Shown: positions 1-64,000, counted from the stretch's first letter. The stretch is 64,000 nucleotides of DNA from Patescibacteria group bacterium (GCA_049322675.1 JBMORM010000009.1:222132-286131); one strand, 5' to 3'. Notes: generated by a model not told the origin, from the letters alone. Translations and numbers: made by a program.

Positions 1-1
1 G

Positions 2-3000
2 TATTTGAATGGAAACGGCAGTTATCTGCTTGCCAATGACGAAAAAAGTTTGCATCCGACGAGCGCTTTCACCTGGGAAGGTTGGGTTTGGAAAGATCCG
101 GCGGTCAGCAACAGACAAGCCGAAGAACCGATTTTGGCCAGCAAATACGATGGTGGAAACAATGGTGAATTTGTCGTTTATTACAACAAAAATAATAAAT
201 TGCAGTTGAGAGTGGCGGATGGCAGCAGCAATGCATTGTCCAACGAATCGAGCCTAGTCAGTCCGCTCAATTGGCATCATGTGGTGGTAACTTTTGATAG
301 CGGAGTGGTCAAATTTTATATCGACGGAGCATTGGACATGACTCAAACTTTGTCTGTAACCAATTTGACGAAACCGCCATACAATAATAATCCGACAACA
401 ATGTCAGATTTGTATTTGGGCAACGATTGGCAATTAACAAAGGGCGCTTTTGTCGGTTACTTTGATGAAGTGGCTTATTACACCAGGGCTTTGACTTTTG
501 AAGAAATACAAAATCATTTTTCGATTACTGAAACTGGAGAAAATGGGGTGACAGTCAACAATCAGGACACTCTCGCCTACCCGACCGCGGGTTTGATAAC
601 AACCAGTAATAACGCGCAAGAATTGATGAATTTAAATTTTGACGAAACTTTGGCGGATAGCCACGGAGCGACACCAACAACAATGATTGAAACTAGCTGG
701 CAGAGACCGACTTTGAATCAAATATCATATGGCGGGAATACGAATAATAATATTGTTTTGGATTTGGGTGTTTCCGGTAATTGGGATGATGCCGGTTTGC
801 ACACTCCGGAAATAATAAGAGAGGGCAATACTTATAAAATGTGGTATGCCGGAACCGATGGAACCAACTATCGGATTGGATTAGCCACAAGTTTTGACGG
901 AATAACTTGGACAAAATTTAACGGGAATAATTGTACGGGGACAACCGGCAATGGCTGCGTATTTGATATTTCCAGCAGTGGTTTTGATAGCCAATATTTG
1001 ATGTCTCCAAGTATTATCAAAGATGGGAATGGTTATCACATGTGGTATTCGGGATACAACGGCGGTTGGGGAATTGGATATGCCACAAGTGCAGATGGTG
1101 TTAATTGGATGAGACAAAATAGCGGCAATACTGTATTAAGTCTGGGCGGGGCGGGAAGCTGGGATAATTTAGTCGTTGCTCATCCAAGTGTAATGAAAGA
1201 AGGCACTTTGTATAAAATGTGGTATGAAGGTAGCGGTTCTAATTACCTGATTGGATTAGCGACCAGTACGGACGGAGTGAATTGGACGAAGTATGATAAT
1301 GCAAATGATGCGGCTTGTGGATACAGCGAAGCAAATGATGACGGATGTCTTGTTGGTTTGGGAGCAAGTGGAGAATTTGATTCTACTCATCTACAAACGG
1401 TAAATATACAAAAATATCAGAAAAAATACTATTTATTTTACAGTGGAGACTCGGCAGGCAGTTTTACTCATAAATTGGGTCTGATGACTAGCGACAACGG
1501 TATTGATTGGACCAGAGAAAATGATGGTGATCAAATAATGGATTGGGGAACAAGTGGTGCTTGGGACGACTTCTCTCTTCGATCTCCAGCAGCAATAATA
1601 CAAAATAATCAGATGATGATTTTTTATGCCGGCAATGATTCTACTGATCAACGCATCGGGCTGGCGACGATGGATTTTGATCCGGGGCGGTTTGGGAAAT
1701 CGCTTTATATCGGCAACAATGATCAATATATTTATTCTTTGAATGATAAAATTAACCGCCGAGCGGGAACGATCAGTTTCTGGGCCAAGTTGGACAATGT
1801 TGCTGATGGTTTGCATGAAGTGTTCAATATTTTTGACAAAGACAATGGTCAAGACGGACTCTATCTGGCCATGCAAAATAATCAAATCGCTGTCGGATTG
1901 AATGGAGAACAAAACATTTTGACAGGCAAGGCGGATTTGACCAACAATTATTGGAACCAGGTGACATTGAGTTGGGAAAAACCAAGCGCCAACAATAAAA
2001 ATTTAAGATTATATGTCAATGGACAACTGATTGACAGTGTTGCTTTTGCTAGTCCGATTTCTAGTGGTTATGACAGTATCCAGTTGGGTGGCAATCCGGC
2101 TGAAAGCCGAGATTATCTCAAAGGCAATTTGGATGATTTTAGAATATATAGTCAGGCCGTCGGGGATGATGCAGCCAAAGAATTATATGAAGGGTCTTGG
2201 GGAAATTCCAGTAAAAGAAACCAAGACTTTGATAGCAATAGCGCAACCGTGAATCCGATCAGTGAAGGCACGATTGAATTTATTTATACTTCCGATTGGA
2301 GCTCGGCCGGAGATAACAACGTGAGAGTTTTGGCTGATAGCCTAGGCGGAGATGGTGCAAAATATGGTTCACAATATCAAAATAGTCAGACCGCTTTCAA
2401 CCGGTTGAGGATTTGGAAAGATGAGGGAACGGAGGCAAACACTAGTGATAGATTACATTTTGGAATACTGGACAATGACGGTGATTTGTACGAAATATAT
2501 ACCAATGAGACGATTGATTTTGCTCAAGGGACAAGTTACAAGATTGCCGCTATGTGGGACTTGGACAACAATGATCTGACTACGGGCGGAAGTAATATTA
2601 TGCGCCTGATAGTGGATAATGCAGTAGTGGCCGGTGACAATTTTACGACCGGAACCACCGCCAACAAGAAAAAAAATGGAAGCGACACAAGTAACACAGA
2701 ACCAATAATAGTGACCGCTGCACCAGAGAGATTTTATATCGGTAGCGGCAAACCAAACAAACAGACCAACCGATTGGCCAATCCAAGTTTTGAAGAAAAA
2801 ACCGGCAGTGATCCGAGCAATTGGAATAAAACCGGCACGATTAATTTTGATCAAACCGGCAGTAATAGTAAATTTGCCGCTTCGGCTGTATCGATCACCG
2901 GACCGGATACGACAAATAAATTGTCACAAACGATTTCGGGCGCAATACCGGGAACATATACTTTGTCCTGGTGGAGTAAGGGCACTACGGCAACCGCTAC

Positions 3001-4633
3001 TCAAAAAGTATATATTTCTTATCCGAGTAGCAATCAAACGGTCAACAATGATCCGGGAACAAATTATGTTTATAATCAAACGACTTTTACCACGACAGCA
3101 ACCGGCAATGTAACGGTAGAATTGTCGGCTGATGCGGGCGAGACTGTTTGGTTTGATGGTTTGACACTGGTGAGAAGTAGATTGGACGAAAACTACCAAA
3201 ACACTTCGAGCATATATAGCGATTTTAAAACGACCAATTTCTTGATGAGTCAGGAAGAATTGAACGCGGAAACTTTGGCACAAACATATAATACAACCAA
3301 TAAAAACGCTTCTCTAGCGGGTGAGACAAACAATGTTGAAGCGATCGCAGTAAAGAAGGTAAACACCAATGCGACGGCTGCCGACGACATTCTGTTTGTG
3401 GGAACCAAAGGATATTATTCCGAAGGAGCGGTAACACAAATCACTTTTGGCACAACCGATCAGAGAACCAATGAATACAGGCAGACAAGCGCGGGAACCG
3501 GTCTTACTTCCAATCGCATCAATTCGTTGTCATATAGTCAGGTCAGAAACAACTTGGCAGTAGCGACCGATGATGCCGGCATTTTCGGATTTTTGGAAGA
3601 AACTCCGGCCGTGATAACGATCACATCTCCGATTGGCGGCGAAGAATGGGAGGGAGGCAGCAGTCACAATATTACCTGGATTACCGACGGTGTTTGCGAT
3701 CATGTGGATATTGATTTGTCCACTGATTCGGGAACGACATTTAACCAAAGTATTGTCACATCGTTGGCCGATGCTGGCAGTTATACTTGGGATCCGATTG
3801 CCAGCGTCAACTCCGATCAGGCCAGAGTCAGAGTGGAGTGCGAAGACATTATGGGAAATATCTTGGCCAGTGATATTTCCGCCAATGATTATGTGATCGA
3901 TAGTACCAAGCCGACGGTGACTTTGAATGCAATCAGCAATCCAAATGGCGACAATGTGATATATGGACGAGGTACGGCTAGTGATACCGGTGGCGCTACC
4001 AGCGTCAGCCAGATTCAATACAAAATTGATAGCAATGATTGGAATACCGCCTTGATAACCGCAAATCCCGGCACAACCAATGTCGAATATGACTTTAGCA
4101 CTACGGCTTTGGGCGGGGGCGAGCATACGATATATGTCCGCGCCAAAGACTCGAGTTTGCCGGGTGGAAATGAAACTGATCAAACGATGTCGGCCAGCCG
4201 CAGTTTTAACGTCGATGAATTGAGTGTCAATTTTTCCAAAACATCTTTTGATGCCAATCTGGATGTCGGTGACACTGGTATTTTCAATGATTCTTTGACA
4301 ATCACAGTTTCCGGTTTTGGCACAGCCTACAATATTGGTATCAAAGCCAATGATGTACCTACCCACAATATTTACGATTCAGAAATTATTCCATTTTATA
4401 CCGGCAACGACAACTGGAGCAGTAACACCAAGGGATTTGGTTGGAGATATCAGGGTTACAACAATGGTTATTACAATGCTTTCCCACTAACAGATTATCA
4501 GGTTTTTTATACAGGCAAAGCTAATACTAACGGTGTACCGACCCAAGTTGATTTTAAAGCGGTGGCGGATTGGACGGTGGACGCAGGAACGTATAATAGC
4601 AGCGTGAGCGTGATTGTGACACCTAGGTATTGA
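2..4633 (+). CDS. Giant extracellular multidomain protein 1. It is 5'-truncated by the window edge, with at least 1542 aa visible. Domains in order: LamG/ConA-like; five-bladed beta-propeller (GH43/GH130-like fold); LamG-like; CBM4/9-like; Ig-like; conserved C-terminal module.
   Basis: The ORF is open from the window start in frame 2 and ends at TGA 4631-4633. LamG-type motifs are present (…FTWEGWVWKD…, …LDDFRIYSQAV…). The blade motif G.WD..HP..…Y.MWY.G…IGLATS.DG..W is repeated five times. The C-terminus …SVSVIVTPRY is homologous to the C-termini of the four downstream giant genes. Confidence 0.85.
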   Translation, partial: YLNGNGSYLLANDEKSLHPTSAFTWEGWVWKDPAVSNRQAEEPILASKYDGGNNGEFVVYYNKNNKLQLRVADGSSNALSNESSLVSPLNWHHVVVTFDSGVVKFYIDGALDMTQTLSVTNLTKPPYNNNPTTMSDLYLGNDWQLTKGAFVGYFDEVAYYTRALTFEEIQNHFSITETGENGVTVNNQDTLAYPTAGLITTSNNAQELMNLNFDETLADSHGATPTTMIETSWQRPTLNQISYGGNTNNNIVLDLGVSGNWDDAGLHTPEIIREGNTYKMWYAGTDGTNYRIGLATSFDGITWTKFNGNNCTGTTGNGCVFDISSSGFDSQYLMSPSIIKDGNGYHMWYSGYNGGWGIGYATSADGVNWMRQNSGNTVLSLGGAGSWDNLVVAHPSVMKEGTLYKMWYEGSGSNYLIGLATSTDGVNWTKYDNANDAACGYSEANDDGCLVGLGASGEFDSTHLQTVNIQKYQKKYYLFYSGDSAGSFTHKLGLMTSDNGIDWTRENDGDQIMDWGTSGAWDDFSLRSPAAIIQNNQMMIFYAGNDSTDQRIGLATMDFDPGRFGKSLYIGNNDQYIYSLNDKINRRAGTISFWAKLDNVADGLHEVFNIFDKDNGQDGLYLAMQNNQIAVGLNGEQNILTGKADLTNNYWNQVTLSWEKPSANNKNLRLYVNGQLIDSVAFASPISSGYDSIQLGGNPAESRDYLKGNLDDFRIYSQAVGDDAAKELYEGSWGNSSKRNQDFDSNSATVNPISEGTIEFIYTSDWSSAGDNNVRVLADSLGGDGAKYGSQYQNSQTAFNRLRIWKDEGTEANTSDRLHFGILDNDGDLYEIYTNETIDFAQGTSYKIAAMWDLDNNDLTTGGSNIMRLIVDNAVVAGDNFTTGTTANKKKNGSDTSNTEPIIVTAAPERFYIGSGKPNKQTNRLANPSFEEKTGSDPSNWNKTGTINFDQTGSNSKFAASAVSITGPDTTNKLSQTISGAIPGTYTLSWWSKGTTATATQKVYISYPSSNQTVNNDPGTNYVYNQTTFTTTATGNVTVELSADAGETVWFDGLTLVRSRLDENYQNTSSIYSDFKTTNFLMSQEELNAETLAQTYNTTNKNASLAGETNNVEAIAVKKVNTNATAADDILFVGTKGYYSEGAVTQITFGTTDQRTNEYRQTSAGTGLTSNRINSLSYSQVRNNLAVATDDAGIFGFLEETPAVITITSPIGGEEWEGGSSHNITWITDGVCDHVDIDLSTDSGTTFNQSIVTSLADAGSYTWDPIASVNSDQARVRVECEDIMGNILASDISANDYVIDSTKPTVTLNAISNPNGDNVIYGRGTASDTGGATSVSQIQYKIDSNDWNTALITANPGTTNVEYDFSTTALGGGEHTIYVRAKDSSLPGGNETDQTMSASRSFNVDELSVNFSKTSFDANLDVGDTGIFNDSLTITVSGFGTAYNIGIKANDVPTHNIYDSEIIPFYTGNDNWSSNTKGFGWRYQGYNNGYYNAFPLTDYQVFYTGKANTNGVPTQVDFKAVADWTVDAGTYNSSVSVIVTPRY
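746..1685 (+). other. Five-bladed beta-propeller region (GH43/GH32/GH130-like fold), possibly non-catalytic.
   Basis: Five units of about 55-60 aa: NWDDAGLHTPEIIREGNTYKMWYAGTDGTNYRIGLATSFDGITW; …SPSIIKDGNGYHMWYSGYNGGWGIGYATSADGVNW; …SWDNLVVAHPSVMKEGTLYKMWYEGSGSNYLIGLATSTDGVNW; …KYYLFYSGDSAGSFTHKLGLMTSDNGIDW; …AWDDFSLRSPAAIIQNNQMMIFYAGNDSTDQRIGLATMDFD. No obvious catalytic DP or DPR acid motif is visible. Confidence 0.5.
2762..3179 (+). other. CBM4/9/22-like carbohydrate-binding beta-sandwich inside giant protein 1.
   Basis: NPSFEE…WNKTG…GTYTLSWWSKG…VWFDGLTLVR matches the N.sFE…W…G.Y.ls.w.k…d.v.l pattern typical of CBM_4_9. Confidence 0.4.
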
Positions 4634-4637
4634 ACAC

Positions 4638-4747
4638 AAATTTCCAATTTCCAATTCTCAATTTCCAAACAATATTTGGTTAAGACATTAAAAAGAAATA
4701 ATGAAATATAGAAATAATTTAAATTGGAAAATGGAAATTGGAAATTT
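4638..4747. repeat. Intergenic element of 110 nt with perfect 16-bp terminal inverted repeats (AAATTTCCAATTTCCA … TGGAAATTGGAAATTT). It is built from four direct TTTCCAA-type heptamers and three inverted TTGGAAA heptamers around a 78-nt AT-rich core. It could be a MITE-like element, a long hairpin terminator, or an operator.
   Basis: Read directly. The left arm 4638-4653 is the exact reverse complement of the right arm 4732-4747. The heptamers TTTCCAA TTTCCAA TTCTCAA TTTCCAA lie at 4641-4668 and TTGGAAA ATGGAAA TTGGAAA at 4724-4744. The element sits between the stop of giant gene 1 (4633) and the ATG of giant gene 2 (4771). Confidence 0.6.
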
Positions 4748-4770
4748 AAATAAAAAAATATTTTAAATAA

Positions 4771-7700
4771 ATGACGAAGCAAAAACACAAATCTAAATTA
4801 TATCTTTTCAGTCTGGGCTTGTTGCCGTTGTTGATGATGGGCAATATTTCCGGGGAAAATTTATTGAAAAATATTGCCGGTACTTCCGAACCAAAAGCGA
4901 TTATAGCTCAAACCGGTTTGTTGGCTGACGGGTATTACCGATACAAAGACGATTCAATCGGAGTAGAGTTTGGCGATCGAAACAATGGCGAAACTCAGTC
5001 AGTTACCTTTTTGTCAGCACCTACGACAGAAAAAAACGATAATTATTCGCGACCAAAAAGTATTTCCTGGAAGATAATTGATCCTGATGATAAAAATGCG
5101 GGATGGTTGGAAAAATTGACTACCAAAATTGCCAATAATTTGGGTGGTAGATTTGCTAGCACAAATTGGAAAATTGATGGAGACCAAGCTGTTTTGTACG
5201 AAGTGCTGCCGGATGTTGATTTGCGTTATAAAATATTGCCCGGATTGGGGTTGAAGGAAGAGTTGATTGTAAAAGGGACAAAAGAGCAGGTGGAAGAGAA
5301 ATACTCTTTCGATTTGGTAACCGAACAAGGCTTGAAATTGCAAAAAGCTAGTGAAGACAATCAATACAATTTGGAAGTAGATTCATATTATTTCACGGAC
5401 ACTAGGGACAATTATGTGGCTCACTTTTTGCCACTTACCATTTATGACTCCAATGGACAAAGTAGCAATGAGGCTTCTTTGGATATAACAAATAATGGGG
5501 GTAATGATTACAAAATTACAATAACCCTCGATCATGACTGGTTGTATAACGTCGATCGACAATATCCGATTTTTATCGATCCGACGATCGTCCATGACGA
5601 TTTGACTGATTTTAATACCGGTAACGCTATGAATCGAGTAGAAGCCGTCGCCGGACCAAAAGTGCAGTTGTCCAATCAAGAATTGGCGGCCGGTGCTTCA
5701 ACTATTGGTTTGTGGCATATGAATGAAACTTCCGGTTCCACGGTTACTGATTTTTCCGGTAATAGTAACAATGGCACGGCCACAGGGACCACTATCATTG
5801 ACGGCAAATTGAACAAGGCAAGAAGTTTCAATGGTACTAGTGATTTGATAAATTTAGGTAAAAATCCATCAGTCAAAGGTTCTTCACAAGTCACAATTGA
5901 AGGCTGGATTTACCCGACCAGTTTAACAAATTATTTTCCAATTTATTTCGAATCAAATAATACCAGTGGTTATACCAGGTTGATGCTTCGAGTAGGTACC
6001 GATGGTTCGTTGAATATGGGTGGACGTGATACTGACGGCACCCCTGCTTATGTGACTTTCGCCACTAGCGCAACCGGTCTGATTACAACAAACAAATGGT
6101 ATCATGTGACTGGTGTTTACAATGCAGATACAGATATTCATAAAGTTTATATAAATGGTACCGATGTTACTAGTTCGGGAAATGTGACGGCGGCCACTTT
6201 TCCAAATACTGTTCCGACAGACAATATTTTTCTTGGATTTGTTACCGGAGGAACTTATGCCAGTGGTACTTTGGACGAAATTAGATTAATTAAACGAGCA
6301 TTATCTACAGAAGAAATTAAAGCTGATGCCGGTCTGAGACCTTATGGTGTTTATACTTCCGATGTGCTTGATCTGGAATCGGTCAATCCTACATTTAATA
6401 ATATCAATTGGACGGAAAACGGCGTGCGAACCGGCGATGGTGAAACTGATTTATCAACAACTAGTTTGGTTGCACAGTGGAATTTCAATGAAACTAGTGG
6501 CACGACTGCTTCAGTTAGCGCTGGTAGTTGTGGCAGTAATTGCAATGGCACTTTGACTAATATGACGACTACCGGACAAGATGCCAGCGCCACTTCCGGT
6601 TGGACCGCAAATAATAAAAGATGGGGAGCAGGTGCCTTGATGTTTGACGGTACGGATGATTATGTAGTAGGGATTGGAAATTCAGGCATGTCTGGTAACC
6701 CCACTTTTACTTTGGAGGCATGGTTTAAGCCAAATATATTAAACGATGCTACAATAGTTGGATTCGGAGATGGTAACACTTCTTTAGGTGCTGGTTCAAT
6801 GTTTTTGGGGGCAAATGGTTCACTATCATTAGCAACAGCTGGATCGAATAATGCAACTACTAGCACTGGAATAATAAAATCCGGACAATGGTATCACGTA
6901 GTAATAGTAAAAATTCCAGGTGCTATTAATTCAACCACAAAAATATATATTAATGGAATTGAATATCCGGTTACTGGATCAACTAGTACGCCAAACATTA
7001 CTAATCTGCCGGTTGTCTTCGGTAAATTTCCAAACTACAGCGGCTATTATTTTAATGGCACTATTGACTCCAGTCGGATTTATTCTCGCGCTCTCTCAGT
7101 CGATGAAATTTTGTCCAATTATCAAGCCGGCAATGTCCAATTTCAAACACGCACGGGAACGGACAATACACCGGATGATGGATCATGGGAAGACTGGCGA
7201 GCAGCGGGTAGTGGCGTAGAAACACAAATATTAAATATTGATACCGATAGTAGCAATTGGAACACAGACGAGATTGACGTTACTAATATTGTCAAAACTA
7301 ATGACACTGTCGTCAAACAAGAAGGCTCTGGTTCGCTAAAAATATCTACCGGCGCTGCCCAAGCTGACGCCAATACGGTTGGCTTGTGGCACTTGGACGA
7401 AACCGGTGGATCAGGTGCATATATCAAAGATGGCAGTGGCAATAGCAATCATGGCACACCGACCGGTACTAGTGTTACAAGTGGAATTAGTGGCAAAGCG
7501 AGAAGTTTTAATGGTAGCAATGACTATATTTCCATCCCCAACCCTTCCAGCGGTTTAACTTCTGGCGGAACAAAAACCATTAGTGCTTGGATCAAGACCA
7601 GTTCAACCCGAGGAGTAATTTTTAATTCATATGATGGGACCAATGGCTATCAAATATATGTTGATACATCTGGTAATCTCACTCTATATAGCAATGGCGG

Positions 7701-10700
7701 TGGGGTTCTTGTTACCTCTAGCAAAGTAAATGATAATTTATGGCATCATGTGGCCGCTGTGTGGGACGGGACAAACGCCTATATTTATCTTGATGGTGTT
7801 CAGAAAATTTCTGGAGCCAGAACTATCACTACAAATGTTACTTCGCAAGTTCAAATTGGAGTTCAATGTAATGGAAGCTGTCCAACTAGCGCAGATTACT
7901 ATTTTAATGGTTATATTGATGAAGTAAAAATTTCCAATGTCGCCCGAACCGCCGATGAAATTGCCGAAACCTACCGCATGGGTCGCGATCACCGTTTGGA
8001 TCGCACGATTTCTTCTACTGATTTGTCAGAAAAATCGTCATTACCCTTCTATATCGCCGCTGACAAACCGGGAACCTATTTGGAAACTACTATCGGCGAG
8101 TCCGCTTTTGCCAATAATGTATCAGATAGCAATACGGTTGGTTTGTGGCATTTAGAAGAACAGTCTGGCAGCGGAGCATATATAAAAGATAGTTCATCTT
8201 ATGCCAACCATGGCACTCCAACCGGGACTACTGTATCTGATGGTAAAATTGGTAAAGCTAGAAGTTTTAATGGCAGTAGTGATTATATAAATTTGGGCAA
8301 CAATTCATCTTTATCGTCTGACACTCAAACAATTTCTTTTTGGTTGGCAAACAAAGGCACAAATAAAACGGCATATATTATTGACAGAAGTCCCAATTCT
8401 GACTCATGGGGTACGTTTGGAATTGTATATTATTCCAGTCAACTATATGTTACCGCCGATGGAGAACATCAGGTCGTAATACCGTATAGTTCTCTCAGTA
8501 ATGGAGATTTTCTGACATTTACTTTTAATTACCCAACTGTCAATTTTTATTTAAATGGTAAATTATACAATACCTTAACTTTTTCTAACCATTTTAATGC
8601 AGGCAGTAGCTATGCGACATCAATTGGTAGAGCCGGAGAATATAATAATTATTTTTTTGACGGCGCTATTGATGAAGTCCGCATTGATAATGTTGTTCGA
8701 ACCGCCGACGAAATCCGCCAAGCGTATGAAATCGGTAGTCGTACTCATGCGGTTACAATTGACTTTGCCGCCGGATTGGATAGTGGTGATTTGATTTCTG
8801 GTTCTTCCGACACTTCATTTACTATCGACGCTACCACCAAGGGTTTAAGTCAAAAAGGCGCCAATCTTTATGTTGGCGATAAAATCATCGTTCGTGAAAA
8901 TTATGATGGCACCGAATATGTTGCTCAAGGTTTAGTAAATTCGGTGGATATATCTACCGGCGCTGTGACGGTTAGTACGTGGGATAGCGGATCAACTTTT
9001 CCAAGTAGCGGTTTTACCGTCAAGGCGGATGTTTTTAAATGGCAACGAGAATATTTTGATATCACTTCTTCGATGTCGTCTCAACGTAATGCCGTTACTC
9101 ATATTACCACTCGTTTTACCAACGGCTCGGAAGGACGAACTATATGGTTGGACGATTTTAAATCCGTATCCAACTATTTAACCAATCCTATTGGCAGCAC
9201 TATTACTTCTAGTCCCCATCGCTATTTTCAGTATCGTTTGATTCCGACTACTACCAATATTCAAACCACTCCGTCAGTTGCGGCGATAACTTTGGATTAC
9301 GAAAAATCCAACATGACTATTTCCGGTGGTTCAACCACTCAAACTTCGTTGAACAATAATAACAAGCAATCATTCAATATTACAGTTGGAGGGGTGACTT
9401 GTGATGAAGTAGATACGACTGTAACTGCCCAGGTTTCTTGGAACCAAATCGATTGGTATGAAGTCGATCAGACAATTTCGCCGGTAAACAATCTGAATAT
9501 CACAAAAGATATGAATTTGACTACCATGAACGGTTATCCCACGGCTGAGGGAAATGTCACGATTTATGTTCGCGCCGAAACAGAAACAACAACAAGCAAC
9601 ATCGAATCTTTGATAATATTAAAAGATACTATCAATCCGATAGTGGCAACTATTACTAGCGTCGCGAGCGATGTAAATTTACCATTCAATGACACTACCA
9701 ACGACGGGAGTACTTTGGTTGTTTATACTGCTGCAAGTGATGCCAACACCTGCAAATGGGATGAAAGCGACTTGACTTATGGCGCAATGTCACATTATTG
9801 CGAGTCGACCACTAACTGTACTTTAAATTTGACCGGATATGGCGATAAAGATGTATATATGCGATGTAAAGACAATGCGGGTAACGAAAACAACGATCTA
9901 CTCTCCCCTGCTCCGACTTTTTCTTACACCATCGGTGGTATCAGCATGGATTCGGCTGGTACAGATGAGACGTTTTTGAATAACAATAATAAAAATAATT
10001 TTGGCCTCAAAGGCAATAACATAATTTATGAAGCTACCGGAGAAAATGTCGTTTTGCAGGGATCTTGGAATCAGACTGATTGGTACGATGTAACGACAGT
10101 GGCCAGTCCGGTCAATGGAGAAACTGTATCAGGAGCGGCAGACGTGGCTAGTTGGAATGGCTATTCGGCTGATGGAGATGTCACTGTTTATCTGCGTGCC
10201 AAAGGTGGGACAAGCGAATATAGCGAAATTAGATCTTTTCTAACAACAAAAGACACGACGGAAGCGGGCGTAACCGGGATTGTCAGTGTGGCTGGCGATA
10301 GCGATGTGCCGTTTGTTGATCCGACTAACAATTTGAATACCCAAGTTTTATATACCGCATCGGCGGACGCCGCCAGTTGCAAATGGGACACCAATAGTGC
10401 TTTGACTTTTACGGAAATGGCCAATACTTGCGAGAATACGAGCAGTTGTACTTTGGATTTGGAAGGTCGGGGCAATCATACTGTGTATTTTAAATGCCAA
10501 GACATACATGGCAACAATCAGACCAATAATTATGCTTTGACTTACAGCATCAATTCTGCCAGCGAACAACCTTTGGGTTGGTTGCAAACTCGGACGGTCA
10601 AGATCGATCCGGCAACGCCGCTGGCCGATTATCAAGTGCGGGTGGAATTGACGCCGACTACTTTTGATTATGATAATACCAAATCGGACGGCAGCGATAT

Positions 10701-13700
10701 CAAATTTTATGATGACAACGATAATAAGTTGGAATACTGGACAGAAGAGTGGAACAATCGCGGCACTTCGGTTTTTTGGGTCAAGGTGCCGGTTGGCGAA
10801 ACGGAAAAAATATATTTGTATTATGGTAACTACTCGGGCACAAACGAATCCAATTACGACGATGTTTTTAGTAAAAATTATAATACAAGTGGTTTGGTCG
10901 CCGGTTGGCATTTGGACGATGTCGTCACCAGCAGCACGGTTGCAGACTATTCCAGTAACAACAATACAGGAACTTTGACCAATGGACCAATTTGGCAAGA
11001 GACCGATGGCGGTGGTTGGGCCGATCAGAGCGATCAACATTTTGGTACCGGCTATCACTTGTCTTTTGATGGCAATGATGATTATATCAATGTTCCTCAT
11101 TCGACTAGTGTCGATCCCCAAACTGCCTGGACTTTGGAAACTTGGGTCAATAGGAATTATCTGAGTTCACAACATAGTTTGATCGAAAAATATGCTTGGA
11201 CCAGCGGGACTGGCGGATACGCTATGAGAATTACGGCTGACAATAAGTTGAATGGATTTATCGTCAATGGAACGGCGGCGCAAGGGTGCACGGGTACGAC
11301 CAATATTATGAACGGAGAGTGGTATCACGTCGCTGTCACTTTTGATAGTGCTACTGATTCGATAAGATGCTACGTTAATGGTTTATTGGATGGTTACAAT
11401 AGTGCTGCAACGTACAATCCGATGTCTTCATCTTCTGCTTCTTTAAAAATTGGAGCAAGGGGCAATGATGCCGGATCAGTATTAAATGGGTATTTGGACG
11501 AACCAAGAATATATAGTCGCGCTTTATCAAGCGACGAGGTACGATCTCAATTTGAACGCCGACAATATGGCGCAAATGGCCCGCAAACTATATTGGGCGG
11601 CTCGAGATTGGTTAGCGAAAGTCGCGCCGGTCAAACCGACTGGCTGGATAGCAATTGGAATTACCGCACCGGTTTGACCGTCTTCAACAACAACAATGTT
11701 GATGCGTTAGATGATTATCAAGTGGTTTTCAATTTGGATACCAAATACTTGGTTGACAGCGGCAAAGTATTGAGCAGCGGCAATGATTTGAGATTCACTG
11801 ATAGCGATGGATTGACTTTGCTTGATTATTTTATCCACACCGATCTTAATAATGTGAATACTAAAATATTTATCAAAATACCGGAAGTTGGTGCCGATAG
11901 TCAGAAGAAAATATATATGTATTATGGCAATCCGTCGGCAGAAGCGGCTAGTTCCGAAAGTGCCTTGGATTTTTATGACGACTTTGAAGATGGGATTATC
12001 AATTCAACGAAATGGCCCACTCAATCAATAGGAAGTTATATTACCGAAGAAAACGGTCAAATGAAGATGACCGGAATCCGTGCCGGTAATTATTATCTAC
12101 AAAGTCCGGCTATTTCTTCTGCAAATCTTAATGCAGTTATCGAAGCTCAAACCAGTACACCTACTTTGCCGACAAATTGTTGGTCGCCAGTTTCTTGGTG
12201 GAAATCCACCAGCGCCGGTTTGAGTATTATCGAGTGTCCAGGTTCAATTTTGGACAACAATGATTATGCTTGGCACAATGGTTTGTTGGATAGTGCCCGG
12301 ACAGGGAAGAATGTTTCAGAGACTCATATAAATCAATTGAAAATAAAGGATAATTTTAATACTTCTCTTCAAACCAAATTTTTGGATAGCTATTTTTCGG
12401 ATTGGACGGCAAATTATTTTGACAATTCGCAAGATAGTTATTTTATTAGACTGGGAGCTCGGGCGGATAATTATGATCCTGGTTCCATCCAAACTATGGA
12501 TGGTCGGATAGACTGGGTACTGGCGCGTAGATATACTGAACCGGAACCACGAGTCGGAGCGTATAAAGTAGCCTACACCAGCAAAAAAGGAAATATTGAG
12601 AGCGAGACTTGGTACGGCACGATTTATGTTGAAGAACCAGTAATAGTAAATCCGGGTGCAACTTTGACGATTCAACCGGGAACGATCATCAAATTTAATA
12701 CAGACACATATTTGTTGGCGGAAAACAGCACAATCAATGCGATAGGTCTAAGTTATGATCCGATTTATTTTACTTCGGTCAACGACAATAACCGCGGGAC
12801 AATTATGGACAATTCAACCGGAAATCCGGTGGCGGGTGACTGGATGGGAGTTTATGCGATAGGAAATGGGGATAATATTATGAAATTTTGCGATGTGGCT
12901 TACGGCGGAAAGACCAATGAATTGGGGGGGATAAATTATCGCGGGATGGTCAACGTACGTGAAGACAACATGATGATTGCCAATACGGTTTTTAATAATA
13001 GCGCCAATGCCGATATTTTTGCTTATCAGGCCGATCCGTATATTTATCGCAATAATTTGGGCGACAGTCCATATGGTTTGTATATTAATGCCAATAATCA
13101 AATTATTACTCATGCCATCGAATACAATAGTTTCGCAAATACGACCGAGGCGGCTGTATATGTCGATAATTTGCCGAATACCGACACCGACTCGGGCCCG
13201 GGTTTGGTTTTGCGCAATAACGATATCGACGAGACCAATACCGGATTTTATATCAAAAATATGTCCGGCGATAGTATCAGGGACAACAATGCTGAAAATA
13301 CGATTGATACCAGACAAAACGCTTTCAAAAATCAGACCGGATATATGTGCTACTTTGATGTCGCTGCGGGTGACTGCAAATTTGATCGGACGAGTGGCGG
13401 CGAAATTTTGTTTGATATCAATAGTGCAATTTTGGAAATACCAAATGGTAACGAACACTGGATGGCCGGTAGTACGCAAACTGTTTCTTGGAATTTCAAC
13501 AATGGCAGCAGCAACGGAAGTTATGTGGATATTTATCTTTCGCCCAACAATGGAGAAGAATTTGATTTTACCGTGGCCGCCAATCTAAGATGCGATGGAT
13601 CGGGATCCGGTCCGGGTTGCAATGGCACAAGCGGATCATACAGCTGGTTGGTATCGGGCGTGCCAAACAATGAAAAAAGATTAAAGATAGTTTTGAGAGA

Positions 13701-14685
13701 TAGCGCCGGAAATAGTTTGGTGGAAGATATTTCGGACAAAAACTTTCAAATCAACTTGATTACGGATGAATTGTCGGATGTCCAAGCGGGAGCGGGAGCA
13801 AAACACACTATCAAATTTGCGATTCCTTTTGACTGGCCGGAGTTGGTCAATGACAGTTTCAAAATTTCTTTCCCGGCGCAGTTTGATTTGAACGAATTAA
13901 ACGCCGGCGATATCGCGGCCTCTGGCGGAGATGTGGTTTGGGGAAGTCCGGTTATCAATAGCTTGAGTAACACTATCGCAATTCCATTCACCGGAACATT
14001 GGATGATACGGATGGTTTGATTACTTTTGGATTGGGAAGTGAGAGCAGTAGGATAATCAATCCAGAGGAAAATGGATCATATCGACTAACTATTACTCTT
14101 CATGATAATCAAACCGGTGCCAATCCGGCGATCAGACGACTTTCAACCAATATAAATATCAATGATGATTTAGCTTTTGCTTTCCATGTACCAGCCACGT
14201 TGCAACTTTCTATTCGGGATATTACTGATACTACGGATATTGATCGTTTGAGATTCGAAAATCCTATGGCCAATACTATCCTGGATGTAAGTCATTTGAT
14301 CAAAGTATCAACCAATGCTCACAATGGTTATTCGGTGACAATATCCGAGGATCATGATTTGACCAGTCCGTCCGGGGCGATAATTCCTGATTTTGTCGGC
14401 AGCAACGAACAACCTCAACCTTGGATCGCTCCGCCGGGAGGAACAGTCAATGGCTATTATGGATACCACACGGACGACACTGATTTGTCTTCCGGGACAG
14501 CGGACCGGTTTGCGCTGGCGGACAGATGGGCGGCGGCGATAACTGATCCCAAGGAAATAATCTACTACCCCACTTCGACTCAAGATCAAACCAACACTAT
14601 GACTTTCCGCTTACAATTTACTCCAAAACAAGTGTCGGGTCATTATCAACATACTGTTTTTTACACAATCACTCCAAATTATTAA
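4771..14685 (+). CDS. Giant secreted multidomain protein 2 (3304 aa). Domains in order: signal peptide; conserved N-terminal module; about 5 LamG/ConA-like modules; two four-Cys modules; two DUF2341-LamG pairs; ConA-like glucanase-like domain; right-handed beta-helix; Ig-like; conserved C-terminal module.
   Basis: ATG at 4771 and a signal-peptide-like N-terminus MTKQKHKSKLYLFSLGLLPLLMMGNISG. The LamG motif VGLWHL(D/E)E.GSGAYIKD.SGN.NHGT…GKARSFNGS.DYI recurs. The C-terminus is …TVFYTITPNY, followed by a TAA stop. Confidence 0.9.
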   Translation: MTKQKHKSKLYLFSLGLLPLLMMGNISGENLLKNIAGTSEPKAIIAQTGLLADGYYRYKDDSIGVEFGDRNNGETQSVTFLSAPTTEKNDNYSRPKSISWKIIDPDDKNAGWLEKLTTKIANNLGGRFASTNWKIDGDQAVLYEVLPDVDLRYKILPGLGLKEELIVKGTKEQVEEKYSFDLVTEQGLKLQKASEDNQYNLEVDSYYFTDTRDNYVAHFLPLTIYDSNGQSSNEASLDITNNGGNDYKITITLDHDWLYNVDRQYPIFIDPTIVHDDLTDFNTGNAMNRVEAVAGPKVQLSNQELAAGASTIGLWHMNETSGSTVTDFSGNSNNGTATGTTIIDGKLNKARSFNGTSDLINLGKNPSVKGSSQVTIEGWIYPTSLTNYFPIYFESNNTSGYTRLMLRVGTDGSLNMGGRDTDGTPAYVTFATSATGLITTNKWYHVTGVYNADTDIHKVYINGTDVTSSGNVTAATFPNTVPTDNIFLGFVTGGTYASGTLDEIRLIKRALSTEEIKADAGLRPYGVYTSDVLDLESVNPTFNNINWTENGVRTGDGETDLSTTSLVAQWNFNETSGTTASVSAGSCGSNCNGTLTNMTTTGQDASATSGWTANNKRWGAGALMFDGTDDYVVGIGNSGMSGNPTFTLEAWFKPNILNDATIVGFGDGNTSLGAGSMFLGANGSLSLATAGSNNATTSTGIIKSGQWYHVVIVKIPGAINSTTKIYINGIEYPVTGSTSTPNITNLPVVFGKFPNYSGYYFNGTIDSSRIYSRALSVDEILSNYQAGNVQFQTRTGTDNTPDDGSWEDWRAAGSGVETQILNIDTDSSNWNTDEIDVTNIVKTNDTVVKQEGSGSLKISTGAAQADANTVGLWHLDETGGSGAYIKDGSGNSNHGTPTGTSVTSGISGKARSFNGSNDYISIPNPSSGLTSGGTKTISAWIKTSSTRGVIFNSYDGTNGYQIYVDTSGNLTLYSNGGGVLVTSSKVNDNLWHHVAAVWDGTNAYIYLDGVQKISGARTITTNVTSQVQIGVQCNGSCPTSADYYFNGYIDEVKISNVARTADEIAETYRMGRDHRLDRTISSTDLSEKSSLPFYIAADKPGTYLETTIGESAFANNVSDSNTVGLWHLEEQSGSGAYIKDSSSYANHGTPTGTTVSDGKIGKARSFNGSSDYINLGNNSSLSSDTQTISFWLANKGTNKTAYIIDRSPNSDSWGTFGIVYYSSQLYVTADGEHQVVIPYSSLSNGDFLTFTFNYPTVNFYLNGKLYNTLTFSNHFNAGSSYATSIGRAGEYNNYFFDGAIDEVRIDNVVRTADEIRQAYEIGSRTHAVTIDFAAGLDSGDLISGSSDTSFTIDATTKGLSQKGANLYVGDKIIVRENYDGTEYVAQGLVNSVDISTGAVTVSTWDSGSTFPSSGFTVKADVFKWQREYFDITSSMSSQRNAVTHITTRFTNGSEGRTIWLDDFKSVSNYLTNPIGSTITSSPHRYFQYRLIPTTTNIQTTPSVAAITLDYEKSNMTISGGSTTQTSLNNNNKQSFNITVGGVTCDEVDTTVTAQVSWNQIDWYEVDQTISPVNNLNITKDMNLTTMNGYPTAEGNVTIYVRAETETTTSNIESLIILKDTINPIVATITSVASDVNLPFNDTTNDGSTLVVYTAASDANTCKWDESDLTYGAMSHYCESTTNCTLNLTGYGDKDVYMRCKDNAGNENNDLLSPAPTFSYTIGGISMDSAGTDETFLNNNNKNNFGLKGNNIIYEATGENVVLQGSWNQTDWYDVTTVASPVNGETVSGAADVASWNGYSADGDVTVYLRAKGGTSEYSEIRSFLTTKDTTEAGVTGIVSVAGDSDVPFVDPTNNLNTQVLYTASADAASCKWDTNSALTFTEMANTCENTSSCTLDLEGRGNHTVYFKCQDIHGNNQTNNYALTYSINSASEQPLGWLQTRTVKIDPATPLADYQVRVELTPTTFDYDNTKSDGSDIKFYDDNDNKLEYWTEEWNNRGTSVFWVKVPVGETEKIYLYYGNYSGTNESNYDDVFSKNYNTSGLVAGWHLDDVVTSSTVADYSSNNNTGTLTNGPIWQETDGGGWADQSDQHFGTGYHLSFDGNDDYINVPHSTSVDPQTAWTLETWVNRNYLSSQHSLIEKYAWTSGTGGYAMRITADNKLNGFIVNGTAAQGCTGTTNIMNGEWYHVAVTFDSATDSIRCYVNGLLDGYNSAATYNPMSSSSASLKIGARGNDAGSVLNGYLDEPRIYSRALSSDEVRSQFERRQYGANGPQTILGGSRLVSESRAGQTDWLDSNWNYRTGLTVFNNNNVDALDDYQVVFNLDTKYLVDSGKVLSSGNDLRFTDSDGLTLLDYFIHTDLNNVNTKIFIKIPEVGADSQKKIYMYYGNPSAEAASSESALDFYDDFEDGIINSTKWPTQSIGSYITEENGQMKMTGIRAGNYYLQSPAISSANLNAVIEAQTSTPTLPTNCWSPVSWWKSTSAGLSIIECPGSILDNNDYAWHNGLLDSARTGKNVSETHINQLKIKDNFNTSLQTKFLDSYFSDWTANYFDNSQDSYFIRLGARADNYDPGSIQTMDGRIDWVLARRYTEPEPRVGAYKVAYTSKKGNIESETWYGTIYVEEPVIVNPGATLTIQPGTIIKFNTDTYLLAENSTINAIGLSYDPIYFTSVNDNNRGTIMDNSTGNPVAGDWMGVYAIGNGDNIMKFCDVAYGGKTNELGGINYRGMVNVREDNMMIANTVFNNSANADIFAYQADPYIYRNNLGDSPYGLYINANNQIITHAIEYNSFANTTEAAVYVDNLPNTDTDSGPGLVLRNNDIDETNTGFYIKNMSGDSIRDNNAENTIDTRQNAFKNQTGYMCYFDVAAGDCKFDRTSGGEILFDINSAILEIPNGNEHWMAGSTQTVSWNFNNGSSNGSYVDIYLSPNNGEEFDFTVAANLRCDGSGSGPGCNGTSGSYSWLVSGVPNNEKRLKIVLRDSAGNSLVEDISDKNFQINLITDELSDVQAGAGAKHTIKFAIPFDWPELVNDSFKISFPAQFDLNELNAGDIAASGGDVVWGSPVINSLSNTIAIPFTGTLDDTDGLITFGLGSESSRIINPEENGSYRLTITLHDNQTGANPAIRRLSTNININDDLAFAFHVPATLQLSIRDITDTTDIDRLRFENPMANTILDVSHLIKVSTNAHNGYSVTISEDHDLTSPSGAIIPDFVGSNEQPQPWIAPPGGTVNGYYGYHTDDTDLSSGTADRFALADRWAAAITDPKEIIYYPTSTQDQTNTMTFRLQFTPKQVSGHYQHTVFYTITPNY
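10573..10840 (+). other. DUF2341 domain, copy 1, in giant protein 2.
   Basis: LGWLQTRTVKIDPATPLADYQVRVELTPTTFDYDNTKSDGSDIKFYDDNDNKLEYWTEEWNNRGTSVFWVKVPVGETEKIYLYYGNYSG matches the DUF2341 pattern W.yR..i.i………DG.D.rF.d…..L.ye.E.w………WVKvP………IY.YYGN. A LamG module follows immediately. Confidence 0.6.
11641..11940 (+). other. DUF2341 domain, copy 2, in giant protein 2.
   Basis: WLDSNWNYRTGLTVFNNNNVDALDDYQVVFNLDTKYLVDSGKVLSSGNDLRFTDSDGLTLLDYFIHTDLNNVNTKIFIKIPEVGADSQKKIYMYYGNPSA. Confidence 0.6.
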
Positions 14686-14769
14686 GAAGTATAATGGTAG
14701 GGGAAGAAATTTTTAATTTTTAAATATGTTTTGTTGGACTATCAAGATGAAAAACAAAATAAAATAAAT

Positions 14770-17700
14770 ATGAAAATCCCAAAAATAAAAAAATTGCTCC
14801 AGTTTACTCCCATGGTATTGTTGTGCCTGGCTTTGGTGGTGGTACTGATTTTGAAGGTGAGAATTCCGACGACTTCGAAAGAGATTTCGGTCAACACCAA
14901 AGAACAAACCCAGTCAATGACGGACAAACAGGCCGAGTCGGACCAAAGTCCGACTGCGGGCAAGAAAAAGATGTCGGTGACAACCAATATCAGCAAGATT
15001 GAGATTGCCCCGGTGGTTGACGAAAAACAGCAAAAATACTTGTACAATGAGGCGGTGGAGGCAATTATCAATGTCGATCGAATCAGAAATGACGACTCCA
15101 CTTTGCCGTCAGACAATGCTTTCAGTAAAAAGAAAGACAAGCAATATTGGTGGGATTTGATCAATTGGTTTGGCAAAGAAGTAGTCGAAGCCAAAAATGA
15201 TGATTTTACCCTAAAAAATTATTTGGATGCCAATCAAATCAGAACCGAAGTGCAGCTAACAGAGGAGCAAAAAGATTTTGCCGTTTCTTTGGAAGTGCCC
15301 AACAGTAAAACAGTAACTTCGTCACGCGGTGATTTTATCCAATACGAATTTGATCAAAGTACAGTTGTCCAGTACCAGTTGAAAAATAATCGTTTGAAAG
15401 AAAATATTATTTATAATTTTAAACCGGCGGAGAATTATTTTTATTTCAATATTGACCGGGCGGACAATCTGGAGATAATTCCTAAGCCCGATGGAGAAAT
15501 TATTATTCAAACCAAAGATGAACCGCGACATATCGTTGCGACCGTGATGGCGCCGACAGTGGTGGATCGCAAAGGCAAAGTGGGAAAAATTAGCTTGGAA
15601 TATTCAGAAAATCGATACAAGTATATTATTGACCAGGCTTGGTTGGATCAGGCTAATTACCCGGTGGTAATAGATCCTTCTTTGCAACTTGGAGCGGTAT
15701 TGTATTATACCGGCGGGACGGTAAATGTCGAATGGCATGGTGACGGTTCAGACTACCGTGATACCGGCGTATTTTTGTATAAAGACGAAGTATCGTTGTA
15801 TTCGCCGATTAATCAATATTTGATCAGTAATATTGATTACGGGGATTGCAATCCGGCGGTAGGTGTTTTTCAGCTTTGCAATAAAGGAACAACCAGTTTT
15901 AATCTAGGCGATCAATATGTCGGCCAGGAATTGAAATTTGGAAATAAAGTCTATCAGAGTGACATAATTTATTACACCGGTCCCGCCAGTCGCAATCCGG
16001 ATAATCAAGTTCACACCATTATAGTCTATGAAGAAAGTTTTAATGCATATGTTATCAGATTTCTTCGAAATCATCCGACAAAAAATGGGATGTGGTATGG
16101 TCCGTCTGTCGATATTTGGCTGACCGGCGGATTATCCGATTCGCCACCGCCAGTTGATCCGACTCCCACCACTTCCCCCGAACCGATTTTGTCCAATCTG
16201 TCCTGTGTCAGCAACAGCGGACAGATAACCGTCAATTTTGACACTACCGGTTTTGGTTCCACTGCAACTTATGCCATAAAATTTGTCGGAAATGGTACGC
16301 AGTATCTCCAGTCAAACAACACTTTGGGCGATACGGAAGTCTGGAGAACTAAAGGAGAATGGGGAAATAATATCCGCGTAACCGGTTTGACCGCCGGCAC
16401 GGATTATACAGTTTCAATTTCCGCCAAACCGGATGGAGCCGGTACGGCGTTGGCTTATGGACCGACTAAAAATACCACCGAGATTTGTTCTCAGGATACT
16501 TTCAATGATTCAGGACAAGTTTGCGGTGATGGCGTAATCCAATTTCCAGAAGAATGCGATGACGGTAATACCAATGACGGAGATGGTTGTGACCGCAATT
16601 GCACCAATGAACCAGCGGCAGTAACCGATCCGCCGACAGTTGACATCAAGGCTAACGGTTCAGATAGTCCTTCGACATTGCCAAACAACAGCACGGTCAC
16701 CTTGTCTTGGACTTCAAGCAATGCCACTTCTTGTACTGCTTCCGGCAGCTGGTCGGGTGATAAGGCGACAAACGGAAGTGAAAACCAAGGCCCGCTCACT
16801 ACTGGCACCTATACATATGTTATTCAATGCACCAACTCGGCCGGCAGTCGCTCGGATAGTGTTACTATCACGATTTTTTCTCCTCCATGTGACATTACTT
16901 ATACATATTCTACAACAAATACAGATGTAAATACTGTTTCTAATCATTGGCATGGGACTGTATGTATTAATAGAAATTTATTTATCGCTGGTTCCAATAC
17001 TTTGACTATAGATCCAGGCACGGTAATAAAATTTTATGTTGGCAATGCCAATGAAAGATGGCGTATTTTAAATTACGGTACTCTAAATGCTATCGGTACT
17101 GAAGATAATCCAATTTATTTTACGTCTTTTCGAGACAATTCTATCGGTAATATTGTACCTGGAGGATCAGGGACGCCTCAAAAAGGAGAATGGAATGAAT
17201 TGAATTTCAACGCCTATGGTGATAGTTATCAGGGCATTGGTGAACTAAACAACGTAGTAATCAGATATGCAACTACCGGTATCAATGATTATGTTCATAC
17301 TGCCTTTAGTACATCTCCCCATAAACCCGAACCAATTTTGAGAAATATTATTATAGAAAACTGTTCCGGCGATGGAATATATATTGAACGCAGTCATCCA
17401 ATACTTGAGAATGTTACTATCAGAAATAACGGCGGTAATGCAATTTATCTCAATTTGTATGGTTATTCAAATTCTAATGGTCGTGCCAATGTAAATTTTC
17501 TTGGTAATAATGTTGCTATAAATAATAAATTAGATGGAATATATGTTAATAATCATGCACTTTCGTCAACTGCAATATTGGAAAATATTACTTGGAATAA
17601 TGACTTCCCTTATTATTTAGCACAAAATTTTAATATTGAACGCGATGCGATTTTATCTATTGAAAAGGGAACTGTTATTAAATCTGCTGATGATGTCACA

Positions 17701-20700
17701 TTCACTGTTTGGGGTACATTGGTAGCTATTGGCACAGTTGACGAACCGGTATATTTCACTTCTGCCTATGATAACACAACTCCAGATGGTGATATTACAC
17801 CAACAAATGGAGAAGATAATATCCCTACTAAAGGCGATTGGGCGCAACTTATTTTTCTAGCCAATCGTAATGATGCTGATCAAGCCAATGGCGAATTGAA
17901 TAATGTGATTATTCGTTATGCTGTAAATGGAATCAACGATTATGTTCATACCACTTATGTGAGTTCACCGGATAAGCCAGAACCAATATTGCGTAATATT
18001 CTAATAGAAAACTGTTCTGGCAGTGGTGTCAATATTGATCGCAGTCATCCAATATTGGAAAATATTACTATAAAAAATTGCTACAAAGCTATTAATCTTG
18101 ATTTGTATGGCATCACTAGTTCTGATGGTCGTGCCAACGTTCGTTTTCTAGGCAAGATAGTTGCTGAAAATAATGAATATAATGGTGTGTATGTTTACAA
18201 CCGAGCCCATTCTCCAGCTGTAATTCAAGAAAATATTTCCTGGGACAATAATTTACCTTATTATCTAGGTGGAAGCTTAACAATCAATCCTGGAATATCT
18301 TTGACATTAAGTCCGGGAACCATTATCAAGATTGGTTCTGGATACAAAATAGAAAATCGCGGCTTGTTGTATGCTGTTGGCTCTTCTGAACAACCAATAT
18401 TTTTTACTTCAGCCAAAGACAATACTACACCGGATGGTGATATCACTCCGAAAAACACCACAGATAATAATCCAACCAAAGGTGATTGGAATGAAATAAT
18501 GTTCAATGCATATAATAATAATTATCAAGGTGCGGGAGAATTGAACAATGTCATTATCCGTTATTCCACTAATGGGATAAATGATTATACCCATATTCTT
18601 TATCAGTCTTCGCTTCCAAAACAAGAACCAGTATTAAGAAATATTACAATAGAAAAATGTTCAGCTAGTGGCATTTCAATCCAACGGAGTCATCTTATTA
18701 TAGATAATGCTAGTATTAGTGATTGTGATGGAAACGCAGTTAGTTTAGATATGTATGGTTTTGATTTTTCTGATGGTCGAGCAAATATTAGTTTTACTGG
18801 CACCACTTCTGTATCTGGTAACGGTCTAGACGGTATTTATGTGTTTCATTCTACGAATAATATTATTTCATTAGCAGAAGATATAACATGGGAAGGCACT
18901 ATTCCTTACTATGTTTCAGAAACAATCGAAGTGCCATATCTATATAAAATGACTATTCAGCCAGGTACAATATTAAAATTTGGTTCGGCGGCAGATCTTC
19001 ATGTTTTAGGCCGCTTAAATATCGGTGATCAAAACAATATAGACATTCGGCCGGTTTATATGACATCTATCAAAGATGATAGCTCGGAAACTGGAGGCGA
19101 TATCCAAAACAATGCTGGCAATGATCCAAGTAAAGGTGATTGGGGTAAATTAATATTCGACGCATATAATAATTATAATATTGGCGCGGGAGAAATTAAT
19201 AATTTAATAATTAGATATGCCACCATAGGCATACAAGATTATGTCCATCATTTAAATGCAAACGATTTACCAAAACAAGAACCGGTATTAAAAAATATTA
19301 TTATTGAAAATTGTTCATCGCATGGAATTTCTGTCGATCGCAGCCATCCGATATTTGAAAATTTAATAATTCGAAACAATAATAGTAACGCCGTTAATTT
19401 AGATATGTATGGTTTGAGTTCATCAGATGGAAAAGCCACGATAAATTTTGTTGGAAACGTTGTAGCTGAAAATAATGGTTTAGATGGAATATATATTTTT
19501 AATAGTGCACACGAACCAACGGTAATTATTGAAAATGTAAACTGGGACAATGATTTACCATATTATATCGCAAATAATCTTTCAGTTTATTCTAGTTCTA
19601 CTTTAAATATTGAAAGTGGAACAGTTATAAAGTTTGGGCCAAGTAAGTCATTAACAATTAATGGAAAATTAAACTTAAACGGTACATCCGAGAAACCTAT
19701 TTATTTGACATCATCAAAGGACAATAATACACCAGATGGAGATATAACTCCGCTCAATTTTTCTGATAATACGCCAGCCAAAGAAGACTGGGGCGGAGTT
19801 TTGTATTCTGGAAGTAGCGCTGGTGGCAAGGTATATAACACTACTTTCCGTTATGGCGCAGGTGGTACGGGCAATTATGACTATGAGTTGGCTTTTGATG
19901 GAGTTACTGCTAATACAGTAGAAGTCAAAAACAGTAATTTCAATTTTACCAATCGCGGTCTTTATGCCAATAATTCTAAATTAAGTATTCATGATAATAT
20001 TTTTGATTCTTCGTCTGATTACGGAGTGGTGATCAATAATCCGCCGACAGGATTTGTGTTTGATCGAAACGAAATCGCCCATTCTGATACCGGAATATGG
20101 ATCACCGCCGCTTCCAATGGTTTGACTTTGAGCAACAACAATATTCACGACGTCTTGACCGGAGTTTTGGGGCAAAATATTTCGACCAATGGCGTGTTGA
20201 TGACGGGAAATTATATCGATGCCAGCAATTATCTTATTCGCAACAATAGTTCACCTTTTGTTTCCGGTAGTTGCGCTTCCCCATCAACCAGCACAACAAT
20301 CAACGCTTGCGTAGCCAACAATTGGGGCAGCTATCCGGTTAGCGATTATCCGACGGGCAAGATTTACAAAAATCCCGGAAATATCTTGTACAACAATTAT
20401 GGAGTACAATTGACAGCGCCAAATGGAGGAGAAAGATGGAGTCCGCGTAGCCGACATAATATTATTTGGACTACCTACAATACCGGCGGCAATAGTCGTT
20501 ACGCTGATTTGCATTATTCTTTTGACGGCGGAACAAATTGGACTTTGATCGCAGAGAATATTGATCATCAAGGCGGAGCCACCATCTTTGGTACTTACGA
20601 TTGGTTGATTCCTGACACCGTTTCGGCTCAGACCTTGGTCAAAGTAGATATCAAAGATCTAAATGAAACCATAATAGCCAGCGATGTTTCCAATAGTTAT

Positions 20701-21681
20701 TTTGTGATCGGATACGGCGACCCTCAGCTTTCGGATACGATTTCTACCGCCCACACCGGCCGACCGGCACATCACACCATATTGTACACCAATGATATTA
20801 CCAACAGTTACCCGGTCAGTGACGGAAGTCTCAAATTTGATTTGGCGGACGAATTTGATTTCACGGGACTGACTATAGCTGATTTGAGTATTAGAGGCGG
20901 TGATGTGAGCTGGGGAGTGCCGACGTTGGATCCGATATCTAGATCGATTATTTATTCCTTTAGCGGCAATCTTAGTAAAAATGATGGTTCGATAATTTTG
21001 ACGATCGGCGATACCAATTTACCGCTCAATCCGACTTTGGCGGGAGATTATCGTTTGACGGCGGGAATTTACCAAACAACAGACGGAACGGGTAATCCGG
21101 TGGAAGAAGTGGAAACTTTGATTAATATCAATGATGGATTGACGATCGAGGTGGATATCCCGACAACCCTGGAATTTGCCATCAATCCCCTACCTTCCGG
21201 GTCAAATGTCAACGGCGCAGCTACCAATGTTGCCACTGCCGCTTCGGCAATCGATTATGGGCGCGTGACCGGCGGCGAAAACAAAATCGCCGCGCACGAA
21301 CTCGTCTTTTCCACCAATTGCGCTGATGGTTATTTGGCACAGATAAAATATAGTGGGCCATTTAGCGGACCGGTGGCGATCAATGATTGGACGGGGACAA
21401 ATAGCGAACCAACAGTTTGGTTGGCGCCCAATAATAATGGATATTTTGGTTATACTACCGATAACGCGACGCTAAAAAACGGCCAGGCAAACAGATTTGT
21501 CAGCGGGGGCGGAAATAAATGGTCCAGATTTACCACCGATTTCAACGAGGTGGCAGCCGACAGCGAACCGGTAGAAAATCAGACGACAAAAGTCGGTTAT
21601 CGCTTCAATCTGGCCAACAATTTTGGTACCAGCGGAGTTTATCAGACCGAAATCATGTATTTGGTAACAACCAGTTACTAA
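14770..21681 (+). CDS. Giant multidomain protein 3 (about 2303 aa from ATG 14770; the ORF track opens at TTG 14731). Domains in order: N-terminal membrane anchor or signal; divergent N-terminal module; Myxococcus-type Cys-rich repeat; five tandem right-handed beta-helix units; PbH1-like repeats; Ig-like; conserved C-terminal module.
   Basis: MKIPKIKKLLQFTPMVLLCLALVVVLILKV is a hydrophobic anchor. Five units of about 216 aa are each built from …PGT(V/I)IKF…NAIGT.D.PIYFTS..DN…GDW…GELNNV(V/I)IRYA..GINDYVH………PEPILRNI.IENCSG.GI.I.RSHPI.EN..I.N……L.LYG…S.GRANV.F.G.. . The C-terminus …EIMYLVTTSY precedes a TAA stop. Confidence 0.88.
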   Translation: MKIPKIKKLLQFTPMVLLCLALVVVLILKVRIPTTSKEISVNTKEQTQSMTDKQAESDQSPTAGKKKMSVTTNISKIEIAPVVDEKQQKYLYNEAVEAIINVDRIRNDDSTLPSDNAFSKKKDKQYWWDLINWFGKEVVEAKNDDFTLKNYLDANQIRTEVQLTEEQKDFAVSLEVPNSKTVTSSRGDFIQYEFDQSTVVQYQLKNNRLKENIIYNFKPAENYFYFNIDRADNLEIIPKPDGEIIIQTKDEPRHIVATVMAPTVVDRKGKVGKISLEYSENRYKYIIDQAWLDQANYPVVIDPSLQLGAVLYYTGGTVNVEWHGDGSDYRDTGVFLYKDEVSLYSPINQYLISNIDYGDCNPAVGVFQLCNKGTTSFNLGDQYVGQELKFGNKVYQSDIIYYTGPASRNPDNQVHTIIVYEESFNAYVIRFLRNHPTKNGMWYGPSVDIWLTGGLSDSPPPVDPTPTTSPEPILSNLSCVSNSGQITVNFDTTGFGSTATYAIKFVGNGTQYLQSNNTLGDTEVWRTKGEWGNNIRVTGLTAGTDYTVSISAKPDGAGTALAYGPTKNTTEICSQDTFNDSGQVCGDGVIQFPEECDDGNTNDGDGCDRNCTNEPAAVTDPPTVDIKANGSDSPSTLPNNSTVTLSWTSSNATSCTASGSWSGDKATNGSENQGPLTTGTYTYVIQCTNSAGSRSDSVTITIFSPPCDITYTYSTTNTDVNTVSNHWHGTVCINRNLFIAGSNTLTIDPGTVIKFYVGNANERWRILNYGTLNAIGTEDNPIYFTSFRDNSIGNIVPGGSGTPQKGEWNELNFNAYGDSYQGIGELNNVVIRYATTGINDYVHTAFSTSPHKPEPILRNIIIENCSGDGIYIERSHPILENVTIRNNGGNAIYLNLYGYSNSNGRANVNFLGNNVAINNKLDGIYVNNHALSSTAILENITWNNDFPYYLAQNFNIERDAILSIEKGTVIKSADDVTFTVWGTLVAIGTVDEPVYFTSAYDNTTPDGDITPTNGEDNIPTKGDWAQLIFLANRNDADQANGELNNVIIRYAVNGINDYVHTTYVSSPDKPEPILRNILIENCSGSGVNIDRSHPILENITIKNCYKAINLDLYGITSSDGRANVRFLGKIVAENNEYNGVYVYNRAHSPAVIQENISWDNNLPYYLGGSLTINPGISLTLSPGTIIKIGSGYKIENRGLLYAVGSSEQPIFFTSAKDNTTPDGDITPKNTTDNNPTKGDWNEIMFNAYNNNYQGAGELNNVIIRYSTNGINDYTHILYQSSLPKQEPVLRNITIEKCSASGISIQRSHLIIDNASISDCDGNAVSLDMYGFDFSDGRANISFTGTTSVSGNGLDGIYVFHSTNNIISLAEDITWEGTIPYYVSETIEVPYLYKMTIQPGTILKFGSAADLHVLGRLNIGDQNNIDIRPVYMTSIKDDSSETGGDIQNNAGNDPSKGDWGKLIFDAYNNYNIGAGEINNLIIRYATIGIQDYVHHLNANDLPKQEPVLKNIIIENCSSHGISVDRSHPIFENLIIRNNNSNAVNLDMYGLSSSDGKATINFVGNVVAENNGLDGIYIFNSAHEPTVIIENVNWDNDLPYYIANNLSVYSSSTLNIESGTVIKFGPSKSLTINGKLNLNGTSEKPIYLTSSKDNNTPDGDITPLNFSDNTPAKEDWGGVLYSGSSAGGKVYNTTFRYGAGGTGNYDYELAFDGVTANTVEVKNSNFNFTNRGLYANNSKLSIHDNIFDSSSDYGVVINNPPTGFVFDRNEIAHSDTGIWITAASNGLTLSNNNIHDVLTGVLGQNISTNGVLMTGNYIDASNYLIRNNSSPFVSGSCASPSTSTTINACVANNWGSYPVSDYPTGKIYKNPGNILYNNYGVQLTAPNGGERWSPRSRHNIIWTTYNTGGNSRYADLHYSFDGGTNWTLIAENIDHQGGATIFGTYDWLIPDTVSAQTLVKVDIKDLNETIIASDVSNSYFVIGYGDPQLSDTISTAHTGRPAHHTILYTNDITNSYPVSDGSLKFDLADEFDFTGLTIADLSIRGGDVSWGVPTLDPISRSIIYSFSGNLSKNDGSIILTIGDTNLPLNPTLAGDYRLTAGIYQTTDGTGNPVEEVETLININDGLTIEVDIPTTLEFAINPLPSGSNVNGAATNVATAASAIDYGRVTGGENKIAAHELVFSTNCADGYLAQIKYSGPFSGPVAINDWTGTNSEPTVWLAPNNNGYFGYTTDNATLKNGQANRFVSGGGNKWSRFTTDFNEVAADSEPVENQTTKVGYRFNLANNFGTSGVYQTEIMYLVTTSY
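16521..16611 (+). other. Myxococcus-type cysteine-rich repeat (TIGR02232-like).
   Basis: CGDGVIQFPEECDDGNTNDGDGCDRNCTNE matches C.GDG…..EeCDDGN..dGDGC…C. Confidence 0.55.
16990..20250 (+). repeat. Five tandem in-frame repeats of about 650 nt encoding right-handed parallel beta-helix (pectate-lyase/CASH-like) units.
   Basis: Unit starts lie near 17017 (PGTVIKFYVG), 17665 (KGTVIKSADD), 18313 (PGTIIKIGSG), 18961 (PGTILKFGSA) and 19621 (SGTVIKFGPS). The units are about 50-60% identical at protein level, and a related single unit occurs in giant gene 2 near 12650-13330. Confidence 0.7.
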
Positions 21682-21697
21682 GCCCATTTTGGGAGTA

Positions 21698-21726
21698 TTG
21701 ATAAATATTTGTTTTGGTGATATAAT
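21698..21726 (+). promoter_or_regulatory. Sigma-70-like promoter for giant gene 4: TTGATA, a 17-nt spacer, then TATAAT.
   Basis: TTGATA lies at 21698-21703, the spacer aatatttgttttggtga at 21704-21720 and TATAAT at 21721-21726. This is about 95 nt upstream of ATG 21822. Confidence 0.5.
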
Positions 21727-21821
21727 AATAGGATTTATCTAAAGGATAGGTATGATTGATTGTACCTTGTTGATAATTAGATAAATCAGTTAGAAAAACA
21801 AAAATCACATACAAATTTTTT

Positions 21822-24800
21822 ATGAAATTTTTTCACAAAAAATTTACAAAACAAATACTGGTCTTATTGGCTGTCTTTGTCATATCTTTCGGCAAAGATA
21901 TTTCTCTGGCGCAGTCCGTTGAAAATAATATACAGATCGAGACAAGTAATCCGATCCTGGACAACAGTCTTTACAAGATTGAGAACCTGGATTTTTTGGT
22001 GGAATTGGGTGATAAAGAAAATAACAATGATGACCTGGTTAGTTTTAAGGCTTTTCCCAAAAAAGAAATTGCGGACGGTTTATTTGGCCGCCTGTCCAAT
22101 TGGGCGACTGTTCGACAAAAAGGTATATCGTTTGAGTTGATAAAAACAACTGATCAAAGCATGGTTGAGTCGGAAATTGCTGCTTTGGATCAGGAATTTA
22201 TACAAGAAAATGACCAATCCGGTGTCGCCGCCCAAGTCGGCGGATTTTTCAATGGTCTGATCGATCAGTTTTGGAAAAATGTTGATGACTTGGCCAATAT
22301 CGGGCGTAAAACAGATGATTTGATTTGGGAAGAAAATGACAACACGACCACGGTTGTCAATCCGATTTTGGATAAAGATATTAGTTTGGAATACCAAGCT
22401 TTGGAAAATGGCTTGAAAGAAAATATTATTATTAACGGCAGTGAAGGCGAGGTTTTTGATAGTTATTTATACAAATTGAATCTTGATCCCGGGGTGATAT
22501 TGCACCGGGTGCAAAGTGATAGTCCTTTCGGTTTGCCGCAAGGAACCTATTATTTTACGGATGAAAATAATAATTATATCGCCCATTTTTTGCCGATGGT
22601 GGCTCTTGATGCCAATGGGTTGGAAACAAAAAATATTGAAATGGAAATTACACCCGTAGGGACAGGTCGCGACCTGTCCCTACAAAATGGTTCGCCCCTA
22701 CAATACGCAATCGTCATCACCGTGGATAAAAATTGGCTGACGGATACAGCGATTCAATATCCGATTAAAATCGACCCTTCGATCGTGCATGATACCAAGG
22801 CGGAGTTTGACGCAGGAATTTTAAATCGATTGCAAAGTACTTCTGCCGATCGAGTGGAACTTAAACACCATGAACTATCGCATGATGAGTCCACGGTTGG
22901 TCTATGGCACATGAACGAATCGAGCGGACAATCTATTTATGATTATGGCGGAGTGGCTAATAATACCGGTCAACTCGGTTCGACTACCGGCAGCGACACC
23001 AATGATCCGACTTGGAATACGACCAGTCAAAAACTGGGAGCAAGTGCTTTGTCTTTTGACGGTGTAAATGATTTTGTAACTATCCCAGATTCATCAACTT
23101 GGTATTTTGCCAAAAATAATTTTACTATTTCTGCTTGGTTTAAGACTACCGGTGGAGATAACGAAAAAATATATTATCAAGGAGATTCAGGTGGTACTCC
23201 AAGTACAATTTCTTCATTTATTCAAATTAGCTCCGGGGGTATTGTTCAATTTGTTCCTGACTATGCCACTTATCCGAGTCAACATACACTATCTTCGAAC
23301 CGAACAGTAAATGACGGTACATGGCACAATGTTACCGTTGTTCGAAATGGTATCATATTTGATATGTATATTGATGGTCAAAAGGAAAACAGTCTTACTC
23401 TGGATTATTCAATGATTGACAGTAGTTACCCGCTCACAATTGGCGCAATGTATAACGGAGTTTATAATCCTTTCAATGGTTCCATCGACGAAGTTCGTAT
23501 TTCCAATCGAGCACTTTCTCCGGAAGAAATCAAAGCCGACGCCCAATACAGTCCTTATGGCGTCTATACTTCATCGGTTATGGATTTGGGAACAAGCGAG
23601 CCGACCTGGCAAAACTTCTCCTGGACTGAATCCGGAGTCCGCACCAGTCAAGTAGAAAATGATATAGATACCACCAATCTCGTTGCCCAATGGAATTTTA
23701 ATGAGACCAACGGAACGACAGCAGTAAGTAGCGGCAGTTGCGGAACTTCATGCAATGGCACGCTCAATAATTTCGCCAATACTTCCGCTCAAGACGCAAC
23801 ACCAATGTCCGGCTGGACCTATGAAAATCGTTTGAAATATGGTGCTGACGGTGATGGATCGCTGATGTTTGATGGGGTGGATGATTATATTGATGCTGGA
23901 AATAATTTGGCTTTGCAAATTACTGGAAATATCACAATCGAGGCATGGATTTATCCAACCCAACTAAATGATACCAACTATTATATTATTGGTGCAAAAC
24001 AAGGTCCTAGTGGTTATTATGGTTATCAACTCTACATAGGAAATGGCACCAAACCGTATGCATTATTCGGTTTGTCAAGTAATGGAACAGACTGGAACGC
24101 TTCAATGCAAGGATCCCAAGTGCTCCAATCTGGCAAATGGTATTATATTGTCGGTTCATATGACGGCTCAAATATCAGAACATATATAAATGGGGTCTTA
24201 GATTCAACAAGACCATATACAGGTAGTATCTATAATACAAATACAAATTTTACTATCGGCAAAAGTTTGCAAGGTACAAATGCTAATTTTAATGGTATTC
24301 TTGAATCCCCCAAAATCTACTCCCGGGCTCTTTCCGCAGATGAAATTAATTCCAACTATCAAGCCGGCAATATTGAATTTCAAACTCGTACCGGTACCGA
24401 CACTACACCGGAAGATGGCGGGTGGGAGGAGTGGAAATCGACAGGAACTGCGGCAGAAATGTCAGTACAAAATTTTAATAGTACATTAAATACTATTGAT
24501 CCCGATCCGTATACTACTCTGTTGCTACACGGCGAAGGAATAAATGGTTCACAAACATTTGTTGACTCAGCTATTAGTCCAGCTAGTTCTTTTGAAGTAG
24601 TCGGCAATGCACAAAATTCTACTGCGCAAAAAAAATTCGGCTCTAGCAGTTTATATTTTGATGGATTTGCTGATGAACTGGATGTTCATAGTAATGCCAA
24701 TATTGTTCATTTTGGAAGTGGAGATTTTACGATTGACACTTGGGTGCGATTTTCTAGTTGGGCAACTGGATACCGGCGTAATTTTTTCGTCGATTGGCAA

Positions 24801-27800
24801 GATGGAAGCAATAATATATTTTTAATTCAGCAAGAAGATAATAAATTAAATTTTAGTTTCTTTGGCGGAGGTGTATATACAAATATTACTTCAACAACAA
24901 CCTGGGTTCCAAACAGTAACCAATGGTATCACGTGGCTTTAACTAGAAATGGCTCCTCATGGCGATACTTTATCGATGGTACACAACTCGGATCAACAAT
25001 TACTAATTCTTTAGCAATCGACAACTGCAATGGCTATATTGCTCTGGGCAATAGAAATTTAAATGATTCACATTTGGAAACATACATAGATGAATTGAGA
25101 GTAAGTAAAGGTATCGCTCGCTGGACAGCCAATTTTACTCCACCGAAATATGCTTACAATACCGGAATCAATCAAATTTCTAACAAGATTGATACAACTG
25201 TAAAAACCGAGGGAACGGGGAGTGAAAGATGTTTGATTGGACAAACGCAGCCGGATGTCAACACTGTCGGACTTTGGCACATGGAAGAAACCAGTGGCAC
25301 GGGTGCTTATATCAAAGATAGTTCCGGTAATGGCAATCACGGTACACCCACAAATACTACGCCGGTAGATTCAGTTAGTGGTCAGGGAAGAAATTTTAGC
25401 GGTAGCAATGGTGATAATATTTCAATTCCGGGTATGACTTGGACACCGACTACTTTTACGGTGGATTGGTGGTTGTATCCAGAATCGTGTACGAATTACA
25501 ATCAGCAAATAAGATCAGTAAGCGGTTGGGGAGGGTTTCTATTCCACACCGATAGCAATTGTGCGGTATATGTGGGTACTGATGTCAATTATCGTTTTAC
25601 ACCAACAGAATTATCAACCAATACTTTATCCTTGAATCAATGGCAACATTTTGCCTATGTATATGATGGTAGTAAAGGGTATTTTTACAAAAATGGTCAA
25701 TTGTTAGCCGGACCAAAAGTACAAAACACATCAACCGCTTGGAACGGTTTTTATATCGGAGATCCTTCTAATACTATTGACGGCACAATTGACGAAGTCC
25801 GAATTTCCAATGTTGCTCGCACTCCGGAAGAAATTGCCGAAGCTTACCGTATGGGCGCAAATTATCACATCACTCGTTCTCTTTCATCCAACATTGATTT
25901 GGCAACGACTAATAACAAATTGCCAATCCAAATTGCTTCCGATCGACCGGGCACTTCACTCATGTTGACTTTAGGCGAATCGGCTTATGCCAACAACGAA
26001 TTGGATACAAATACATTGGGGTATTGGTCCATGGAAGAAAATTTTTCCGGCGGCACGAATGCTATGCGCGAATGTACTGATGCCGATCCGATTGGAACTG
26101 CGTGCGGCGGTGGCAAAAAATTTGCGACAGGTTTGGTGGCAATGCCAGCTGGTTGTGCCAATAGTTTAAATGAACCCAGCTGTACCAGTCCAGATACGTT
26201 AGTAAATAACAAAACATGGGATAATCCTCTTCAAGGAATTGGGGAAAATGCCTACAGTACAACCGATGGTTTATCGAATACAAATAATTTGTATAATTCA
26301 AATCCACCTGCTAATCCAGCCGGCGATTATTGTCACGATTTAATAAAATCTGGCTATAGTGATTGGTATTTGCCGGCACAATCGGAATTGCAAAGCTTGT
26401 ATAACCAACGAACTACTATTGGCGGTTTTATGGCTACTCAATACTGGTCATCCACTGAGTACAATGAAGCATCACATCAATATGCTTATTATGTTAGTTT
26501 TCTCAATGGTTCCTCTAGTTTTGCTGGTAAAAATGCTGGTTATGAATATCGTTGTATTCGTCAATATAATGGCGAGCAACAAAAGATAAAAGATAGTAGT
26601 CCATTAAATCTTTCTGGTCAAGCAGTAGGCACTTCGCCGACACAAGGAAAATTTGGTAAAGGTAGATATTTCAATGGAACAAGTGATTACATCCGCACCG
26701 AAGACCCAAATAGTATATTGGAAGGCAATACTTTTACTATCGAAGCTTGGGTAAATCCATCTTCCTTAACTGGTGGAACCAATAGTCATAGAATCGCAGG
26801 CAAAATCGGTAATGACACATCAAATTGTGGATACGGATACAATATCAATCTTGACGATACTGATTATTTTAAAATAACTACCGATCCCACAGGGTGTGGC
26901 AATACCCAATCAGTAATGGGAAAAACTAAACCAGTTCCAGGACAGTGGTATTACGTTGTAGGTACATACAATGGCACAGTTTCAAAAATATATGTAAATG
27001 GAGTACTTGAGAATTCTGCAAGCGTATCAACTATAAATGATTTTCCAAGTTATTTCTTGATTGGTGCTCAACTTCAAGAACAAACAACAACATACGTTGA
27101 TTTCTTTGAGGGAGCAATAGATGAAGTCCGCTATTCCAACATTGTCCGCACCCCCAACGAAATCCGCCAAGCTTACGAAGCCGGCTTGCGTTCCCACCCC
27201 ATCACCATCGACTTTGGCGCTCAGCTGGATAGTGGAAATTTAATCACCGGTTCGGGTGACTTGTCATTTACTGTTGATGCCACCAAAAAAGGTTTGCCAA
27301 CTAAAGGTGAAAACCTGTTTGTCGGCGACAAAGTTATTATCAAAGAAAATTATAATGGTACAGAATATTTAGCTCAGGGCACAGTAACGAGCGTCAATAA
27401 ATCTACCGGTGCGGTGACGGTGGCGGCTTGGGATAGCGGATCAACTTTTTCATCCAGCGGGCAGACTGGTTTTTCCGCCAATGCTGATGTTTTTAAATGG
27501 CAAAAAGAAATTGCCAGTATTTATGGTAGTTTGGCTGGTCACAGGGACGAGTTGAATAAAATCAGTTTGCGGATACTGGACGGAAATCAAGGGCAAAACA
27601 TCTGGTTGGACGATATGAAAGTATCCACGCCACTTATGACCAATCCGACCACTAACACTATTCAATCCACTCCAAATCGCTATTTTCAATACAGATTTTT
27701 TGCTCATACTACCGACACCGATCCGACCCCGGGAGTTGATGACGTCGAGTTGGATTACAGTACGATCGAAATGACCGGTGCTTCCACTTCGGAAAGTTAT

Positions 27801-30800
27801 ATTAACACAAATAATAACACGGCTTTCAATATTCAATGCAATGGCGTGACTGATTCCGGCACGGGCGACAATGTAACTTGCGAGGCTTCTTTTAATCAAA
27901 CCAACTGGTATTCGGTTGGTTCCGCCACTACTCCCCTATCCAATCAGACCGTCCAAGGCACACCGGATATTTCCAGCTGGACCGGATATCCGAGCGGCGA
28001 CGGTTCGGTAACTATTTACGCTCGCGCGCACAATACGACCAATGATACATATTCTGATATTTACAATTTTAGTGTGAACAAAGACGTGAGTCGGCCAACT
28101 GTAACTTCCATAACTTCAGTAGCTGGCGACACAACTTCTTTGTATAGCGATGGAACAGATGATAGTTCGACGCTGGTTGTTTATGCAACTTCAGCTGACG
28201 CCACGAGTTGTCGTTGGTCAGCGACCGACCAAACATACACGGCCATGACAAACACTTGTACTTCAACTACAAATTGCACTTTAAATTTAGGCGGTAAAGG
28301 TCAGAAAGATGTTTATATTGGATGCATCGATGCAGCAACCAATTATTCGCAACCCAATTATCATCTGACTTATTATATCGATGTTGATCCAGATATTGTG
28401 GCGCTTGATGCCGGTCCAAGTTCGTCCGACCGTACCAGTTTAACTTCCGATCAGTGGTTTAATTATTCGCAAACGGGATCCGATGATCAGATTTCATTTA
28501 GTTGGACTGATCCGAATTCACCTTCGGATGACTATTTCTATTATCTGGAAAATGACTCCTCAGTAAATGCCATTTCCAATACCAATCTGGTAGGTTGGTG
28601 GAATTTTGAAGATGATACAATCACGTCTGCGCTCGATCATAGTGGACAAGCCAATCATGCCACTTTATATGGCACTTCCACTACTTCCGGTAATTTGGGA
28701 CTATCCAGAAGTTTCAATGGCACAAGTGATTATGTACACGACAATGCTTTGGCTGCATCAATTCCCGGTAATTTGACAGTAACCGGTTGGATCAAAGCTT
28801 CAACTATTCCATCCTACCAAGAGCGCATTATTGATCTGGCCCAAGCCGGTGATGCCGGATTGCAAGTATGTATCGATACTAGTGGAAATATTTTGTTGGA
28901 AAATTCCGGTGGTCCGTCGGGTGTGGTTTATGGTGGCAACGCGACCGACAATAACTGGCATCATTTTGCCGTCACCCGTTCCGGCACGACTTATGAATTT
29001 TTTGTTGATGGAGTATCAAAAGGCACCACTTCAGGTTCCGCACCTACATATACACAAATGTATTTTGGTCGTCGTCAAACCGGAGGAGATTTTTACAACG
29101 GTCAAATCGACGATACCAAAATATTCACCAGAGTGTTGTCATCTACCGAAATTGGAAATGAATATCGTATACGTTTAACCCAAAATAATTATTTAGATAG
29201 TCAAACCGTTACCGAAGGTACTTTTTTCAAACACGTTCGCCCAATCAATGGCGTGGATAGCTGGGGAAATGAACTACAATTTATTACAAAATACGACAAA
29301 ACCAATCCCACTCTTTCAGCTTCCGGTAATTCTGAACAATGGTATTCATCAAATCCCACCATAACATTAACTACCGTTGACAACCATTCAGGATTGAATT
29401 ATTCCAAATATTCCTGGGACAGTGATGATACAACCTGCCGATCAAGTGGTACAAATTTTAGCAACAGCGATAATATAAATATCCCTACAAATGGAACTCA
29501 TGTTCTGTATTTATGCAATCAGGACATCGTAAACAATCAAAATAGTTGGAATGGTATTTACAAACTGGACAACACTACACCTGATCTAATTTCTATTGAT
29601 GCCGGACAGTCTTCGGCTGACCGTACTTCTTTGACTTCCCATACGTGGTTTGGTTATGCCGACACCGGATCGGATGATCAGGTCTCGTTTAGTTGGACTG
29701 ATCCGGCCAGTCCCTCTGATGATTATTTTTATTACTTGGAAAATGATTTCTCAATCGTCGCTTTCAATGAGTCCAATTTGGCTGCTTGGTGGAGTTTTGA
29801 AAATGACAATACTACTACTGCCTGGGATCATTCATCAAATAACAATGATGGTACTTTCGATGGATCAGCATCTTCAACCGGCCAGTTGGGTAGTAGTCGT
29901 TATTTTGATGGTAGTGATGATAAAATCCAAATAACTGATCACAATACACTCAAGCCGGCAACTAATCTAACAGTTTCTGCTTGGTTTAGAACTCAGGATA
30001 AAAGTATCGCTTCCCAACAAATTATTTCCAAAACCAGGCATAGTGGCTATAGTTTAAGCTTATCCAATACTCAACTATGCTTTGCGGTAAGTGATGGATA
30101 CAATTCATACAAATATGCGTGTATTTCCAACGCAGCTATAAATAATGATACATGGTATCACGTAGCGGGCACTTATGACGGCTCAAATGTAAAACTATAC
30201 CTCGATGGACAATTTCAAACACAAACTGTCATGACGACCAATATCTATTATATGGACTCGGTATTGTGTATCGGCGCCGAGGCGGGTACTCTGGGAAATA
30301 TTTGTGAAAATTACTACTTTAAAGGTGATATTGACGAAGCCAAAATATATACTAGAACTTTAACCGATACAGAAATTAACAATGAATATTCGCGTCGTTT
30401 AACTACTAGTCCATATCTCGACAATCAACTGGTCACCGAAGGTACATATTACAAACACATTCGACCATTTTCCGGCGCGGACACTTGGGGCAGTGAACAG
30501 CAATTTATTGAAAAATATGACAAGACGGCGCCGACGATTGATTCGATTACTTCCATTGCCGGAGATACGACCCTACCCTATTTTGACACCACCGATGACA
30601 GTAACACTTTGGTTGTTTATACCAGTTCAGATAATTTGAATATTGTTGATCAATGCAAATGGAGCACCAGCGATGAAATATATTCAGTGATGCCCAATGT
30701 ATGCAGTAATTCGACAAATTGTAATTTAAATCTGGCTGGAGATGGCGCCAAGACGGTTTATATACGCTGCCGAGATAACATTGGAAACGAAGCTTCAAGT

Positions 30801-32696
30801 TCTTATGTTTTAAATTATACGATCGATTCCACTCCGCCAGCCGTTTTGTCTATCACATCGGTGACCGGCGACACGACCGCGCCATACAAAGATAATACCG
30901 ACAATGCCAACACAGGAGTGATTTATACTGCTTCGGCTGATGCAGTGGCCTGTCGCTGGAGTCAAACTGACCAGAATTACGAAAGCATGACCGATACTTG
31001 CTCTGACACCAGTAACTGTACTTTGAATCTCACTGGTGAAGGAGCTCATAGCGTCTTTATGCGCTGTATTGATGTTGCTGGTTTGAGTTCGACTACTTCT
31101 TACGCCCTGGATTACTCAATAGACGCAACTCCCCCAACGATAAATTCAATCACTTCGGTGGCAGGTGATACAGCGGCAACATATTACGACACTACTGATG
31201 ACAGCGCGACTCAAATATTGTTCGACGTGACAGCTGACACCAATGAATGCAAATGGAGTACGTCAGATCAAAGTTATGACAGTATGCCCAATACTTGCAG
31301 TACGCCGGGAAATTGCACGGCCAATCTGGCCGGACAAGGGGCCAAAACAGTTTATCTCCGCTGCAAAGATGACGTGGACAACAAGATGACGACTTCGACT
31401 CAAGTTGACTATGTTATTGACTCAATTGCGCCGGGCGTACTTTCAATCACTTCGGTCGCCAATGATTTTATCGCGCCATATTTGGATACGACTATTCCTT
31501 ATGGACAAGCGCCGGTAGTTTATGTTGCTTCCGCTGATGCCACCACTTGTCGCTGGAGCGTCAACAATGTGGAATATGACAGCATGACTAATACTTGTAC
31601 GAGTACATCAAATTGCACTATTACCCATAGTGGAGATGGCGGCAAAAGTATTTTCTTCAGATGCACTGATGAAGCCGGAAACAAATCGCCAAATTCATAT
31701 CAATTGGATTTTGAAGTGGATGAAAATATTGACGGTGGCGGAATACGAGCGGAAGAAACATCCTCGCAACCAAACGATCCAACCAACTTCTTTATTACCT
31801 TCACTCCAAAACTAGTCACTCCGGCGGCAGTAAATGGAAGTATTAGAATCAGGTTGGAGAGCGAATACGACTTGTCCGCTTTGACTCACGATGATGTCTT
31901 TGCGGCGGGTGGAGATGTGATTTGGACCGATGATGAATTGATTTATCCGGATAACAATATAATCGTTTTCCCATTTACCGGAGATTTGAGCAATGACGAT
32001 GGTCAACTTTCTTTGACAATAGCCAATTTGCAGACAATCAACCCCGGCAGCACAGGTTCGTTCTTTGTTTCCTATGATATTTTTGATAATCCGGCGGGAA
32101 CAGGAACATCTTTGGAATCGGGTGATGGTTTGGTACATCTAAATTATATTGTTATCGTTACCGCTTCGGTGCCTTCTTTCTTGGAAGCGACAATTAATCC
32201 AGTAGGAGTTGGCGAAAATATTAACGGGAATATTACCAATATTGCAACTAATAATGGGCAAGTGGTGGACTTTGGAACATTTGCAGGCGCCGACGACCGA
32301 ATCGCCGCCCACGATATCGCCATTTCTACCAATGCCAATAGCGGCTACCAAGTTTCAATTGAATACGATCATTCGCTCGCAGCGGGAACGAATTTTGTGC
32401 CTGACTTTGTCGGCACCAATGCCAATCCATTGAATTGGCAAACTCCGCCGGGAAGTGGGATTGAAGCATATTTTGGCTATACTACTGAGGATAATAGTTT
32501 ATGGGGCACACCAACCAACCGGTTTGCCGGAGGAAAATGGTCAGGATTTACTACCGAGCCGCAAGAAGTAATTTACGAAAACCATACGGTTGACAATCAA
32601 ACAACTAGAATCGGTTATCGGTTGCAGATTAGCGGTCAACAGGGGGTGGGTTTCTACAATAGCAATATTTCATATATCATAACTTCAACATATTGA
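21822..32696 (+). CDS. Giant secreted multidomain protein 4 (3624 aa). Domains in order: signal peptide; conserved N-terminal module; about 7 LamG/ConA-like modules; embedded DUF1566 (Lcl-C) domain; a duplicated block of about 1 kb; five four-Cys modules; conserved C-terminal module.
   Basis: MKFFHKKFTKQILVLLAVFVISFGKDISLAQS is signal-peptide-like. The LamG motifs are as in giant gene 2. The C-terminus …NISYIITSTY precedes a TGA stop at 32694-32696. Confidence 0.9.
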   Translation: MKFFHKKFTKQILVLLAVFVISFGKDISLAQSVENNIQIETSNPILDNSLYKIENLDFLVELGDKENNNDDLVSFKAFPKKEIADGLFGRLSNWATVRQKGISFELIKTTDQSMVESEIAALDQEFIQENDQSGVAAQVGGFFNGLIDQFWKNVDDLANIGRKTDDLIWEENDNTTTVVNPILDKDISLEYQALENGLKENIIINGSEGEVFDSYLYKLNLDPGVILHRVQSDSPFGLPQGTYYFTDENNNYIAHFLPMVALDANGLETKNIEMEITPVGTGRDLSLQNGSPLQYAIVITVDKNWLTDTAIQYPIKIDPSIVHDTKAEFDAGILNRLQSTSADRVELKHHELSHDESTVGLWHMNESSGQSIYDYGGVANNTGQLGSTTGSDTNDPTWNTTSQKLGASALSFDGVNDFVTIPDSSTWYFAKNNFTISAWFKTTGGDNEKIYYQGDSGGTPSTISSFIQISSGGIVQFVPDYATYPSQHTLSSNRTVNDGTWHNVTVVRNGIIFDMYIDGQKENSLTLDYSMIDSSYPLTIGAMYNGVYNPFNGSIDEVRISNRALSPEEIKADAQYSPYGVYTSSVMDLGTSEPTWQNFSWTESGVRTSQVENDIDTTNLVAQWNFNETNGTTAVSSGSCGTSCNGTLNNFANTSAQDATPMSGWTYENRLKYGADGDGSLMFDGVDDYIDAGNNLALQITGNITIEAWIYPTQLNDTNYYIIGAKQGPSGYYGYQLYIGNGTKPYALFGLSSNGTDWNASMQGSQVLQSGKWYYIVGSYDGSNIRTYINGVLDSTRPYTGSIYNTNTNFTIGKSLQGTNANFNGILESPKIYSRALSADEINSNYQAGNIEFQTRTGTDTTPEDGGWEEWKSTGTAAEMSVQNFNSTLNTIDPDPYTTLLLHGEGINGSQTFVDSAISPASSFEVVGNAQNSTAQKKFGSSSLYFDGFADELDVHSNANIVHFGSGDFTIDTWVRFSSWATGYRRNFFVDWQDGSNNIFLIQQEDNKLNFSFFGGGVYTNITSTTTWVPNSNQWYHVALTRNGSSWRYFIDGTQLGSTITNSLAIDNCNGYIALGNRNLNDSHLETYIDELRVSKGIARWTANFTPPKYAYNTGINQISNKIDTTVKTEGTGSERCLIGQTQPDVNTVGLWHMEETSGTGAYIKDSSGNGNHGTPTNTTPVDSVSGQGRNFSGSNGDNISIPGMTWTPTTFTVDWWLYPESCTNYNQQIRSVSGWGGFLFHTDSNCAVYVGTDVNYRFTPTELSTNTLSLNQWQHFAYVYDGSKGYFYKNGQLLAGPKVQNTSTAWNGFYIGDPSNTIDGTIDEVRISNVARTPEEIAEAYRMGANYHITRSLSSNIDLATTNNKLPIQIASDRPGTSLMLTLGESAYANNELDTNTLGYWSMEENFSGGTNAMRECTDADPIGTACGGGKKFATGLVAMPAGCANSLNEPSCTSPDTLVNNKTWDNPLQGIGENAYSTTDGLSNTNNLYNSNPPANPAGDYCHDLIKSGYSDWYLPAQSELQSLYNQRTTIGGFMATQYWSSTEYNEASHQYAYYVSFLNGSSSFAGKNAGYEYRCIRQYNGEQQKIKDSSPLNLSGQAVGTSPTQGKFGKGRYFNGTSDYIRTEDPNSILEGNTFTIEAWVNPSSLTGGTNSHRIAGKIGNDTSNCGYGYNINLDDTDYFKITTDPTGCGNTQSVMGKTKPVPGQWYYVVGTYNGTVSKIYVNGVLENSASVSTINDFPSYFLIGAQLQEQTTTYVDFFEGAIDEVRYSNIVRTPNEIRQAYEAGLRSHPITIDFGAQLDSGNLITGSGDLSFTVDATKKGLPTKGENLFVGDKVIIKENYNGTEYLAQGTVTSVNKSTGAVTVAAWDSGSTFSSSGQTGFSANADVFKWQKEIASIYGSLAGHRDELNKISLRILDGNQGQNIWLDDMKVSTPLMTNPTTNTIQSTPNRYFQYRFFAHTTDTDPTPGVDDVELDYSTIEMTGASTSESYINTNNNTAFNIQCNGVTDSGTGDNVTCEASFNQTNWYSVGSATTPLSNQTVQGTPDISSWTGYPSGDGSVTIYARAHNTTNDTYSDIYNFSVNKDVSRPTVTSITSVAGDTTSLYSDGTDDSSTLVVYATSADATSCRWSATDQTYTAMTNTCTSTTNCTLNLGGKGQKDVYIGCIDAATNYSQPNYHLTYYIDVDPDIVALDAGPSSSDRTSLTSDQWFNYSQTGSDDQISFSWTDPNSPSDDYFYYLENDSSVNAISNTNLVGWWNFEDDTITSALDHSGQANHATLYGTSTTSGNLGLSRSFNGTSDYVHDNALAASIPGNLTVTGWIKASTIPSYQERIIDLAQAGDAGLQVCIDTSGNILLENSGGPSGVVYGGNATDNNWHHFAVTRSGTTYEFFVDGVSKGTTSGSAPTYTQMYFGRRQTGGDFYNGQIDDTKIFTRVLSSTEIGNEYRIRLTQNNYLDSQTVTEGTFFKHVRPINGVDSWGNELQFITKYDKTNPTLSASGNSEQWYSSNPTITLTTVDNHSGLNYSKYSWDSDDTTCRSSGTNFSNSDNINIPTNGTHVLYLCNQDIVNNQNSWNGIYKLDNTTPDLISIDAGQSSADRTSLTSHTWFGYADTGSDDQVSFSWTDPASPSDDYFYYLENDFSIVAFNESNLAAWWSFENDNTTTAWDHSSNNNDGTFDGSASSTGQLGSSRYFDGSDDKIQITDHNTLKPATNLTVSAWFRTQDKSIASQQIISKTRHSGYSLSLSNTQLCFAVSDGYNSYKYACISNAAINNDTWYHVAGTYDGSNVKLYLDGQFQTQTVMTTNIYYMDSVLCIGAEAGTLGNICENYYFKGDIDEAKIYTRTLTDTEINNEYSRRLTTSPYLDNQLVTEGTYYKHIRPFSGADTWGSEQQFIEKYDKTAPTIDSITSIAGDTTLPYFDTTDDSNTLVVYTSSDNLNIVDQCKWSTSDEIYSVMPNVCSNSTNCNLNLAGDGAKTVYIRCRDNIGNEASSSYVLNYTIDSTPPAVLSITSVTGDTTAPYKDNTDNANTGVIYTASADAVACRWSQTDQNYESMTDTCSDTSNCTLNLTGEGAHSVFMRCIDVAGLSSTTSYALDYSIDATPPTINSITSVAGDTAATYYDTTDDSATQILFDVTADTNECKWSTSDQSYDSMPNTCSTPGNCTANLAGQGAKTVYLRCKDDVDNKMTTSTQVDYVIDSIAPGVLSITSVANDFIAPYLDTTIPYGQAPVVYVASADATTCRWSVNNVEYDSMTNTCTSTSNCTITHSGDGGKSIFFRCTDEAGNKSPNSYQLDFEVDENIDGGGIRAEETSSQPNDPTNFFITFTPKLVTPAAVNGSIRIRLESEYDLSALTHDDVFAAGGDVIWTDDELIYPDNNIIVFPFTGDLSNDDGQLSLTIANLQTINPGSTGSFFVSYDIFDNPAGTGTSLESGDGLVHLNYIVIVTASVPSFLEATINPVGVGENINGNITNIATNNGQVVDFGTFAGADDRIAAHDIAISTNANSGYQVSIEYDHSLAAGTNFVPDFVGTNANPLNWQTPPGSGIEAYFGYTTEDNSLWGTPTNRFAGGKWSGFTTEPQEVIYENHTVDNQTTRIGYRLQISGQQGVGFYNSNISYIITSTY
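26070..26570 (+). other. DUF1566 (Legionella Lcl C-terminal domain family) inserted within giant protein 4.
   Basis: …DYCHDLIKSGYSDWYLPAQSELQSLYNQRTTIGGFMATQYWSSTEYNEASHQYAYYVSFLNGSSSFAGKNAGYEYRCIRQY matches the DUF1566 pattern yC..L..gGy.dWRLPt..EL.sL…….g.f….YWSST…….aw.v.f.nG…..k….yvRCVR. Confidence 0.6.
28380..30540 (+). repeat. Intragenic tandem duplication of two blocks of about 1 kb (28380-29340 and 29575-30540). Each block encodes an Ig-like domain (…DRTSLTS..WF.Y..TGSDDQ.SFSWTDP.SPSDDYFYYLEND), a LamG module and a C-terminal …TEGT(F/Y)(F/Y)KH(V/I)RP..G.D.WG.E.QFI.KYDKT.PT.
   Basis: The two protein segments DPDIVALDAGPSSSDRTSLTSDQWF…KYDKTNPT and TPDLISIDAGQSSADRTSLTSHTWF…KYDKTAPT align along their full length. 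Confidence 0.65.
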
Positions 32697-32698
32697 TA

Positions 32699-35600
32699 AT
32701 GATGAAAAAAATAAAAACAAAAAATGAAAGATGGTTTGATCGAATACTGACAAGTACAGCCTTGATCTTTTGTTATGGATTAAGCCTGATTTCAACCGTT
32801 ACTGCCAACGAAGATAGTGATTGGATGGCGACTAGTTGGGGCAGCAATTTCAACTACCAGTATCAAGATGAAAATTTTGTTGCCAGCGTGGGCGACAAAT
32901 TGACGGATACGCCGGACACAATAACTTTGCAGGTCAAAAATCCGGAACCGGGCGAGTCTTGGTGGGAAAAGTGGCAAACCGAGGATTACAAAACGATGAC
33001 TTTGACTTTGCTCGACGGTGAGCAGATAACCAATGACCCGACTGACCAATCGATGAGCGACGCGGAAGACAAGGCGCAAGAATTGGAAGAACAGCGCAGT
33101 TCCCTCTTGAACAAAGTGGGTAGCTGGATCGATCTTGATCCGAGCAGCGAATTGTATAAAACTGATGACGATCAACTGATGAATCAGAATGTAATTGATG
33201 ATGTGGACAGTGAATATACTATTTGGCCGGATTATGGAATCAAAGAAAATTTGATTGTCAAAGGAACCAATGGCCAGGCGACAAATACTTTTTATTATCA
33301 ATTGAAACTGGATGAGGGAATAGAATATTTTTCCACCGATGATGGTAATCCATTTAATTTACCGGAAAATACTTATTACTTTGTGGATCAAAAGGGAAAT
33401 TACCTGGCGCACTTTTTGCCAATTTTGGTTTATGACTCCAATCACAATCTAACCAACCAAGTTAATCTGGAAATAAATCCGACTTCCGATGAACAAATTT
33501 TGATGGTAAAAGTGCAAGTAGATTACGCCTGGATGATCGACAGTGACCGCCAATATCCAATTATTATCGATCCGACGATTGTTCATAATACCAATACTGA
33601 TTTTGGCAATGGTCGGGCAATTGATCGGATGAGTTTGAACGACAATATACTGTCAAACGCCGAAATGCCTACTGCCACCGACTCTAGCGTAGTTGGCCTC
33701 TGGCACATGGACGAGGAAAGTGGAACTAGTGTCAATGATTATTCCGGTAACAATATTACCGGCACTTCCGTCAATACCACTGTCGAAGATGGCAAATTTG
33801 GCAAGGCAAAATATTTTAATAATATAAATACTTACGTACAAATTCCGGCTTCTTCTGCGTTTAACTTTGGCACCAATGATTGGACTTTCGAGACCTGGAT
33901 TAAACCTTCCTCATTTGAGGCTTGCGATACGATTTATTCACAAAATAACCCATACACGATATTACGATTTGATTGCGAAAGAGGGGGATCTTATTGGGAA
34001 ATTTATAACAATGGTGTCCAGTACGATTTGCCGGCTCATGGGATGGTTGCCGGAAATTGGTATCATGTGGCCGTAGTAAGAAGTAATAATTTTGTCTATC
34101 TGTATCAAAACGGGAATTTACTTTCGTTTGTTTCCGTCGGTAGCAATTCGACCAATTTGAGCGGAGCGATTTGGCGAATCGGTAATTCTACTTGGAATGG
34201 AGAATATTTTCATGGCGACATTGATGAGTTTGTGGTTCGTAATCGGTCTCTGACGCCTGAACAGGTCAAGTTAGAAGCCCAGAAAAAATCCTATGGCTTG
34301 TACGATTCTTCCGTCCTTGATTTGGGATCTGACTTTTCCAAATATGACAAAATTTCTTGGGAAGAACAGGGGGTGCAGACGGGAAATGGCGAAACGCCCT
34401 ACTCTACCGAAGGTTTAGTCACACAGTGGAATTTCAACGAAACTAGCGGCACAACCGCTTACAATAATGCCGGAAGTTGCGAGGGAACTTGCAATGCTAC
34501 TTTGAGCAATATGACGACAACCAGTCAAGATGCCGCACCCAATTCCGGCTGGACGGCGAACAATAAAAGATGGGGTGGCGGAGGATTGATGTTTGATGGC
34601 AGTAATGATTTTATTTCTATCAGTCACAATTCCAATTTTAATTTAACCAGTAGCTGGACGGTGGAAACTTGGATAAAACGGACGGGGCCAACTACCACCA
34701 ATAGTGATGGCAGCATCTGGAAATTTATTGTCAGAAAAGGTACATACAATACATTTGGATTGTTGTATGATCCGACCTCGGGAAAAGTATATTCAAATAT
34801 ATACAACGGTTCAGCCTGGAAAAACTCGACTTCGCAATCCGTATTGGATATCGGCCAATGGCACCATATAGTGGGCGTATATGAGGGTAACGATTCGGGT
34901 ACATTGAAAATATTTTTTGACGGAGTGTTGGAAAATACAACGACCGGAGTGGGAACACCATCGACCAATACTGATCCTTTGTCGATCATCGGCACATCAA
35001 ATATTTCATCAGTATCAACATATTGGCCGGCGATACTTGATTCGACCAGAATTTATTCCCGCGCGCTTGCCGGTGACGAAATTTTGTCCAATTACCAAGC
35101 CGGTAATATTGAACTGCAAACCAGAAGCGGGGAAACGGCCGATCCAGATGATGGCAGTTGGGAAAATTGGAAACCGGCGGGGAGTGGGACAGAAACGACT
35201 TTGGATAATAGTGATAATTTATATCAATATAATACAACTGATTCCGGTTTAGTTAGTTATTGGCCAATGGATGAATTGACTGACTCAAGTGTTGAAGATG
35301 TCAAAGGAACAAACAATGGGACAGCGACAGGGACAAAAATTATCGATGGAAAATTTGGTAAGGCAAGAAGTTTCAATGGGACAACTAGTGATTATATTTC
35401 CATACCTCATAGTGCGGATTTAGATTTTGAAAGAACCAGTACGTTTTCTATTTCGTCTTGGTTTAAATCCAATACAACTGGTTATGAAAGCATTGTTTCT
35501 AAAACTGACAGTGCATACAAGGGGTGGACATTGTTTAAATTGGCAAATAGTGACCCAAATCGACCAAACTCGGTTTGTTTGATTTTGACCAATGTAAATG

Positions 35601-38600
35601 CCACAAGCGACATGTTTGCTTGTACTCCGGCAAATTCAATATCAGCCGGCAACACATATCATATTGCCATGACATATGCAGGTAATTCCGATGCTTCCGG
35701 AGTAAAAATATACTTCAATGGCATTAGCCAAACAGTTACTTCATTCAGAAACAATCTAACAGGAAGTATTCAAAATAGTAGTCCAACTTTGATTGGCAAA
35801 CATGCTTATGCCGGAGGTAATTATTATCTCAATGGTTGGATGGATGAATTGAGAATATATAATATTGTTTTATCTTCTTCTCAAGTAACAAATCAATACA
35901 ACGAAGGAATAAATGCTTTAGGGCAAACTGCTGTTCAAAATAAATCCAGCCAAAATATCAAAGCTGAAGGCACAGCTTCGCAAAAAATATCTACCGGTGT
36001 GCCACTCGTCGATGCCAACACCGTCGCCCTCTGGCATTTGGATGAAACCGGCGGCACTGGTGCATATATCAAAGATAGTTCAGGAAATGGTAATAATGGA
36101 ACACCAACCGGTACTACCAGTGTAGTTGATGGTATCAGTGGCAAGGCGAGAAATTTTAATGGAACAGTAAATGATTATATTTCCATTCCATCATCTACTT
36201 CATTAAATATTAGTAGTAACATCACAATTGAAGCATGGTTATTCCGAAATGCTGCCGGTATTCAAAGAATTGTTACGAAAACTGTTGGGAATGGTGCAGC
36301 TAATAATCCTTATGATTTTGGTATTTATACAGATGACAAATTATATTTTGTTAGGGCGAGTAGTACTACACCCCAATCTTTTTTCTCTACCAACACAGTT
36401 CCAGTTAATAGTTGGTCTCATGTTGCAGTAACGGTAAATAACAATGCGTTATCTTTCTATGTTAATGGCATCGCTTCCGGTACTGGAACATTTACAATAA
36501 CACCAACAACGAACTCTAACCCAGTCTTAATTGGAACAAGAAATGATGGAGGAATTTTTAATGGGAAAATAGATGAGGTACGTGTTTCAAATATCGCCCG
36601 ATCTGCCGACGAAATCGCCGAAGCTTATCGCATGGGTCGCGAACATCGGATTACTCATTTATTGGATACTAATATTGATTTGTCTAATAATTCCAAACTG
36701 CCTTTTTATATCGCTGCTGATAAACCAGGAAATTATCTGCAAACCACGATCGGAGAATCCGCTTTTGCGAACAATGAACCAGATACAAATACAGTTGGCT
36801 TGTGGCATTTGGAAGAAGCGACCGGCAGTGGAGCGTATATTAAAGATAGCAGTAGTTATAGCAACAATGGGACGCCGGCGGCCAAAACTATTTTTGATGG
36901 CAAAATTGGCAAGGCGGTTTATGGTGCCAATATCAGTATGAGCAATGAAGCAAATTTCCGTTTCGAACGCACGCAACCATTTAGTATCAGCGGATGGATC
37001 AAGATTGCTACTCTCAGTTCCGGACGAGGATATCAAAATATTTTTGCAAAAATGCTGGGCACCAGCCCATATACCGGCTATCATTTATTGGTAGCTGATG
37101 GCGCTGATTCTGCTGTCACCGGCGCCGGTATTTTGCGATTTGGTTTGATAAATACTTGGACTACCAATACCTTGCTCATTCAGACCAACAATCGAGTAGA
37201 TGATAGTCAATGGCACTATGTCGTCGCAACCTATGATGGCACCAGCAGCGCTTCGGGAGCGAAAATATATATCGATGGTGCGCTAGTGCCCACGACCACC
37301 AAATACAATTCTTTAACAGCATCAATTGTTAACTCTTCTGCCAGTCCATATATATCAACCAGCAGTTACGGTGGGGTTGATGAAGTCCGAATTGATAAGG
37401 TTGTTCGAACAGCTGATGAAATCCGCCAAGCCTACGAAATCGGCAAACGCACCCACTCCGTCACCATCGACTTTGCCGCCGGTTTGGATAGTGGTAATTT
37501 AATTTCAAACAATAGCGATCAATCATTTACGATCGACGCCACCAATAAAGGTCTGAGTCAAAAAGGATCAAATCTTTTTGTGGGCGAAAAAGTAATTGTG
37601 CGAGAAAATTATGATGGTACGGAATATATCGCCCAAGGTTTGGTTAATTCGGTGGACGTTTCTACGGGAGCTATTGATGTGACAAGTTGGGATAGTAATT
37701 CAACTTTCCCTAGTATTGGCTTTTCTGTAAATGCCGATGTTTTTAAATGGCAAAGAGAATACTGGGATTTGACCGGTATTATGGACAATCAAATTGATAG
37801 TGCCAATCGTCTAACTATTCGTTTGGCCGATGGCGCTGAGGGACGTAATGTTTGGTTTGATGATTTTAAAACCGTCGGCAGTTATTTGTCTGATCCGACC
37901 GGCAGTTTGCTCAATTCTACCTCCAACCGTTACCTGCAATATCGAGTTATGTCTTCGACTACCGATACCAAAGTCGCTCCCAGCCTCTCTTCTGTTACTA
38001 TTAAACGACCACCAACGATTGACGAGGACAACGAGTCTATCTTGGCGATCAATGAGGGATTAAATCGTTGTAAAATAACGAGTGATCCGCTGATTAAACT
38101 AAAAAATATGGAACCGGCCAATGATCCATATTTGGTTGGGCATTGGAAAATGAATGAAACCAACGGATCGACGGTAGCTGATAGTAGTGGCAATGGCAAT
38201 AATGGCACAGCGACAGGAACCAGTATCGCTGACGGTGTTATGGATAAAGCGAGAGTGTTCAATGGCAGTAGTGATTTTGTGAGTATCGCAAATCAAGTTC
38301 TGAAACAAACACCAAATCTTTCTTTTGAGGCTTGGTTTAAACAAAATTCCACTTCAACTTATCAAAATATAATCTGGGCCACGCCGGCAGGTCCCGGGAG
38401 TGGAATCGCTTTGAATGTTGATCGTAGGGTAATTTTTCAATTGGATTTGGTGACCGGAGATTATCGTGCTTATCAGACCAACACCAATGCATATGAATTG
38501 AATACATGGAATCATGTGGTTGGTACATATAGCAACGGAATTTTTAAAATATTTTTAAATGGAAATGAACAAATAATATCACTTGCGGGAGGTACTGGAT

Positions 38601-41600
38601 CAGGCGATTTTGTCGGTGAGACCAATTATTTCATTGGGCATGAAACAAGCGGTAATTACTTTAAAGGAATGATTGACGAAGTGTCAGTATTTAACAAAAA
38701 TTTGACTCCAGAGGAGATCAAAGCACATGCCCAAAAACGTCCTTACGGAACCTACACTTCCAAAGTATTGGATTTGATAAATAATCCTCAATTAAATAGT
38801 TTAACCTGGGGTGAACTGGGAGTTCAAACCGGTAGTGGTGAAACACCTAAAGATGCCACCGGACTCGTTGCACAGTGGAATTTCAATGAGACCAGTGGAA
38901 CGACCGCCACCAACAATGCCGGTTCTTGTGGAGCGGCTTGCAATGGTACTTTAACAAATATGACAACAAGTGGACAAGATGCATCAGTTAACTCTGGTTG
39001 GACTGCTAATAACAAGAAATGGGGAGCAGGGGCGGCGATGTTCGATGGAAGTGATGATTATATAAATATTGGATCAACAAGTAATCTTGCCGTAACTAAT
39101 TTTTCCTTGGAAACTTGGGTCAAAACAAACACAACCGCACTTAGTGTTATTCTTGGAAAAAAATCAAATAGCACGGGTGGATGGTATGCATATAGATTAG
39201 CGACATATAGTGGAAAAATAAATGTCAGAGTACAACAGTCAGCTACGCCAAGTTTTTTGGATTTGGATTCCAATTTTAGTCAAATAAATAACAACGAATG
39301 GCATCATGTAGTAGTAACTTTTGATAGTGACAATAAAGTCAGAATTTATATTGACGGAAAACTGGATATTACCAGTAGTACCGGAAATGCCATTTATTAT
39401 GCCAATCAAGTTAGTGATTTTATGATTGGAACAGATGTAGATGGTACAAAAAGACTAAATGGTACTATTGACTCAACCAAAATCTATTCCCGCGCCCTTT
39501 CCGCCGACGAAATCCTTTCCAACTATCAGGCCGGCAATATCGAATTGCAAACTCGCAGCGGCGCCACGGCCGACCCCAATGATGGTTCATGGCAAGAATG
39601 GCGACCGGCCGGAAGTGGGACGGAAACAACTTTGGTAAATAACGAGAATGATAGCAGTAATTGGTCCTGGAATTCAGTCGCTGCCTATATGCCCAAATCC
39701 AAGTCTGACGATTCTGTGGTTAGACTAAATGGTAACACCTCAACCAAATTACAAACCGGCATTTTACAATCCGATGCCAACACTATTGCTCTCTGGCATC
39801 TAGACGAAACCGGCGGAGCTGGAGCGTACATCAAAGATAGTAGCGGTAATGGTAATGATGGCACACCAAGTGGAACAACTGTAATTGACGGAATAATTGG
39901 CAAAGCGAGAAGTTTCAATGGGACAAGTGATTATATTCAAAAAACTTCTGTTCCTGCACAATCTATATATTCCTTTGATATGTGGTTTAAACCACAAAAT
40001 ACAATTACCAGTAGTTCGGCCTGTATGACTTTGATGCAAATGCGTACGGGGGCAACTGGAGATTATTTTGCTTTGCAAACCGGGTCTTGTACTTCTTCTT
40101 TAACCAATGAAACTATTACAATTTTTCACGATACTCCTGGCAGAACCGGTGTTTTGAATGTGAATATTTCGAATAGTTGGCATCACATAACCGTAAATTG
40201 GGATAGTAGTATAAATGAATACAGAATATATTTGGATGGAGTTGTTCAAACAACCAATTCAGGCACTGATGGGAAAGCAGCATTTTTCAATGATCCTGAA
40301 AGAATACAAATCGGGGCATATATGTATTCCGGAACCTACTCCTCGTATTTTGCTGGACTAATCGACGAAGTACGTATTTCAAGTGCTGCCCGTACTCCCG
40401 AAGAGATCGCCGAAGCCTATCGAGCCGGCGCCAATCATCACCTCACTCGAGATTTAACTTCCGCTCAAAATCTTTCGAATAATAACAAAATATCTTTCAA
40501 TGTAGCCGCCGACCAACCAGGCACTTATCTACAAACCATGATCGGTGAATCCGCTTTTGCCAACTACGAACCCGACGCCAATACCGTGGGTTTATGGCAT
40601 TTGGAAGAAGCGACCGGATCTGGAGCGTATATAAAAGATAGTTCTAATTCAGGAAATAATGGGACGCCAACCGGAACTACATTTATTGATGGAAAAATTG
40701 GGAAAGGTAGAAGTTTCAATGGCAGTAGTGACTATATTTCAATAAGCAACAATTCCAATTTAAATCTATTAAGTGAAGATTTTGTAATTGATGTCTGGGT
40801 AAAACCTAGTACCGTTACCGGCACTCAGGAAATTATCAGTAAAAGAAATGGCGCCGTGGCCGAAGGATTTGTAATCCGACGAGAATCCGGAGTTTATAAT
40901 TTTTGGGCTACTTCCAATGGTTCGAGTTGGGATATTTCATATGGCAAGTCACTTGGAGCTGCTTCAGCTAATACTTGGTCTTATCTTGTTGTAACCCGAC
41001 AAGGTAACAACTTTTATTTCTATAACAATGGAATACAAACCGATAGCCTAACCTCGAGTGCAGCAATTCAAACAAATACCAGAAATATAAATATAGGAAG
41101 GGATGGTTCAGGACAATATTTTTCCGGTGTTATTGATGAAGTAAGATTAAAAAAAGGTGCAGGTGTTACCGGTGGACAAATTCGTCAAGCCTACGAAGTG
41201 GGCAAGCGCTCGCACAATGTCACGATTGATTTTGCCGCTTCATTGGATAGTGACAACTTGATTATCGATAGCAATGATAAATCATTTACGATCGATGCTA
41301 CTACCAAAGGTTTAAGTTACCCGGCGGAGAATTTGTTCTCCGGTGATAAGATTATTGTCCGCGAAAATTATAATGGTACCGAATATATCGCCCAAGGTAC
41401 CGTCAATGGTGTTGACCAAGATAGCGGCGCTGTCACGGTTAGCTCGTGGGATAGTGGCAGCACATTCCCGAGTGGCGGTTTTACCGTCAATGCTGATGTT
41501 TTCAAATGGCAGACAGAATACATGGATATTAGTCAAATTGCCAATGAAGACAAAGATGCCATGAGCCAAATCTCTTTGCGTTTGACCAATGGTAGTGGCG

Positions 41601-44600
41601 GACGCAATATCTGGCTCGATGATTTTGAATCGATAAACAATTATTTGACTGATCCGACCGGGAGCGCTATTGCCTCCACCAGTAATCAATATTTACAGTA
41701 TCGCGCCATTTTAACATCCAATGACACCTTGCTTACTCCGTCTTTCAACGATATTAGTTTGGATTATTCACCTCAACAATCTTCGACTTTGAGCAGTGTG
41801 TCCTCATCGGCGGCTTATTTAAATAATTTAAATAAAAATAATTTCCCGATTACCTGTCAGGGAGTGACTGCCAGTGAACCGGACTTGACGATCACCTGTC
41901 AGGCATCTTTGAATCAGAGTAATTGGTACGATGTGACCAGTGCGAATAGCCCATTGTCCAATGCCGATCTAACGGGAAATGTGGATTTTGCCGGATGGAC
42001 CGGTTATCCGGAAGCGGACGGAGAATTGACTATTTACGCTAGAACTTCCGACGGCACTTATGCAAGTCAAATAGTAAATTTTGTCGTGAATAAAGATACC
42101 GTCGATCCAGCTATTAACACTATCAACAGTGTCGCCGGTTGGACTACCACGCCTTATTTTGACAATACCGATGATGGTAATACTGAGATCATTTTTGAGA
42201 CTAGCCCCGATACTCATAGTTGCCGCTGGGACGAAAATGATTTGAGTTTTACCGCTATGACCAATACTTGTACCGCGGTTGGGGATTGTCAAATCGATTT
42301 GACCGGTCAAGGAGCTAAAACGGTTTATATCAGCTGTGATGACACGGCCGGAAATATTTTGCACCCTTCACAAACTGTAAATTATACGATCGACAGCATT
42401 GCTCCGACTACCACTCCAACTTGTAGTCCAGCGGATAATACTTATTTCAAAGACAACTTGGCGGTGACTTGTGTCAGTGGTGAAGGTGGAGATTTGGTGC
42501 GATATACTAGCGACGGTACGGATCCGACCATTTCCTCCGATCAATGGTTTAACACCAATATCAACAACACTAGCGATCTCAAATTTATTTCCTGCGACTT
42601 GGCCGGCAACTGTCTGACGACTTTTAGTCAGTATCATTATATTTTGGATAATGTGGCGCCGCCGGCGCCGATCATAAATAATGAACCGCAATACACGGCG
42701 GGGACGACAAACGCAGTTAGTTCCAACACTGTTACCGATACAGGTGTTGGCGGGGTACAATATGAATTTTGCGCTGACAATACTCGATCAATGGATATAA
42801 ATTTGGCTTTAAATAAAACGGCAACAGCTTCGTGGACTTACACCACTCAAACCCCGGCACTCGCGGTCAATAATAACACTAATGATTTTTGGGGATCAGG
42901 TGGTTATCCGCCAGCTTGGATCAGGATCGATTTGGGCAGTAAACAAAATTTTAATCAATTGAAGCTCTTGCCACAAGGTTCGCCGACCGGTACGGTATAT
43001 TATCATATTCAGGGATCAGATGACGGCAACAATTTTACTACTATCATGGCCAACGCCTCAGCCAACACAGCCGGACCGACCTGGTCAACGCATAATTTTT
43101 CGATGCAGTCATATCGTTATGTCAGAATATATTGCAATGATTGGGCCAACTCATGGGTAGGCATTCGAGAAATTGAGATATACAATACCGCTGATCAGCC
43201 TACGGCAAGCTGCATATCGTCAGGCTGGAAAGATGTGTCAAATAATATTTTCGAAAATTTATTGGACAGTACCAAATACTATTATTTTGTTCGATCTAAA
43301 GACGCTTTAAACAATTTATCCGCTTGGAGCGCTTCGGTCAATTCGATTCAGGACAATGTCAAACCGGAAATTACGGGTATAAATTCTGTGGCGGGTGATA
43401 GTTTGGCGCCTTGGGCCGACAAGACTGATGATGGGGAAACGATTGTCAATTTTTCCAGTTCGGCGGATACGGCTGACTGTTTCTGGAATACCGATGACGT
43501 GGCTTACGAGGAGATGGCCAATTTGTGCGCTACTACTTCTGCTTGTACTTTGGACCAAGTCGGAGAAGGAAACCATACTGTCTTTATACGTTGCAGCGAT
43601 ATCGCCGGCAATACGATGGATAGTTCTTTGGTATTAAACTATGCCATTGATACTATTGCCCCGACCACGGCGCCAACGTGTATACCAGCCGACAATACAT
43701 ACTTTTACGATCAATTGGTTGCAGGATGCACGCCTGGTTTTGGCGGAACACTGGTTCGTTATACCAACAATGGAAATACACCGGGAGAGTTGTCCACGAT
43801 TTGGGAAAATGATCAAACGATCAATGCTACTACCACTTTTAAATTAATTTCGTGCGACGATGCCAACAATTGTTTTAATGAACATTCAACATACACATAC
43901 AATAAAGACACTTCTCCACCACCCACACCGGTAATGACGGCGGAACCACAATTGTCGCCCGGAACGACAAATACAGTCACCAGCAATACAGTTAACGACA
44001 CTGGTGTCGGTGGAGTCAATTATCAATTTTGTTTCAGTAATAGCGACTCGACAGAAAATTGTAATAGTTCGGCGTGGTTAACTACCAATTCATACACCTT
44101 TACCAATTTGGCTCATGAGGTAAAATATTATTATTTTGTCCGGAGTAAGGACGCTTTGAATAATACCAGTGTTTGGAGCGGCAGCACGTCGTCAACTCAG
44201 GACAATGTGGCTCCGGCGATTTTGTCGATTGAAAATATCGGTGGGGACGATACTTCACCGTATTTGGATAGTACGGACGATGGAGTAACGGTGGCCAATT
44301 TTATTTCCAGTCCGGATGCGGCTTCGTGTAGATGGGCAACCGTGGATGCAGATTATGATTTGATGGTTCACAATTGCAGCAGCACTGGTAGTTGCACTTT
44401 TAATCTCACCGGCCCTTCGACCAAAATGATATATTTGCGCTGCAAAGATACAGCGGGTAATAAAATGAATTATTCGACATTGATGATGTATGATGTCGAT
44501 ATTATCCCGACTATCAATAGTATTACTTACGTCGAGGATGACGCCAATGCGCCATATTTTGATTTGACAGACAATGGGGAAACGACGATTATCTTTGGCA

Positions 44601-47600
44601 CTTCCAACGATGCGACGGCTTGTCGATGGGATATAGCCGACAGAGAATATAGCCAGATGATCAATAATTGCAGCAGTACAGAAGAATGTACAGTTAATCT
44701 AACAGGACAAGGCGCTAAAACGGTTTATTTGCGTTGCGTTGATAACCAAAATCAATCGACAGTAAATGCTTTTGAAGTAAATTATACGATTGATTCGATC
44801 GCTCCGACGACGGCGCCAACTTGTACACCGGAATCACAAATGTTTGGCGGATCAATATCGGTAAATTGTCTTGCCGGAGAAGGAGGAAACATTATTCGAT
44901 ATTCCAACGATCCCAATGATTTGGTTGATTCATCCTCGAGTGCATGGTCCGATCGGGCCATTACGACAACCACCAATTTACAATTGATTAGTTGTGACGA
45001 GGCCAATAACTGTTTTCTGGAAGCTAGTCAGTACGATTACACCAAGGATGGCACTCCACCCCCTACTCCACTTATGATTACTGAACCAACTTATACGCGA
45101 GGGACTTCCAATACGATTCGTTCACAAACAGTAACCGATGGTGGCATTGGCGGCACGATTGAATATCAATTTGGCTGGAATTTGACCGGAACTGCCGGTA
45201 GCGGAATGACAGTTACAAGCGACTGGACAACAACCTCGGAAGCGATTTTCGGAAATTTGGCCGACAATACATATTATTATTTTGTTCGGGCTAGAGATGT
45301 TTTTGAAAATACAAGCGCGTGGAGTAGTCCGGTAGCTTCGATTCAAGATAATTTGGCGGCGACTTTGACGGAAATCAATTCGGTCGCTGGCGACACAACT
45401 CCCAATGAATGGGGAGACAACACAGATGATGCTTATACGGATGTTATTTACACAGCTGATCCCGATGTTTCTGACTGCAAATGGAGCGAAGAAGATCAAA
45501 CTTATGGAGCCATGCCCAATACCTGCAATAGCGTCAATCGCTGCATTTTGAACCTGACCGGCGAAGGCGAACATAATATATATTTGCGTTGTGCCGACAA
45601 AGCTGGAAATGCTGACGCGGTTTCTTATAATCTACAATATTTTATCGATACCGCGCCGCCGACTGCCAAACCGACATGCACGGCGACCGGAGTGATCGAC
45701 GGATATTTCGCAACAAGTGTAAATGTGACGTGCAGTCCGGGGACGGGAGGAGACGAAGTACGTTATACCACTGACAACACTATCCCCACCTGGCAATCAA
45801 CATTTTGGAATAATCGCAGTTTTAATCAAACAACTACTTTGAAGGCGATTAGTTGCGACTGGGCCAATAATTGTTTTGATGAAGTGGAAACCAACGTATA
45901 TACCCAAGATTTGGTAGCGCCGCCCTTGCCAGTCATGAACGCCGAACCGGCTTATACCGCCGGATTGACCAATCTGGTCAGTGGGACGACGGTAACAGAT
46001 GTTTTGCCGGGCGTTGGTTTGGTGACATATCAATTTAAAATGAAATATTATGATGGCAGCAGTTGGGCGGAATCAGCCACGGCTTGGCTGGACCAACCGG
46101 AATACAACTTTACTGGTTTAACCCATGGTCGCACATACTATTATGCCGTCCGGGCTCGAGATGGTTTAAATAATTTACCGCCGGACAACGCTTGGAGTAG
46201 CGAAGTTTCTTCTACGCAGGACAATAATTATCCGATGGTAACCGGAGTCAATTATGTAGTCGAAGATTACGATTTGCCTTATGTTGATGAGACGGATGAT
46301 AGCAACACTTATATCGAATACACTACTAGTGATTCACCAGTGACTTGCCGATGGAGTGATACCAATGAGAGTTATGGCGACATGGAAAATACTTGCGAGA
46401 ATACGAGCGGATGCACATTGACCTTGAATAATATTGGTGACAAAACAGTTTATATGCGTTGTACTGACGCAGCTAATAATCAGTCACCCACGTCATATCG
46501 TCTGGATTATCGCGTGGATCCCAATGGCGATGGCCGTCCGCCCCAAATTACCACTATCAATACCGTGGCCGGTGATAATACTAGTCCGTATTTTGATCAA
46601 ACAGACAATAGTCAAACTCTGGTGGAATATACCGCGACGACTGATGCCACCACTTGTCACTGGGGAACGGTCGAAGGAACATATAATGATTTGCCCAACA
46701 CTTGTACGAGTGTCAGTAATTGTAATTTGAATTTGGCTGGCAATGGTACCAAAACTATATATATGCGCTGTATCGATGGTGCCGGCAATAGACAGCGCAG
46801 TTCACGATTATTGGTTTATACTATTGATTCCTTACCGCCGACGGTCAATCTGGTGAGTGTGGCCGGCGACACGTTTGCTCCGTATTATGACACATCGGAT
46901 GACAATAACACGGTTATAAATATTAATAGTAATGATAATTTGACCGGAGTGCAAAACTGCCGCTGGGACGAAAATGACCAAAGTTATGGAGCGATGGCGA
47001 ATAATTGTGAAAATAATAATCAATGTAATTTTTCGACATACGAAGGAGAAAGTAATCACACGGGTTATATTCGTTGTACAGACAATATTGGTAATGCGAT
47101 GAGTAGTTCACAGACGGTTACTTTTGGTATTGACCAAACAGAACCGACGGTCAATAGTATCGTTGACGTGGCCGGAGATACCAGTACTCCGTATTATGAT
47201 CGAAGCAATAACACTGATACGGTGATTAATTTTAATTCATCAGACAATTTTTCCGGGGTGGCTGATTGCCGCTGGTCAACTACTGATATCGGTTATGACA
47301 ATATGTATTCGGGTGGCGAACCTGCTTATTATCGTAACTGCTCGACGAGCAGTTGCGCAGTGGGAAGTGATTACATTTACAATTCTTTCTGGGGTGAGGG
47401 CAATCATACAGTTTACTTGCGTTGTATTGATATTGCCGGCAATCGTACCTCAACCTCCTATCCAGTCAATTTGACAATCGATTCCATACCGCCAACCGTC
47501 AATTCAATAATTAGCGTAGAAAATGATCTGACAGCACCGTATTTTGATTATACTGACAATGCTTTGACAGAAATAAAATATAGCGCCAGCGATAATGCGC

Positions 47601-50600
47601 TGGGTATTGCCGGTTGTCGCTGGGATACAAATAATGTCAATTATGAAGTTATGGGACAAGACTGTGATATCAATGATGCTACTTGTGACATCAATGAGTC
47701 TGGTCAGGGTTGGCATAATGTTTTTCTCAAATGTATTGATCTGGCCGGAAATACCAATAGTTATAATACTTATGAATACAATGGCAATTTTGATGAAACA
47801 ATATTGGTTCCAGCCCTGCGAGCCAATTACTATATCGATACTTCAGCTTCCAATATCATAATTGATTCCGTAAATGGGCGGACCGATACTCAACATTATG
47901 ACGACAATACTGATGATGGGCAGACGGTGATCAATTTTCACAATGTTACCGCCTTGGACAGTAATACGGCAGCGGAAGATATTGCCGAATGTAAATGGGA
48001 TAGCGAGGACAAAACATATACAGAAATGACCCAGGTTTGTGCTTCGACTACTAGTTGCGTCAGTAATCTAACCGGGGAAGGAAACAAAACAATATTTATA
48101 CGCTGCAAGGATAATCAAGATAATATGACCGCCAGCAAACAAGTTGATTACAAAATTGACCTGACTCAACCACAGATAACCAATTTGATATCAGTAGCAG
48201 GTGATACGACAGTGCCATATTATGACACCAAACCGGATGACTTTTACTCTCAAGATTCTTGGCACAATCTATCAACAGCGATTTTTACAACTTCCGATAA
48301 TTTGGCCGGGGTCCAGACTTGTCGTTGGGATACAAGTGATAAAAATTATGACACGATGAGCAACGAATGTAATTCGGCCAGCAGTTGCGCAGTCAATATT
48401 GCCGATCAGGGCGTGCACAACGTATATGTCCGCTGCCGTGACTGGGCGGGGAATCCAATGAGTTCATCACTGAATTATGAATATACATACGATGTTCAGG
48501 GACCAACGATCAGTTTAAATGTCGTGGAAAATGATATGACTTTGCCATATTTTGACTATACCGACAACGGAAATACGGCGATTGATTTTGCAGTTGATGA
48601 TAATGTTTTGGGAGTAGCCGGTTGTAAATGGGATCACAACACAAGTAATTACAATTTGATGACTTACACTTGCGCCAATTTGGGATTGTGTATTTTTGAC
48701 ACAATGGGCGAAGAAGAACAGACGAATTATATTTCTTGTATCGACGAAGGTGGAAACGCTTCCAGTCAAACAGTAAATTATTGGATTGACACTCGCCCAC
48801 CGATAATTACCAGTATTACTTCGGTCGCTGGTGACACAACAGCCAATGATTACAATGACAATACTGACAATAGAGATACTTTGGTGATTTTTAATACCTT
48901 GGCTGAAGATACAGCTGAATGTAAATGGAGCCAAAATAATCTAGCCTACGATAGTATGAGTAATGTTTGCGAAGGAGCTGATCGCTGTCGTCTAAATTTG
49001 ACGGGCGACGGGGAAAAGACAGTTTATCTACGATGCAAAGATCAGCAAAATAAAAAAGCGATTGCGCCCTATGTTTTGTCTTACAATATTGATACCACAC
49101 CGCCAAACATAACTAGTATTACTCATGTGGCTTCGGATTATTCCGCTCCCTATTTTGATCCCAACATGGATTTTATAACTCCGATTAGTTTTTCATCTTA
49201 TGACAATGTTTCAGGAATCGAATCTTGCCAGTATCATATGGGTGATGCATTTTACAAATATAGTTGCGACAACAACAATCTGTGTACTGTCAGAGAATTT
49301 ACCGGTATTTCCAATCGTTATGGCAGTCATACGGCTTATATCAAATGCAAAGACTACGCTCAAAACGAGATGGTGGATTATTATCCGGTAAATTACACGA
49401 CAGATTATTACGGTCCGGATATCGACTTGATTAGTATCGCCGAGGACACTACAGCCCCATATTATGACACCTCCGATGATGGAAATACAGTGGTAAGGAT
49501 TGAAACCAGCGACTTGGCGGGGGCGACAGCTTGCCGGTGGGGTATCAATCCCGATCCAGTCCACTTGTTGGATTACAAGCCAAACTACAGTCAGTTGGAT
49601 AATATTTGCGAATCAACCGAACAATGCACTTTGTATTTGATGGGACAAGGAACGAAAACTATTTATATGCGGTGCATAGATAGCTTGGGTAATCAGACTA
49701 GTAGCAATGATAGTGAAAATCGGCCGTTTGTTTTTAATTACACCATTGATAGTTCAGCCGACGGGACTCCGCCGCGAATTAGCAAAATCAATTCAGTAGC
49801 CGGAGACACAACCGCAGTTTATTACGATAATTCCGACAATCAGGATACGGTGATCAGTTATCAAGTGGACGCTGATACCAATAACTGTAAATGGGATGTA
49901 GCAAATTTGAGTTATGACAATTTGGCCAATATTTGCGAAAGCACCAATACATGCAATTTGAATTTGGCGGGAGAAGGAGCGAAGAAAGTATATTTCAAAT
50001 GTATAGATAACGCCGGCAATAAAACTATTAATCCATATATTTTGCGTTACACGATCGACATCACCGCTCCCACTGTTTTAGATATAGTTACTATTGCCAG
50101 TGACCCCAATAATCCATATTTTGACAATACCGACGACGAACAAACTTTATTGCTTTACCACGCCAGTAGCGATACGGCGACCTGCAAATGGAGCACCAAC
50201 AACCAATCATATGCCGCCATGCCCAATACTTGCGCCTCAACCGAACAATGCAATTTTAACCTAAGTGGTTGGGGAGAAAAAAATGTCTTTATGCGCTGTA
50301 TAGACCATGCCGGCAATATTGGCTTATCTTCATACGCTATTAGTTATACTTTGGATGCCGGCGCCGATGGTACGCCGCCGATAATCCAATCCATTGATTC
50401 GGTTGCGGGTGATGAAACGCCAACTTATTATGACAGTAGCGACGATAGCAATACCGAGGTTTTATTTACTGCTTCACCCGACTCCACTCAATGTAAATGG
50501 AATACACTGGATGTCCCTTATGAACAAATGCAAAACTTCTGTGAATCAACCGGACAATGTATTCTCAATGTGAGCGGGCGCGGAGCAAAGACCGTGTTTA

Positions 50601-52021
50601 TAAAATGTATGGATGATGCCGGCAATATGGCGGTCAATTCGTATGTCTTGAATTATATTATTGAGACTATGACGCCGAGAATAACGGCAGTAACGGCGGT
50701 GGCCGGCGATATGAATTATGTTTATGTGGACCCGACCGATGACGGACAAACTTTGGTGGAATATGAAACTACAGAGGGGACAACTGAATGTAAATGGGAT
50801 GTTTTGGATACAAATTACGATAACATGAATAATACCTGTCAAAATACGGAAAGATGCTTACTGAATCTAATCGGGGGCGGCAGTCAAAAGGTTTATATGA
50901 GGTGCAAAAATGCGGCCAATATGAAGTCAGATACATCTTTTAAATTGAATTACGAAATCGGGCAACCGGCAACTGATGAAAATCACTCATCAATTACCGC
51001 CCAAATAAAGGATTCTATCCCCCGCCATCCCAACACGGTAACGGTTTACTATAATCCTGCTTTTGAAAACGCAGTCAGTGACGGATCAATTAAATTAATT
51101 TTGTCAGATGAATTTGATTTATCAGGTATAACCAAAGATGATGTCATGGCTTTGGGTGGAGGGGTGGAATGGGTTAACAACGAAGTAATAACCGCAGCGG
51201 GGGAACAGATTGCCAGGAATGAAACATTGTGGGATAAATTGGCCAAGATGATAGCTCAACCACAAAATGCTCAAGCGGATGGAGAAAATTCAATCATCTT
51301 TCCATATGTTGGCGACTTGGACGGAGACAATAGTGATTTGCAATTTATTATTGGCAATGCCAATAAAATAATAAATCCGTTCACGGCCGGCACTTATCAC
51401 GTAACACTAGAAGTCAGAGATGAAGCCGGGGAAGTGATCGAGACATTGGAGGCGATGATCGCGATTAGCGAAGAGGTAAATGTAACCGCGAGTATACCGT
51501 CGATATTAACTTTTTCGATCAATCCAGTGGATAGCGGCGAGGCGGTCAATAATAATATAACTAACCAGCCGACTTTAACATCAGATAGTGTCAATTTTGG
51601 CGTTTTCCAAGCGGCTGATGACCGAATCGCTGCTCATGATTTGAACGTTTCTACCAACGCCGCCAATGGTTATATAGTGACAACACAGTACACTGGGGCT
51701 ATGACCGGTAACGCCGGTATGATGGCAGATTTCATTGGCACCAATTTGAACCCGCAAACATGGTCAAATCCGACCGGTTTGGGTGTGGAGAGTTATTTTG
51801 GATATACAACCACTGACTTTTCTTTGTCGCAAGTTCCAACAGACCGTTTTGCGAGCAATAACTGGGCGGCATTTTCTGTCATTCCTGCCGAAGTTGCTTC
51901 CAATAATCAATCAGTAAATGAAGAAATTACCAGAATCGGTTACCGGTTGCAAATCACCGACAAACAACCAGCCGGGGTTTACAACACGTCAGTTACATAT
52001 ATTTGCACTTCGATTTATTGA
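32699..52021 (+). CDS. Giant secreted multidomain protein 5 (about 6440 aa). Domains in order: signal peptide; conserved N-terminal module; about 9 LamG/ConA-like modules; four cycles of four-Cys, CHB_HEX_C-like and FN3-like modules with one F5/8 discoidin insert; about 15 further tandem four-Cys modules; conserved C-terminal module. Its start overlaps the stop of gene 4.
   Basis: ATG lies at 32699 and 32702. The ORF track opens at TTG 32693, which forms a TTGA overlap with the TGA stop of gene 4 (32694-32696). The N-terminus MMKKIKTKNERWFDRILTSTALIFCYGLSLISTVTA is signal-like. The C-terminus …SVTYICTSIY precedes a TGA stop. Confidence 0.9.
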   Translation: MMKKIKTKNERWFDRILTSTALIFCYGLSLISTVTANEDSDWMATSWGSNFNYQYQDENFVASVGDKLTDTPDTITLQVKNPEPGESWWEKWQTEDYKTMTLTLLDGEQITNDPTDQSMSDAEDKAQELEEQRSSLLNKVGSWIDLDPSSELYKTDDDQLMNQNVIDDVDSEYTIWPDYGIKENLIVKGTNGQATNTFYYQLKLDEGIEYFSTDDGNPFNLPENTYYFVDQKGNYLAHFLPILVYDSNHNLTNQVNLEINPTSDEQILMVKVQVDYAWMIDSDRQYPIIIDPTIVHNTNTDFGNGRAIDRMSLNDNILSNAEMPTATDSSVVGLWHMDEESGTSVNDYSGNNITGTSVNTTVEDGKFGKAKYFNNINTYVQIPASSAFNFGTNDWTFETWIKPSSFEACDTIYSQNNPYTILRFDCERGGSYWEIYNNGVQYDLPAHGMVAGNWYHVAVVRSNNFVYLYQNGNLLSFVSVGSNSTNLSGAIWRIGNSTWNGEYFHGDIDEFVVRNRSLTPEQVKLEAQKKSYGLYDSSVLDLGSDFSKYDKISWEEQGVQTGNGETPYSTEGLVTQWNFNETSGTTAYNNAGSCEGTCNATLSNMTTTSQDAAPNSGWTANNKRWGGGGLMFDGSNDFISISHNSNFNLTSSWTVETWIKRTGPTTTNSDGSIWKFIVRKGTYNTFGLLYDPTSGKVYSNIYNGSAWKNSTSQSVLDIGQWHHIVGVYEGNDSGTLKIFFDGVLENTTTGVGTPSTNTDPLSIIGTSNISSVSTYWPAILDSTRIYSRALAGDEILSNYQAGNIELQTRSGETADPDDGSWENWKPAGSGTETTLDNSDNLYQYNTTDSGLVSYWPMDELTDSSVEDVKGTNNGTATGTKIIDGKFGKARSFNGTTSDYISIPHSADLDFERTSTFSISSWFKSNTTGYESIVSKTDSAYKGWTLFKLANSDPNRPNSVCLILTNVNATSDMFACTPANSISAGNTYHIAMTYAGNSDASGVKIYFNGISQTVTSFRNNLTGSIQNSSPTLIGKHAYAGGNYYLNGWMDELRIYNIVLSSSQVTNQYNEGINALGQTAVQNKSSQNIKAEGTASQKISTGVPLVDANTVALWHLDETGGTGAYIKDSSGNGNNGTPTGTTSVVDGISGKARNFNGTVNDYISIPSSTSLNISSNITIEAWLFRNAAGIQRIVTKTVGNGAANNPYDFGIYTDDKLYFVRASSTTPQSFFSTNTVPVNSWSHVAVTVNNNALSFYVNGIASGTGTFTITPTTNSNPVLIGTRNDGGIFNGKIDEVRVSNIARSADEIAEAYRMGREHRITHLLDTNIDLSNNSKLPFYIAADKPGNYLQTTIGESAFANNEPDTNTVGLWHLEEATGSGAYIKDSSSYSNNGTPAAKTIFDGKIGKAVYGANISMSNEANFRFERTQPFSISGWIKIATLSSGRGYQNIFAKMLGTSPYTGYHLLVADGADSAVTGAGILRFGLINTWTTNTLLIQTNNRVDDSQWHYVVATYDGTSSASGAKIYIDGALVPTTTKYNSLTASIVNSSASPYISTSSYGGVDEVRIDKVVRTADEIRQAYEIGKRTHSVTIDFAAGLDSGNLISNNSDQSFTIDATNKGLSQKGSNLFVGEKVIVRENYDGTEYIAQGLVNSVDVSTGAIDVTSWDSNSTFPSIGFSVNADVFKWQREYWDLTGIMDNQIDSANRLTIRLADGAEGRNVWFDDFKTVGSYLSDPTGSLLNSTSNRYLQYRVMSSTTDTKVAPSLSSVTIKRPPTIDEDNESILAINEGLNRCKITSDPLIKLKNMEPANDPYLVGHWKMNETNGSTVADSSGNGNNGTATGTSIADGVMDKARVFNGSSDFVSIANQVLKQTPNLSFEAWFKQNSTSTYQNIIWATPAGPGSGIALNVDRRVIFQLDLVTGDYRAYQTNTNAYELNTWNHVVGTYSNGIFKIFLNGNEQIISLAGGTGSGDFVGETNYFIGHETSGNYFKGMIDEVSVFNKNLTPEEIKAHAQKRPYGTYTSKVLDLINNPQLNSLTWGELGVQTGSGETPKDATGLVAQWNFNETSGTTATNNAGSCGAACNGTLTNMTTSGQDASVNSGWTANNKKWGAGAAMFDGSDDYINIGSTSNLAVTNFSLETWVKTNTTALSVILGKKSNSTGGWYAYRLATYSGKINVRVQQSATPSFLDLDSNFSQINNNEWHHVVVTFDSDNKVRIYIDGKLDITSSTGNAIYYANQVSDFMIGTDVDGTKRLNGTIDSTKIYSRALSADEILSNYQAGNIELQTRSGATADPNDGSWQEWRPAGSGTETTLVNNENDSSNWSWNSVAAYMPKSKSDDSVVRLNGNTSTKLQTGILQSDANTIALWHLDETGGAGAYIKDSSGNGNDGTPSGTTVIDGIIGKARSFNGTSDYIQKTSVPAQSIYSFDMWFKPQNTITSSSACMTLMQMRTGATGDYFALQTGSCTSSLTNETITIFHDTPGRTGVLNVNISNSWHHITVNWDSSINEYRIYLDGVVQTTNSGTDGKAAFFNDPERIQIGAYMYSGTYSSYFAGLIDEVRISSAARTPEEIAEAYRAGANHHLTRDLTSAQNLSNNNKISFNVAADQPGTYLQTMIGESAFANYEPDANTVGLWHLEEATGSGAYIKDSSNSGNNGTPTGTTFIDGKIGKGRSFNGSSDYISISNNSNLNLLSEDFVIDVWVKPSTVTGTQEIISKRNGAVAEGFVIRRESGVYNFWATSNGSSWDISYGKSLGAASANTWSYLVVTRQGNNFYFYNNGIQTDSLTSSAAIQTNTRNINIGRDGSGQYFSGVIDEVRLKKGAGVTGGQIRQAYEVGKRSHNVTIDFAASLDSDNLIIDSNDKSFTIDATTKGLSYPAENLFSGDKIIVRENYNGTEYIAQGTVNGVDQDSGAVTVSSWDSGSTFPSGGFTVNADVFKWQTEYMDISQIANEDKDAMSQISLRLTNGSGGRNIWLDDFESINNYLTDPTGSAIASTSNQYLQYRAILTSNDTLLTPSFNDISLDYSPQQSSTLSSVSSSAAYLNNLNKNNFPITCQGVTASEPDLTITCQASLNQSNWYDVTSANSPLSNADLTGNVDFAGWTGYPEADGELTIYARTSDGTYASQIVNFVVNKDTVDPAINTINSVAGWTTTPYFDNTDDGNTEIIFETSPDTHSCRWDENDLSFTAMTNTCTAVGDCQIDLTGQGAKTVYISCDDTAGNILHPSQTVNYTIDSIAPTTTPTCSPADNTYFKDNLAVTCVSGEGGDLVRYTSDGTDPTISSDQWFNTNINNTSDLKFISCDLAGNCLTTFSQYHYILDNVAPPAPIINNEPQYTAGTTNAVSSNTVTDTGVGGVQYEFCADNTRSMDINLALNKTATASWTYTTQTPALAVNNNTNDFWGSGGYPPAWIRIDLGSKQNFNQLKLLPQGSPTGTVYYHIQGSDDGNNFTTIMANASANTAGPTWSTHNFSMQSYRYVRIYCNDWANSWVGIREIEIYNTADQPTASCISSGWKDVSNNIFENLLDSTKYYYFVRSKDALNNLSAWSASVNSIQDNVKPEITGINSVAGDSLAPWADKTDDGETIVNFSSSADTADCFWNTDDVAYEEMANLCATTSACTLDQVGEGNHTVFIRCSDIAGNTMDSSLVLNYAIDTIAPTTAPTCIPADNTYFYDQLVAGCTPGFGGTLVRYTNNGNTPGELSTIWENDQTINATTTFKLISCDDANNCFNEHSTYTYNKDTSPPPTPVMTAEPQLSPGTTNTVTSNTVNDTGVGGVNYQFCFSNSDSTENCNSSAWLTTNSYTFTNLAHEVKYYYFVRSKDALNNTSVWSGSTSSTQDNVAPAILSIENIGGDDTSPYLDSTDDGVTVANFISSPDAASCRWATVDADYDLMVHNCSSTGSCTFNLTGPSTKMIYLRCKDTAGNKMNYSTLMMYDVDIIPTINSITYVEDDANAPYFDLTDNGETTIIFGTSNDATACRWDIADREYSQMINNCSSTEECTVNLTGQGAKTVYLRCVDNQNQSTVNAFEVNYTIDSIAPTTAPTCTPESQMFGGSISVNCLAGEGGNIIRYSNDPNDLVDSSSSAWSDRAITTTTNLQLISCDEANNCFLEASQYDYTKDGTPPPTPLMITEPTYTRGTSNTIRSQTVTDGGIGGTIEYQFGWNLTGTAGSGMTVTSDWTTTSEAIFGNLADNTYYYFVRARDVFENTSAWSSPVASIQDNLAATLTEINSVAGDTTPNEWGDNTDDAYTDVIYTADPDVSDCKWSEEDQTYGAMPNTCNSVNRCILNLTGEGEHNIYLRCADKAGNADAVSYNLQYFIDTAPPTAKPTCTATGVIDGYFATSVNVTCSPGTGGDEVRYTTDNTIPTWQSTFWNNRSFNQTTTLKAISCDWANNCFDEVETNVYTQDLVAPPLPVMNAEPAYTAGLTNLVSGTTVTDVLPGVGLVTYQFKMKYYDGSSWAESATAWLDQPEYNFTGLTHGRTYYYAVRARDGLNNLPPDNAWSSEVSSTQDNNYPMVTGVNYVVEDYDLPYVDETDDSNTYIEYTTSDSPVTCRWSDTNESYGDMENTCENTSGCTLTLNNIGDKTVYMRCTDAANNQSPTSYRLDYRVDPNGDGRPPQITTINTVAGDNTSPYFDQTDNSQTLVEYTATTDATTCHWGTVEGTYNDLPNTCTSVSNCNLNLAGNGTKTIYMRCIDGAGNRQRSSRLLVYTIDSLPPTVNLVSVAGDTFAPYYDTSDDNNTVININSNDNLTGVQNCRWDENDQSYGAMANNCENNNQCNFSTYEGESNHTGYIRCTDNIGNAMSSSQTVTFGIDQTEPTVNSIVDVAGDTSTPYYDRSNNTDTVINFNSSDNFSGVADCRWSTTDIGYDNMYSGGEPAYYRNCSTSSCAVGSDYIYNSFWGEGNHTVYLRCIDIAGNRTSTSYPVNLTIDSIPPTVNSIISVENDLTAPYFDYTDNALTEIKYSASDNALGIAGCRWDTNNVNYEVMGQDCDINDATCDINESGQGWHNVFLKCIDLAGNTNSYNTYEYNGNFDETILVPALRANYYIDTSASNIIIDSVNGRTDTQHYDDNTDDGQTVINFHNVTALDSNTAAEDIAECKWDSEDKTYTEMTQVCASTTSCVSNLTGEGNKTIFIRCKDNQDNMTASKQVDYKIDLTQPQITNLISVAGDTTVPYYDTKPDDFYSQDSWHNLSTAIFTTSDNLAGVQTCRWDTSDKNYDTMSNECNSASSCAVNIADQGVHNVYVRCRDWAGNPMSSSLNYEYTYDVQGPTISLNVVENDMTLPYFDYTDNGNTAIDFAVDDNVLGVAGCKWDHNTSNYNLMTYTCANLGLCIFDTMGEEEQTNYISCIDEGGNASSQTVNYWIDTRPPIITSITSVAGDTTANDYNDNTDNRDTLVIFNTLAEDTAECKWSQNNLAYDSMSNVCEGADRCRLNLTGDGEKTVYLRCKDQQNKKAIAPYVLSYNIDTTPPNITSITHVASDYSAPYFDPNMDFITPISFSSYDNVSGIESCQYHMGDAFYKYSCDNNNLCTVREFTGISNRYGSHTAYIKCKDYAQNEMVDYYPVNYTTDYYGPDIDLISIAEDTTAPYYDTSDDGNTVVRIETSDLAGATACRWGINPDPVHLLDYKPNYSQLDNICESTEQCTLYLMGQGTKTIYMRCIDSLGNQTSSNDSENRPFVFNYTIDSSADGTPPRISKINSVAGDTTAVYYDNSDNQDTVISYQVDADTNNCKWDVANLSYDNLANICESTNTCNLNLAGEGAKKVYFKCIDNAGNKTINPYILRYTIDITAPTVLDIVTIASDPNNPYFDNTDDEQTLLLYHASSDTATCKWSTNNQSYAAMPNTCASTEQCNFNLSGWGEKNVFMRCIDHAGNIGLSSYAISYTLDAGADGTPPIIQSIDSVAGDETPTYYDSSDDSNTEVLFTASPDSTQCKWNTLDVPYEQMQNFCESTGQCILNVSGRGAKTVFIKCMDDAGNMAVNSYVLNYIIETMTPRITAVTAVAGDMNYVYVDPTDDGQTLVEYETTEGTTECKWDVLDTNYDNMNNTCQNTERCLLNLIGGGSQKVYMRCKNAANMKSDTSFKLNYEIGQPATDENHSSITAQIKDSIPRHPNTVTVYYNPAFENAVSDGSIKLILSDEFDLSGITKDDVMALGGGVEWVNNEVITAAGEQIARNETLWDKLAKMIAQPQNAQADGENSIIFPYVGDLDGDNSDLQFIIGNANKIINPFTAGTYHVTLEVRDEAGEVIETLEAMIAISEEVNVTASIPSILTFSINPVDSGEAVNNNITNQPTLTSDSVNFGVFQAADDRIAAHDLNVSTNAANGYIVTTQYTGAMTGNAGMMADFIGTNLNPQTWSNPTGLGVESYFGYTTTDFSLSQVPTDRFASNNWAAFSVIPAEVASNNQSVNEEITRIGYRLQITDKQPAGVYNTSVTYICTSIY
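42090..46230 (+). repeat. Four tandem cycles of three module types in giant gene 5. A is a four-Cys module of about 100 aa (…SVAGDTT.PY.D.TDD..T…YT.S.DA..C.W…D..Y..M.N.C.S…C.L.L.G.G.K.VY.RC.D.AGN). B is a CHB_HEX_C-like module (IAPTTAPTC.P…..VRYT.DG..P……KAISCD.ANNCF). C is an FN3-like module (…YYYFVR.KDALNN.S.WS).
   Basis: The A modules start near 42090, 43370, 44210/44510 and 45360. The B modules start near 42400, 43660, 44800 and 45650. The C modules start near 42650, 43900, 45050 and 45900. Confidence 0.6.
42812..43185 (+). other. F5/8 type C (discoidin) domain inserted inside the first FN3-like module of giant protein 5.
   Basis: NKTATASWTYTTQTPALAVNNNTNDFWGSGGYPPAWIRIDLGSKQNFNQLKLLPQGSPTGTVYYHIQGSDDGNNFTTIMANAS……YRYVRIYCNDWANSWVGIREIEIY fits the discoidin pattern …A.A.DG…T.W………WI.vDLG….i..V.l………y.i..S.DG..Wt…. 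Confidence 0.55.
46230..50950 (+). repeat. In-frame tandem array of about 15 copies of the four-Cys A module in giant gene 5, with a period of about 300-330 nt.
   Basis: Copies start near 46240, 46540, 46850, 47150, 47500, 47850, 48180, 48510, 48810, 49110, 49430, 49790, 50080, 50390 and 50690. Each ends …(V/I)Y(M/L/I)RC.D.AGN…… Y.ID. with conserved C.W, NTC, C.LNL and RC cysteines. Nucleotide identity between copies is only moderate, so the array is old or under diversifying selection. Confidence 0.7.
51030..52021 (+). other. Conserved bipartite C-terminal module of about 330 aa (beta-sandwich-like domain plus a terminal domain of about 170 aa). The same module is found at 13775-14685 (gene 2), 20815-21681 (gene 3), 31775-32696 (gene 4) and, for the terminal half only, at about 4213-4633 (gene 1). 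It is a candidate surface-anchoring or sorting module.
   Basis: The shared pattern is L.F.INPV..G…NG..TN……FG…..DDRIAAHDL..STNA.NGY.V…………DF.G.N..P..W..P.G….YFGYTT.D..L…..RFA…W..F…..EV……TTR.GYRLQI…..GVY…V.YI.TS.Y-stop. All five proteins end in a [TS].Y tripeptide. Confidence 0.6.
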
Positions 52022-52071
52022 TCAAAATTTTATACAATTGAATTGTTTTTATTTTAATAATAAAAAATAAA

Positions 52072-53664
52072 ATGTCGATATTTAATCTCTTCAAACCAAA
52101 ATCCAAACGCAACCCGGTTGTTTTGTTGATACTGGATGGCTGGGGTCATGCGACTGCGTGGGGCGGAAACGCGATTACGATGGGCGATACCAGAAATTTC
52201 AATTATTTATTTCAAAATTATCCCAATTTTTTACTCAGGGCGGCTGAAGATGCGGTCGGATTACCAACCACTTTGCCCGGCAATTCGGAAGTCGGTCATG
52301 TAGCGATTGGGGCCGGGAAAGTGGTGCATCAGCATTTGTTGATAATAAATAAGGCCCTGGAAGACGGATCGTTTTTTACCAATCCGGCATTTTTGGAAGG
52401 GATGAAAATTGCCAAAGAAAATAATAGCAAACTTCATATTTTGGGTATGCTTTCCAAAGGAACATTGGTTCATGGTGATATTGACCATGTTTATAACTTG
52501 GTGAAGTTGGCCAAAGATCAGGGTTTGAGCAAAGTGTATATTCACGGCTTTAGTGACGGTCGCGATTCACCTCAGAGAGACGGGTTTGAACAGACCTTTC
52601 GACTAAAAGAAAAATTAGCGGCATTGGGGGTGGGACAAATCGCGACGGTAACCGGAAGATATTTTGCCATGGACCGAAATAAACGATATGAAAGGACGCA
52701 GAGGACTTTTGAAGCGATGACCGAGGGCAAGGGTAAAAAATATAAAAATGCCGAGGATGTTTTTAGTGAAAATTACGCCAACGATGTCACGGATGAGTAT
52801 ATTGTGCCGTCAGTAGTGACTGACGAGCAAGGACAACCGATCGCCAAGATTGAAAATGGCGACGTAGTAATATTTGCCAATTTCCGGGCGGACCGTACTA
52901 GGCAAATTAGCAAGGCATTATGCAATGATGATTTCAACGGATTCAACCGCAGAGTCAGACCCAAAATTCATTTTGTTTCCATGGCTTTTTTCTCGCCGAA
53001 TCTGCCACAAAATATTGCTTTTAGGATAAATCCATCGGGACAGTGCTTGGCAGAGGTAATATCGGGAGCCGGACTAACTCAGTATCACATCGCCGAGTCG
53101 CAAAAATATCCGCATGTGACTTACTTTATAAATGGTGGAAAGGAAGAACCTTTTCAAGGCGAGTCGCGCCAGATGATTCCCTCGCGCGAAGATGTTACTT
53201 ACGATCGAATTCCTCGCATGAATATTGATAAGGTGACAAAAATTTTGGTTGATCAGATAACAAGTAAATTGTATGACAGTTATATTGTCAATTTTGCAAA
53301 TCCGGATATGGTTGGTCATACCGGCGATTTGTCAGCTACAATCGAAGCTTGCGAAGCGACGGATGAATGTTTGGGTGAAGTATGGGAGGCAGTAAAAAAA
53401 ATGAACGGTACCCTGATAGTTACCGCCGACCATGGCAATGCCGAACAAATGGTTGACATCAAGACAGGACGACCTGATCCCGAACATACCACCAACAAGG
53501 TACCATTTATCGTCGCCGACTGGGAGGGAAAATATCAAAAAAATGCAAAATTGCCTTCGGATTATGTTACGGAATTAAAGGATGTGGCACCAACTATGTT
53601 GCATCTTTTGGGTCTGGAAAAAGGAGAAGGAATGACTGGAACTAATCTTGTCGAAAAAAAATAA
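52072..53664 (+). CDS. gpmI: 2,3-bisphosphoglycerate-independent phosphoglycerate mutase (iPGM).
   Basis: The 530-aa product carries the iPGM hallmarks LLILDGWGH, SEVGHVAIGAG, HGFSDGRD, ADHGNAE and PDMVGHTG. ATG is at 52072 and a TAA stop follows. Confidence 0.9.
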   Translation: MSIFNLFKPKSKRNPVVLLILDGWGHATAWGGNAITMGDTRNFNYLFQNYPNFLLRAAEDAVGLPTTLPGNSEVGHVAIGAGKVVHQHLLIINKALEDGSFFTNPAFLEGMKIAKENNSKLHILGMLSKGTLVHGDIDHVYNLVKLAKDQGLSKVYIHGFSDGRDSPQRDGFEQTFRLKEKLAALGVGQIATVTGRYFAMDRNKRYERTQRTFEAMTEGKGKKYKNAEDVFSENYANDVTDEYIVPSVVTDEQGQPIAKIENGDVVIFANFRADRTRQISKALCNDDFNGFNRRVRPKIHFVSMAFFSPNLPQNIAFRINPSGQCLAEVISGAGLTQYHIAESQKYPHVTYFINGGKEEPFQGESRQMIPSREDVTYDRIPRMNIDKVTKILVDQITSKLYDSYIVNFANPDMVGHTGDLSATIEACEATDECLGEVWEAVKKMNGTLIVTADHGNAEQMVDIKTGRPDPEHTTNKVPFIVADWEGKYQKNAKLPSDYVTELKDVAPTMLHLLGLEKGEGMTGTNLVEKK

Positions 53665-53702
53665 TTAAGATAAAATTAATACTGTCTTAATATTTTTTTA
53701 AT

Positions 53703-53731
53703 AATTGATAGGGTGACACTATCAATTTTTT
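53703..53731 (+). terminator. Rho-independent terminator downstream of gpmI.
   Basis: AATTGATAG (53703-53711), a 7-nt loop GGTGACA, then CTATCAATT (53719-53727) form a perfect 9-bp stem, followed by a run of six T residues. Confidence 0.6.
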
Positions 53732-53750
53732 ATGCCAAGTGAAGGAGTGT

Positions 53751-54866
53751 ATGTTGCAGGATTATTTTAGTTCGGAAAAAAAAGATGAAGCATTTGTTGA
53801 TTCGGAAGATTATTTATCCAAATTAACTGATTACTTGGATCGAGAAAGAGAAAGCGTCGGTCTAGAAAAAAGGTTTGGGCTTGAGTTGTTCAAGCCGTGC
53901 AAAGAGATATTTTTGTTGGATTCCAATGATACTACTCAGGATTTTTTTCGGGATGTACAGGATCAATTTTCCAAACAGGTTGAGGTAAAAATATTTAGTC
54001 ATAAGGACGATTTTTTTGATGAATTGAATAGGCGAGTTGTTTTACCTTCTCACATATTTTTTTCTTCTCGTCACAGCGACCGAGAATATGATTCTGAGTT
54101 TCTAGCAGAATTTTTGCTTGAGTTGAGGGATCATTTTCGCGGTATGGAAAAACAAGGGTTAAAAAATGAAGATCGGCCGGAAATAATTTTTCTAAGTTCA
54201 GTAAAAGAAATTAGACAAGATGTAATACAAGAAAATCATGACGACATTGTTGACCATGTTATGTCAAAAGATTTTAGTTCAATCTGGCTAGCAGTCGAGA
54301 AATCAGGGAAAATCGAAGAAATCAGGGAAAATATCGATAAACTAGCTTTTGCCAGGGGTGGAGAGAAACTATCAGAAGGGCGTGACAATCTTGAAGAAAT
54401 AAATGACTTGAATGTGATTTATATTGACGATGATCACGATGTATTGAGTTCTTTGGAAAGATGCGGCGTCACGCGTAGCGATGAAATCGGTGAGGCAAAT
54501 TGCGTCGGATTTGATAGAGGGATAGACGCTTACAATTATTTTAAAAAAATAAAAGAAAGATTAAATGGTGGATTTTCCAGCAAGAAGTTTTTTATTATAC
54601 TTGATGGCAATCTAAAAAAGGACAAAAAATTGAAAAGTGGCGATTTGTTTTTTAACGAATTAAAAAAATTACTCAAAGACGACATTGACAATATTACTTT
54701 TATAGCAAATAGTGGCGACACCACCTGGAATATTCAGATGAAATACCAACATGGTTTTTTGAACAGCAAGAGGGGCATGCCAAAAGATGTGATGGGTTCT
54801 TTTGATTTGATTGTGGAAGAGATGGAGAAGTCAAAAAATGGTGGTAAAGACAGAGATTTGCTATAG
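53751..54866 (+). CDS. Acidic orphan protein (about 371 aa). The C-terminal half looks like a CheY-like receiver (REC) domain and the N-terminal half may be a second degenerate REC-like domain. There is no output domain.
   Basis: ATG 53751 is preceded by GAAGGAG (53741-53747); the ORF track opens at GTG 53739. REC landmarks occur in order in aa about 225-360: NVIYIDDDHDVL (acidic pair), FFIILDGNL (phospho-acceptor Asp position), ITFIANSGDTT (Ser/Thr position) and FLNSKRGMPKD (Lys position). Terminators lie on both sides. Confidence 0.45.
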   Translation: MLQDYFSSEKKDEAFVDSEDYLSKLTDYLDRERESVGLEKRFGLELFKPCKEIFLLDSNDTTQDFFRDVQDQFSKQVEVKIFSHKDDFFDELNRRVVLPSHIFFSSRHSDREYDSEFLAEFLLELRDHFRGMEKQGLKNEDRPEIIFLSSVKEIRQDVIQENHDDIVDHVMSKDFSSIWLAVEKSGKIEEIRENIDKLAFARGGEKLSEGRDNLEEINDLNVIYIDDDHDVLSSLERCGVTRSDEIGEANCVGFDRGIDAYNYFKKIKERLNGGFSSKKFFIILDGNLKKDKKLKSGDLFFNELKKLLKDDIDNITFIANSGDTTWNIQMKYQHGFLNSKRGMPKDVMGSFDLIVEEMEKSKNGGKDRDLL

Positions 54867-54893
54867 CCAGCCCAAGATAATATAATAATAGTT

Positions 54894-54934
54894 GCAGTCG
54901 CTAAAAATCCCCCTTTATTAGCGGCTGCTTTTTT
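54894..54934 (+). terminator. Rho-independent terminator downstream of the receiver-like gene.
   Basis: GCAGUCGCUA (54894-54903) pairs with UAGCGGCUGC (54919-54928) as a 10-bp stem with one G·U pair, followed by TTTTTTGTGTG. Confidence 0.55.
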
Positions 54935-54990
54935 GTGTGTTAAAAATATGGTATGAATGACTTGCAATATATTTTTATCGCGAGGAAAAA

Positions 54991-55173
54991 ATGAGCGAGA
55001 AAAATAACGTTTTTGGACCAACATTTTGGCAACGCGGGGTCAATCTTTTGTCGATCGTGGTTTTGTTGACCATATCGGCCGTGATAATCTGGTTTTTATT
55101 GAATCTGGCTACCGGAAACATTTATTTAAATAATGCCGGAAGGGACCAACAGAGAGTAGAAAGTCTTCGATAG
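54991..55173 (+). CDS. Small putative single-pass membrane protein (60 aa).
   Basis: AGGAAAAAATG RBS-like context; hydrophobic segment LLSIVVLLTISAVIIWFLLNLA; no recognisable family; could be spurious. Confidence 0.3.
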   Translation: MSEKNNVFGPTFWQRGVNLLSIVVLLTISAVIIWFLLNLATGNIYLNNAGRDQQRVESLR

Positions 55174-55185
55174 TTTTTGATTTTT

Positions 55186-58100
55186 TTATTGTTTTCTCCC
55201 CTGGTGCCTCTCCCACTTACCCCATTTTTTTTCGTAGGTATTTTTGTTTTTATTCCATAGTCTTTGATATTCTACGGATTGAATTTTGCCAAAGGAGGCG
55301 CCGCCGACATGGTGAATAAAAACATCATCGCAGCACATTACTTTTAGGCCAATTTGTCTCATTTTGTTGGCCAGATCATCGTCTTCAAACCAGCCACGCT
55401 CGTATTCTTCGCTAATGAGACCCACTTTTTCCAGGTTGGTTTTTTTGGCCATTGTACAAAACAGGGCGGTTACTTTTATGTCAAATACTTCTCCCGAATG
55501 TTGCCGACAATAATCGTCGGCAAAAATCTGCATTTGATTGAGATCCTGATAATCCACCGCGATTCTGGCCTCATTGCCGATATTGTTGGTCACCGGTCCC
55601 AACAAACCAAGTTTTGGTTCCCGTTGAAAATGCGACAATAATCCATACAACCAATTGTTGGTTACCACGGTGTCGTTGTTTAAAAAAACGATATATTCGC
55701 CATGGGCAATCTTGATTCCTTGGTTGTTGCCGATGGCAAACCCCTTATTGTCTATATTTAAAATAAGCTTTAGGTTGGAGTGCTTTTGGCTTAATGCTTG
55801 GAGATACTGCGGCGTGCCATCTTGGGAATTGTTGTCCACGACTATTATTTCCAGATTCGGATAGCGAGAGTAACGGAAAATACTGTCCAGACAGACTTTG
55901 GTAAGTTCTAGGTTGTTGAAAGTTACGACGATGATTGACACTTTGGGAAAAAGGTCAGTTATTTTTTGAGACAAAACTTCGACCCGTTGATCCCAGGAAT
56001 TGTTTTTGGCGATTTCGATTCTTTTTTGCGCGATCATTTCATTTTTTTCTGATAAAGCCTGTTTAATATTAGCGATAAATTCCGCGGGAGTATTGGAAAA
56101 ATAACAAATGTCCTGATACTCTTTCAATTCGGGCAGAGCCACCGTCACGACCGGTTTGCCGCTGCACATATATTCATAAAATTTAACCGGATTGGTGGCC
56201 AAGGTCAAATTATTGATTAAAAAGGGGATCAGACAGACATCGAAATGATATAGATATTTGGGCAGTTGATCATATTTTATTTCGCCGAGCAAATGAACGT
56301 TCTTGAGATTGGCAAGCGGCGACAAATTGGCGCCGCGGGTATTGCCAATCAAGACGAAGTTGTAATCGGGGTATGCCCGAGCGCAAGCAGCAACCAATTG
56401 GCTATCAAACCAGGAAGAAATAGCGCCATAATAGCCAATGATCGGGTGTTTAAGTTTGATTAATTGATTGGGTGATAATTTATGGAAATGATCAAAACCG
56501 GCGGCGTTTTTTGAGAGAACAACATTTTTGTTTAACAGTTTGGCTTTGGCAAACAAGGAATCGGAACTGGTCAGTACCAGGTCTGAAGTGGTGAGCAGTT
56601 TTTTTTCATCAGCCAGGACGGACGGCGAATCAGTGAAACCCGCATGTTCATCCATGCAATCATAGATAATTTTATTGTTTTCCAATTTTTCAACCAAAGA
56701 AATCCAAAAGGGCTGGTCGATTTTGCTAATCGTAGAATTGATGTAATATTTCTTTTTGACCAAATTGATGGAGCGTAAAAGGAGATTGATATCATCCGGA
56801 TCAGTTAAGGAAGAATTGTATATATCCAAATCGCGGGTGGCGGCCAAGGTTACCAGAAATATTCGATCGGATATTGGTTTGACCTGAATTTTTGATAGCA
56901 GCTCGACATCGCTCTCATCCGGCTGCGCGAGATTGTTGGTGGTACGAAAATAAAAGATACGAAAACCCATATCGGCCAAACGACAGGCGATTTGTTGGGG
57001 ACGTTGGAAACGATGTTCCCAGTCAATAATAGGGAAAACAAAAATGTCGCCAAGATGATCAGAAAATAACCCATTTTGATAATCATCGGTCTGGGGCAGA
57101 GTGCGCCCAAAGTCAATTTGAAATGGATTGGGGTCGGTTTTTAGATTGAGAAAATATTTGTAATACCAGGGGCGCAAGAGATTTTTGATCGAATCGGGCA
57201 GATGCGGGGCGACGGTTTGAATATTTTTTTTGGTACGGACGAGCAAGTTGTTTTTTTGGGATTTGACAAAGTCCAGTGATTGACGCAAAGGCTTGGTAGA
57301 ACGCCAAAAAAAGGCGTTTTCCAATAACTGTATTTTTTCTTTTAATTCTTGGTTTTGTATCTTCAGACAATCATTTTCGGCTTGGACAGTTTTGGAAGCA
57401 ATACTATTGATCAAATTTTTTCTGGGAGAAGGCGGGATATTTTCCAACAAGTTTAGATAAGATTGCCGATAGTGCTGATAATCTTTAATAACATTGCCTT
57501 GCAAGATTTGTTTTTGAAAATAAAATTCCGCTTGGATATATTTTTCAATCGAATCGAGCGGGATGGATAACGCCTCGAGGGCATCGGAAAAACTGGTATT
57601 TTGAGGGGTGAGATAGTCGTGGTTTTGGAAATAGAAAGAGGAAAGTGCGCGGAAAAAAATATAGTTGATGGGAATAGGAAACTCAAATGTCCACTCATAG
57701 TCGGACAGATAAAAAGTTTGGTTGGACCGGTCAAAGAAAAAATTATCAAAGTTTAGATCGAGACAGCCATAAGCCAGACATGGTTCTGTTTGGGGCCAGT
57801 CGGAACCAAAGAGACGAATGTAACTGTCAGAAGGTTTGACGTCGTAGATGAGATGCCCAGAGAATAATTTTTTGTACCTTTTTAGCAAAGACAAAAAATC
57901 CTCTTGGTGATGACTTTTCCAGGCGAGCTGTAATAGAGAAAATAAGCTCGGGTGTGGGTTGTAGGCGAATTTTATTCCTGAAGGAGTGAGGATAGGTGGC
58001 AAAATTTCGTAGGGTAAATTGTTTTTCTTTAAATACTCATATTTACCAACTAAGCCGGAAACAAATTTTTTGGCGGCCAAGGTAGCGGCTTGTTTGCAAA

Positions 58101-58188
58101 CAAAAAGTTGTCCGTTTTCTTTGACTACCGACGTTTCAAGCTGATATTGTTTTTTTCGCAAAGGATTATAACGAACGTATATTTTCAT
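55186..58188 (-). CDS. Multidomain glycosyltransferase (1000 aa): N-terminal small-molecule-kinase-like domain, coiled coil, GT4 (group 1) domain and C-terminal GT2 domain. It is likely a polymerase or terminating enzyme of an ABC-transporter-dependent glycan pathway.
   Basis: GT2 motifs: VSIIVVTFNNLELTKVCLDSI…EIIVVDNNSQDGT…YIVFLNNDTVV. GT4 C-terminal motif: NPVKFYEYMCSGKPVVT. The kinase-like motifs YGCLDLNFDNFFFD (HGDLxxxN-like) and SDYEWTFEF (IDxE/DFG-like) lie at aa about 143-175. A coiled coil IQNQELKEKIQLLEN is present. The start overlaps the upstream methyltransferase stop by 4 nt. Confidence 0.8.
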   Translation of the reverse strand: MKIYVRYNPLRKKQYQLETSVVKENGQLFVCKQAATLAAKKFVSGLVGKYEYLKKNNLPYEILPPILTPSGIKFAYNPHPSLFSLLQLAWKSHHQEDFLSLLKRYKKLFSGHLIYDVKPSDSYIRLFGSDWPQTEPCLAYGCLDLNFDNFFFDRSNQTFYLSDYEWTFEFPIPINYIFFRALSSFYFQNHDYLTPQNTSFSDALEALSIPLDSIEKYIQAEFYFQKQILQGNVIKDYQHYRQSYLNLLENIPPSPRKNLINSIASKTVQAENDCLKIQNQELKEKIQLLENAFFWRSTKPLRQSLDFVKSQKNNLLVRTKKNIQTVAPHLPDSIKNLLRPWYYKYFLNLKTDPNPFQIDFGRTLPQTDDYQNGLFSDHLGDIFVFPIIDWEHRFQRPQQIACRLADMGFRIFYFRTTNNLAQPDESDVELLSKIQVKPISDRIFLVTLAATRDLDIYNSSLTDPDDINLLLRSINLVKKKYYINSTISKIDQPFWISLVEKLENNKIIYDCMDEHAGFTDSPSVLADEKKLLTTSDLVLTSSDSLFAKAKLLNKNVVLSKNAAGFDHFHKLSPNQLIKLKHPIIGYYGAISSWFDSQLVAACARAYPDYNFVLIGNTRGANLSPLANLKNVHLLGEIKYDQLPKYLYHFDVCLIPFLINNLTLATNPVKFYEYMCSGKPVVTVALPELKEYQDICYFSNTPAEFIANIKQALSEKNEMIAQKRIEIAKNNSWDQRVEVLSQKITDLFPKVSIIVVTFNNLELTKVCLDSIFRYSRYPNLEIIVVDNNSQDGTPQYLQALSQKHSNLKLILNIDNKGFAIGNNQGIKIAHGEYIVFLNNDTVVTNNWLYGLLSHFQREPKLGLLGPVTNNIGNEARIAVDYQDLNQMQIFADDYCRQHSGEVFDIKVTALFCTMAKKTNLEKVGLISEEYERGWFEDDDLANKMRQIGLKVMCCDDVFIHHVGGASFGKIQSVEYQRLWNKNKNTYEKKWGKWERHQGRKQ

Positions 58189-59075
58189 ATTTGGGCAAAG
58201 ATTAAGTAGGAGTTGGCAAAAAAAGGAAATTGAGCGTTGTCGATAAGATTGTGTTGAACAGTTTTTTCATTGAATAATACTTCTCTGGTTCGGGCAAAAT
58301 CTGGGGTGGGATAGAGATTAGATTTTGGCAAATGATTGGCAGAAGGCAAATATTGATCAGAAAATATTTCTTCCGGCAATTTGTAATCCGGCAAGGGATA
58401 ATAATATTCCAAATGAGAAAAACCGGCTTGGGTAAACAAATTATTTAATTCCATTTTTGAAAAAGTAATAATATCCTTTTGATAAGGATATCCTTCGATT
58501 GATTCAAAAAAATGACCGGTGTGATCTTCTGCACAACCTGACCAGTATTTTAAACCAAATTTATTTTCAATCGCCAAAATAAAGGTTCCGCCAGGATTTA
58601 GATGTTTTTTGGCGGCGAGTAAAAAATCCAGATAAGAATTTTGGGAATCGATATATTTGCCGGAATATTCCAAGACGCCGATAGCGGTGATGTAATCGTA
58701 GGTGTCGGGAAGTTTTGACGAAATAAAGTTGTCGGAAATGATTGAAAGATTGGATTCGTTTGGAAAACGATTTTTAATAATCTCCGCCCGTCTTGAACTA
58801 AGCTCAACGGCGGTAACTGCCAATTTTTTGTCCAAAAATAATCCGGTTAGGGCACCACAGCCCGCTCCGATCTCCAATAATTTTTTTCCCGGGGTAAAAT
58901 CATACCAAGATAGAAGATGATGACGAACGGGAGAAAGGTGGTAGCGCAGGGCCCAGACGGGATTGTGTTCGATAATTTCTTGAATTTTGTTCGACTGATT
59001 TGGTTGCTTAAACAACGAGAGCAATTCATCTTCGACTGGACCGTCGGAATAGATTTGGGTTTTCTTATTGGTCAT
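58185..59075 (-). CDS. Class I SAM-dependent methyltransferase.
   Basis: The protein is 296 aa. Motif I is LLEIGAGCGALTGLF, followed by downstream acidic and GGTFIL motifs. Confidence 0.75.
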   Translation of the reverse strand: MTNKKTQIYSDGPVEDELLSLFKQPNQSNKIQEIIEHNPVWALRYHLSPVRHHLLSWYDFTPGKKLLEIGAGCGALTGLFLDKKLAVTAVELSSRRAEIIKNRFPNESNLSIISDNFISSKLPDTYDYITAIGVLEYSGKYIDSQNSYLDFLLAAKKHLNPGGTFILAIENKFGLKYWSGCAEDHTGHFFESIEGYPYQKDIITFSKMELNNLFTQAGFSHLEYYYPLPDYKLPEEIFSDQYLPSANHLPKSNLYPTPDFARTREVLFNEKTVQHNLIDNAQFPFFANSYLIFAQI

Positions 59076-59126
59076 TGAGACAAAATATTTTTATAATACA
59101 GGGGGGTAAATATTTTTTATTAATTT

Positions 59127-59975
59127 ATGAAAGAAACAATATTATCGATTGTTGTCGTTATTTACAATATGAGAAGAGAGATCGAAAGAACTCTGCACTC
59201 ATTAAGTATAGAATACCAGCGCGGGATAGACAAAAATGACTATGAGGTACTGGTGATTGACAATGGGTCGCGGCAAAGGTTGGAGGCGGATTTTTTTTCC
59301 GGATTCAAGGCGAATATCAAGTATCACTACCTGGAAAATGCCAACAGTTCGCCGGCGGCAGCGATGAATTTTGGTGCAAAGAAGGCGGAGGGTCAATATT
59401 TGGGATTGATGATCGACGGGGCCAGGTTGCTTACTCCGGGGATTTTGGCAAAAGCAAAAAATATTTTGTTGGCAAATGAGATGGCGACGGTCACAGTTTT
59501 GGGTTGGCATCTCGGTCCGAAGTTACAAAAAGATTCGGTACTGGATGGTTACAATCAGACAATCGAAGATGAGTTATTGAAAAAAATTGATTGGCCGAAC
59601 GATGGTTACAAATTATTTGATATCGCGACCAGGGCCGGTTCAAATATGGACGGGTGGCAGGGACAAATTGCTGAGAGTAATTGTTTTTTTGTAAGCAAGA
59701 AAAGATATGATGAGTTGGGCGGGCTGAACGAAAAATTTGTCACCGCCGGCGGGGGAATCGTGAATTTGGATTTTTACAAACGGGCGGTAGAGAGTCCGGA
59801 TGGAAAAAATTTTGGCTTGATAGACGAAGGGACTTTTCACCAGATACACAGCCAGGCGATTTCGAGCAATGCTTCGATACAAAAAAATAATCCTTTTCGG
59901 GATTATTTGGTTGAATACAAAAAAATCTATGGCTACGATTATGTTGTGCCAACGGTCAAATACGAATATCATTGA
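59127..59975 (+). CDS. Family 2 glycosyltransferase (282 aa), encoded on the opposite strand from the surrounding cluster.
   Basis: LSIVVVIYNMRREIERTLHSL…YEVLVIDNGS…LGLMIDGARLL is a typical GT2 N-terminal core. A possible -10 TATAAT at 59092-59097 lies upstream. Confidence 0.75.
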   Translation: MKETILSIVVVIYNMRREIERTLHSLSIEYQRGIDKNDYEVLVIDNGSRQRLEADFFSGFKANIKYHYLENANSSPAAAMNFGAKKAEGQYLGLMIDGARLLTPGILAKAKNILLANEMATVTVLGWHLGPKLQKDSVLDGYNQTIEDELLKKIDWPNDGYKLFDIATRAGSNMDGWQGQIAESNCFFVSKKRYDELGGLNEKFVTAGGGIVNLDFYKRAVESPDGKNFGLIDEGTFHQIHSQAISSNASIQKNNPFRDYLVEYKKIYGYDYVVPTVKYEYH

Positions 59976-59982
59976 TAATCGG

Positions 59983-60849
59983 TTAATCGATCTTGCGACC
60001 AAGCAAACGATAATATTTGTCCCGCATCTTCCAAAATTTGGATGATTTCATAGTGGCGATTTCTTTTTGTAATTGCCTGATTTGGACTTTGATTTTTTGG
60101 TCGTTGGCGGCGCTTTCTTTCACGATTTTTTGAATAGTATCTTGATATTGATTGACAAGTTTATGACGGCTTTCGATTTGATGTTTCTCTTTTAAAGAGT
60201 AATTTTTATAATAATCTTCCAGGTCGAGAGCGATAAAATCGGCGAGAGGACTTTTTTGACCCAAAAAGACCACTCCCAAGCCGTGGGAGTGGGAAAATTG
60301 GTAGGTTGAATATTTCTTTTGAAGTATTTTCCAAAGTTTGTAAACACCGAAATCTGATCTTTTTTCCACGATGTCATGGAATAAAATTATTCCGTTGGCG
60401 GACATTTTGGGAAGCCAGGTTTGATAGTCATGGGCAACGGCTTCGTAGGTATGATAACCGTCGATATGCAACAAATCAATGCCGGAGTCGGCAAATTTGG
60501 GGACGACCTTGTCAAATGTTTGTTTCAAGAGAGAAGTATTCAACTTGGGATAATAGGTTGAGTTGATATTTTTTACTTGGGAAAATATTTTTTGATCATA
60601 TTGGCCGGTATGTTTATCACCTTGCCAGGTGTCAATGCCGTAGATTTTGGTTTTTAGTTTTAAATCTTTGATCGCTTGGCAAAAAGAAAAAAAGGAAATT
60701 CCCCGGGCAACACCAAGTTCGACAATCACTTTGGGCTTGATATTGGCGACCAGATCATAGGCAAAATATATATGTCCCAACCAAGGATATGATGGTTGGT
60801 TGAGAATTTGTTGATATTCGAAGATAGGATGATATAGTCGCCAATTCAT
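59983..60849 (-). CDS. Class I SAM-dependent O-methyltransferase of the TylF/MycF/CmcI-like family, with a C-terminal coiled coil.
   Basis: VIVELGVARGISFFSF…IYGIDTW…DLLHIDGYHTYEAVAHDYQTWLPKMSANGIILFHDI. The C-terminal tail …QKIKVQIRQLQKEIATMK is a predicted coiled coil. Confidence 0.65.
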   Translation of the reverse strand: MNWRLYHPIFEYQQILNQPSYPWLGHIYFAYDLVANIKPKVIVELGVARGISFFSFCQAIKDLKLKTKIYGIDTWQGDKHTGQYDQKIFSQVKNINSTYYPKLNTSLLKQTFDKVVPKFADSGIDLLHIDGYHTYEAVAHDYQTWLPKMSANGIILFHDIVEKRSDFGVYKLWKILQKKYSTYQFSHSHGLGVVFLGQKSPLADFIALDLEDYYKNYSLKEKHQIESRHKLVNQYQDTIQKIVKESAANDQKIKVQIRQLQKEIATMKSSKFWKMRDKYYRLLGRKID

Positions 60850-60859
60850 AAGAAAATAT

Positions 60860-61447
60860 TTATAAGGATAGGATTTTTTTAGCTAAATAATTTTTTAATT
60901 TTTTCTTAATTTTTTCCGGGAGATTATAATCAGGTTTTTGCATAACGATCAGGCTATCTTTCCAGGTGTTATCCGGATCATTATTCCAGTCGGTGGCAGC
61001 CGATAATACTTTGAAATCGGAATATTTGGCGATGGCGGTTAGGCCGTCGGAGAAAAAGCGATAACAATCAACCGGATAGCGGTGAGCCGGGCCGGATGAT
61101 GGGGCGATTAGACAACATAATCCATGGTTTTTCAAGACTCGATGAATTTCCATGATGGTAATCCAAAAATATTCGATATGCTCCAGAGCTTGACCGGAAA
61201 TTATGACATCGTATGAATTGGAGGGAATCTCTTGCCAGTTGTAAATATCGGCTACCACCAAATCGACATTTTTGCCGGCGGTAACGTCCAAACCGGTGTA
61301 TTGCCATTTTGGTTGATCGAACAATTGTTTGTAAGATCCATTTACATCCTGACTGCCGACATCCAAAATCCGAAGGGACTGATCGATTTTATCCGACAGA
61401 AATTTATCGACAAAGGATTTCATTTTTTGCAAAGAAGAAGAGTGCAT
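60860..61447 (-). CDS. SAM-dependent methyltransferase of the Methyltransf_11-like family.
   Basis: 195 aa; LRILDVGSQDVNGSY…YDVIISGQALEHIEY…LKNHGLCCLIAP. Confidence 0.65.
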   Translation of the reverse strand: MHSSSLQKMKSFVDKFLSDKIDQSLRILDVGSQDVNGSYKQLFDQPKWQYTGLDVTAGKNVDLVVADIYNWQEIPSNSYDVIISGQALEHIEYFWITIMEIHRVLKNHGLCCLIAPSSGPAHRYPVDCYRFFSDGLTAIAKYSDFKVLSAATDWNNDPDNTWKDSLIVMQKPDYNLPEKIKKKLKNYLAKKILSL

Positions 61448-61456
61448 GTTGAGAGA

Positions 61457-62632
61457 TTAATAAATTTTTATTTCATGCGAAAAATCGACCAAACCATGGG
61501 AATCAAAGGCAGAGTTTTTGATATGAAAGAGAGCGCAGTTGTCCTGAAGCAGAAAAAAATTGCTTTTGGTTTGATCGCAGATAGACAGGGAAATAGAGAA
61601 GGTACCGGAAGCCAGGGTTTGGTTGATGATAAATTCAACCGATATTTTTCCCGGCTTGATCCGGCCGGTGTCGATTTTTTGCAAGGCGGTATTGGTAACA
61701 AAAATATTGTGATTATCACTATCGCGCACAAAGAGACCAAAGATCGGTTTTTCCAGCGGGGAGGCAACGTCAAAATCACAGCTGATTTTGATCGGTTTGC
61801 CCGACTCAAAAACCGGTTGAGAGTTGTTTTTATCATCTCGTATTTCAACCCGCAGCAGTTTCAACTCGGCCGAGGTGACCAAAATATTATCGCGTTTGAT
61901 AGAACGAACCTCTACTTCTTGCCGATAACGCGAGAGCACATTACCCACTGAGTCATCATGTTTGAGAGTCCCCTGCTCCAACCAAAGACATCGGTCGCAG
62001 ATTTTTTCAATATTGGACAAGCTGTGACTGACGAATAAGACCGTTTTTTTCTTGGACTTGAATTCATAAAATTTTTTGAAACATTTTTTTTGAAAATCAA
62101 GATCCCCTACCGCCAAGACTTCATCAAGAAGAAGAATGTCAAAATCGGCTTGGATGGCAATAGAAAAAGCCAGGCGGACAAACATGCCTGAAGAGAAATT
62201 TTTGATTTTTGTGTCCAAAAATTTTTCCAATTCAGCGAAGCCGATGATTTCGGGTAATTTTTTGGCAATCTGTTTTTGGTGAAGACCAAGCAGGGTGCCA
62301 TAAAGAAAAATGTTTTCGTAAGCGGTCAATTGGGGTTGAAAGCCGACACCCAGTTCAAGAAAGGGACTGAGACGACCGGCGGTCTTGATCGAGCCGGAAG
62401 TAGGAGCATAGATGCTGGCCAAGATTTTCAACAAAGTGCTTTTGCCACTACCATTGCGGCCGATAATGCCGACAAATTCACCGGCTTCGACGGAAAAACT
62501 AATATCATCCAATACGGTCAACAATTCTTGATTGCTTTTAAAACTAGCTAGTAGACTTTGTTTCAATGTACTGTGCCGCTCGTGATTGATGACAAATTGC
62601 TTAAATAAATTTTTGACTTCAATGATGGGCAT
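61457..62632 (-). CDS. wzt: Polysaccharide-export ABC transporter ATP-binding protein (Wzt/TagH family) with a C-terminal Wzt_C-like carbohydrate-binding beta-sandwich domain.
   Basis: Walker A GIIGRNGSGKSTLLKIL, signature FSSGMFVRLAFSIA and Walker B ILLLDEVLAVGD identify the ATPase. A C-terminal extension of about 150 aa (…KLLRVEIRDDKNNSQPVFESGKPIKISCDFDV…ISLSICDQ…) follows the NBD. Confidence 0.85.
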   Translation of the reverse strand: MPIIEVKNLFKQFVINHERHSTLKQSLLASFKSNQELLTVLDDISFSVEAGEFVGIIGRNGSGKSTLLKILASIYAPTSGSIKTAGRLSPFLELGVGFQPQLTAYENIFLYGTLLGLHQKQIAKKLPEIIGFAELEKFLDTKIKNFSSGMFVRLAFSIAIQADFDILLLDEVLAVGDLDFQKKCFKKFYEFKSKKKTVLFVSHSLSNIEKICDRCLWLEQGTLKHDDSVGNVLSRYRQEVEVRSIKRDNILVTSAELKLLRVEIRDDKNNSQPVFESGKPIKISCDFDVASPLEKPIFGLFVRDSDNHNIFVTNTALQKIDTGRIKPGKISVEFIINQTLASGTFSISLSICDQTKSNFFLLQDNCALFHIKNSAFDSHGLVDFSHEIKIY

Positions 62633-62651
62633 GGGGGAAGTTGTGTTAAAT

Positions 62652-63251
62652 TTAAGAGTAAAATAACTGCTTTAGAGCGACGATTTGCGGGGACAATTCA
62701 AGAAAGTATTCTTCGGCGGTTTGGTCGTGAAAATATTTACCGGTGGTTTTACTGATATAAAGGTGACGCATAGGTAGGTGAATATCGATTGGTCCATGCG
62801 GCTGGCTAGTGAGAGTGTACTCTCTTTTGTTTTCAATTTGATCGATTTGGCCATCTGGCTGAAGGAGCGTCCAGTAATCAATATAATAAAAATCTTTTTG
62901 GCCGCCATATTTGTTGGCGAGGTCGATATAGAATTTTTCCATCAAAGCAGCAATTTGTTCTGGGGTTAAATCTTTTTCATTTTTTTCTCCCAAAGCGACG
63001 CGGCGGACATGAGTCGGATCAAAATCTTCGCCGGAGAAAAAGACGGCAGTGTCTTGGCTGAGTACTGGATATGGATATTGGTCAACATATGGAAGAATTT
63101 TTTTCTGGGAATTTTCTCGGCCATCACGACCATTTTCTTCTACTTCGATATAATCCGGGACAAATTGGATTGGTAAATTGGGATCAAGGCGGGAAAACAA
63201 TTTTTGCAAGCGAGTTAGTTTTCCTTGGTTGGATGAAGCGAAGTAGAGCAT
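62652..63251 (-). CDS. Hypothetical protein (199 aa) with weak Ham1/RdgB (ITPase/non-canonical NTP pyrophosphatase)-like N-terminal motifs.
   Basis: MLYFASSNQGKLTRLQKLF matches the Ham1 start (ivfATgN.gKl.E). IEVEENGRDGRENSQKKI and PVLSQDTAVFFSG loosely match the E..G.tf.ENA..KA and DDSGL.vdaL.G blocks. The match is weak and needs a profile search. Confidence 0.3.
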   Translation of the reverse strand: MLYFASSNQGKLTRLQKLFSRLDPNLPIQFVPDYIEVEENGRDGRENSQKKILPYVDQYPYPVLSQDTAVFFSGEDFDPTHVRRVALGEKNEKDLTPEQIAALMEKFYIDLANKYGGQKDFYYIDYWTLLQPDGQIDQIENKREYTLTSQPHGPIDIHLPMRHLYISKTTGKYFHDQTAEEYFLELSPQIVALKQLFYS

Positions 63252-63266
63252 ATTAACAATTTATAA

Positions 63267-63343
63267 TTTTCAATTTTTAATTTTCAAATGGAAAAAGCAG
63301 TAAATTTAATATTTTTTTTAAATTTGCTTAGAAATTGGAAATT
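63267..63343. repeat. Second, degenerate copy of the TTTCCAA/TTGGAAA heptamer element, lying in the wzm to Ham1-like intergenic region.
   Basis: TTTTCAA TTTTTAA TTTTCAA ATGGAAA lie at 63267-63294 and TTAGAAA TTGGAAA at 63328-63341. The 13-mer GAAATTGGAAATT (63331-63343) is identical to 4734-4746. The arrangement on the + strand is the same as in the first copy at 4638-4747. Confidence 0.5.
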
Positions 63344-63346
63344 CTT

Positions 63347-64000
63347 TCAGATCTGTTCGGCGAATTTTTTTTGTTGGGTTTGGAAGAGAAAGAGGCCAGT
63401 GACGAAGATTAGCAAGACTAGGGCAAACTGCGGCCAGGGGTAATACCAGTTTGGTTGATGGGAGAAATCCAGAAAGACGGCGCGGAAATCGGTGATGATC
63501 TGAGCGAGGGGATTTAGCATAACCAAGTTTAGATATTGCGCCGGAATGAGGCTGAGAGCATAGATGATCGGAGTCAGATAAAATAAAATTTGCAAAAATA
63601 ACTCCCAGATATAGTTGAAGTCACGCCAATAAACAAACAGAACAGACAAAATCAAAGCGGAGCCGAAGCTCAATAGCCACAATTCAAGGATATAGAAGAC
63701 AATCAAAAACGTTTTGGCTTGAAAAACATCAACTTGAAAATAGGACATGAGCAGGATTAAAACAAGGAGGTTGAAAAATAAGTTGATCAAAGCGTTCAAG
63801 GAAGTAACAATGACGACAATGATACGCGGAAAATAGATTTTTTTGATCAAATGGCTTTTGCTGACTACCGCTTGCATACCGTTGGTAGTGGTTTCAGCAA
63901 AAAAACTCCAAAGCATGATGCCGATCAGGAGATAATTGGCAAAATTTTCGATATTACCGCCGAGTTTGAGCATTTTGCCGAAAACGATGTAGAGCACCAG
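63347..64000 (-). CDS. wzm: ABC-2 type polysaccharide-export permease (Wzm/TagG-like). It is 5'-truncated, so the N-terminus lies beyond the window end.
   Basis: Multi-TM protein. …VFGKMLKLGGNIENFANYLLIGIMLWSFF… corresponds to the post-TM1 conserved region of ABC-2 permeases, implying about 50 missing N-terminal residues. The stop is at 63347. Confidence 0.7.
   Translation of the reverse strand: MVLYIVFGKMLKLGGNIENFANYLLIGIMLWSFFAETTTNGMQAVVSKSHLIKKIYFPRIIVVIVTSLNALINLFFNLLVLILLMSYFQVDVFQAKTFLIVFYILELWLLSFGSALILSVLFVYWRDFNYIWELFLQILFYLTPIIYALSLIPAQYLNLVMLNPLAQIITDFRAVFLDFSHQPNWYYPWPQFALVLLIFVTGLFLFQTQQKKFAEQI

What the first reader, a model, noticed from the sequence alone, without database searches (positions are those of the whole stretch)
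55186..64000. O-antigen-style ABC-transporter-dependent glycan pathway with a capping toolkit: Wzt C-terminal carbohydrate-binding domain, three methyltransferases and a kinase-like domain
The - strand cluster encodes Wzm, Wzt with a Wzt_C-like extension, three distinct SAM methyltransferases, a GT2 and a kinase-like/GT4/GT2 fusion. In the E. coli O9a and Klebsiella paradigm, chain length is set by a terminating kinase and methyltransferase (WbdD), and the Wzt C-terminal domain recognises the methyl(-phosphate) cap. The same functional set is present here in a different arrangement. It lies next to a battery of lectin-domain surface proteins, which raises the possibility that the capped glycan and the LamG proteins interact, for example by self-glycan binding or surface-layer assembly.
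Basis: partly seen in the sequence, partly recalled or inferred. Interest (0 to 1): 0.65.

Follow-up and report, generated by a model that had tools for sequence, protein, structure and literature searches.

The report
Capped surface-glycan export pathway, candidate-phylum bacterium
This is a gene cluster from an uncultured Patescibacteria bacterium that most likely builds a surface sugar chain, marks its finished end with a chemical cap, and exports only capped chains; it is a rearranged example of a mechanism already worked out in Klebsiella and E. coli.

Summary
The region encodes Wzm (cut by the window end), Wzt with a real Wzt_C domain (PF14524, 75 bits against a 30-bit cut-off), three SAM methyltransferases, a GT2 and a 1000-aa protein.

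The first ~250 residues of the 1000-aa protein match no Pfam, NCBIfam or PDB sequence. They model confidently (pLDDT 92) as an aminoglycoside-phosphotransferase/protein-kinase fold, with the K...D-x4-N...D catalytic set conserved.

The closest characterised system is Klebsiella pneumoniae O7 ORF6 (Kelly 2024), not WbdD. ORF6 is methyltransferase, cryptic kinase, coiled coil and GTs, and adds a methyl-phosphate cap. The 296-aa methyltransferase is homologous to the ORF6 methyltransferase (E 2e-33). The kinase-like family aligns distantly with the ORF6 kinase (hhalign 83%), placing D144 on the validated catalytic D441.

In 72 informative metagenomic loci the kinase-like domain is preceded by or fused to this methyltransferase in 70. 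Of 35 neighbouring Wzt proteins, 33 carry Wzt_C.

The host probably lacks LPS (general knowledge). A 90%-identical sister genome adds a WbaP-type primer and a Wzy_C+TPR ligase. I read this as an S-layer-type protein or wall glycan rather than O antigen. It is a new variant of a known kind. The LamG link is untested.

The parts
63347..64000 (-). wzm, the ABC-2 type permease. Its N-terminus lies beyond the window end.
   Evidence: Pfam ABC2_membrane 6.8e-5 on the fragment. NCBIfam galactan Wzm/RfbD 2.7e-12. The 258-aa sister orthologue passes the Pfam cut-off.
62652..63251 (-). Ham1-like (ITPase-family) gene inserted between wzm and wzt. Probably not part of the pathway.
   Evidence: Pfam Ham1p_like 3.4e-6 over residues 2-88 only. 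The gene is absent from the same position in the sister genomes L002, L119 and L120.
61457..62632 (-). wzt: ABC ATPase (residues 1 to ~245) plus a C-terminal carbohydrate-binding domain.
   Evidence: ABC_tran 1.5e-21 and Wzt_C 5.7e-21. PDB 8dku/7k2t full-length Aquifex Wzt, E 1e-59.
61484..61870 (-). Wzt_C domain (residues 255-383 of Wzt), the predicted cap-recognition module.
   Evidence: PF14524 at 75.4 bits against a 30.4-bit cut-off, covering profile positions 8-142 of 143.
60860..61447 (-). Small class I SAM methyltransferase (195 aa). Its role is unassigned; sugar O-methylation is inferred.
   Evidence: Methyltransf_11 2.7e-9. No PDB or NCBIfam relative.
59983..60849 (-). Methyltransf_24/CmcI-like O-methyltransferase (residues 1 to ~215) with a C-terminal coiled coil and an SSKFWKMR helix. 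It is a candidate second terminator or ruler protein.
   Evidence: PF13578 2e-26 and RMNT_CmcI 1.8e-5. In 5 of 6 contexts looked up, full-length homologues sit directly upstream of large polymerase-type GTs in Wzm/Wzt loci. In two of these, a Wzt_C-bearing Wzt is directly upstream.
59127..59975 (+). Stand-alone GT2 (282 aa) on the opposite strand. A role as adaptor or side-chain glycosyltransferase is inferred.
   Evidence: Glycos_transf_2 6.1e-12. Position and orientation are conserved in L001, L002 and L119-L123.
58185..59075 (-). 296-aa methyltransferase of the K. pneumoniae O7 ORF6-N type, the predicted phosphate methyltransferase of the terminator. Its stop codon overlaps the next gene's start (ATGA).
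   Evidence: BLASTP against O7 ORF6-N rebuilt from the paper's supplement: 32% identity, E 2e-33. Against the Cyanobacterium stanieri orthologue: 36% identity, E 2e-45. The LEIGAGCGA and PLPDYKLP motifs are shared. In 70 of 72 informative loci this methyltransferase lies immediately upstream of, or is fused to, the kinase-like domain.
57439..58188 (-). Kinase-like domain (residues 1 to ~250 of the 1000-aa protein), the predicted glycan-terminus kinase.
   Evidence: No Pfam, NCBIfam or PDB sequence hit. AF2 model pLDDT 92. Foldseek against PDB: APH(3')-Ia E 1e-5, probability 1.0, followed by macrolide phosphotransferases and protein kinases. K32, D144, N149 and D163 are conserved. hhalign against the O7 kinase gives 83% and aligns D144 with D441.
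57232..57414 (-). Coiled-coil spacer (residues ~259-319) between the terminator and polymerase modules.
   Evidence: AF2 helices 259-291 and 293-319. Family members have a coiled coil at the same place. Profile hits to coiled-coil PDB chains.
55954..57036 (-). GT4 (GT-B) glycosyltransferase module (residues ~385-745).
   Evidence: Glyco_trans_1_4 2.3e-10 and Glycos_transf_1 3.5e-6. NCBIfam TuaH-like 3.4e-26. The GT4-GT2 pair is conserved at 38-45% identity across phyla and lies near wzm/wzt in many of these loci.
55285..55947 (-). GT2 (GT-A) glycosyltransferase module (residues 748-968).
   Evidence: Glycos_transf_2 5.6e-29. Nearest PDB relatives are chondroitin synthase and other GT2 enzymes.

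Best explanation
This is an ABC-transporter-dependent glycan assembly line in which chain termination and export are coupled. Steps 2 to 6 are inferred from homology, fold, domain architecture and synteny. None was measured.

1. Priming. A polyprenol-phosphate-linked primer is made by a WbaP-type transferase. That gene lies just outside the window and was seen only in a 90%-identical sister genome.
2. Elongation. The chain is extended in the cytoplasm by the GT4-GT2 pair at the C-terminus of the 1000-aa protein. The + strand GT2 probably makes an adaptor or a side branch.
3. Termination. At the other end of a short coiled coil, the N-terminal APH-like kinase domain phosphorylates a hydroxyl of the non-reducing terminal sugar. 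The translationally coupled 296-aa methyltransferase then methylates that phosphate. The resulting methyl-phosphate cap stops elongation, as in K. pneumoniae O7 ORF6 and E. coli O9a WbdD.
4. Further methylation. The Methyltransf_24 protein carries its own coiled coil, and with the small Methyltransf_11 enzyme it adds further O-methyl groups, at the terminus or along the chain.
5. Export. The Wzt_C domain of Wzt binds the cap, and Wzm/Wzt exports only finished chains.
6. Destination. From general knowledge, Patescibacteria have no LPS. The exported glycan is therefore most likely passed by the neighbouring Wzy_C+TPR ligase (sister genome) to a surface or S-layer protein or another envelope acceptor.
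For: - Wzt_C is well above threshold, and Wzt resembles full-length Aquifex Wzt.
- The N-terminal domain has a confident kinase-fold model and kinase-only top structural matches.
- K32, D144, N149 and D163 are invariant or nearly so. The D-N-D spacing is 5/14, against 5/13 in APH and protein kinases (for the positions; APH/PKA numbering from general knowledge).
- The 296-aa methyltransferase is homologous to the ORF6-O7 methyltransferase (E 2e-33 and 2e-45). That enzyme pair was shown biochemically to add methyl-phosphate and to be required for export (PMC11231755).
- Profile-profile alignment of the kinase-like family with the ORF6-O7 kinase gives 83% probability, E 8.9e-6, and places D144 on the validated D441.
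- Of 72 metagenomic loci with enough upstream sequence, 45 have this methyltransferase directly upstream and 25 have it fused. The gene order is wzm, wzt, methyltransferase, kinase, GTs.
- 33 of 35 neighbouring Wzt proteins carry Wzt_C.
- Fusion partners of the kinase-like domain are polymerase-type GTs: two GT2 domains, GT4, WsaF, RgpF.
- The terminator lies at the distal end of a coiled coil from the GT modules, as the paper describes for all characterised systems.
- The sister genome has the WbaP-type primer and the Wzy_C+TPR ligase next to wzm. The same parts list makes up Geobacillus and Paenibacillus S-layer glycan clusters (PMC2943079).
Against: - No biochemistry or glycan structure exists for this organism.
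[quoted passage not shown] The hhalign link covers only the N-terminal half, because the O7 sequences had to be rebuilt from machine-read supplement text that stops there.
- Here the methyltransferase and kinase are separate polypeptides. The CBM-like domain of ORF6-O7 is absent. The coiled coil (about 60 residues) looks short for a ruler (my judgement; its length was not compared with characterised rulers).
- Two extra methyltransferases leave the chemical nature of the recognised cap open.
- The primer and ligase genes were seen only in the sister genome, not in the window.
- The metagenomic loci include near-duplicates, so the number of independent loci is lower than 72.
Confidence: 0.7

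Rival explanations
1. The pathway is the same, but the cap read by Wzt_C is an O-methyl sugar made by the coiled-coil Methyltransf_24 protein, as with the E. coli O8 WbdD methyl cap or Geobacillus WsaE. On this reading, the kinase and the 296-aa methyltransferase add a different or additional modification.
For: The Methyltransf_24 protein has its own coiled coil and an SKFWKMR helix, like the stand-alone kinase-type terminators. In L125 and L127 a homologue sits exactly between a Wzt_C-bearing Wzt and the polymerase GT, with no kinase or 296-aa-type methyltransferase present. The methyl-cap precedent is described in PMC2943079.
Against: In three of six contexts the Methyltransf_24 homologue accompanies a short Wzt without Wzt_C. 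The methyltransferase-kinase pair tracks Wzt_C much more tightly, in 33 of 35 loci. The two caps may also coexist.
Confidence: 0.15
2. This is a generic, cap-independent teichoic-acid or exopolysaccharide exporter. The methyltransferases and the N-terminal domain decorate the chain but play no part in termination or export.
For: The best NCBIfam hits for Wzt are TagH-type teichoic-acid exporters, all far below their cut-offs. The GT4 module resembles the teichuronic-acid enzyme TuaH, E 3.4e-26, also below its cut-off.
Against: TagH-type and other cap-independent NBDs lack Wzt_C (general knowledge), whereas here it scores 75 bits. The terminator-type architecture and its synteny with Wzt_C are conserved.
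Confidence: 0.05
3. The capped glycan is a ligand for the neighbouring LamG/lectin-domain giant proteins, through self-glycan binding or surface-layer assembly.
For: More than 23 Laminin_G_3 domains, plus F5/8 type C and CHB_HEX_C domains, lie in the giant ORFs upstream of the cluster. The order cluster, 371-aa gene, iPGM, giant ORF is kept in the sister contig L119.
Against: The sister genome is 90% identical, so shared synteny carries little weight. No LamG protein lies within 10 kb of the cluster in any of 117 related loci. iPGM and an unrelated gene separate the two sets, and they are on opposite strands.
Confidence: 0.1
4. The product is a classical LPS O antigen ligated to lipid A-core.
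For: All characterised methyltransferase-kinase terminators come from LPS O-antigen pathways. A Wzy_C-domain protein lies next to the cluster in the sister genome.
Against: The closest genomes are Patescibacteria, which from general knowledge lack LPS synthesis and an outer membrane. The Wzy_C protein carries TPR repeats, like the O-oligosaccharyltransferases WsfB and PglL. The primer is WbaP-type, as in S-layer glycan clusters.
Confidence: 0.03

Closest known systems
K. pneumoniae O7 ORF6 (methyltransferase, cryptic kinase, CBM, coiled coil, two GT2 modules; methyl-phosphate terminator and polymerase; Kelly et al. 2024, PMC11231755)
   Same: The methyltransferase is homologous (32% identity, E 2e-33, shared SAM-loop and PLPDYKLP motifs). 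An unannotated APH-like kinase domain follows it, with a D-x4-N catalytic loop aligned on the validated D441. A coiled coil comes next, then C-terminal polymerase GT modules. The partner transporter is Wzm/Wzt with a Wzt_C domain. Related metagenomic ORFs (L103, L113) have the full single-polypeptide methyltransferase, kinase, GT2, GT2 layout.
   Different: Here the methyltransferase is a separate gene (ATGA overlap). There is no CBM/Ig-like domain. The GT modules are GT4+GT2, not GT2+GT2. The kinase domain belongs to a much more divergent sequence family (hhalign only 83%). Two more methyltransferases are present. From general knowledge, the host lacks LPS.
E. coli O9a / K. pneumoniae O3 WbdD with Wzt-CBD
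   Same: The logic is the same. A kinase and a methyltransferase make a methyl-phosphate cap at the end of a coiled-coil ruler. The cap stops polymerisation and is the export signal read by the Wzt C-terminal domain.
   Different: No sequence similarity was detected: WbdD chains are absent from the PDB sequence hits of both proteins. WbdD carries no GT modules and recruits the separate polymerase WbdA. Its kinase is described as differing from the O7 type in sequence and structure.
K. pneumoniae O12 / Raoultella WbbB (terminator, coiled coil and polymerase GTs in one polypeptide)
   Same: The architectural principle is shared: a terminating enzyme at the N-terminal distal end, a coiled-coil spacer, and two polymerising GT modules at the C-terminus of one protein (as described).
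   Different: The WbbB terminator is a beta-Kdo glycosyltransferase (GT99), not a kinase. Its GT families differ.
S-layer glycoprotein glycan (slg) clusters of Geobacillus stearothermophilus NRS 2004/3a and Paenibacillus alvei (PMC2943079)
   Same: These are hosts without LPS (Gram-positive). The parts list matches: WbaP-type primer, Wzm/Wzt export, a methyl cap on the non-reducing end made by a methyltransferase joined to polymerase GTs (WsaE), and a Wzy_C-domain O-oligosaccharyltransferase with TPR repeats (WsfB).
   Different: The cap there is 2-O-methyl-rhamnose, with no kinase. No rml genes or S-layer gene were seen here. The primer and ligase were observed only in the sister genome.

Membership tests
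Wzm/Wzt polysaccharide ABC exporter with Wzt_C carbohydrate-binding domain | The nucleotide-binding subunit has an ABC_tran domain. | tested here: met
   PF00005, E 1.5e-21, 77.9 bits.
Wzm/Wzt polysaccharide ABC exporter with Wzt_C carbohydrate-binding domain | A C-terminal Wzt_C (PF14524) domain scores above the Pfam gathering score. | tested here: met
   75.4 bits against 30.4, residues 255-383. The alignment to full-length Aquifex Wzt 8dku runs to residue 351.
Wzm/Wzt polysaccharide ABC exporter with Wzt_C carbohydrate-binding domain | An ABC-2 permease (Wzm) is encoded nearby. | tested here: met
   The fragment at 63347-64000 scores 22.9 bits (cut-off 26.9) because it is truncated. NCBIfam Wzm gives 2.7e-12. 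The full sister orthologue scores 41 bits.
Wzm/Wzt polysaccharide ABC exporter with Wzt_C carbohydrate-binding domain | The C-terminal domain binds the modified non-reducing terminus and is required for export. | not testable with these tools
   This needs binding and export assays.
ORF6-O7-type methyltransferase-kinase chain terminator | A methyltransferase domain homologous to ORF6-O7-N, with the E/DxGxGxG SAM loop. | tested here: met
   BLASTP E 2e-33 against K. pneumoniae O7 and 2e-45 against the C. stanieri orthologue. LEIGAGCGA is shared, so window G70/G72 correspond to G91/G93.
ORF6-O7-type methyltransferase-kinase chain terminator | A domain directly after the methyltransferase that matches no annotated family, has an APH/AmiN-like kinase fold and carries a catalytic Asp. 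| tested here: met
   AF2 pLDDT 92. Foldseek top hits are APH(3')-Ia and macrolide phosphotransferases. hhalign 83%, E 8.9e-6, aligns D144 with D441. Pairwise and profile-versus-sequence tests were not significant, so homology is probable but not proven.
ORF6-O7-type methyltransferase-kinase chain terminator | Methyltransferase and kinase lie in one polypeptide. | tested here: not met
   They are separate genes with a 4-nt ATGA overlap. They are fused in 25 of 72 related loci and in P0037.
ORF6-O7-type methyltransferase-kinase chain terminator | A coiled coil separates the terminator from the GT modules or the membrane end. | tested here: met
   AF2 helices 259-291 and 293-319. Family members have a coiled coil at the same place.
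ORF6-O7-type methyltransferase-kinase chain terminator | An Ig-like CBM lies between the kinase and the coiled coil. | tested here: not met
   The kinase domain ends near residue 250 and the helix starts at 259, so there is no room for such a domain.
ORF6-O7-type methyltransferase-kinase chain terminator | ATP- and SAM-dependent addition of methyl-phosphate to the terminal sugar. | not testable with these tools
   An enzymatic assay is required.
WbdD (E. coli O9a) family | Detectable sequence homology to the WbdD methyltransferase or kinase domains. | tested here: not met
   phmmer and a profile search against all PDB chains returned no WbdD chain for either protein. WbdD structures are in the PDB (general knowledge; PMC3482155 reports the structure).
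S-layer-type protein O-glycosylation (slg) cluster | A WbaP-type primer and a Wzy_C (with or without TPR) oligosaccharyltransferase lie in the cluster. | tested here: inconclusive
   Both genes are present next to wzm in the 90%-identical sister genome: Bac_transf 1e-64, and Wzy_C 2.3e-19 plus TPR. The window ends inside wzm, so their presence in this genome is inferred.
S-layer-type protein O-glycosylation (slg) cluster | A glycosylated S-layer or surface protein acceptor. | not tested
   No acceptor was identified.

The most novel reading that the evidence does not exclude
An LPS-less candidate-phyla bacterium runs a dual-terminator pathway. Two coiled-coil proteins, the O-methyltransferase and the kinase-GT fusion with its partner methyltransferase, co-assemble and install a compound cap of O-methyl sugar plus methyl-phosphate. 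Wzt_C reads that cap. The exported chain is then attached by a Wzy_C+TPR transferase to the giant lectin-domain surface proteins or to an S-layer. The kinase-like domain would also define a large family of glycan-terminus kinases with no database model: 1435 representative clusters at 50% identity, including sequences from human-gut metagenomes.
Probability: 0.15. Interest if true: 0.6.

Novelty: new variant of a known kind. Interest (0 to 1): 0.4.

Why it matters
- It extends the terminate-then-export mechanism of O-antigen ABC pathways to Patescibacteria. These are uncultured, reduced-genome bacteria whose cell surfaces are almost unknown.
- It shows that the cryptic kinase described in 2024 for K. 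pneumoniae O7 has a much larger, more divergent sister family with no Pfam or NCBIfam model.
- In related loci that family is nearly always paired with the same methyltransferase and usually with a Wzt_C-bearing transporter. This gives a simple genomic signature for predicting capped glycans in metagenomes.
- It adds another arrangement to the known shuffling of terminator, ruler and polymerase modules.
- It does not overturn any current model.

Tried and rejected
- **Word-indexed homologue search.** Searching with residues 1-380 found nothing. The exhaustive representative search was needed instead.
- **Sequence searches against PDB.** The N-terminal domain alone gave no hits. Its family profile gave only coiled-coil noise.
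- **Genome scan query.** The single genome scan was run with the whole 1000-aa protein and mostly returned GT4-GT2 relatives.
- **Direct tests of the kinase domain against O7.** The O7 ORF6-N sequence rebuilt from the supplement gave BLASTP E 0.03 and a non-significant hmmsearch. Only profile-profile comparison gave a signal. The rebuilt sequences contain machine-reading errors and stop at the catalytic loop.
- **Sequence beyond the window end.** The 374-kb NCBI contig holding the window could not be retrieved; only the 10-kb Logan contig was returned. Sister contigs were used instead.
- **Promoter and terminator scan.** It gave counts close to shuffled expectation and was not used.
- **Rejected readings.** I rejected membership of the WbdD family, a classical LPS O antigen, and a conserved LamG-cluster association.

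Full report
**What is in the sequence**

ORF listing and Pfam/NCBIfam scans show the following genes on the - strand between 55186 and the window end:

| Coordinates | Product |
|---|---|
| 63347 to the window end | ABC-2 permease fragment (Wzm), cut by the window end |
| 62652-63251 | Ham1-like gene |
| 61457-62632 | Wzt |
| 60860-61447 | 195-aa Methyltransf_11 enzyme |
| 59983-60849 | 288-aa Methyltransf_24/CmcI-like enzyme |
| 58185-59075 | 296-aa Methyltransf_12/23 enzyme |
| 55186-58188 | 1000-aa protein; its start overlaps the previous stop (ATGA) |

It is convergent with the Methyltransf_24 gene, with 7 bp between the stops. A 51-bp gap separates it from the divergent 296-aa methyltransferase gene.

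Upstream on the + strand lie five giant ORFs of 1542 (partial), 3304, 2316, 3624 and 6442 aa. Four of them carry at least 23 Laminin_G_3 stretches in total. DUF2341, Lcl_C, F5/8 type C and CHB_HEX_C domains are also present. These ORFs are followed by iPGM and a 375-aa protein with no family hit.

The Wzt C-terminus is a true Wzt_C domain. PF14524 scores E 5.7e-21 and 75.4 bits against a 30.4-bit gathering score. The whole protein aligns with full-length Aquifex aeolicus Wzt (8dku/7k2t) at E 1e-59 over residues 11-351.

Residues 1 to about 380 of the 1000-aa protein match nothing in Pfam, NCBIfam or PDB sequences. The word-indexed homologue search also found nothing. An exhaustive HMMER search of 1.84 billion representative proteins found 1435 relatives at E <= 1e-3 and 408 at E <= 1e-10. 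Most are stand-alone proteins of 300-330 aa.

A 48-sequence alignment (A1) shows these conserved positions:
- Invariant: Y4, R11, T19, K32, W166, P173.
- Nearly invariant: D144, N149, D163, Y164, E165.

In motif terms this is G-C-L-D-L-N-F-D-N followed 14 residues later by I-D-Y-E-W. That is a lysine, a D-x4-N catalytic loop and a DFG-like aspartate. From general knowledge the D-N-D spacing in APH enzymes and protein kinases is 5/13; here it is 5/14. All these residues are present in the window protein.

AlphaFold2 with this alignment gave a model with mean pLDDT 92. Foldseek against the PDB returned APH(3')-Ia (E 1e-5, probability 1.0, TM about 0.4-0.5), then macrolide 2'-phosphotransferases, and protein kinases such as RIPK2 and EphA3. 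The kinase-fold claim is therefore confirmed. No Pfam model covers the domain in any of the 48 members.

**What the N-terminal domain is attached to**

After the kinase-like domain every family member has a coiled coil. It usually ends in an S-K-x-W-K helix. In the window protein, AF2 predicts helices at 259-291 and 293-319.

Longer family members are fused, after the coiled coil, to polymerase-type glycosyltransferases: two GT2 domains, GT4, two GT2 domains plus WsaF, or RgpF. One member, P0037, has a homologue of the window's 296-aa methyltransferase fused in front of the kinase-like domain.

**The closest characterised system**

Kelly et al. 2024 (PMC11231755) showed that K. pneumoniae O7 ORF6 has this layout: methyltransferase, a 223-residue domain matching no annotated family, a CBM, a coiled coil and two GT2 modules. 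Their findings:
- The unannotated domain resembles the APH-family kinase AmiN.
- The protein phosphorylates O3 of the terminal rhamnose and methylates the phosphate in vitro.
- D441A abolishes phosphorylation, and in vivo gives non-exported polymer.

I rebuilt the first ~440-460 residues of ORF6-O7 and of the Cyanobacterium stanieri orthologue from the machine-read alignment in the paper's supplement. I corrected the SAM loop using the published mutagenesis primer.

The window's 296-aa methyltransferase matches both rebuilt sequences:
- 32% identity over 227 residues against ORF6-O7, E 2e-33.
- 36% identity over 306 residues against the C. stanieri orthologue, E 2e-45.
- The shared features include LEIGAGCGA and the unusual C-terminal PLPDYKLP and NSF/YL motifs.

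The kinase parts are not significantly similar pairwise (E 0.03) or by profile against single sequences. A profile-profile comparison was more informative. It set A1 against nine rebuilt ORF6-N orthologue segments and gave 83% probability, E 8.9e-6, over 120 columns. It aligns the R-K...E-T strand, the Y-x-G-x-x-L element and the catalytic loop, so that window D144 falls on D441.

I conclude that the methyltransferase belongs to the ORF6-O7-N family. The kinase-like domain is a probable but distant homologue of the O7 kinase, occupying the same position.

**Context across many loci**

A metagenome scan with the motifs L[ISL]DYEWTF and G[CV][LI]D[LI]N[FL]DN confirmed 422 relatives, of which 80 loci were kept. 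I searched six-frame ORFs of these loci with the window proteins. The results:
- 72 loci have at least ~500 bp upstream of the kinase-like domain.
- In 45 of these, a homologue of the 296-aa methyltransferase ends at the kinase gene's start.
- In 25 it is fused in the same ORF.
- One locus (L115) has frameshifted fragments of the methyltransferase, and one (L089) has a different N-terminal extension.

The usual gene order is wzm, wzt, methyltransferase, kinase, GTs. Two ORFs (L103, 1335 aa; L113, 1351 aa) reproduce the full ORF6-O7 layout. In L041 the same GT4-GT2 module as in the window follows a stand-alone kinase-coiled-coil protein. This shows that the window protein is one of several module arrangements.

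Of 35 Wzt proteins taken from these loci, 33 carry Pfam Wzt_C. The two exceptions are short Wzt proteins. Several loci are near-duplicates, so these counts overstate independence. The loci were selected only on kinase motifs, however, so the coupling is not built in by the selection.

**Host and the rest of the cluster**

The closest genome is a 'Patescibacteria group bacterium' MAG (DAIRGB01), with 90% protein identity. An identical copy of the Methyltransf_24 protein is recorded from an NCBI Patescibacteria MAG on a 374-kb contig. I could not retrieve that contig.

Sister contigs (L002, L119, L120) keep the same gene order, except that they lack the Ham1-like gene. They also show what lies beyond the window end:
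- A WbaP-type polyprenol-phosphate sugar-phosphate transferase directly upstream of wzm (Bac_transf, E 1e-64).
- A divergent 736-aa protein with a Wzy_C domain (E 2.3e-19) and TPR repeats.

WbaP-type primer, Wzm/Wzt, a methyl cap and a Wzy_C/TPR O-oligosaccharyltransferase are the parts list of Geobacillus and Paenibacillus S-layer glycan clusters (PMC2943079). From general knowledge, Patescibacteria lack LPS. I therefore infer that the product is a protein-linked or wall-linked glycan rather than an O antigen.

The GT4-GT2 module (residues 381-1000) is conserved at 38-45% identity in many phyla. It lies near wzm/wzt in many of these loci, with varied N-terminal extensions. No sugar-nucleotide genes were seen, so the sugars are unknown.

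**The other two methyltransferases**

The Methyltransf_24 protein has a C-terminal coiled coil ending in SSKFWKMR, the same feature as the stand-alone kinase proteins. Full-length homologues are common in candidate-phyla genomes.

I looked up six genomic contexts:
- In five, the gene sits directly upstream of a large polymerase-type GT in a Wzm/Wzt locus.
- In two of those five (L125, L127), a Wzt_C-bearing Wzt is directly upstream and no kinase is present.
- In the other three, Wzt is short and lacks Wzt_C.
- The sixth context is a Wzx-type locus.

This protein may therefore be a second, O-methyl-type terminator or ruler. The evidence is thin. I have no evidence for the role of the 195-aa Methyltransf_11 enzyme.

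**The LamG proposal**

The LamG battery is real and its adjacency is kept in the sister contig, but that genome is too closely related for this to mean much. None of 117 related loci has a LamG protein within 10 kb. The proposed interaction remains speculation. Covalent attachment of the glycan by the Wzy_C+TPR enzyme is at least as likely.

**Verdict**

The better reference is K. pneumoniae O7 ORF6 rather than WbdD. The mechanism class, termination-coupled ABC export, is well supported by homology, fold, architecture and synteny. The methyl-phosphate chemistry is inferred and not shown.

The cluster is a new variant of a known kind for these reasons:
- The methyltransferase and kinase are split into two genes.
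- The kinase is fused through a short coiled coil to GT4-GT2.
- An extra coiled-coil methyltransferase is present.
- The kinase family is divergent and has no database model.
- The host is likely to lack LPS.

Noticed in passing
window 62652-63251 (-): A Ham1/ITPase-like gene sits between wzm and wzt. Only the N-terminal 88 residues match the family. It is absent from the same position in the 90%-identical sister contigs L002, L119 and L120, so it is a recent insertion here or a loss there.
   Followed up: partly
window 5-52021 (+): Five consecutive giant ORFs: 1542 aa (partial), 3304, 2316, 3624 and 6442 aa. Four carry at least 23 Laminin_G_3 stretches in total, and DUF2341, Lcl_C, Toxin_R_bind_N, F5/8 type C and CHB_HEX_C domains are also present. 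The 6442-aa ORF overlaps the previous one by 4 nt. The 2316-aa ORF has almost no recognisable domain.
   Followed up: partly
window 59983-60200 (-); also C-termini of P0002, P0005 and most A1 members: A short helix motif, S-(S/K)-K-F-W-K-(M/L)-R, directly follows the coiled coil in two unrelated enzymes: the Methyltransf_24 protein and the stand-alone kinase-like proteins. The 1000-aa protein has a variant, FFWRSTKPLR. It may be a membrane-association or docking helix. This was not tested.
   Followed up: no
L125 6604-12460; L127 4581-9008: In two other loci that also encode giant YfhO/PMT-type proteins, the order is Wzt with Wzt_C, then a Methyltransf_24 coiled-coil protein, then a large GT, with no kinase. 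This suggests a methyl-only terminator family.
   Followed up: partly
L067, L079, L082 and other human-gut metagenome contigs: The methyltransferase-kinase-GT2x2 module with a Wzt_C transporter is common in human-gut metagenome assemblies. Several near-identical contigs come from different samples. The organisms were not identified.
   Followed up: no
window 53739-54866 (+): A 375-aa protein with no family hit, apart from a faint LiaH-like coiled-coil match. It is conserved between iPGM and the glycan cluster in the sister contigs (371 aa called in L119 and L001).
   Followed up: no
window 52000-64000: GC skew stays clearly positive on the + strand (0.12-0.21), although the genes from 55186 onwards are on the - strand. 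The sense strand of the glycan cluster is therefore C-rich relative to G, unlike the giant + strand genes.
   Followed up: no
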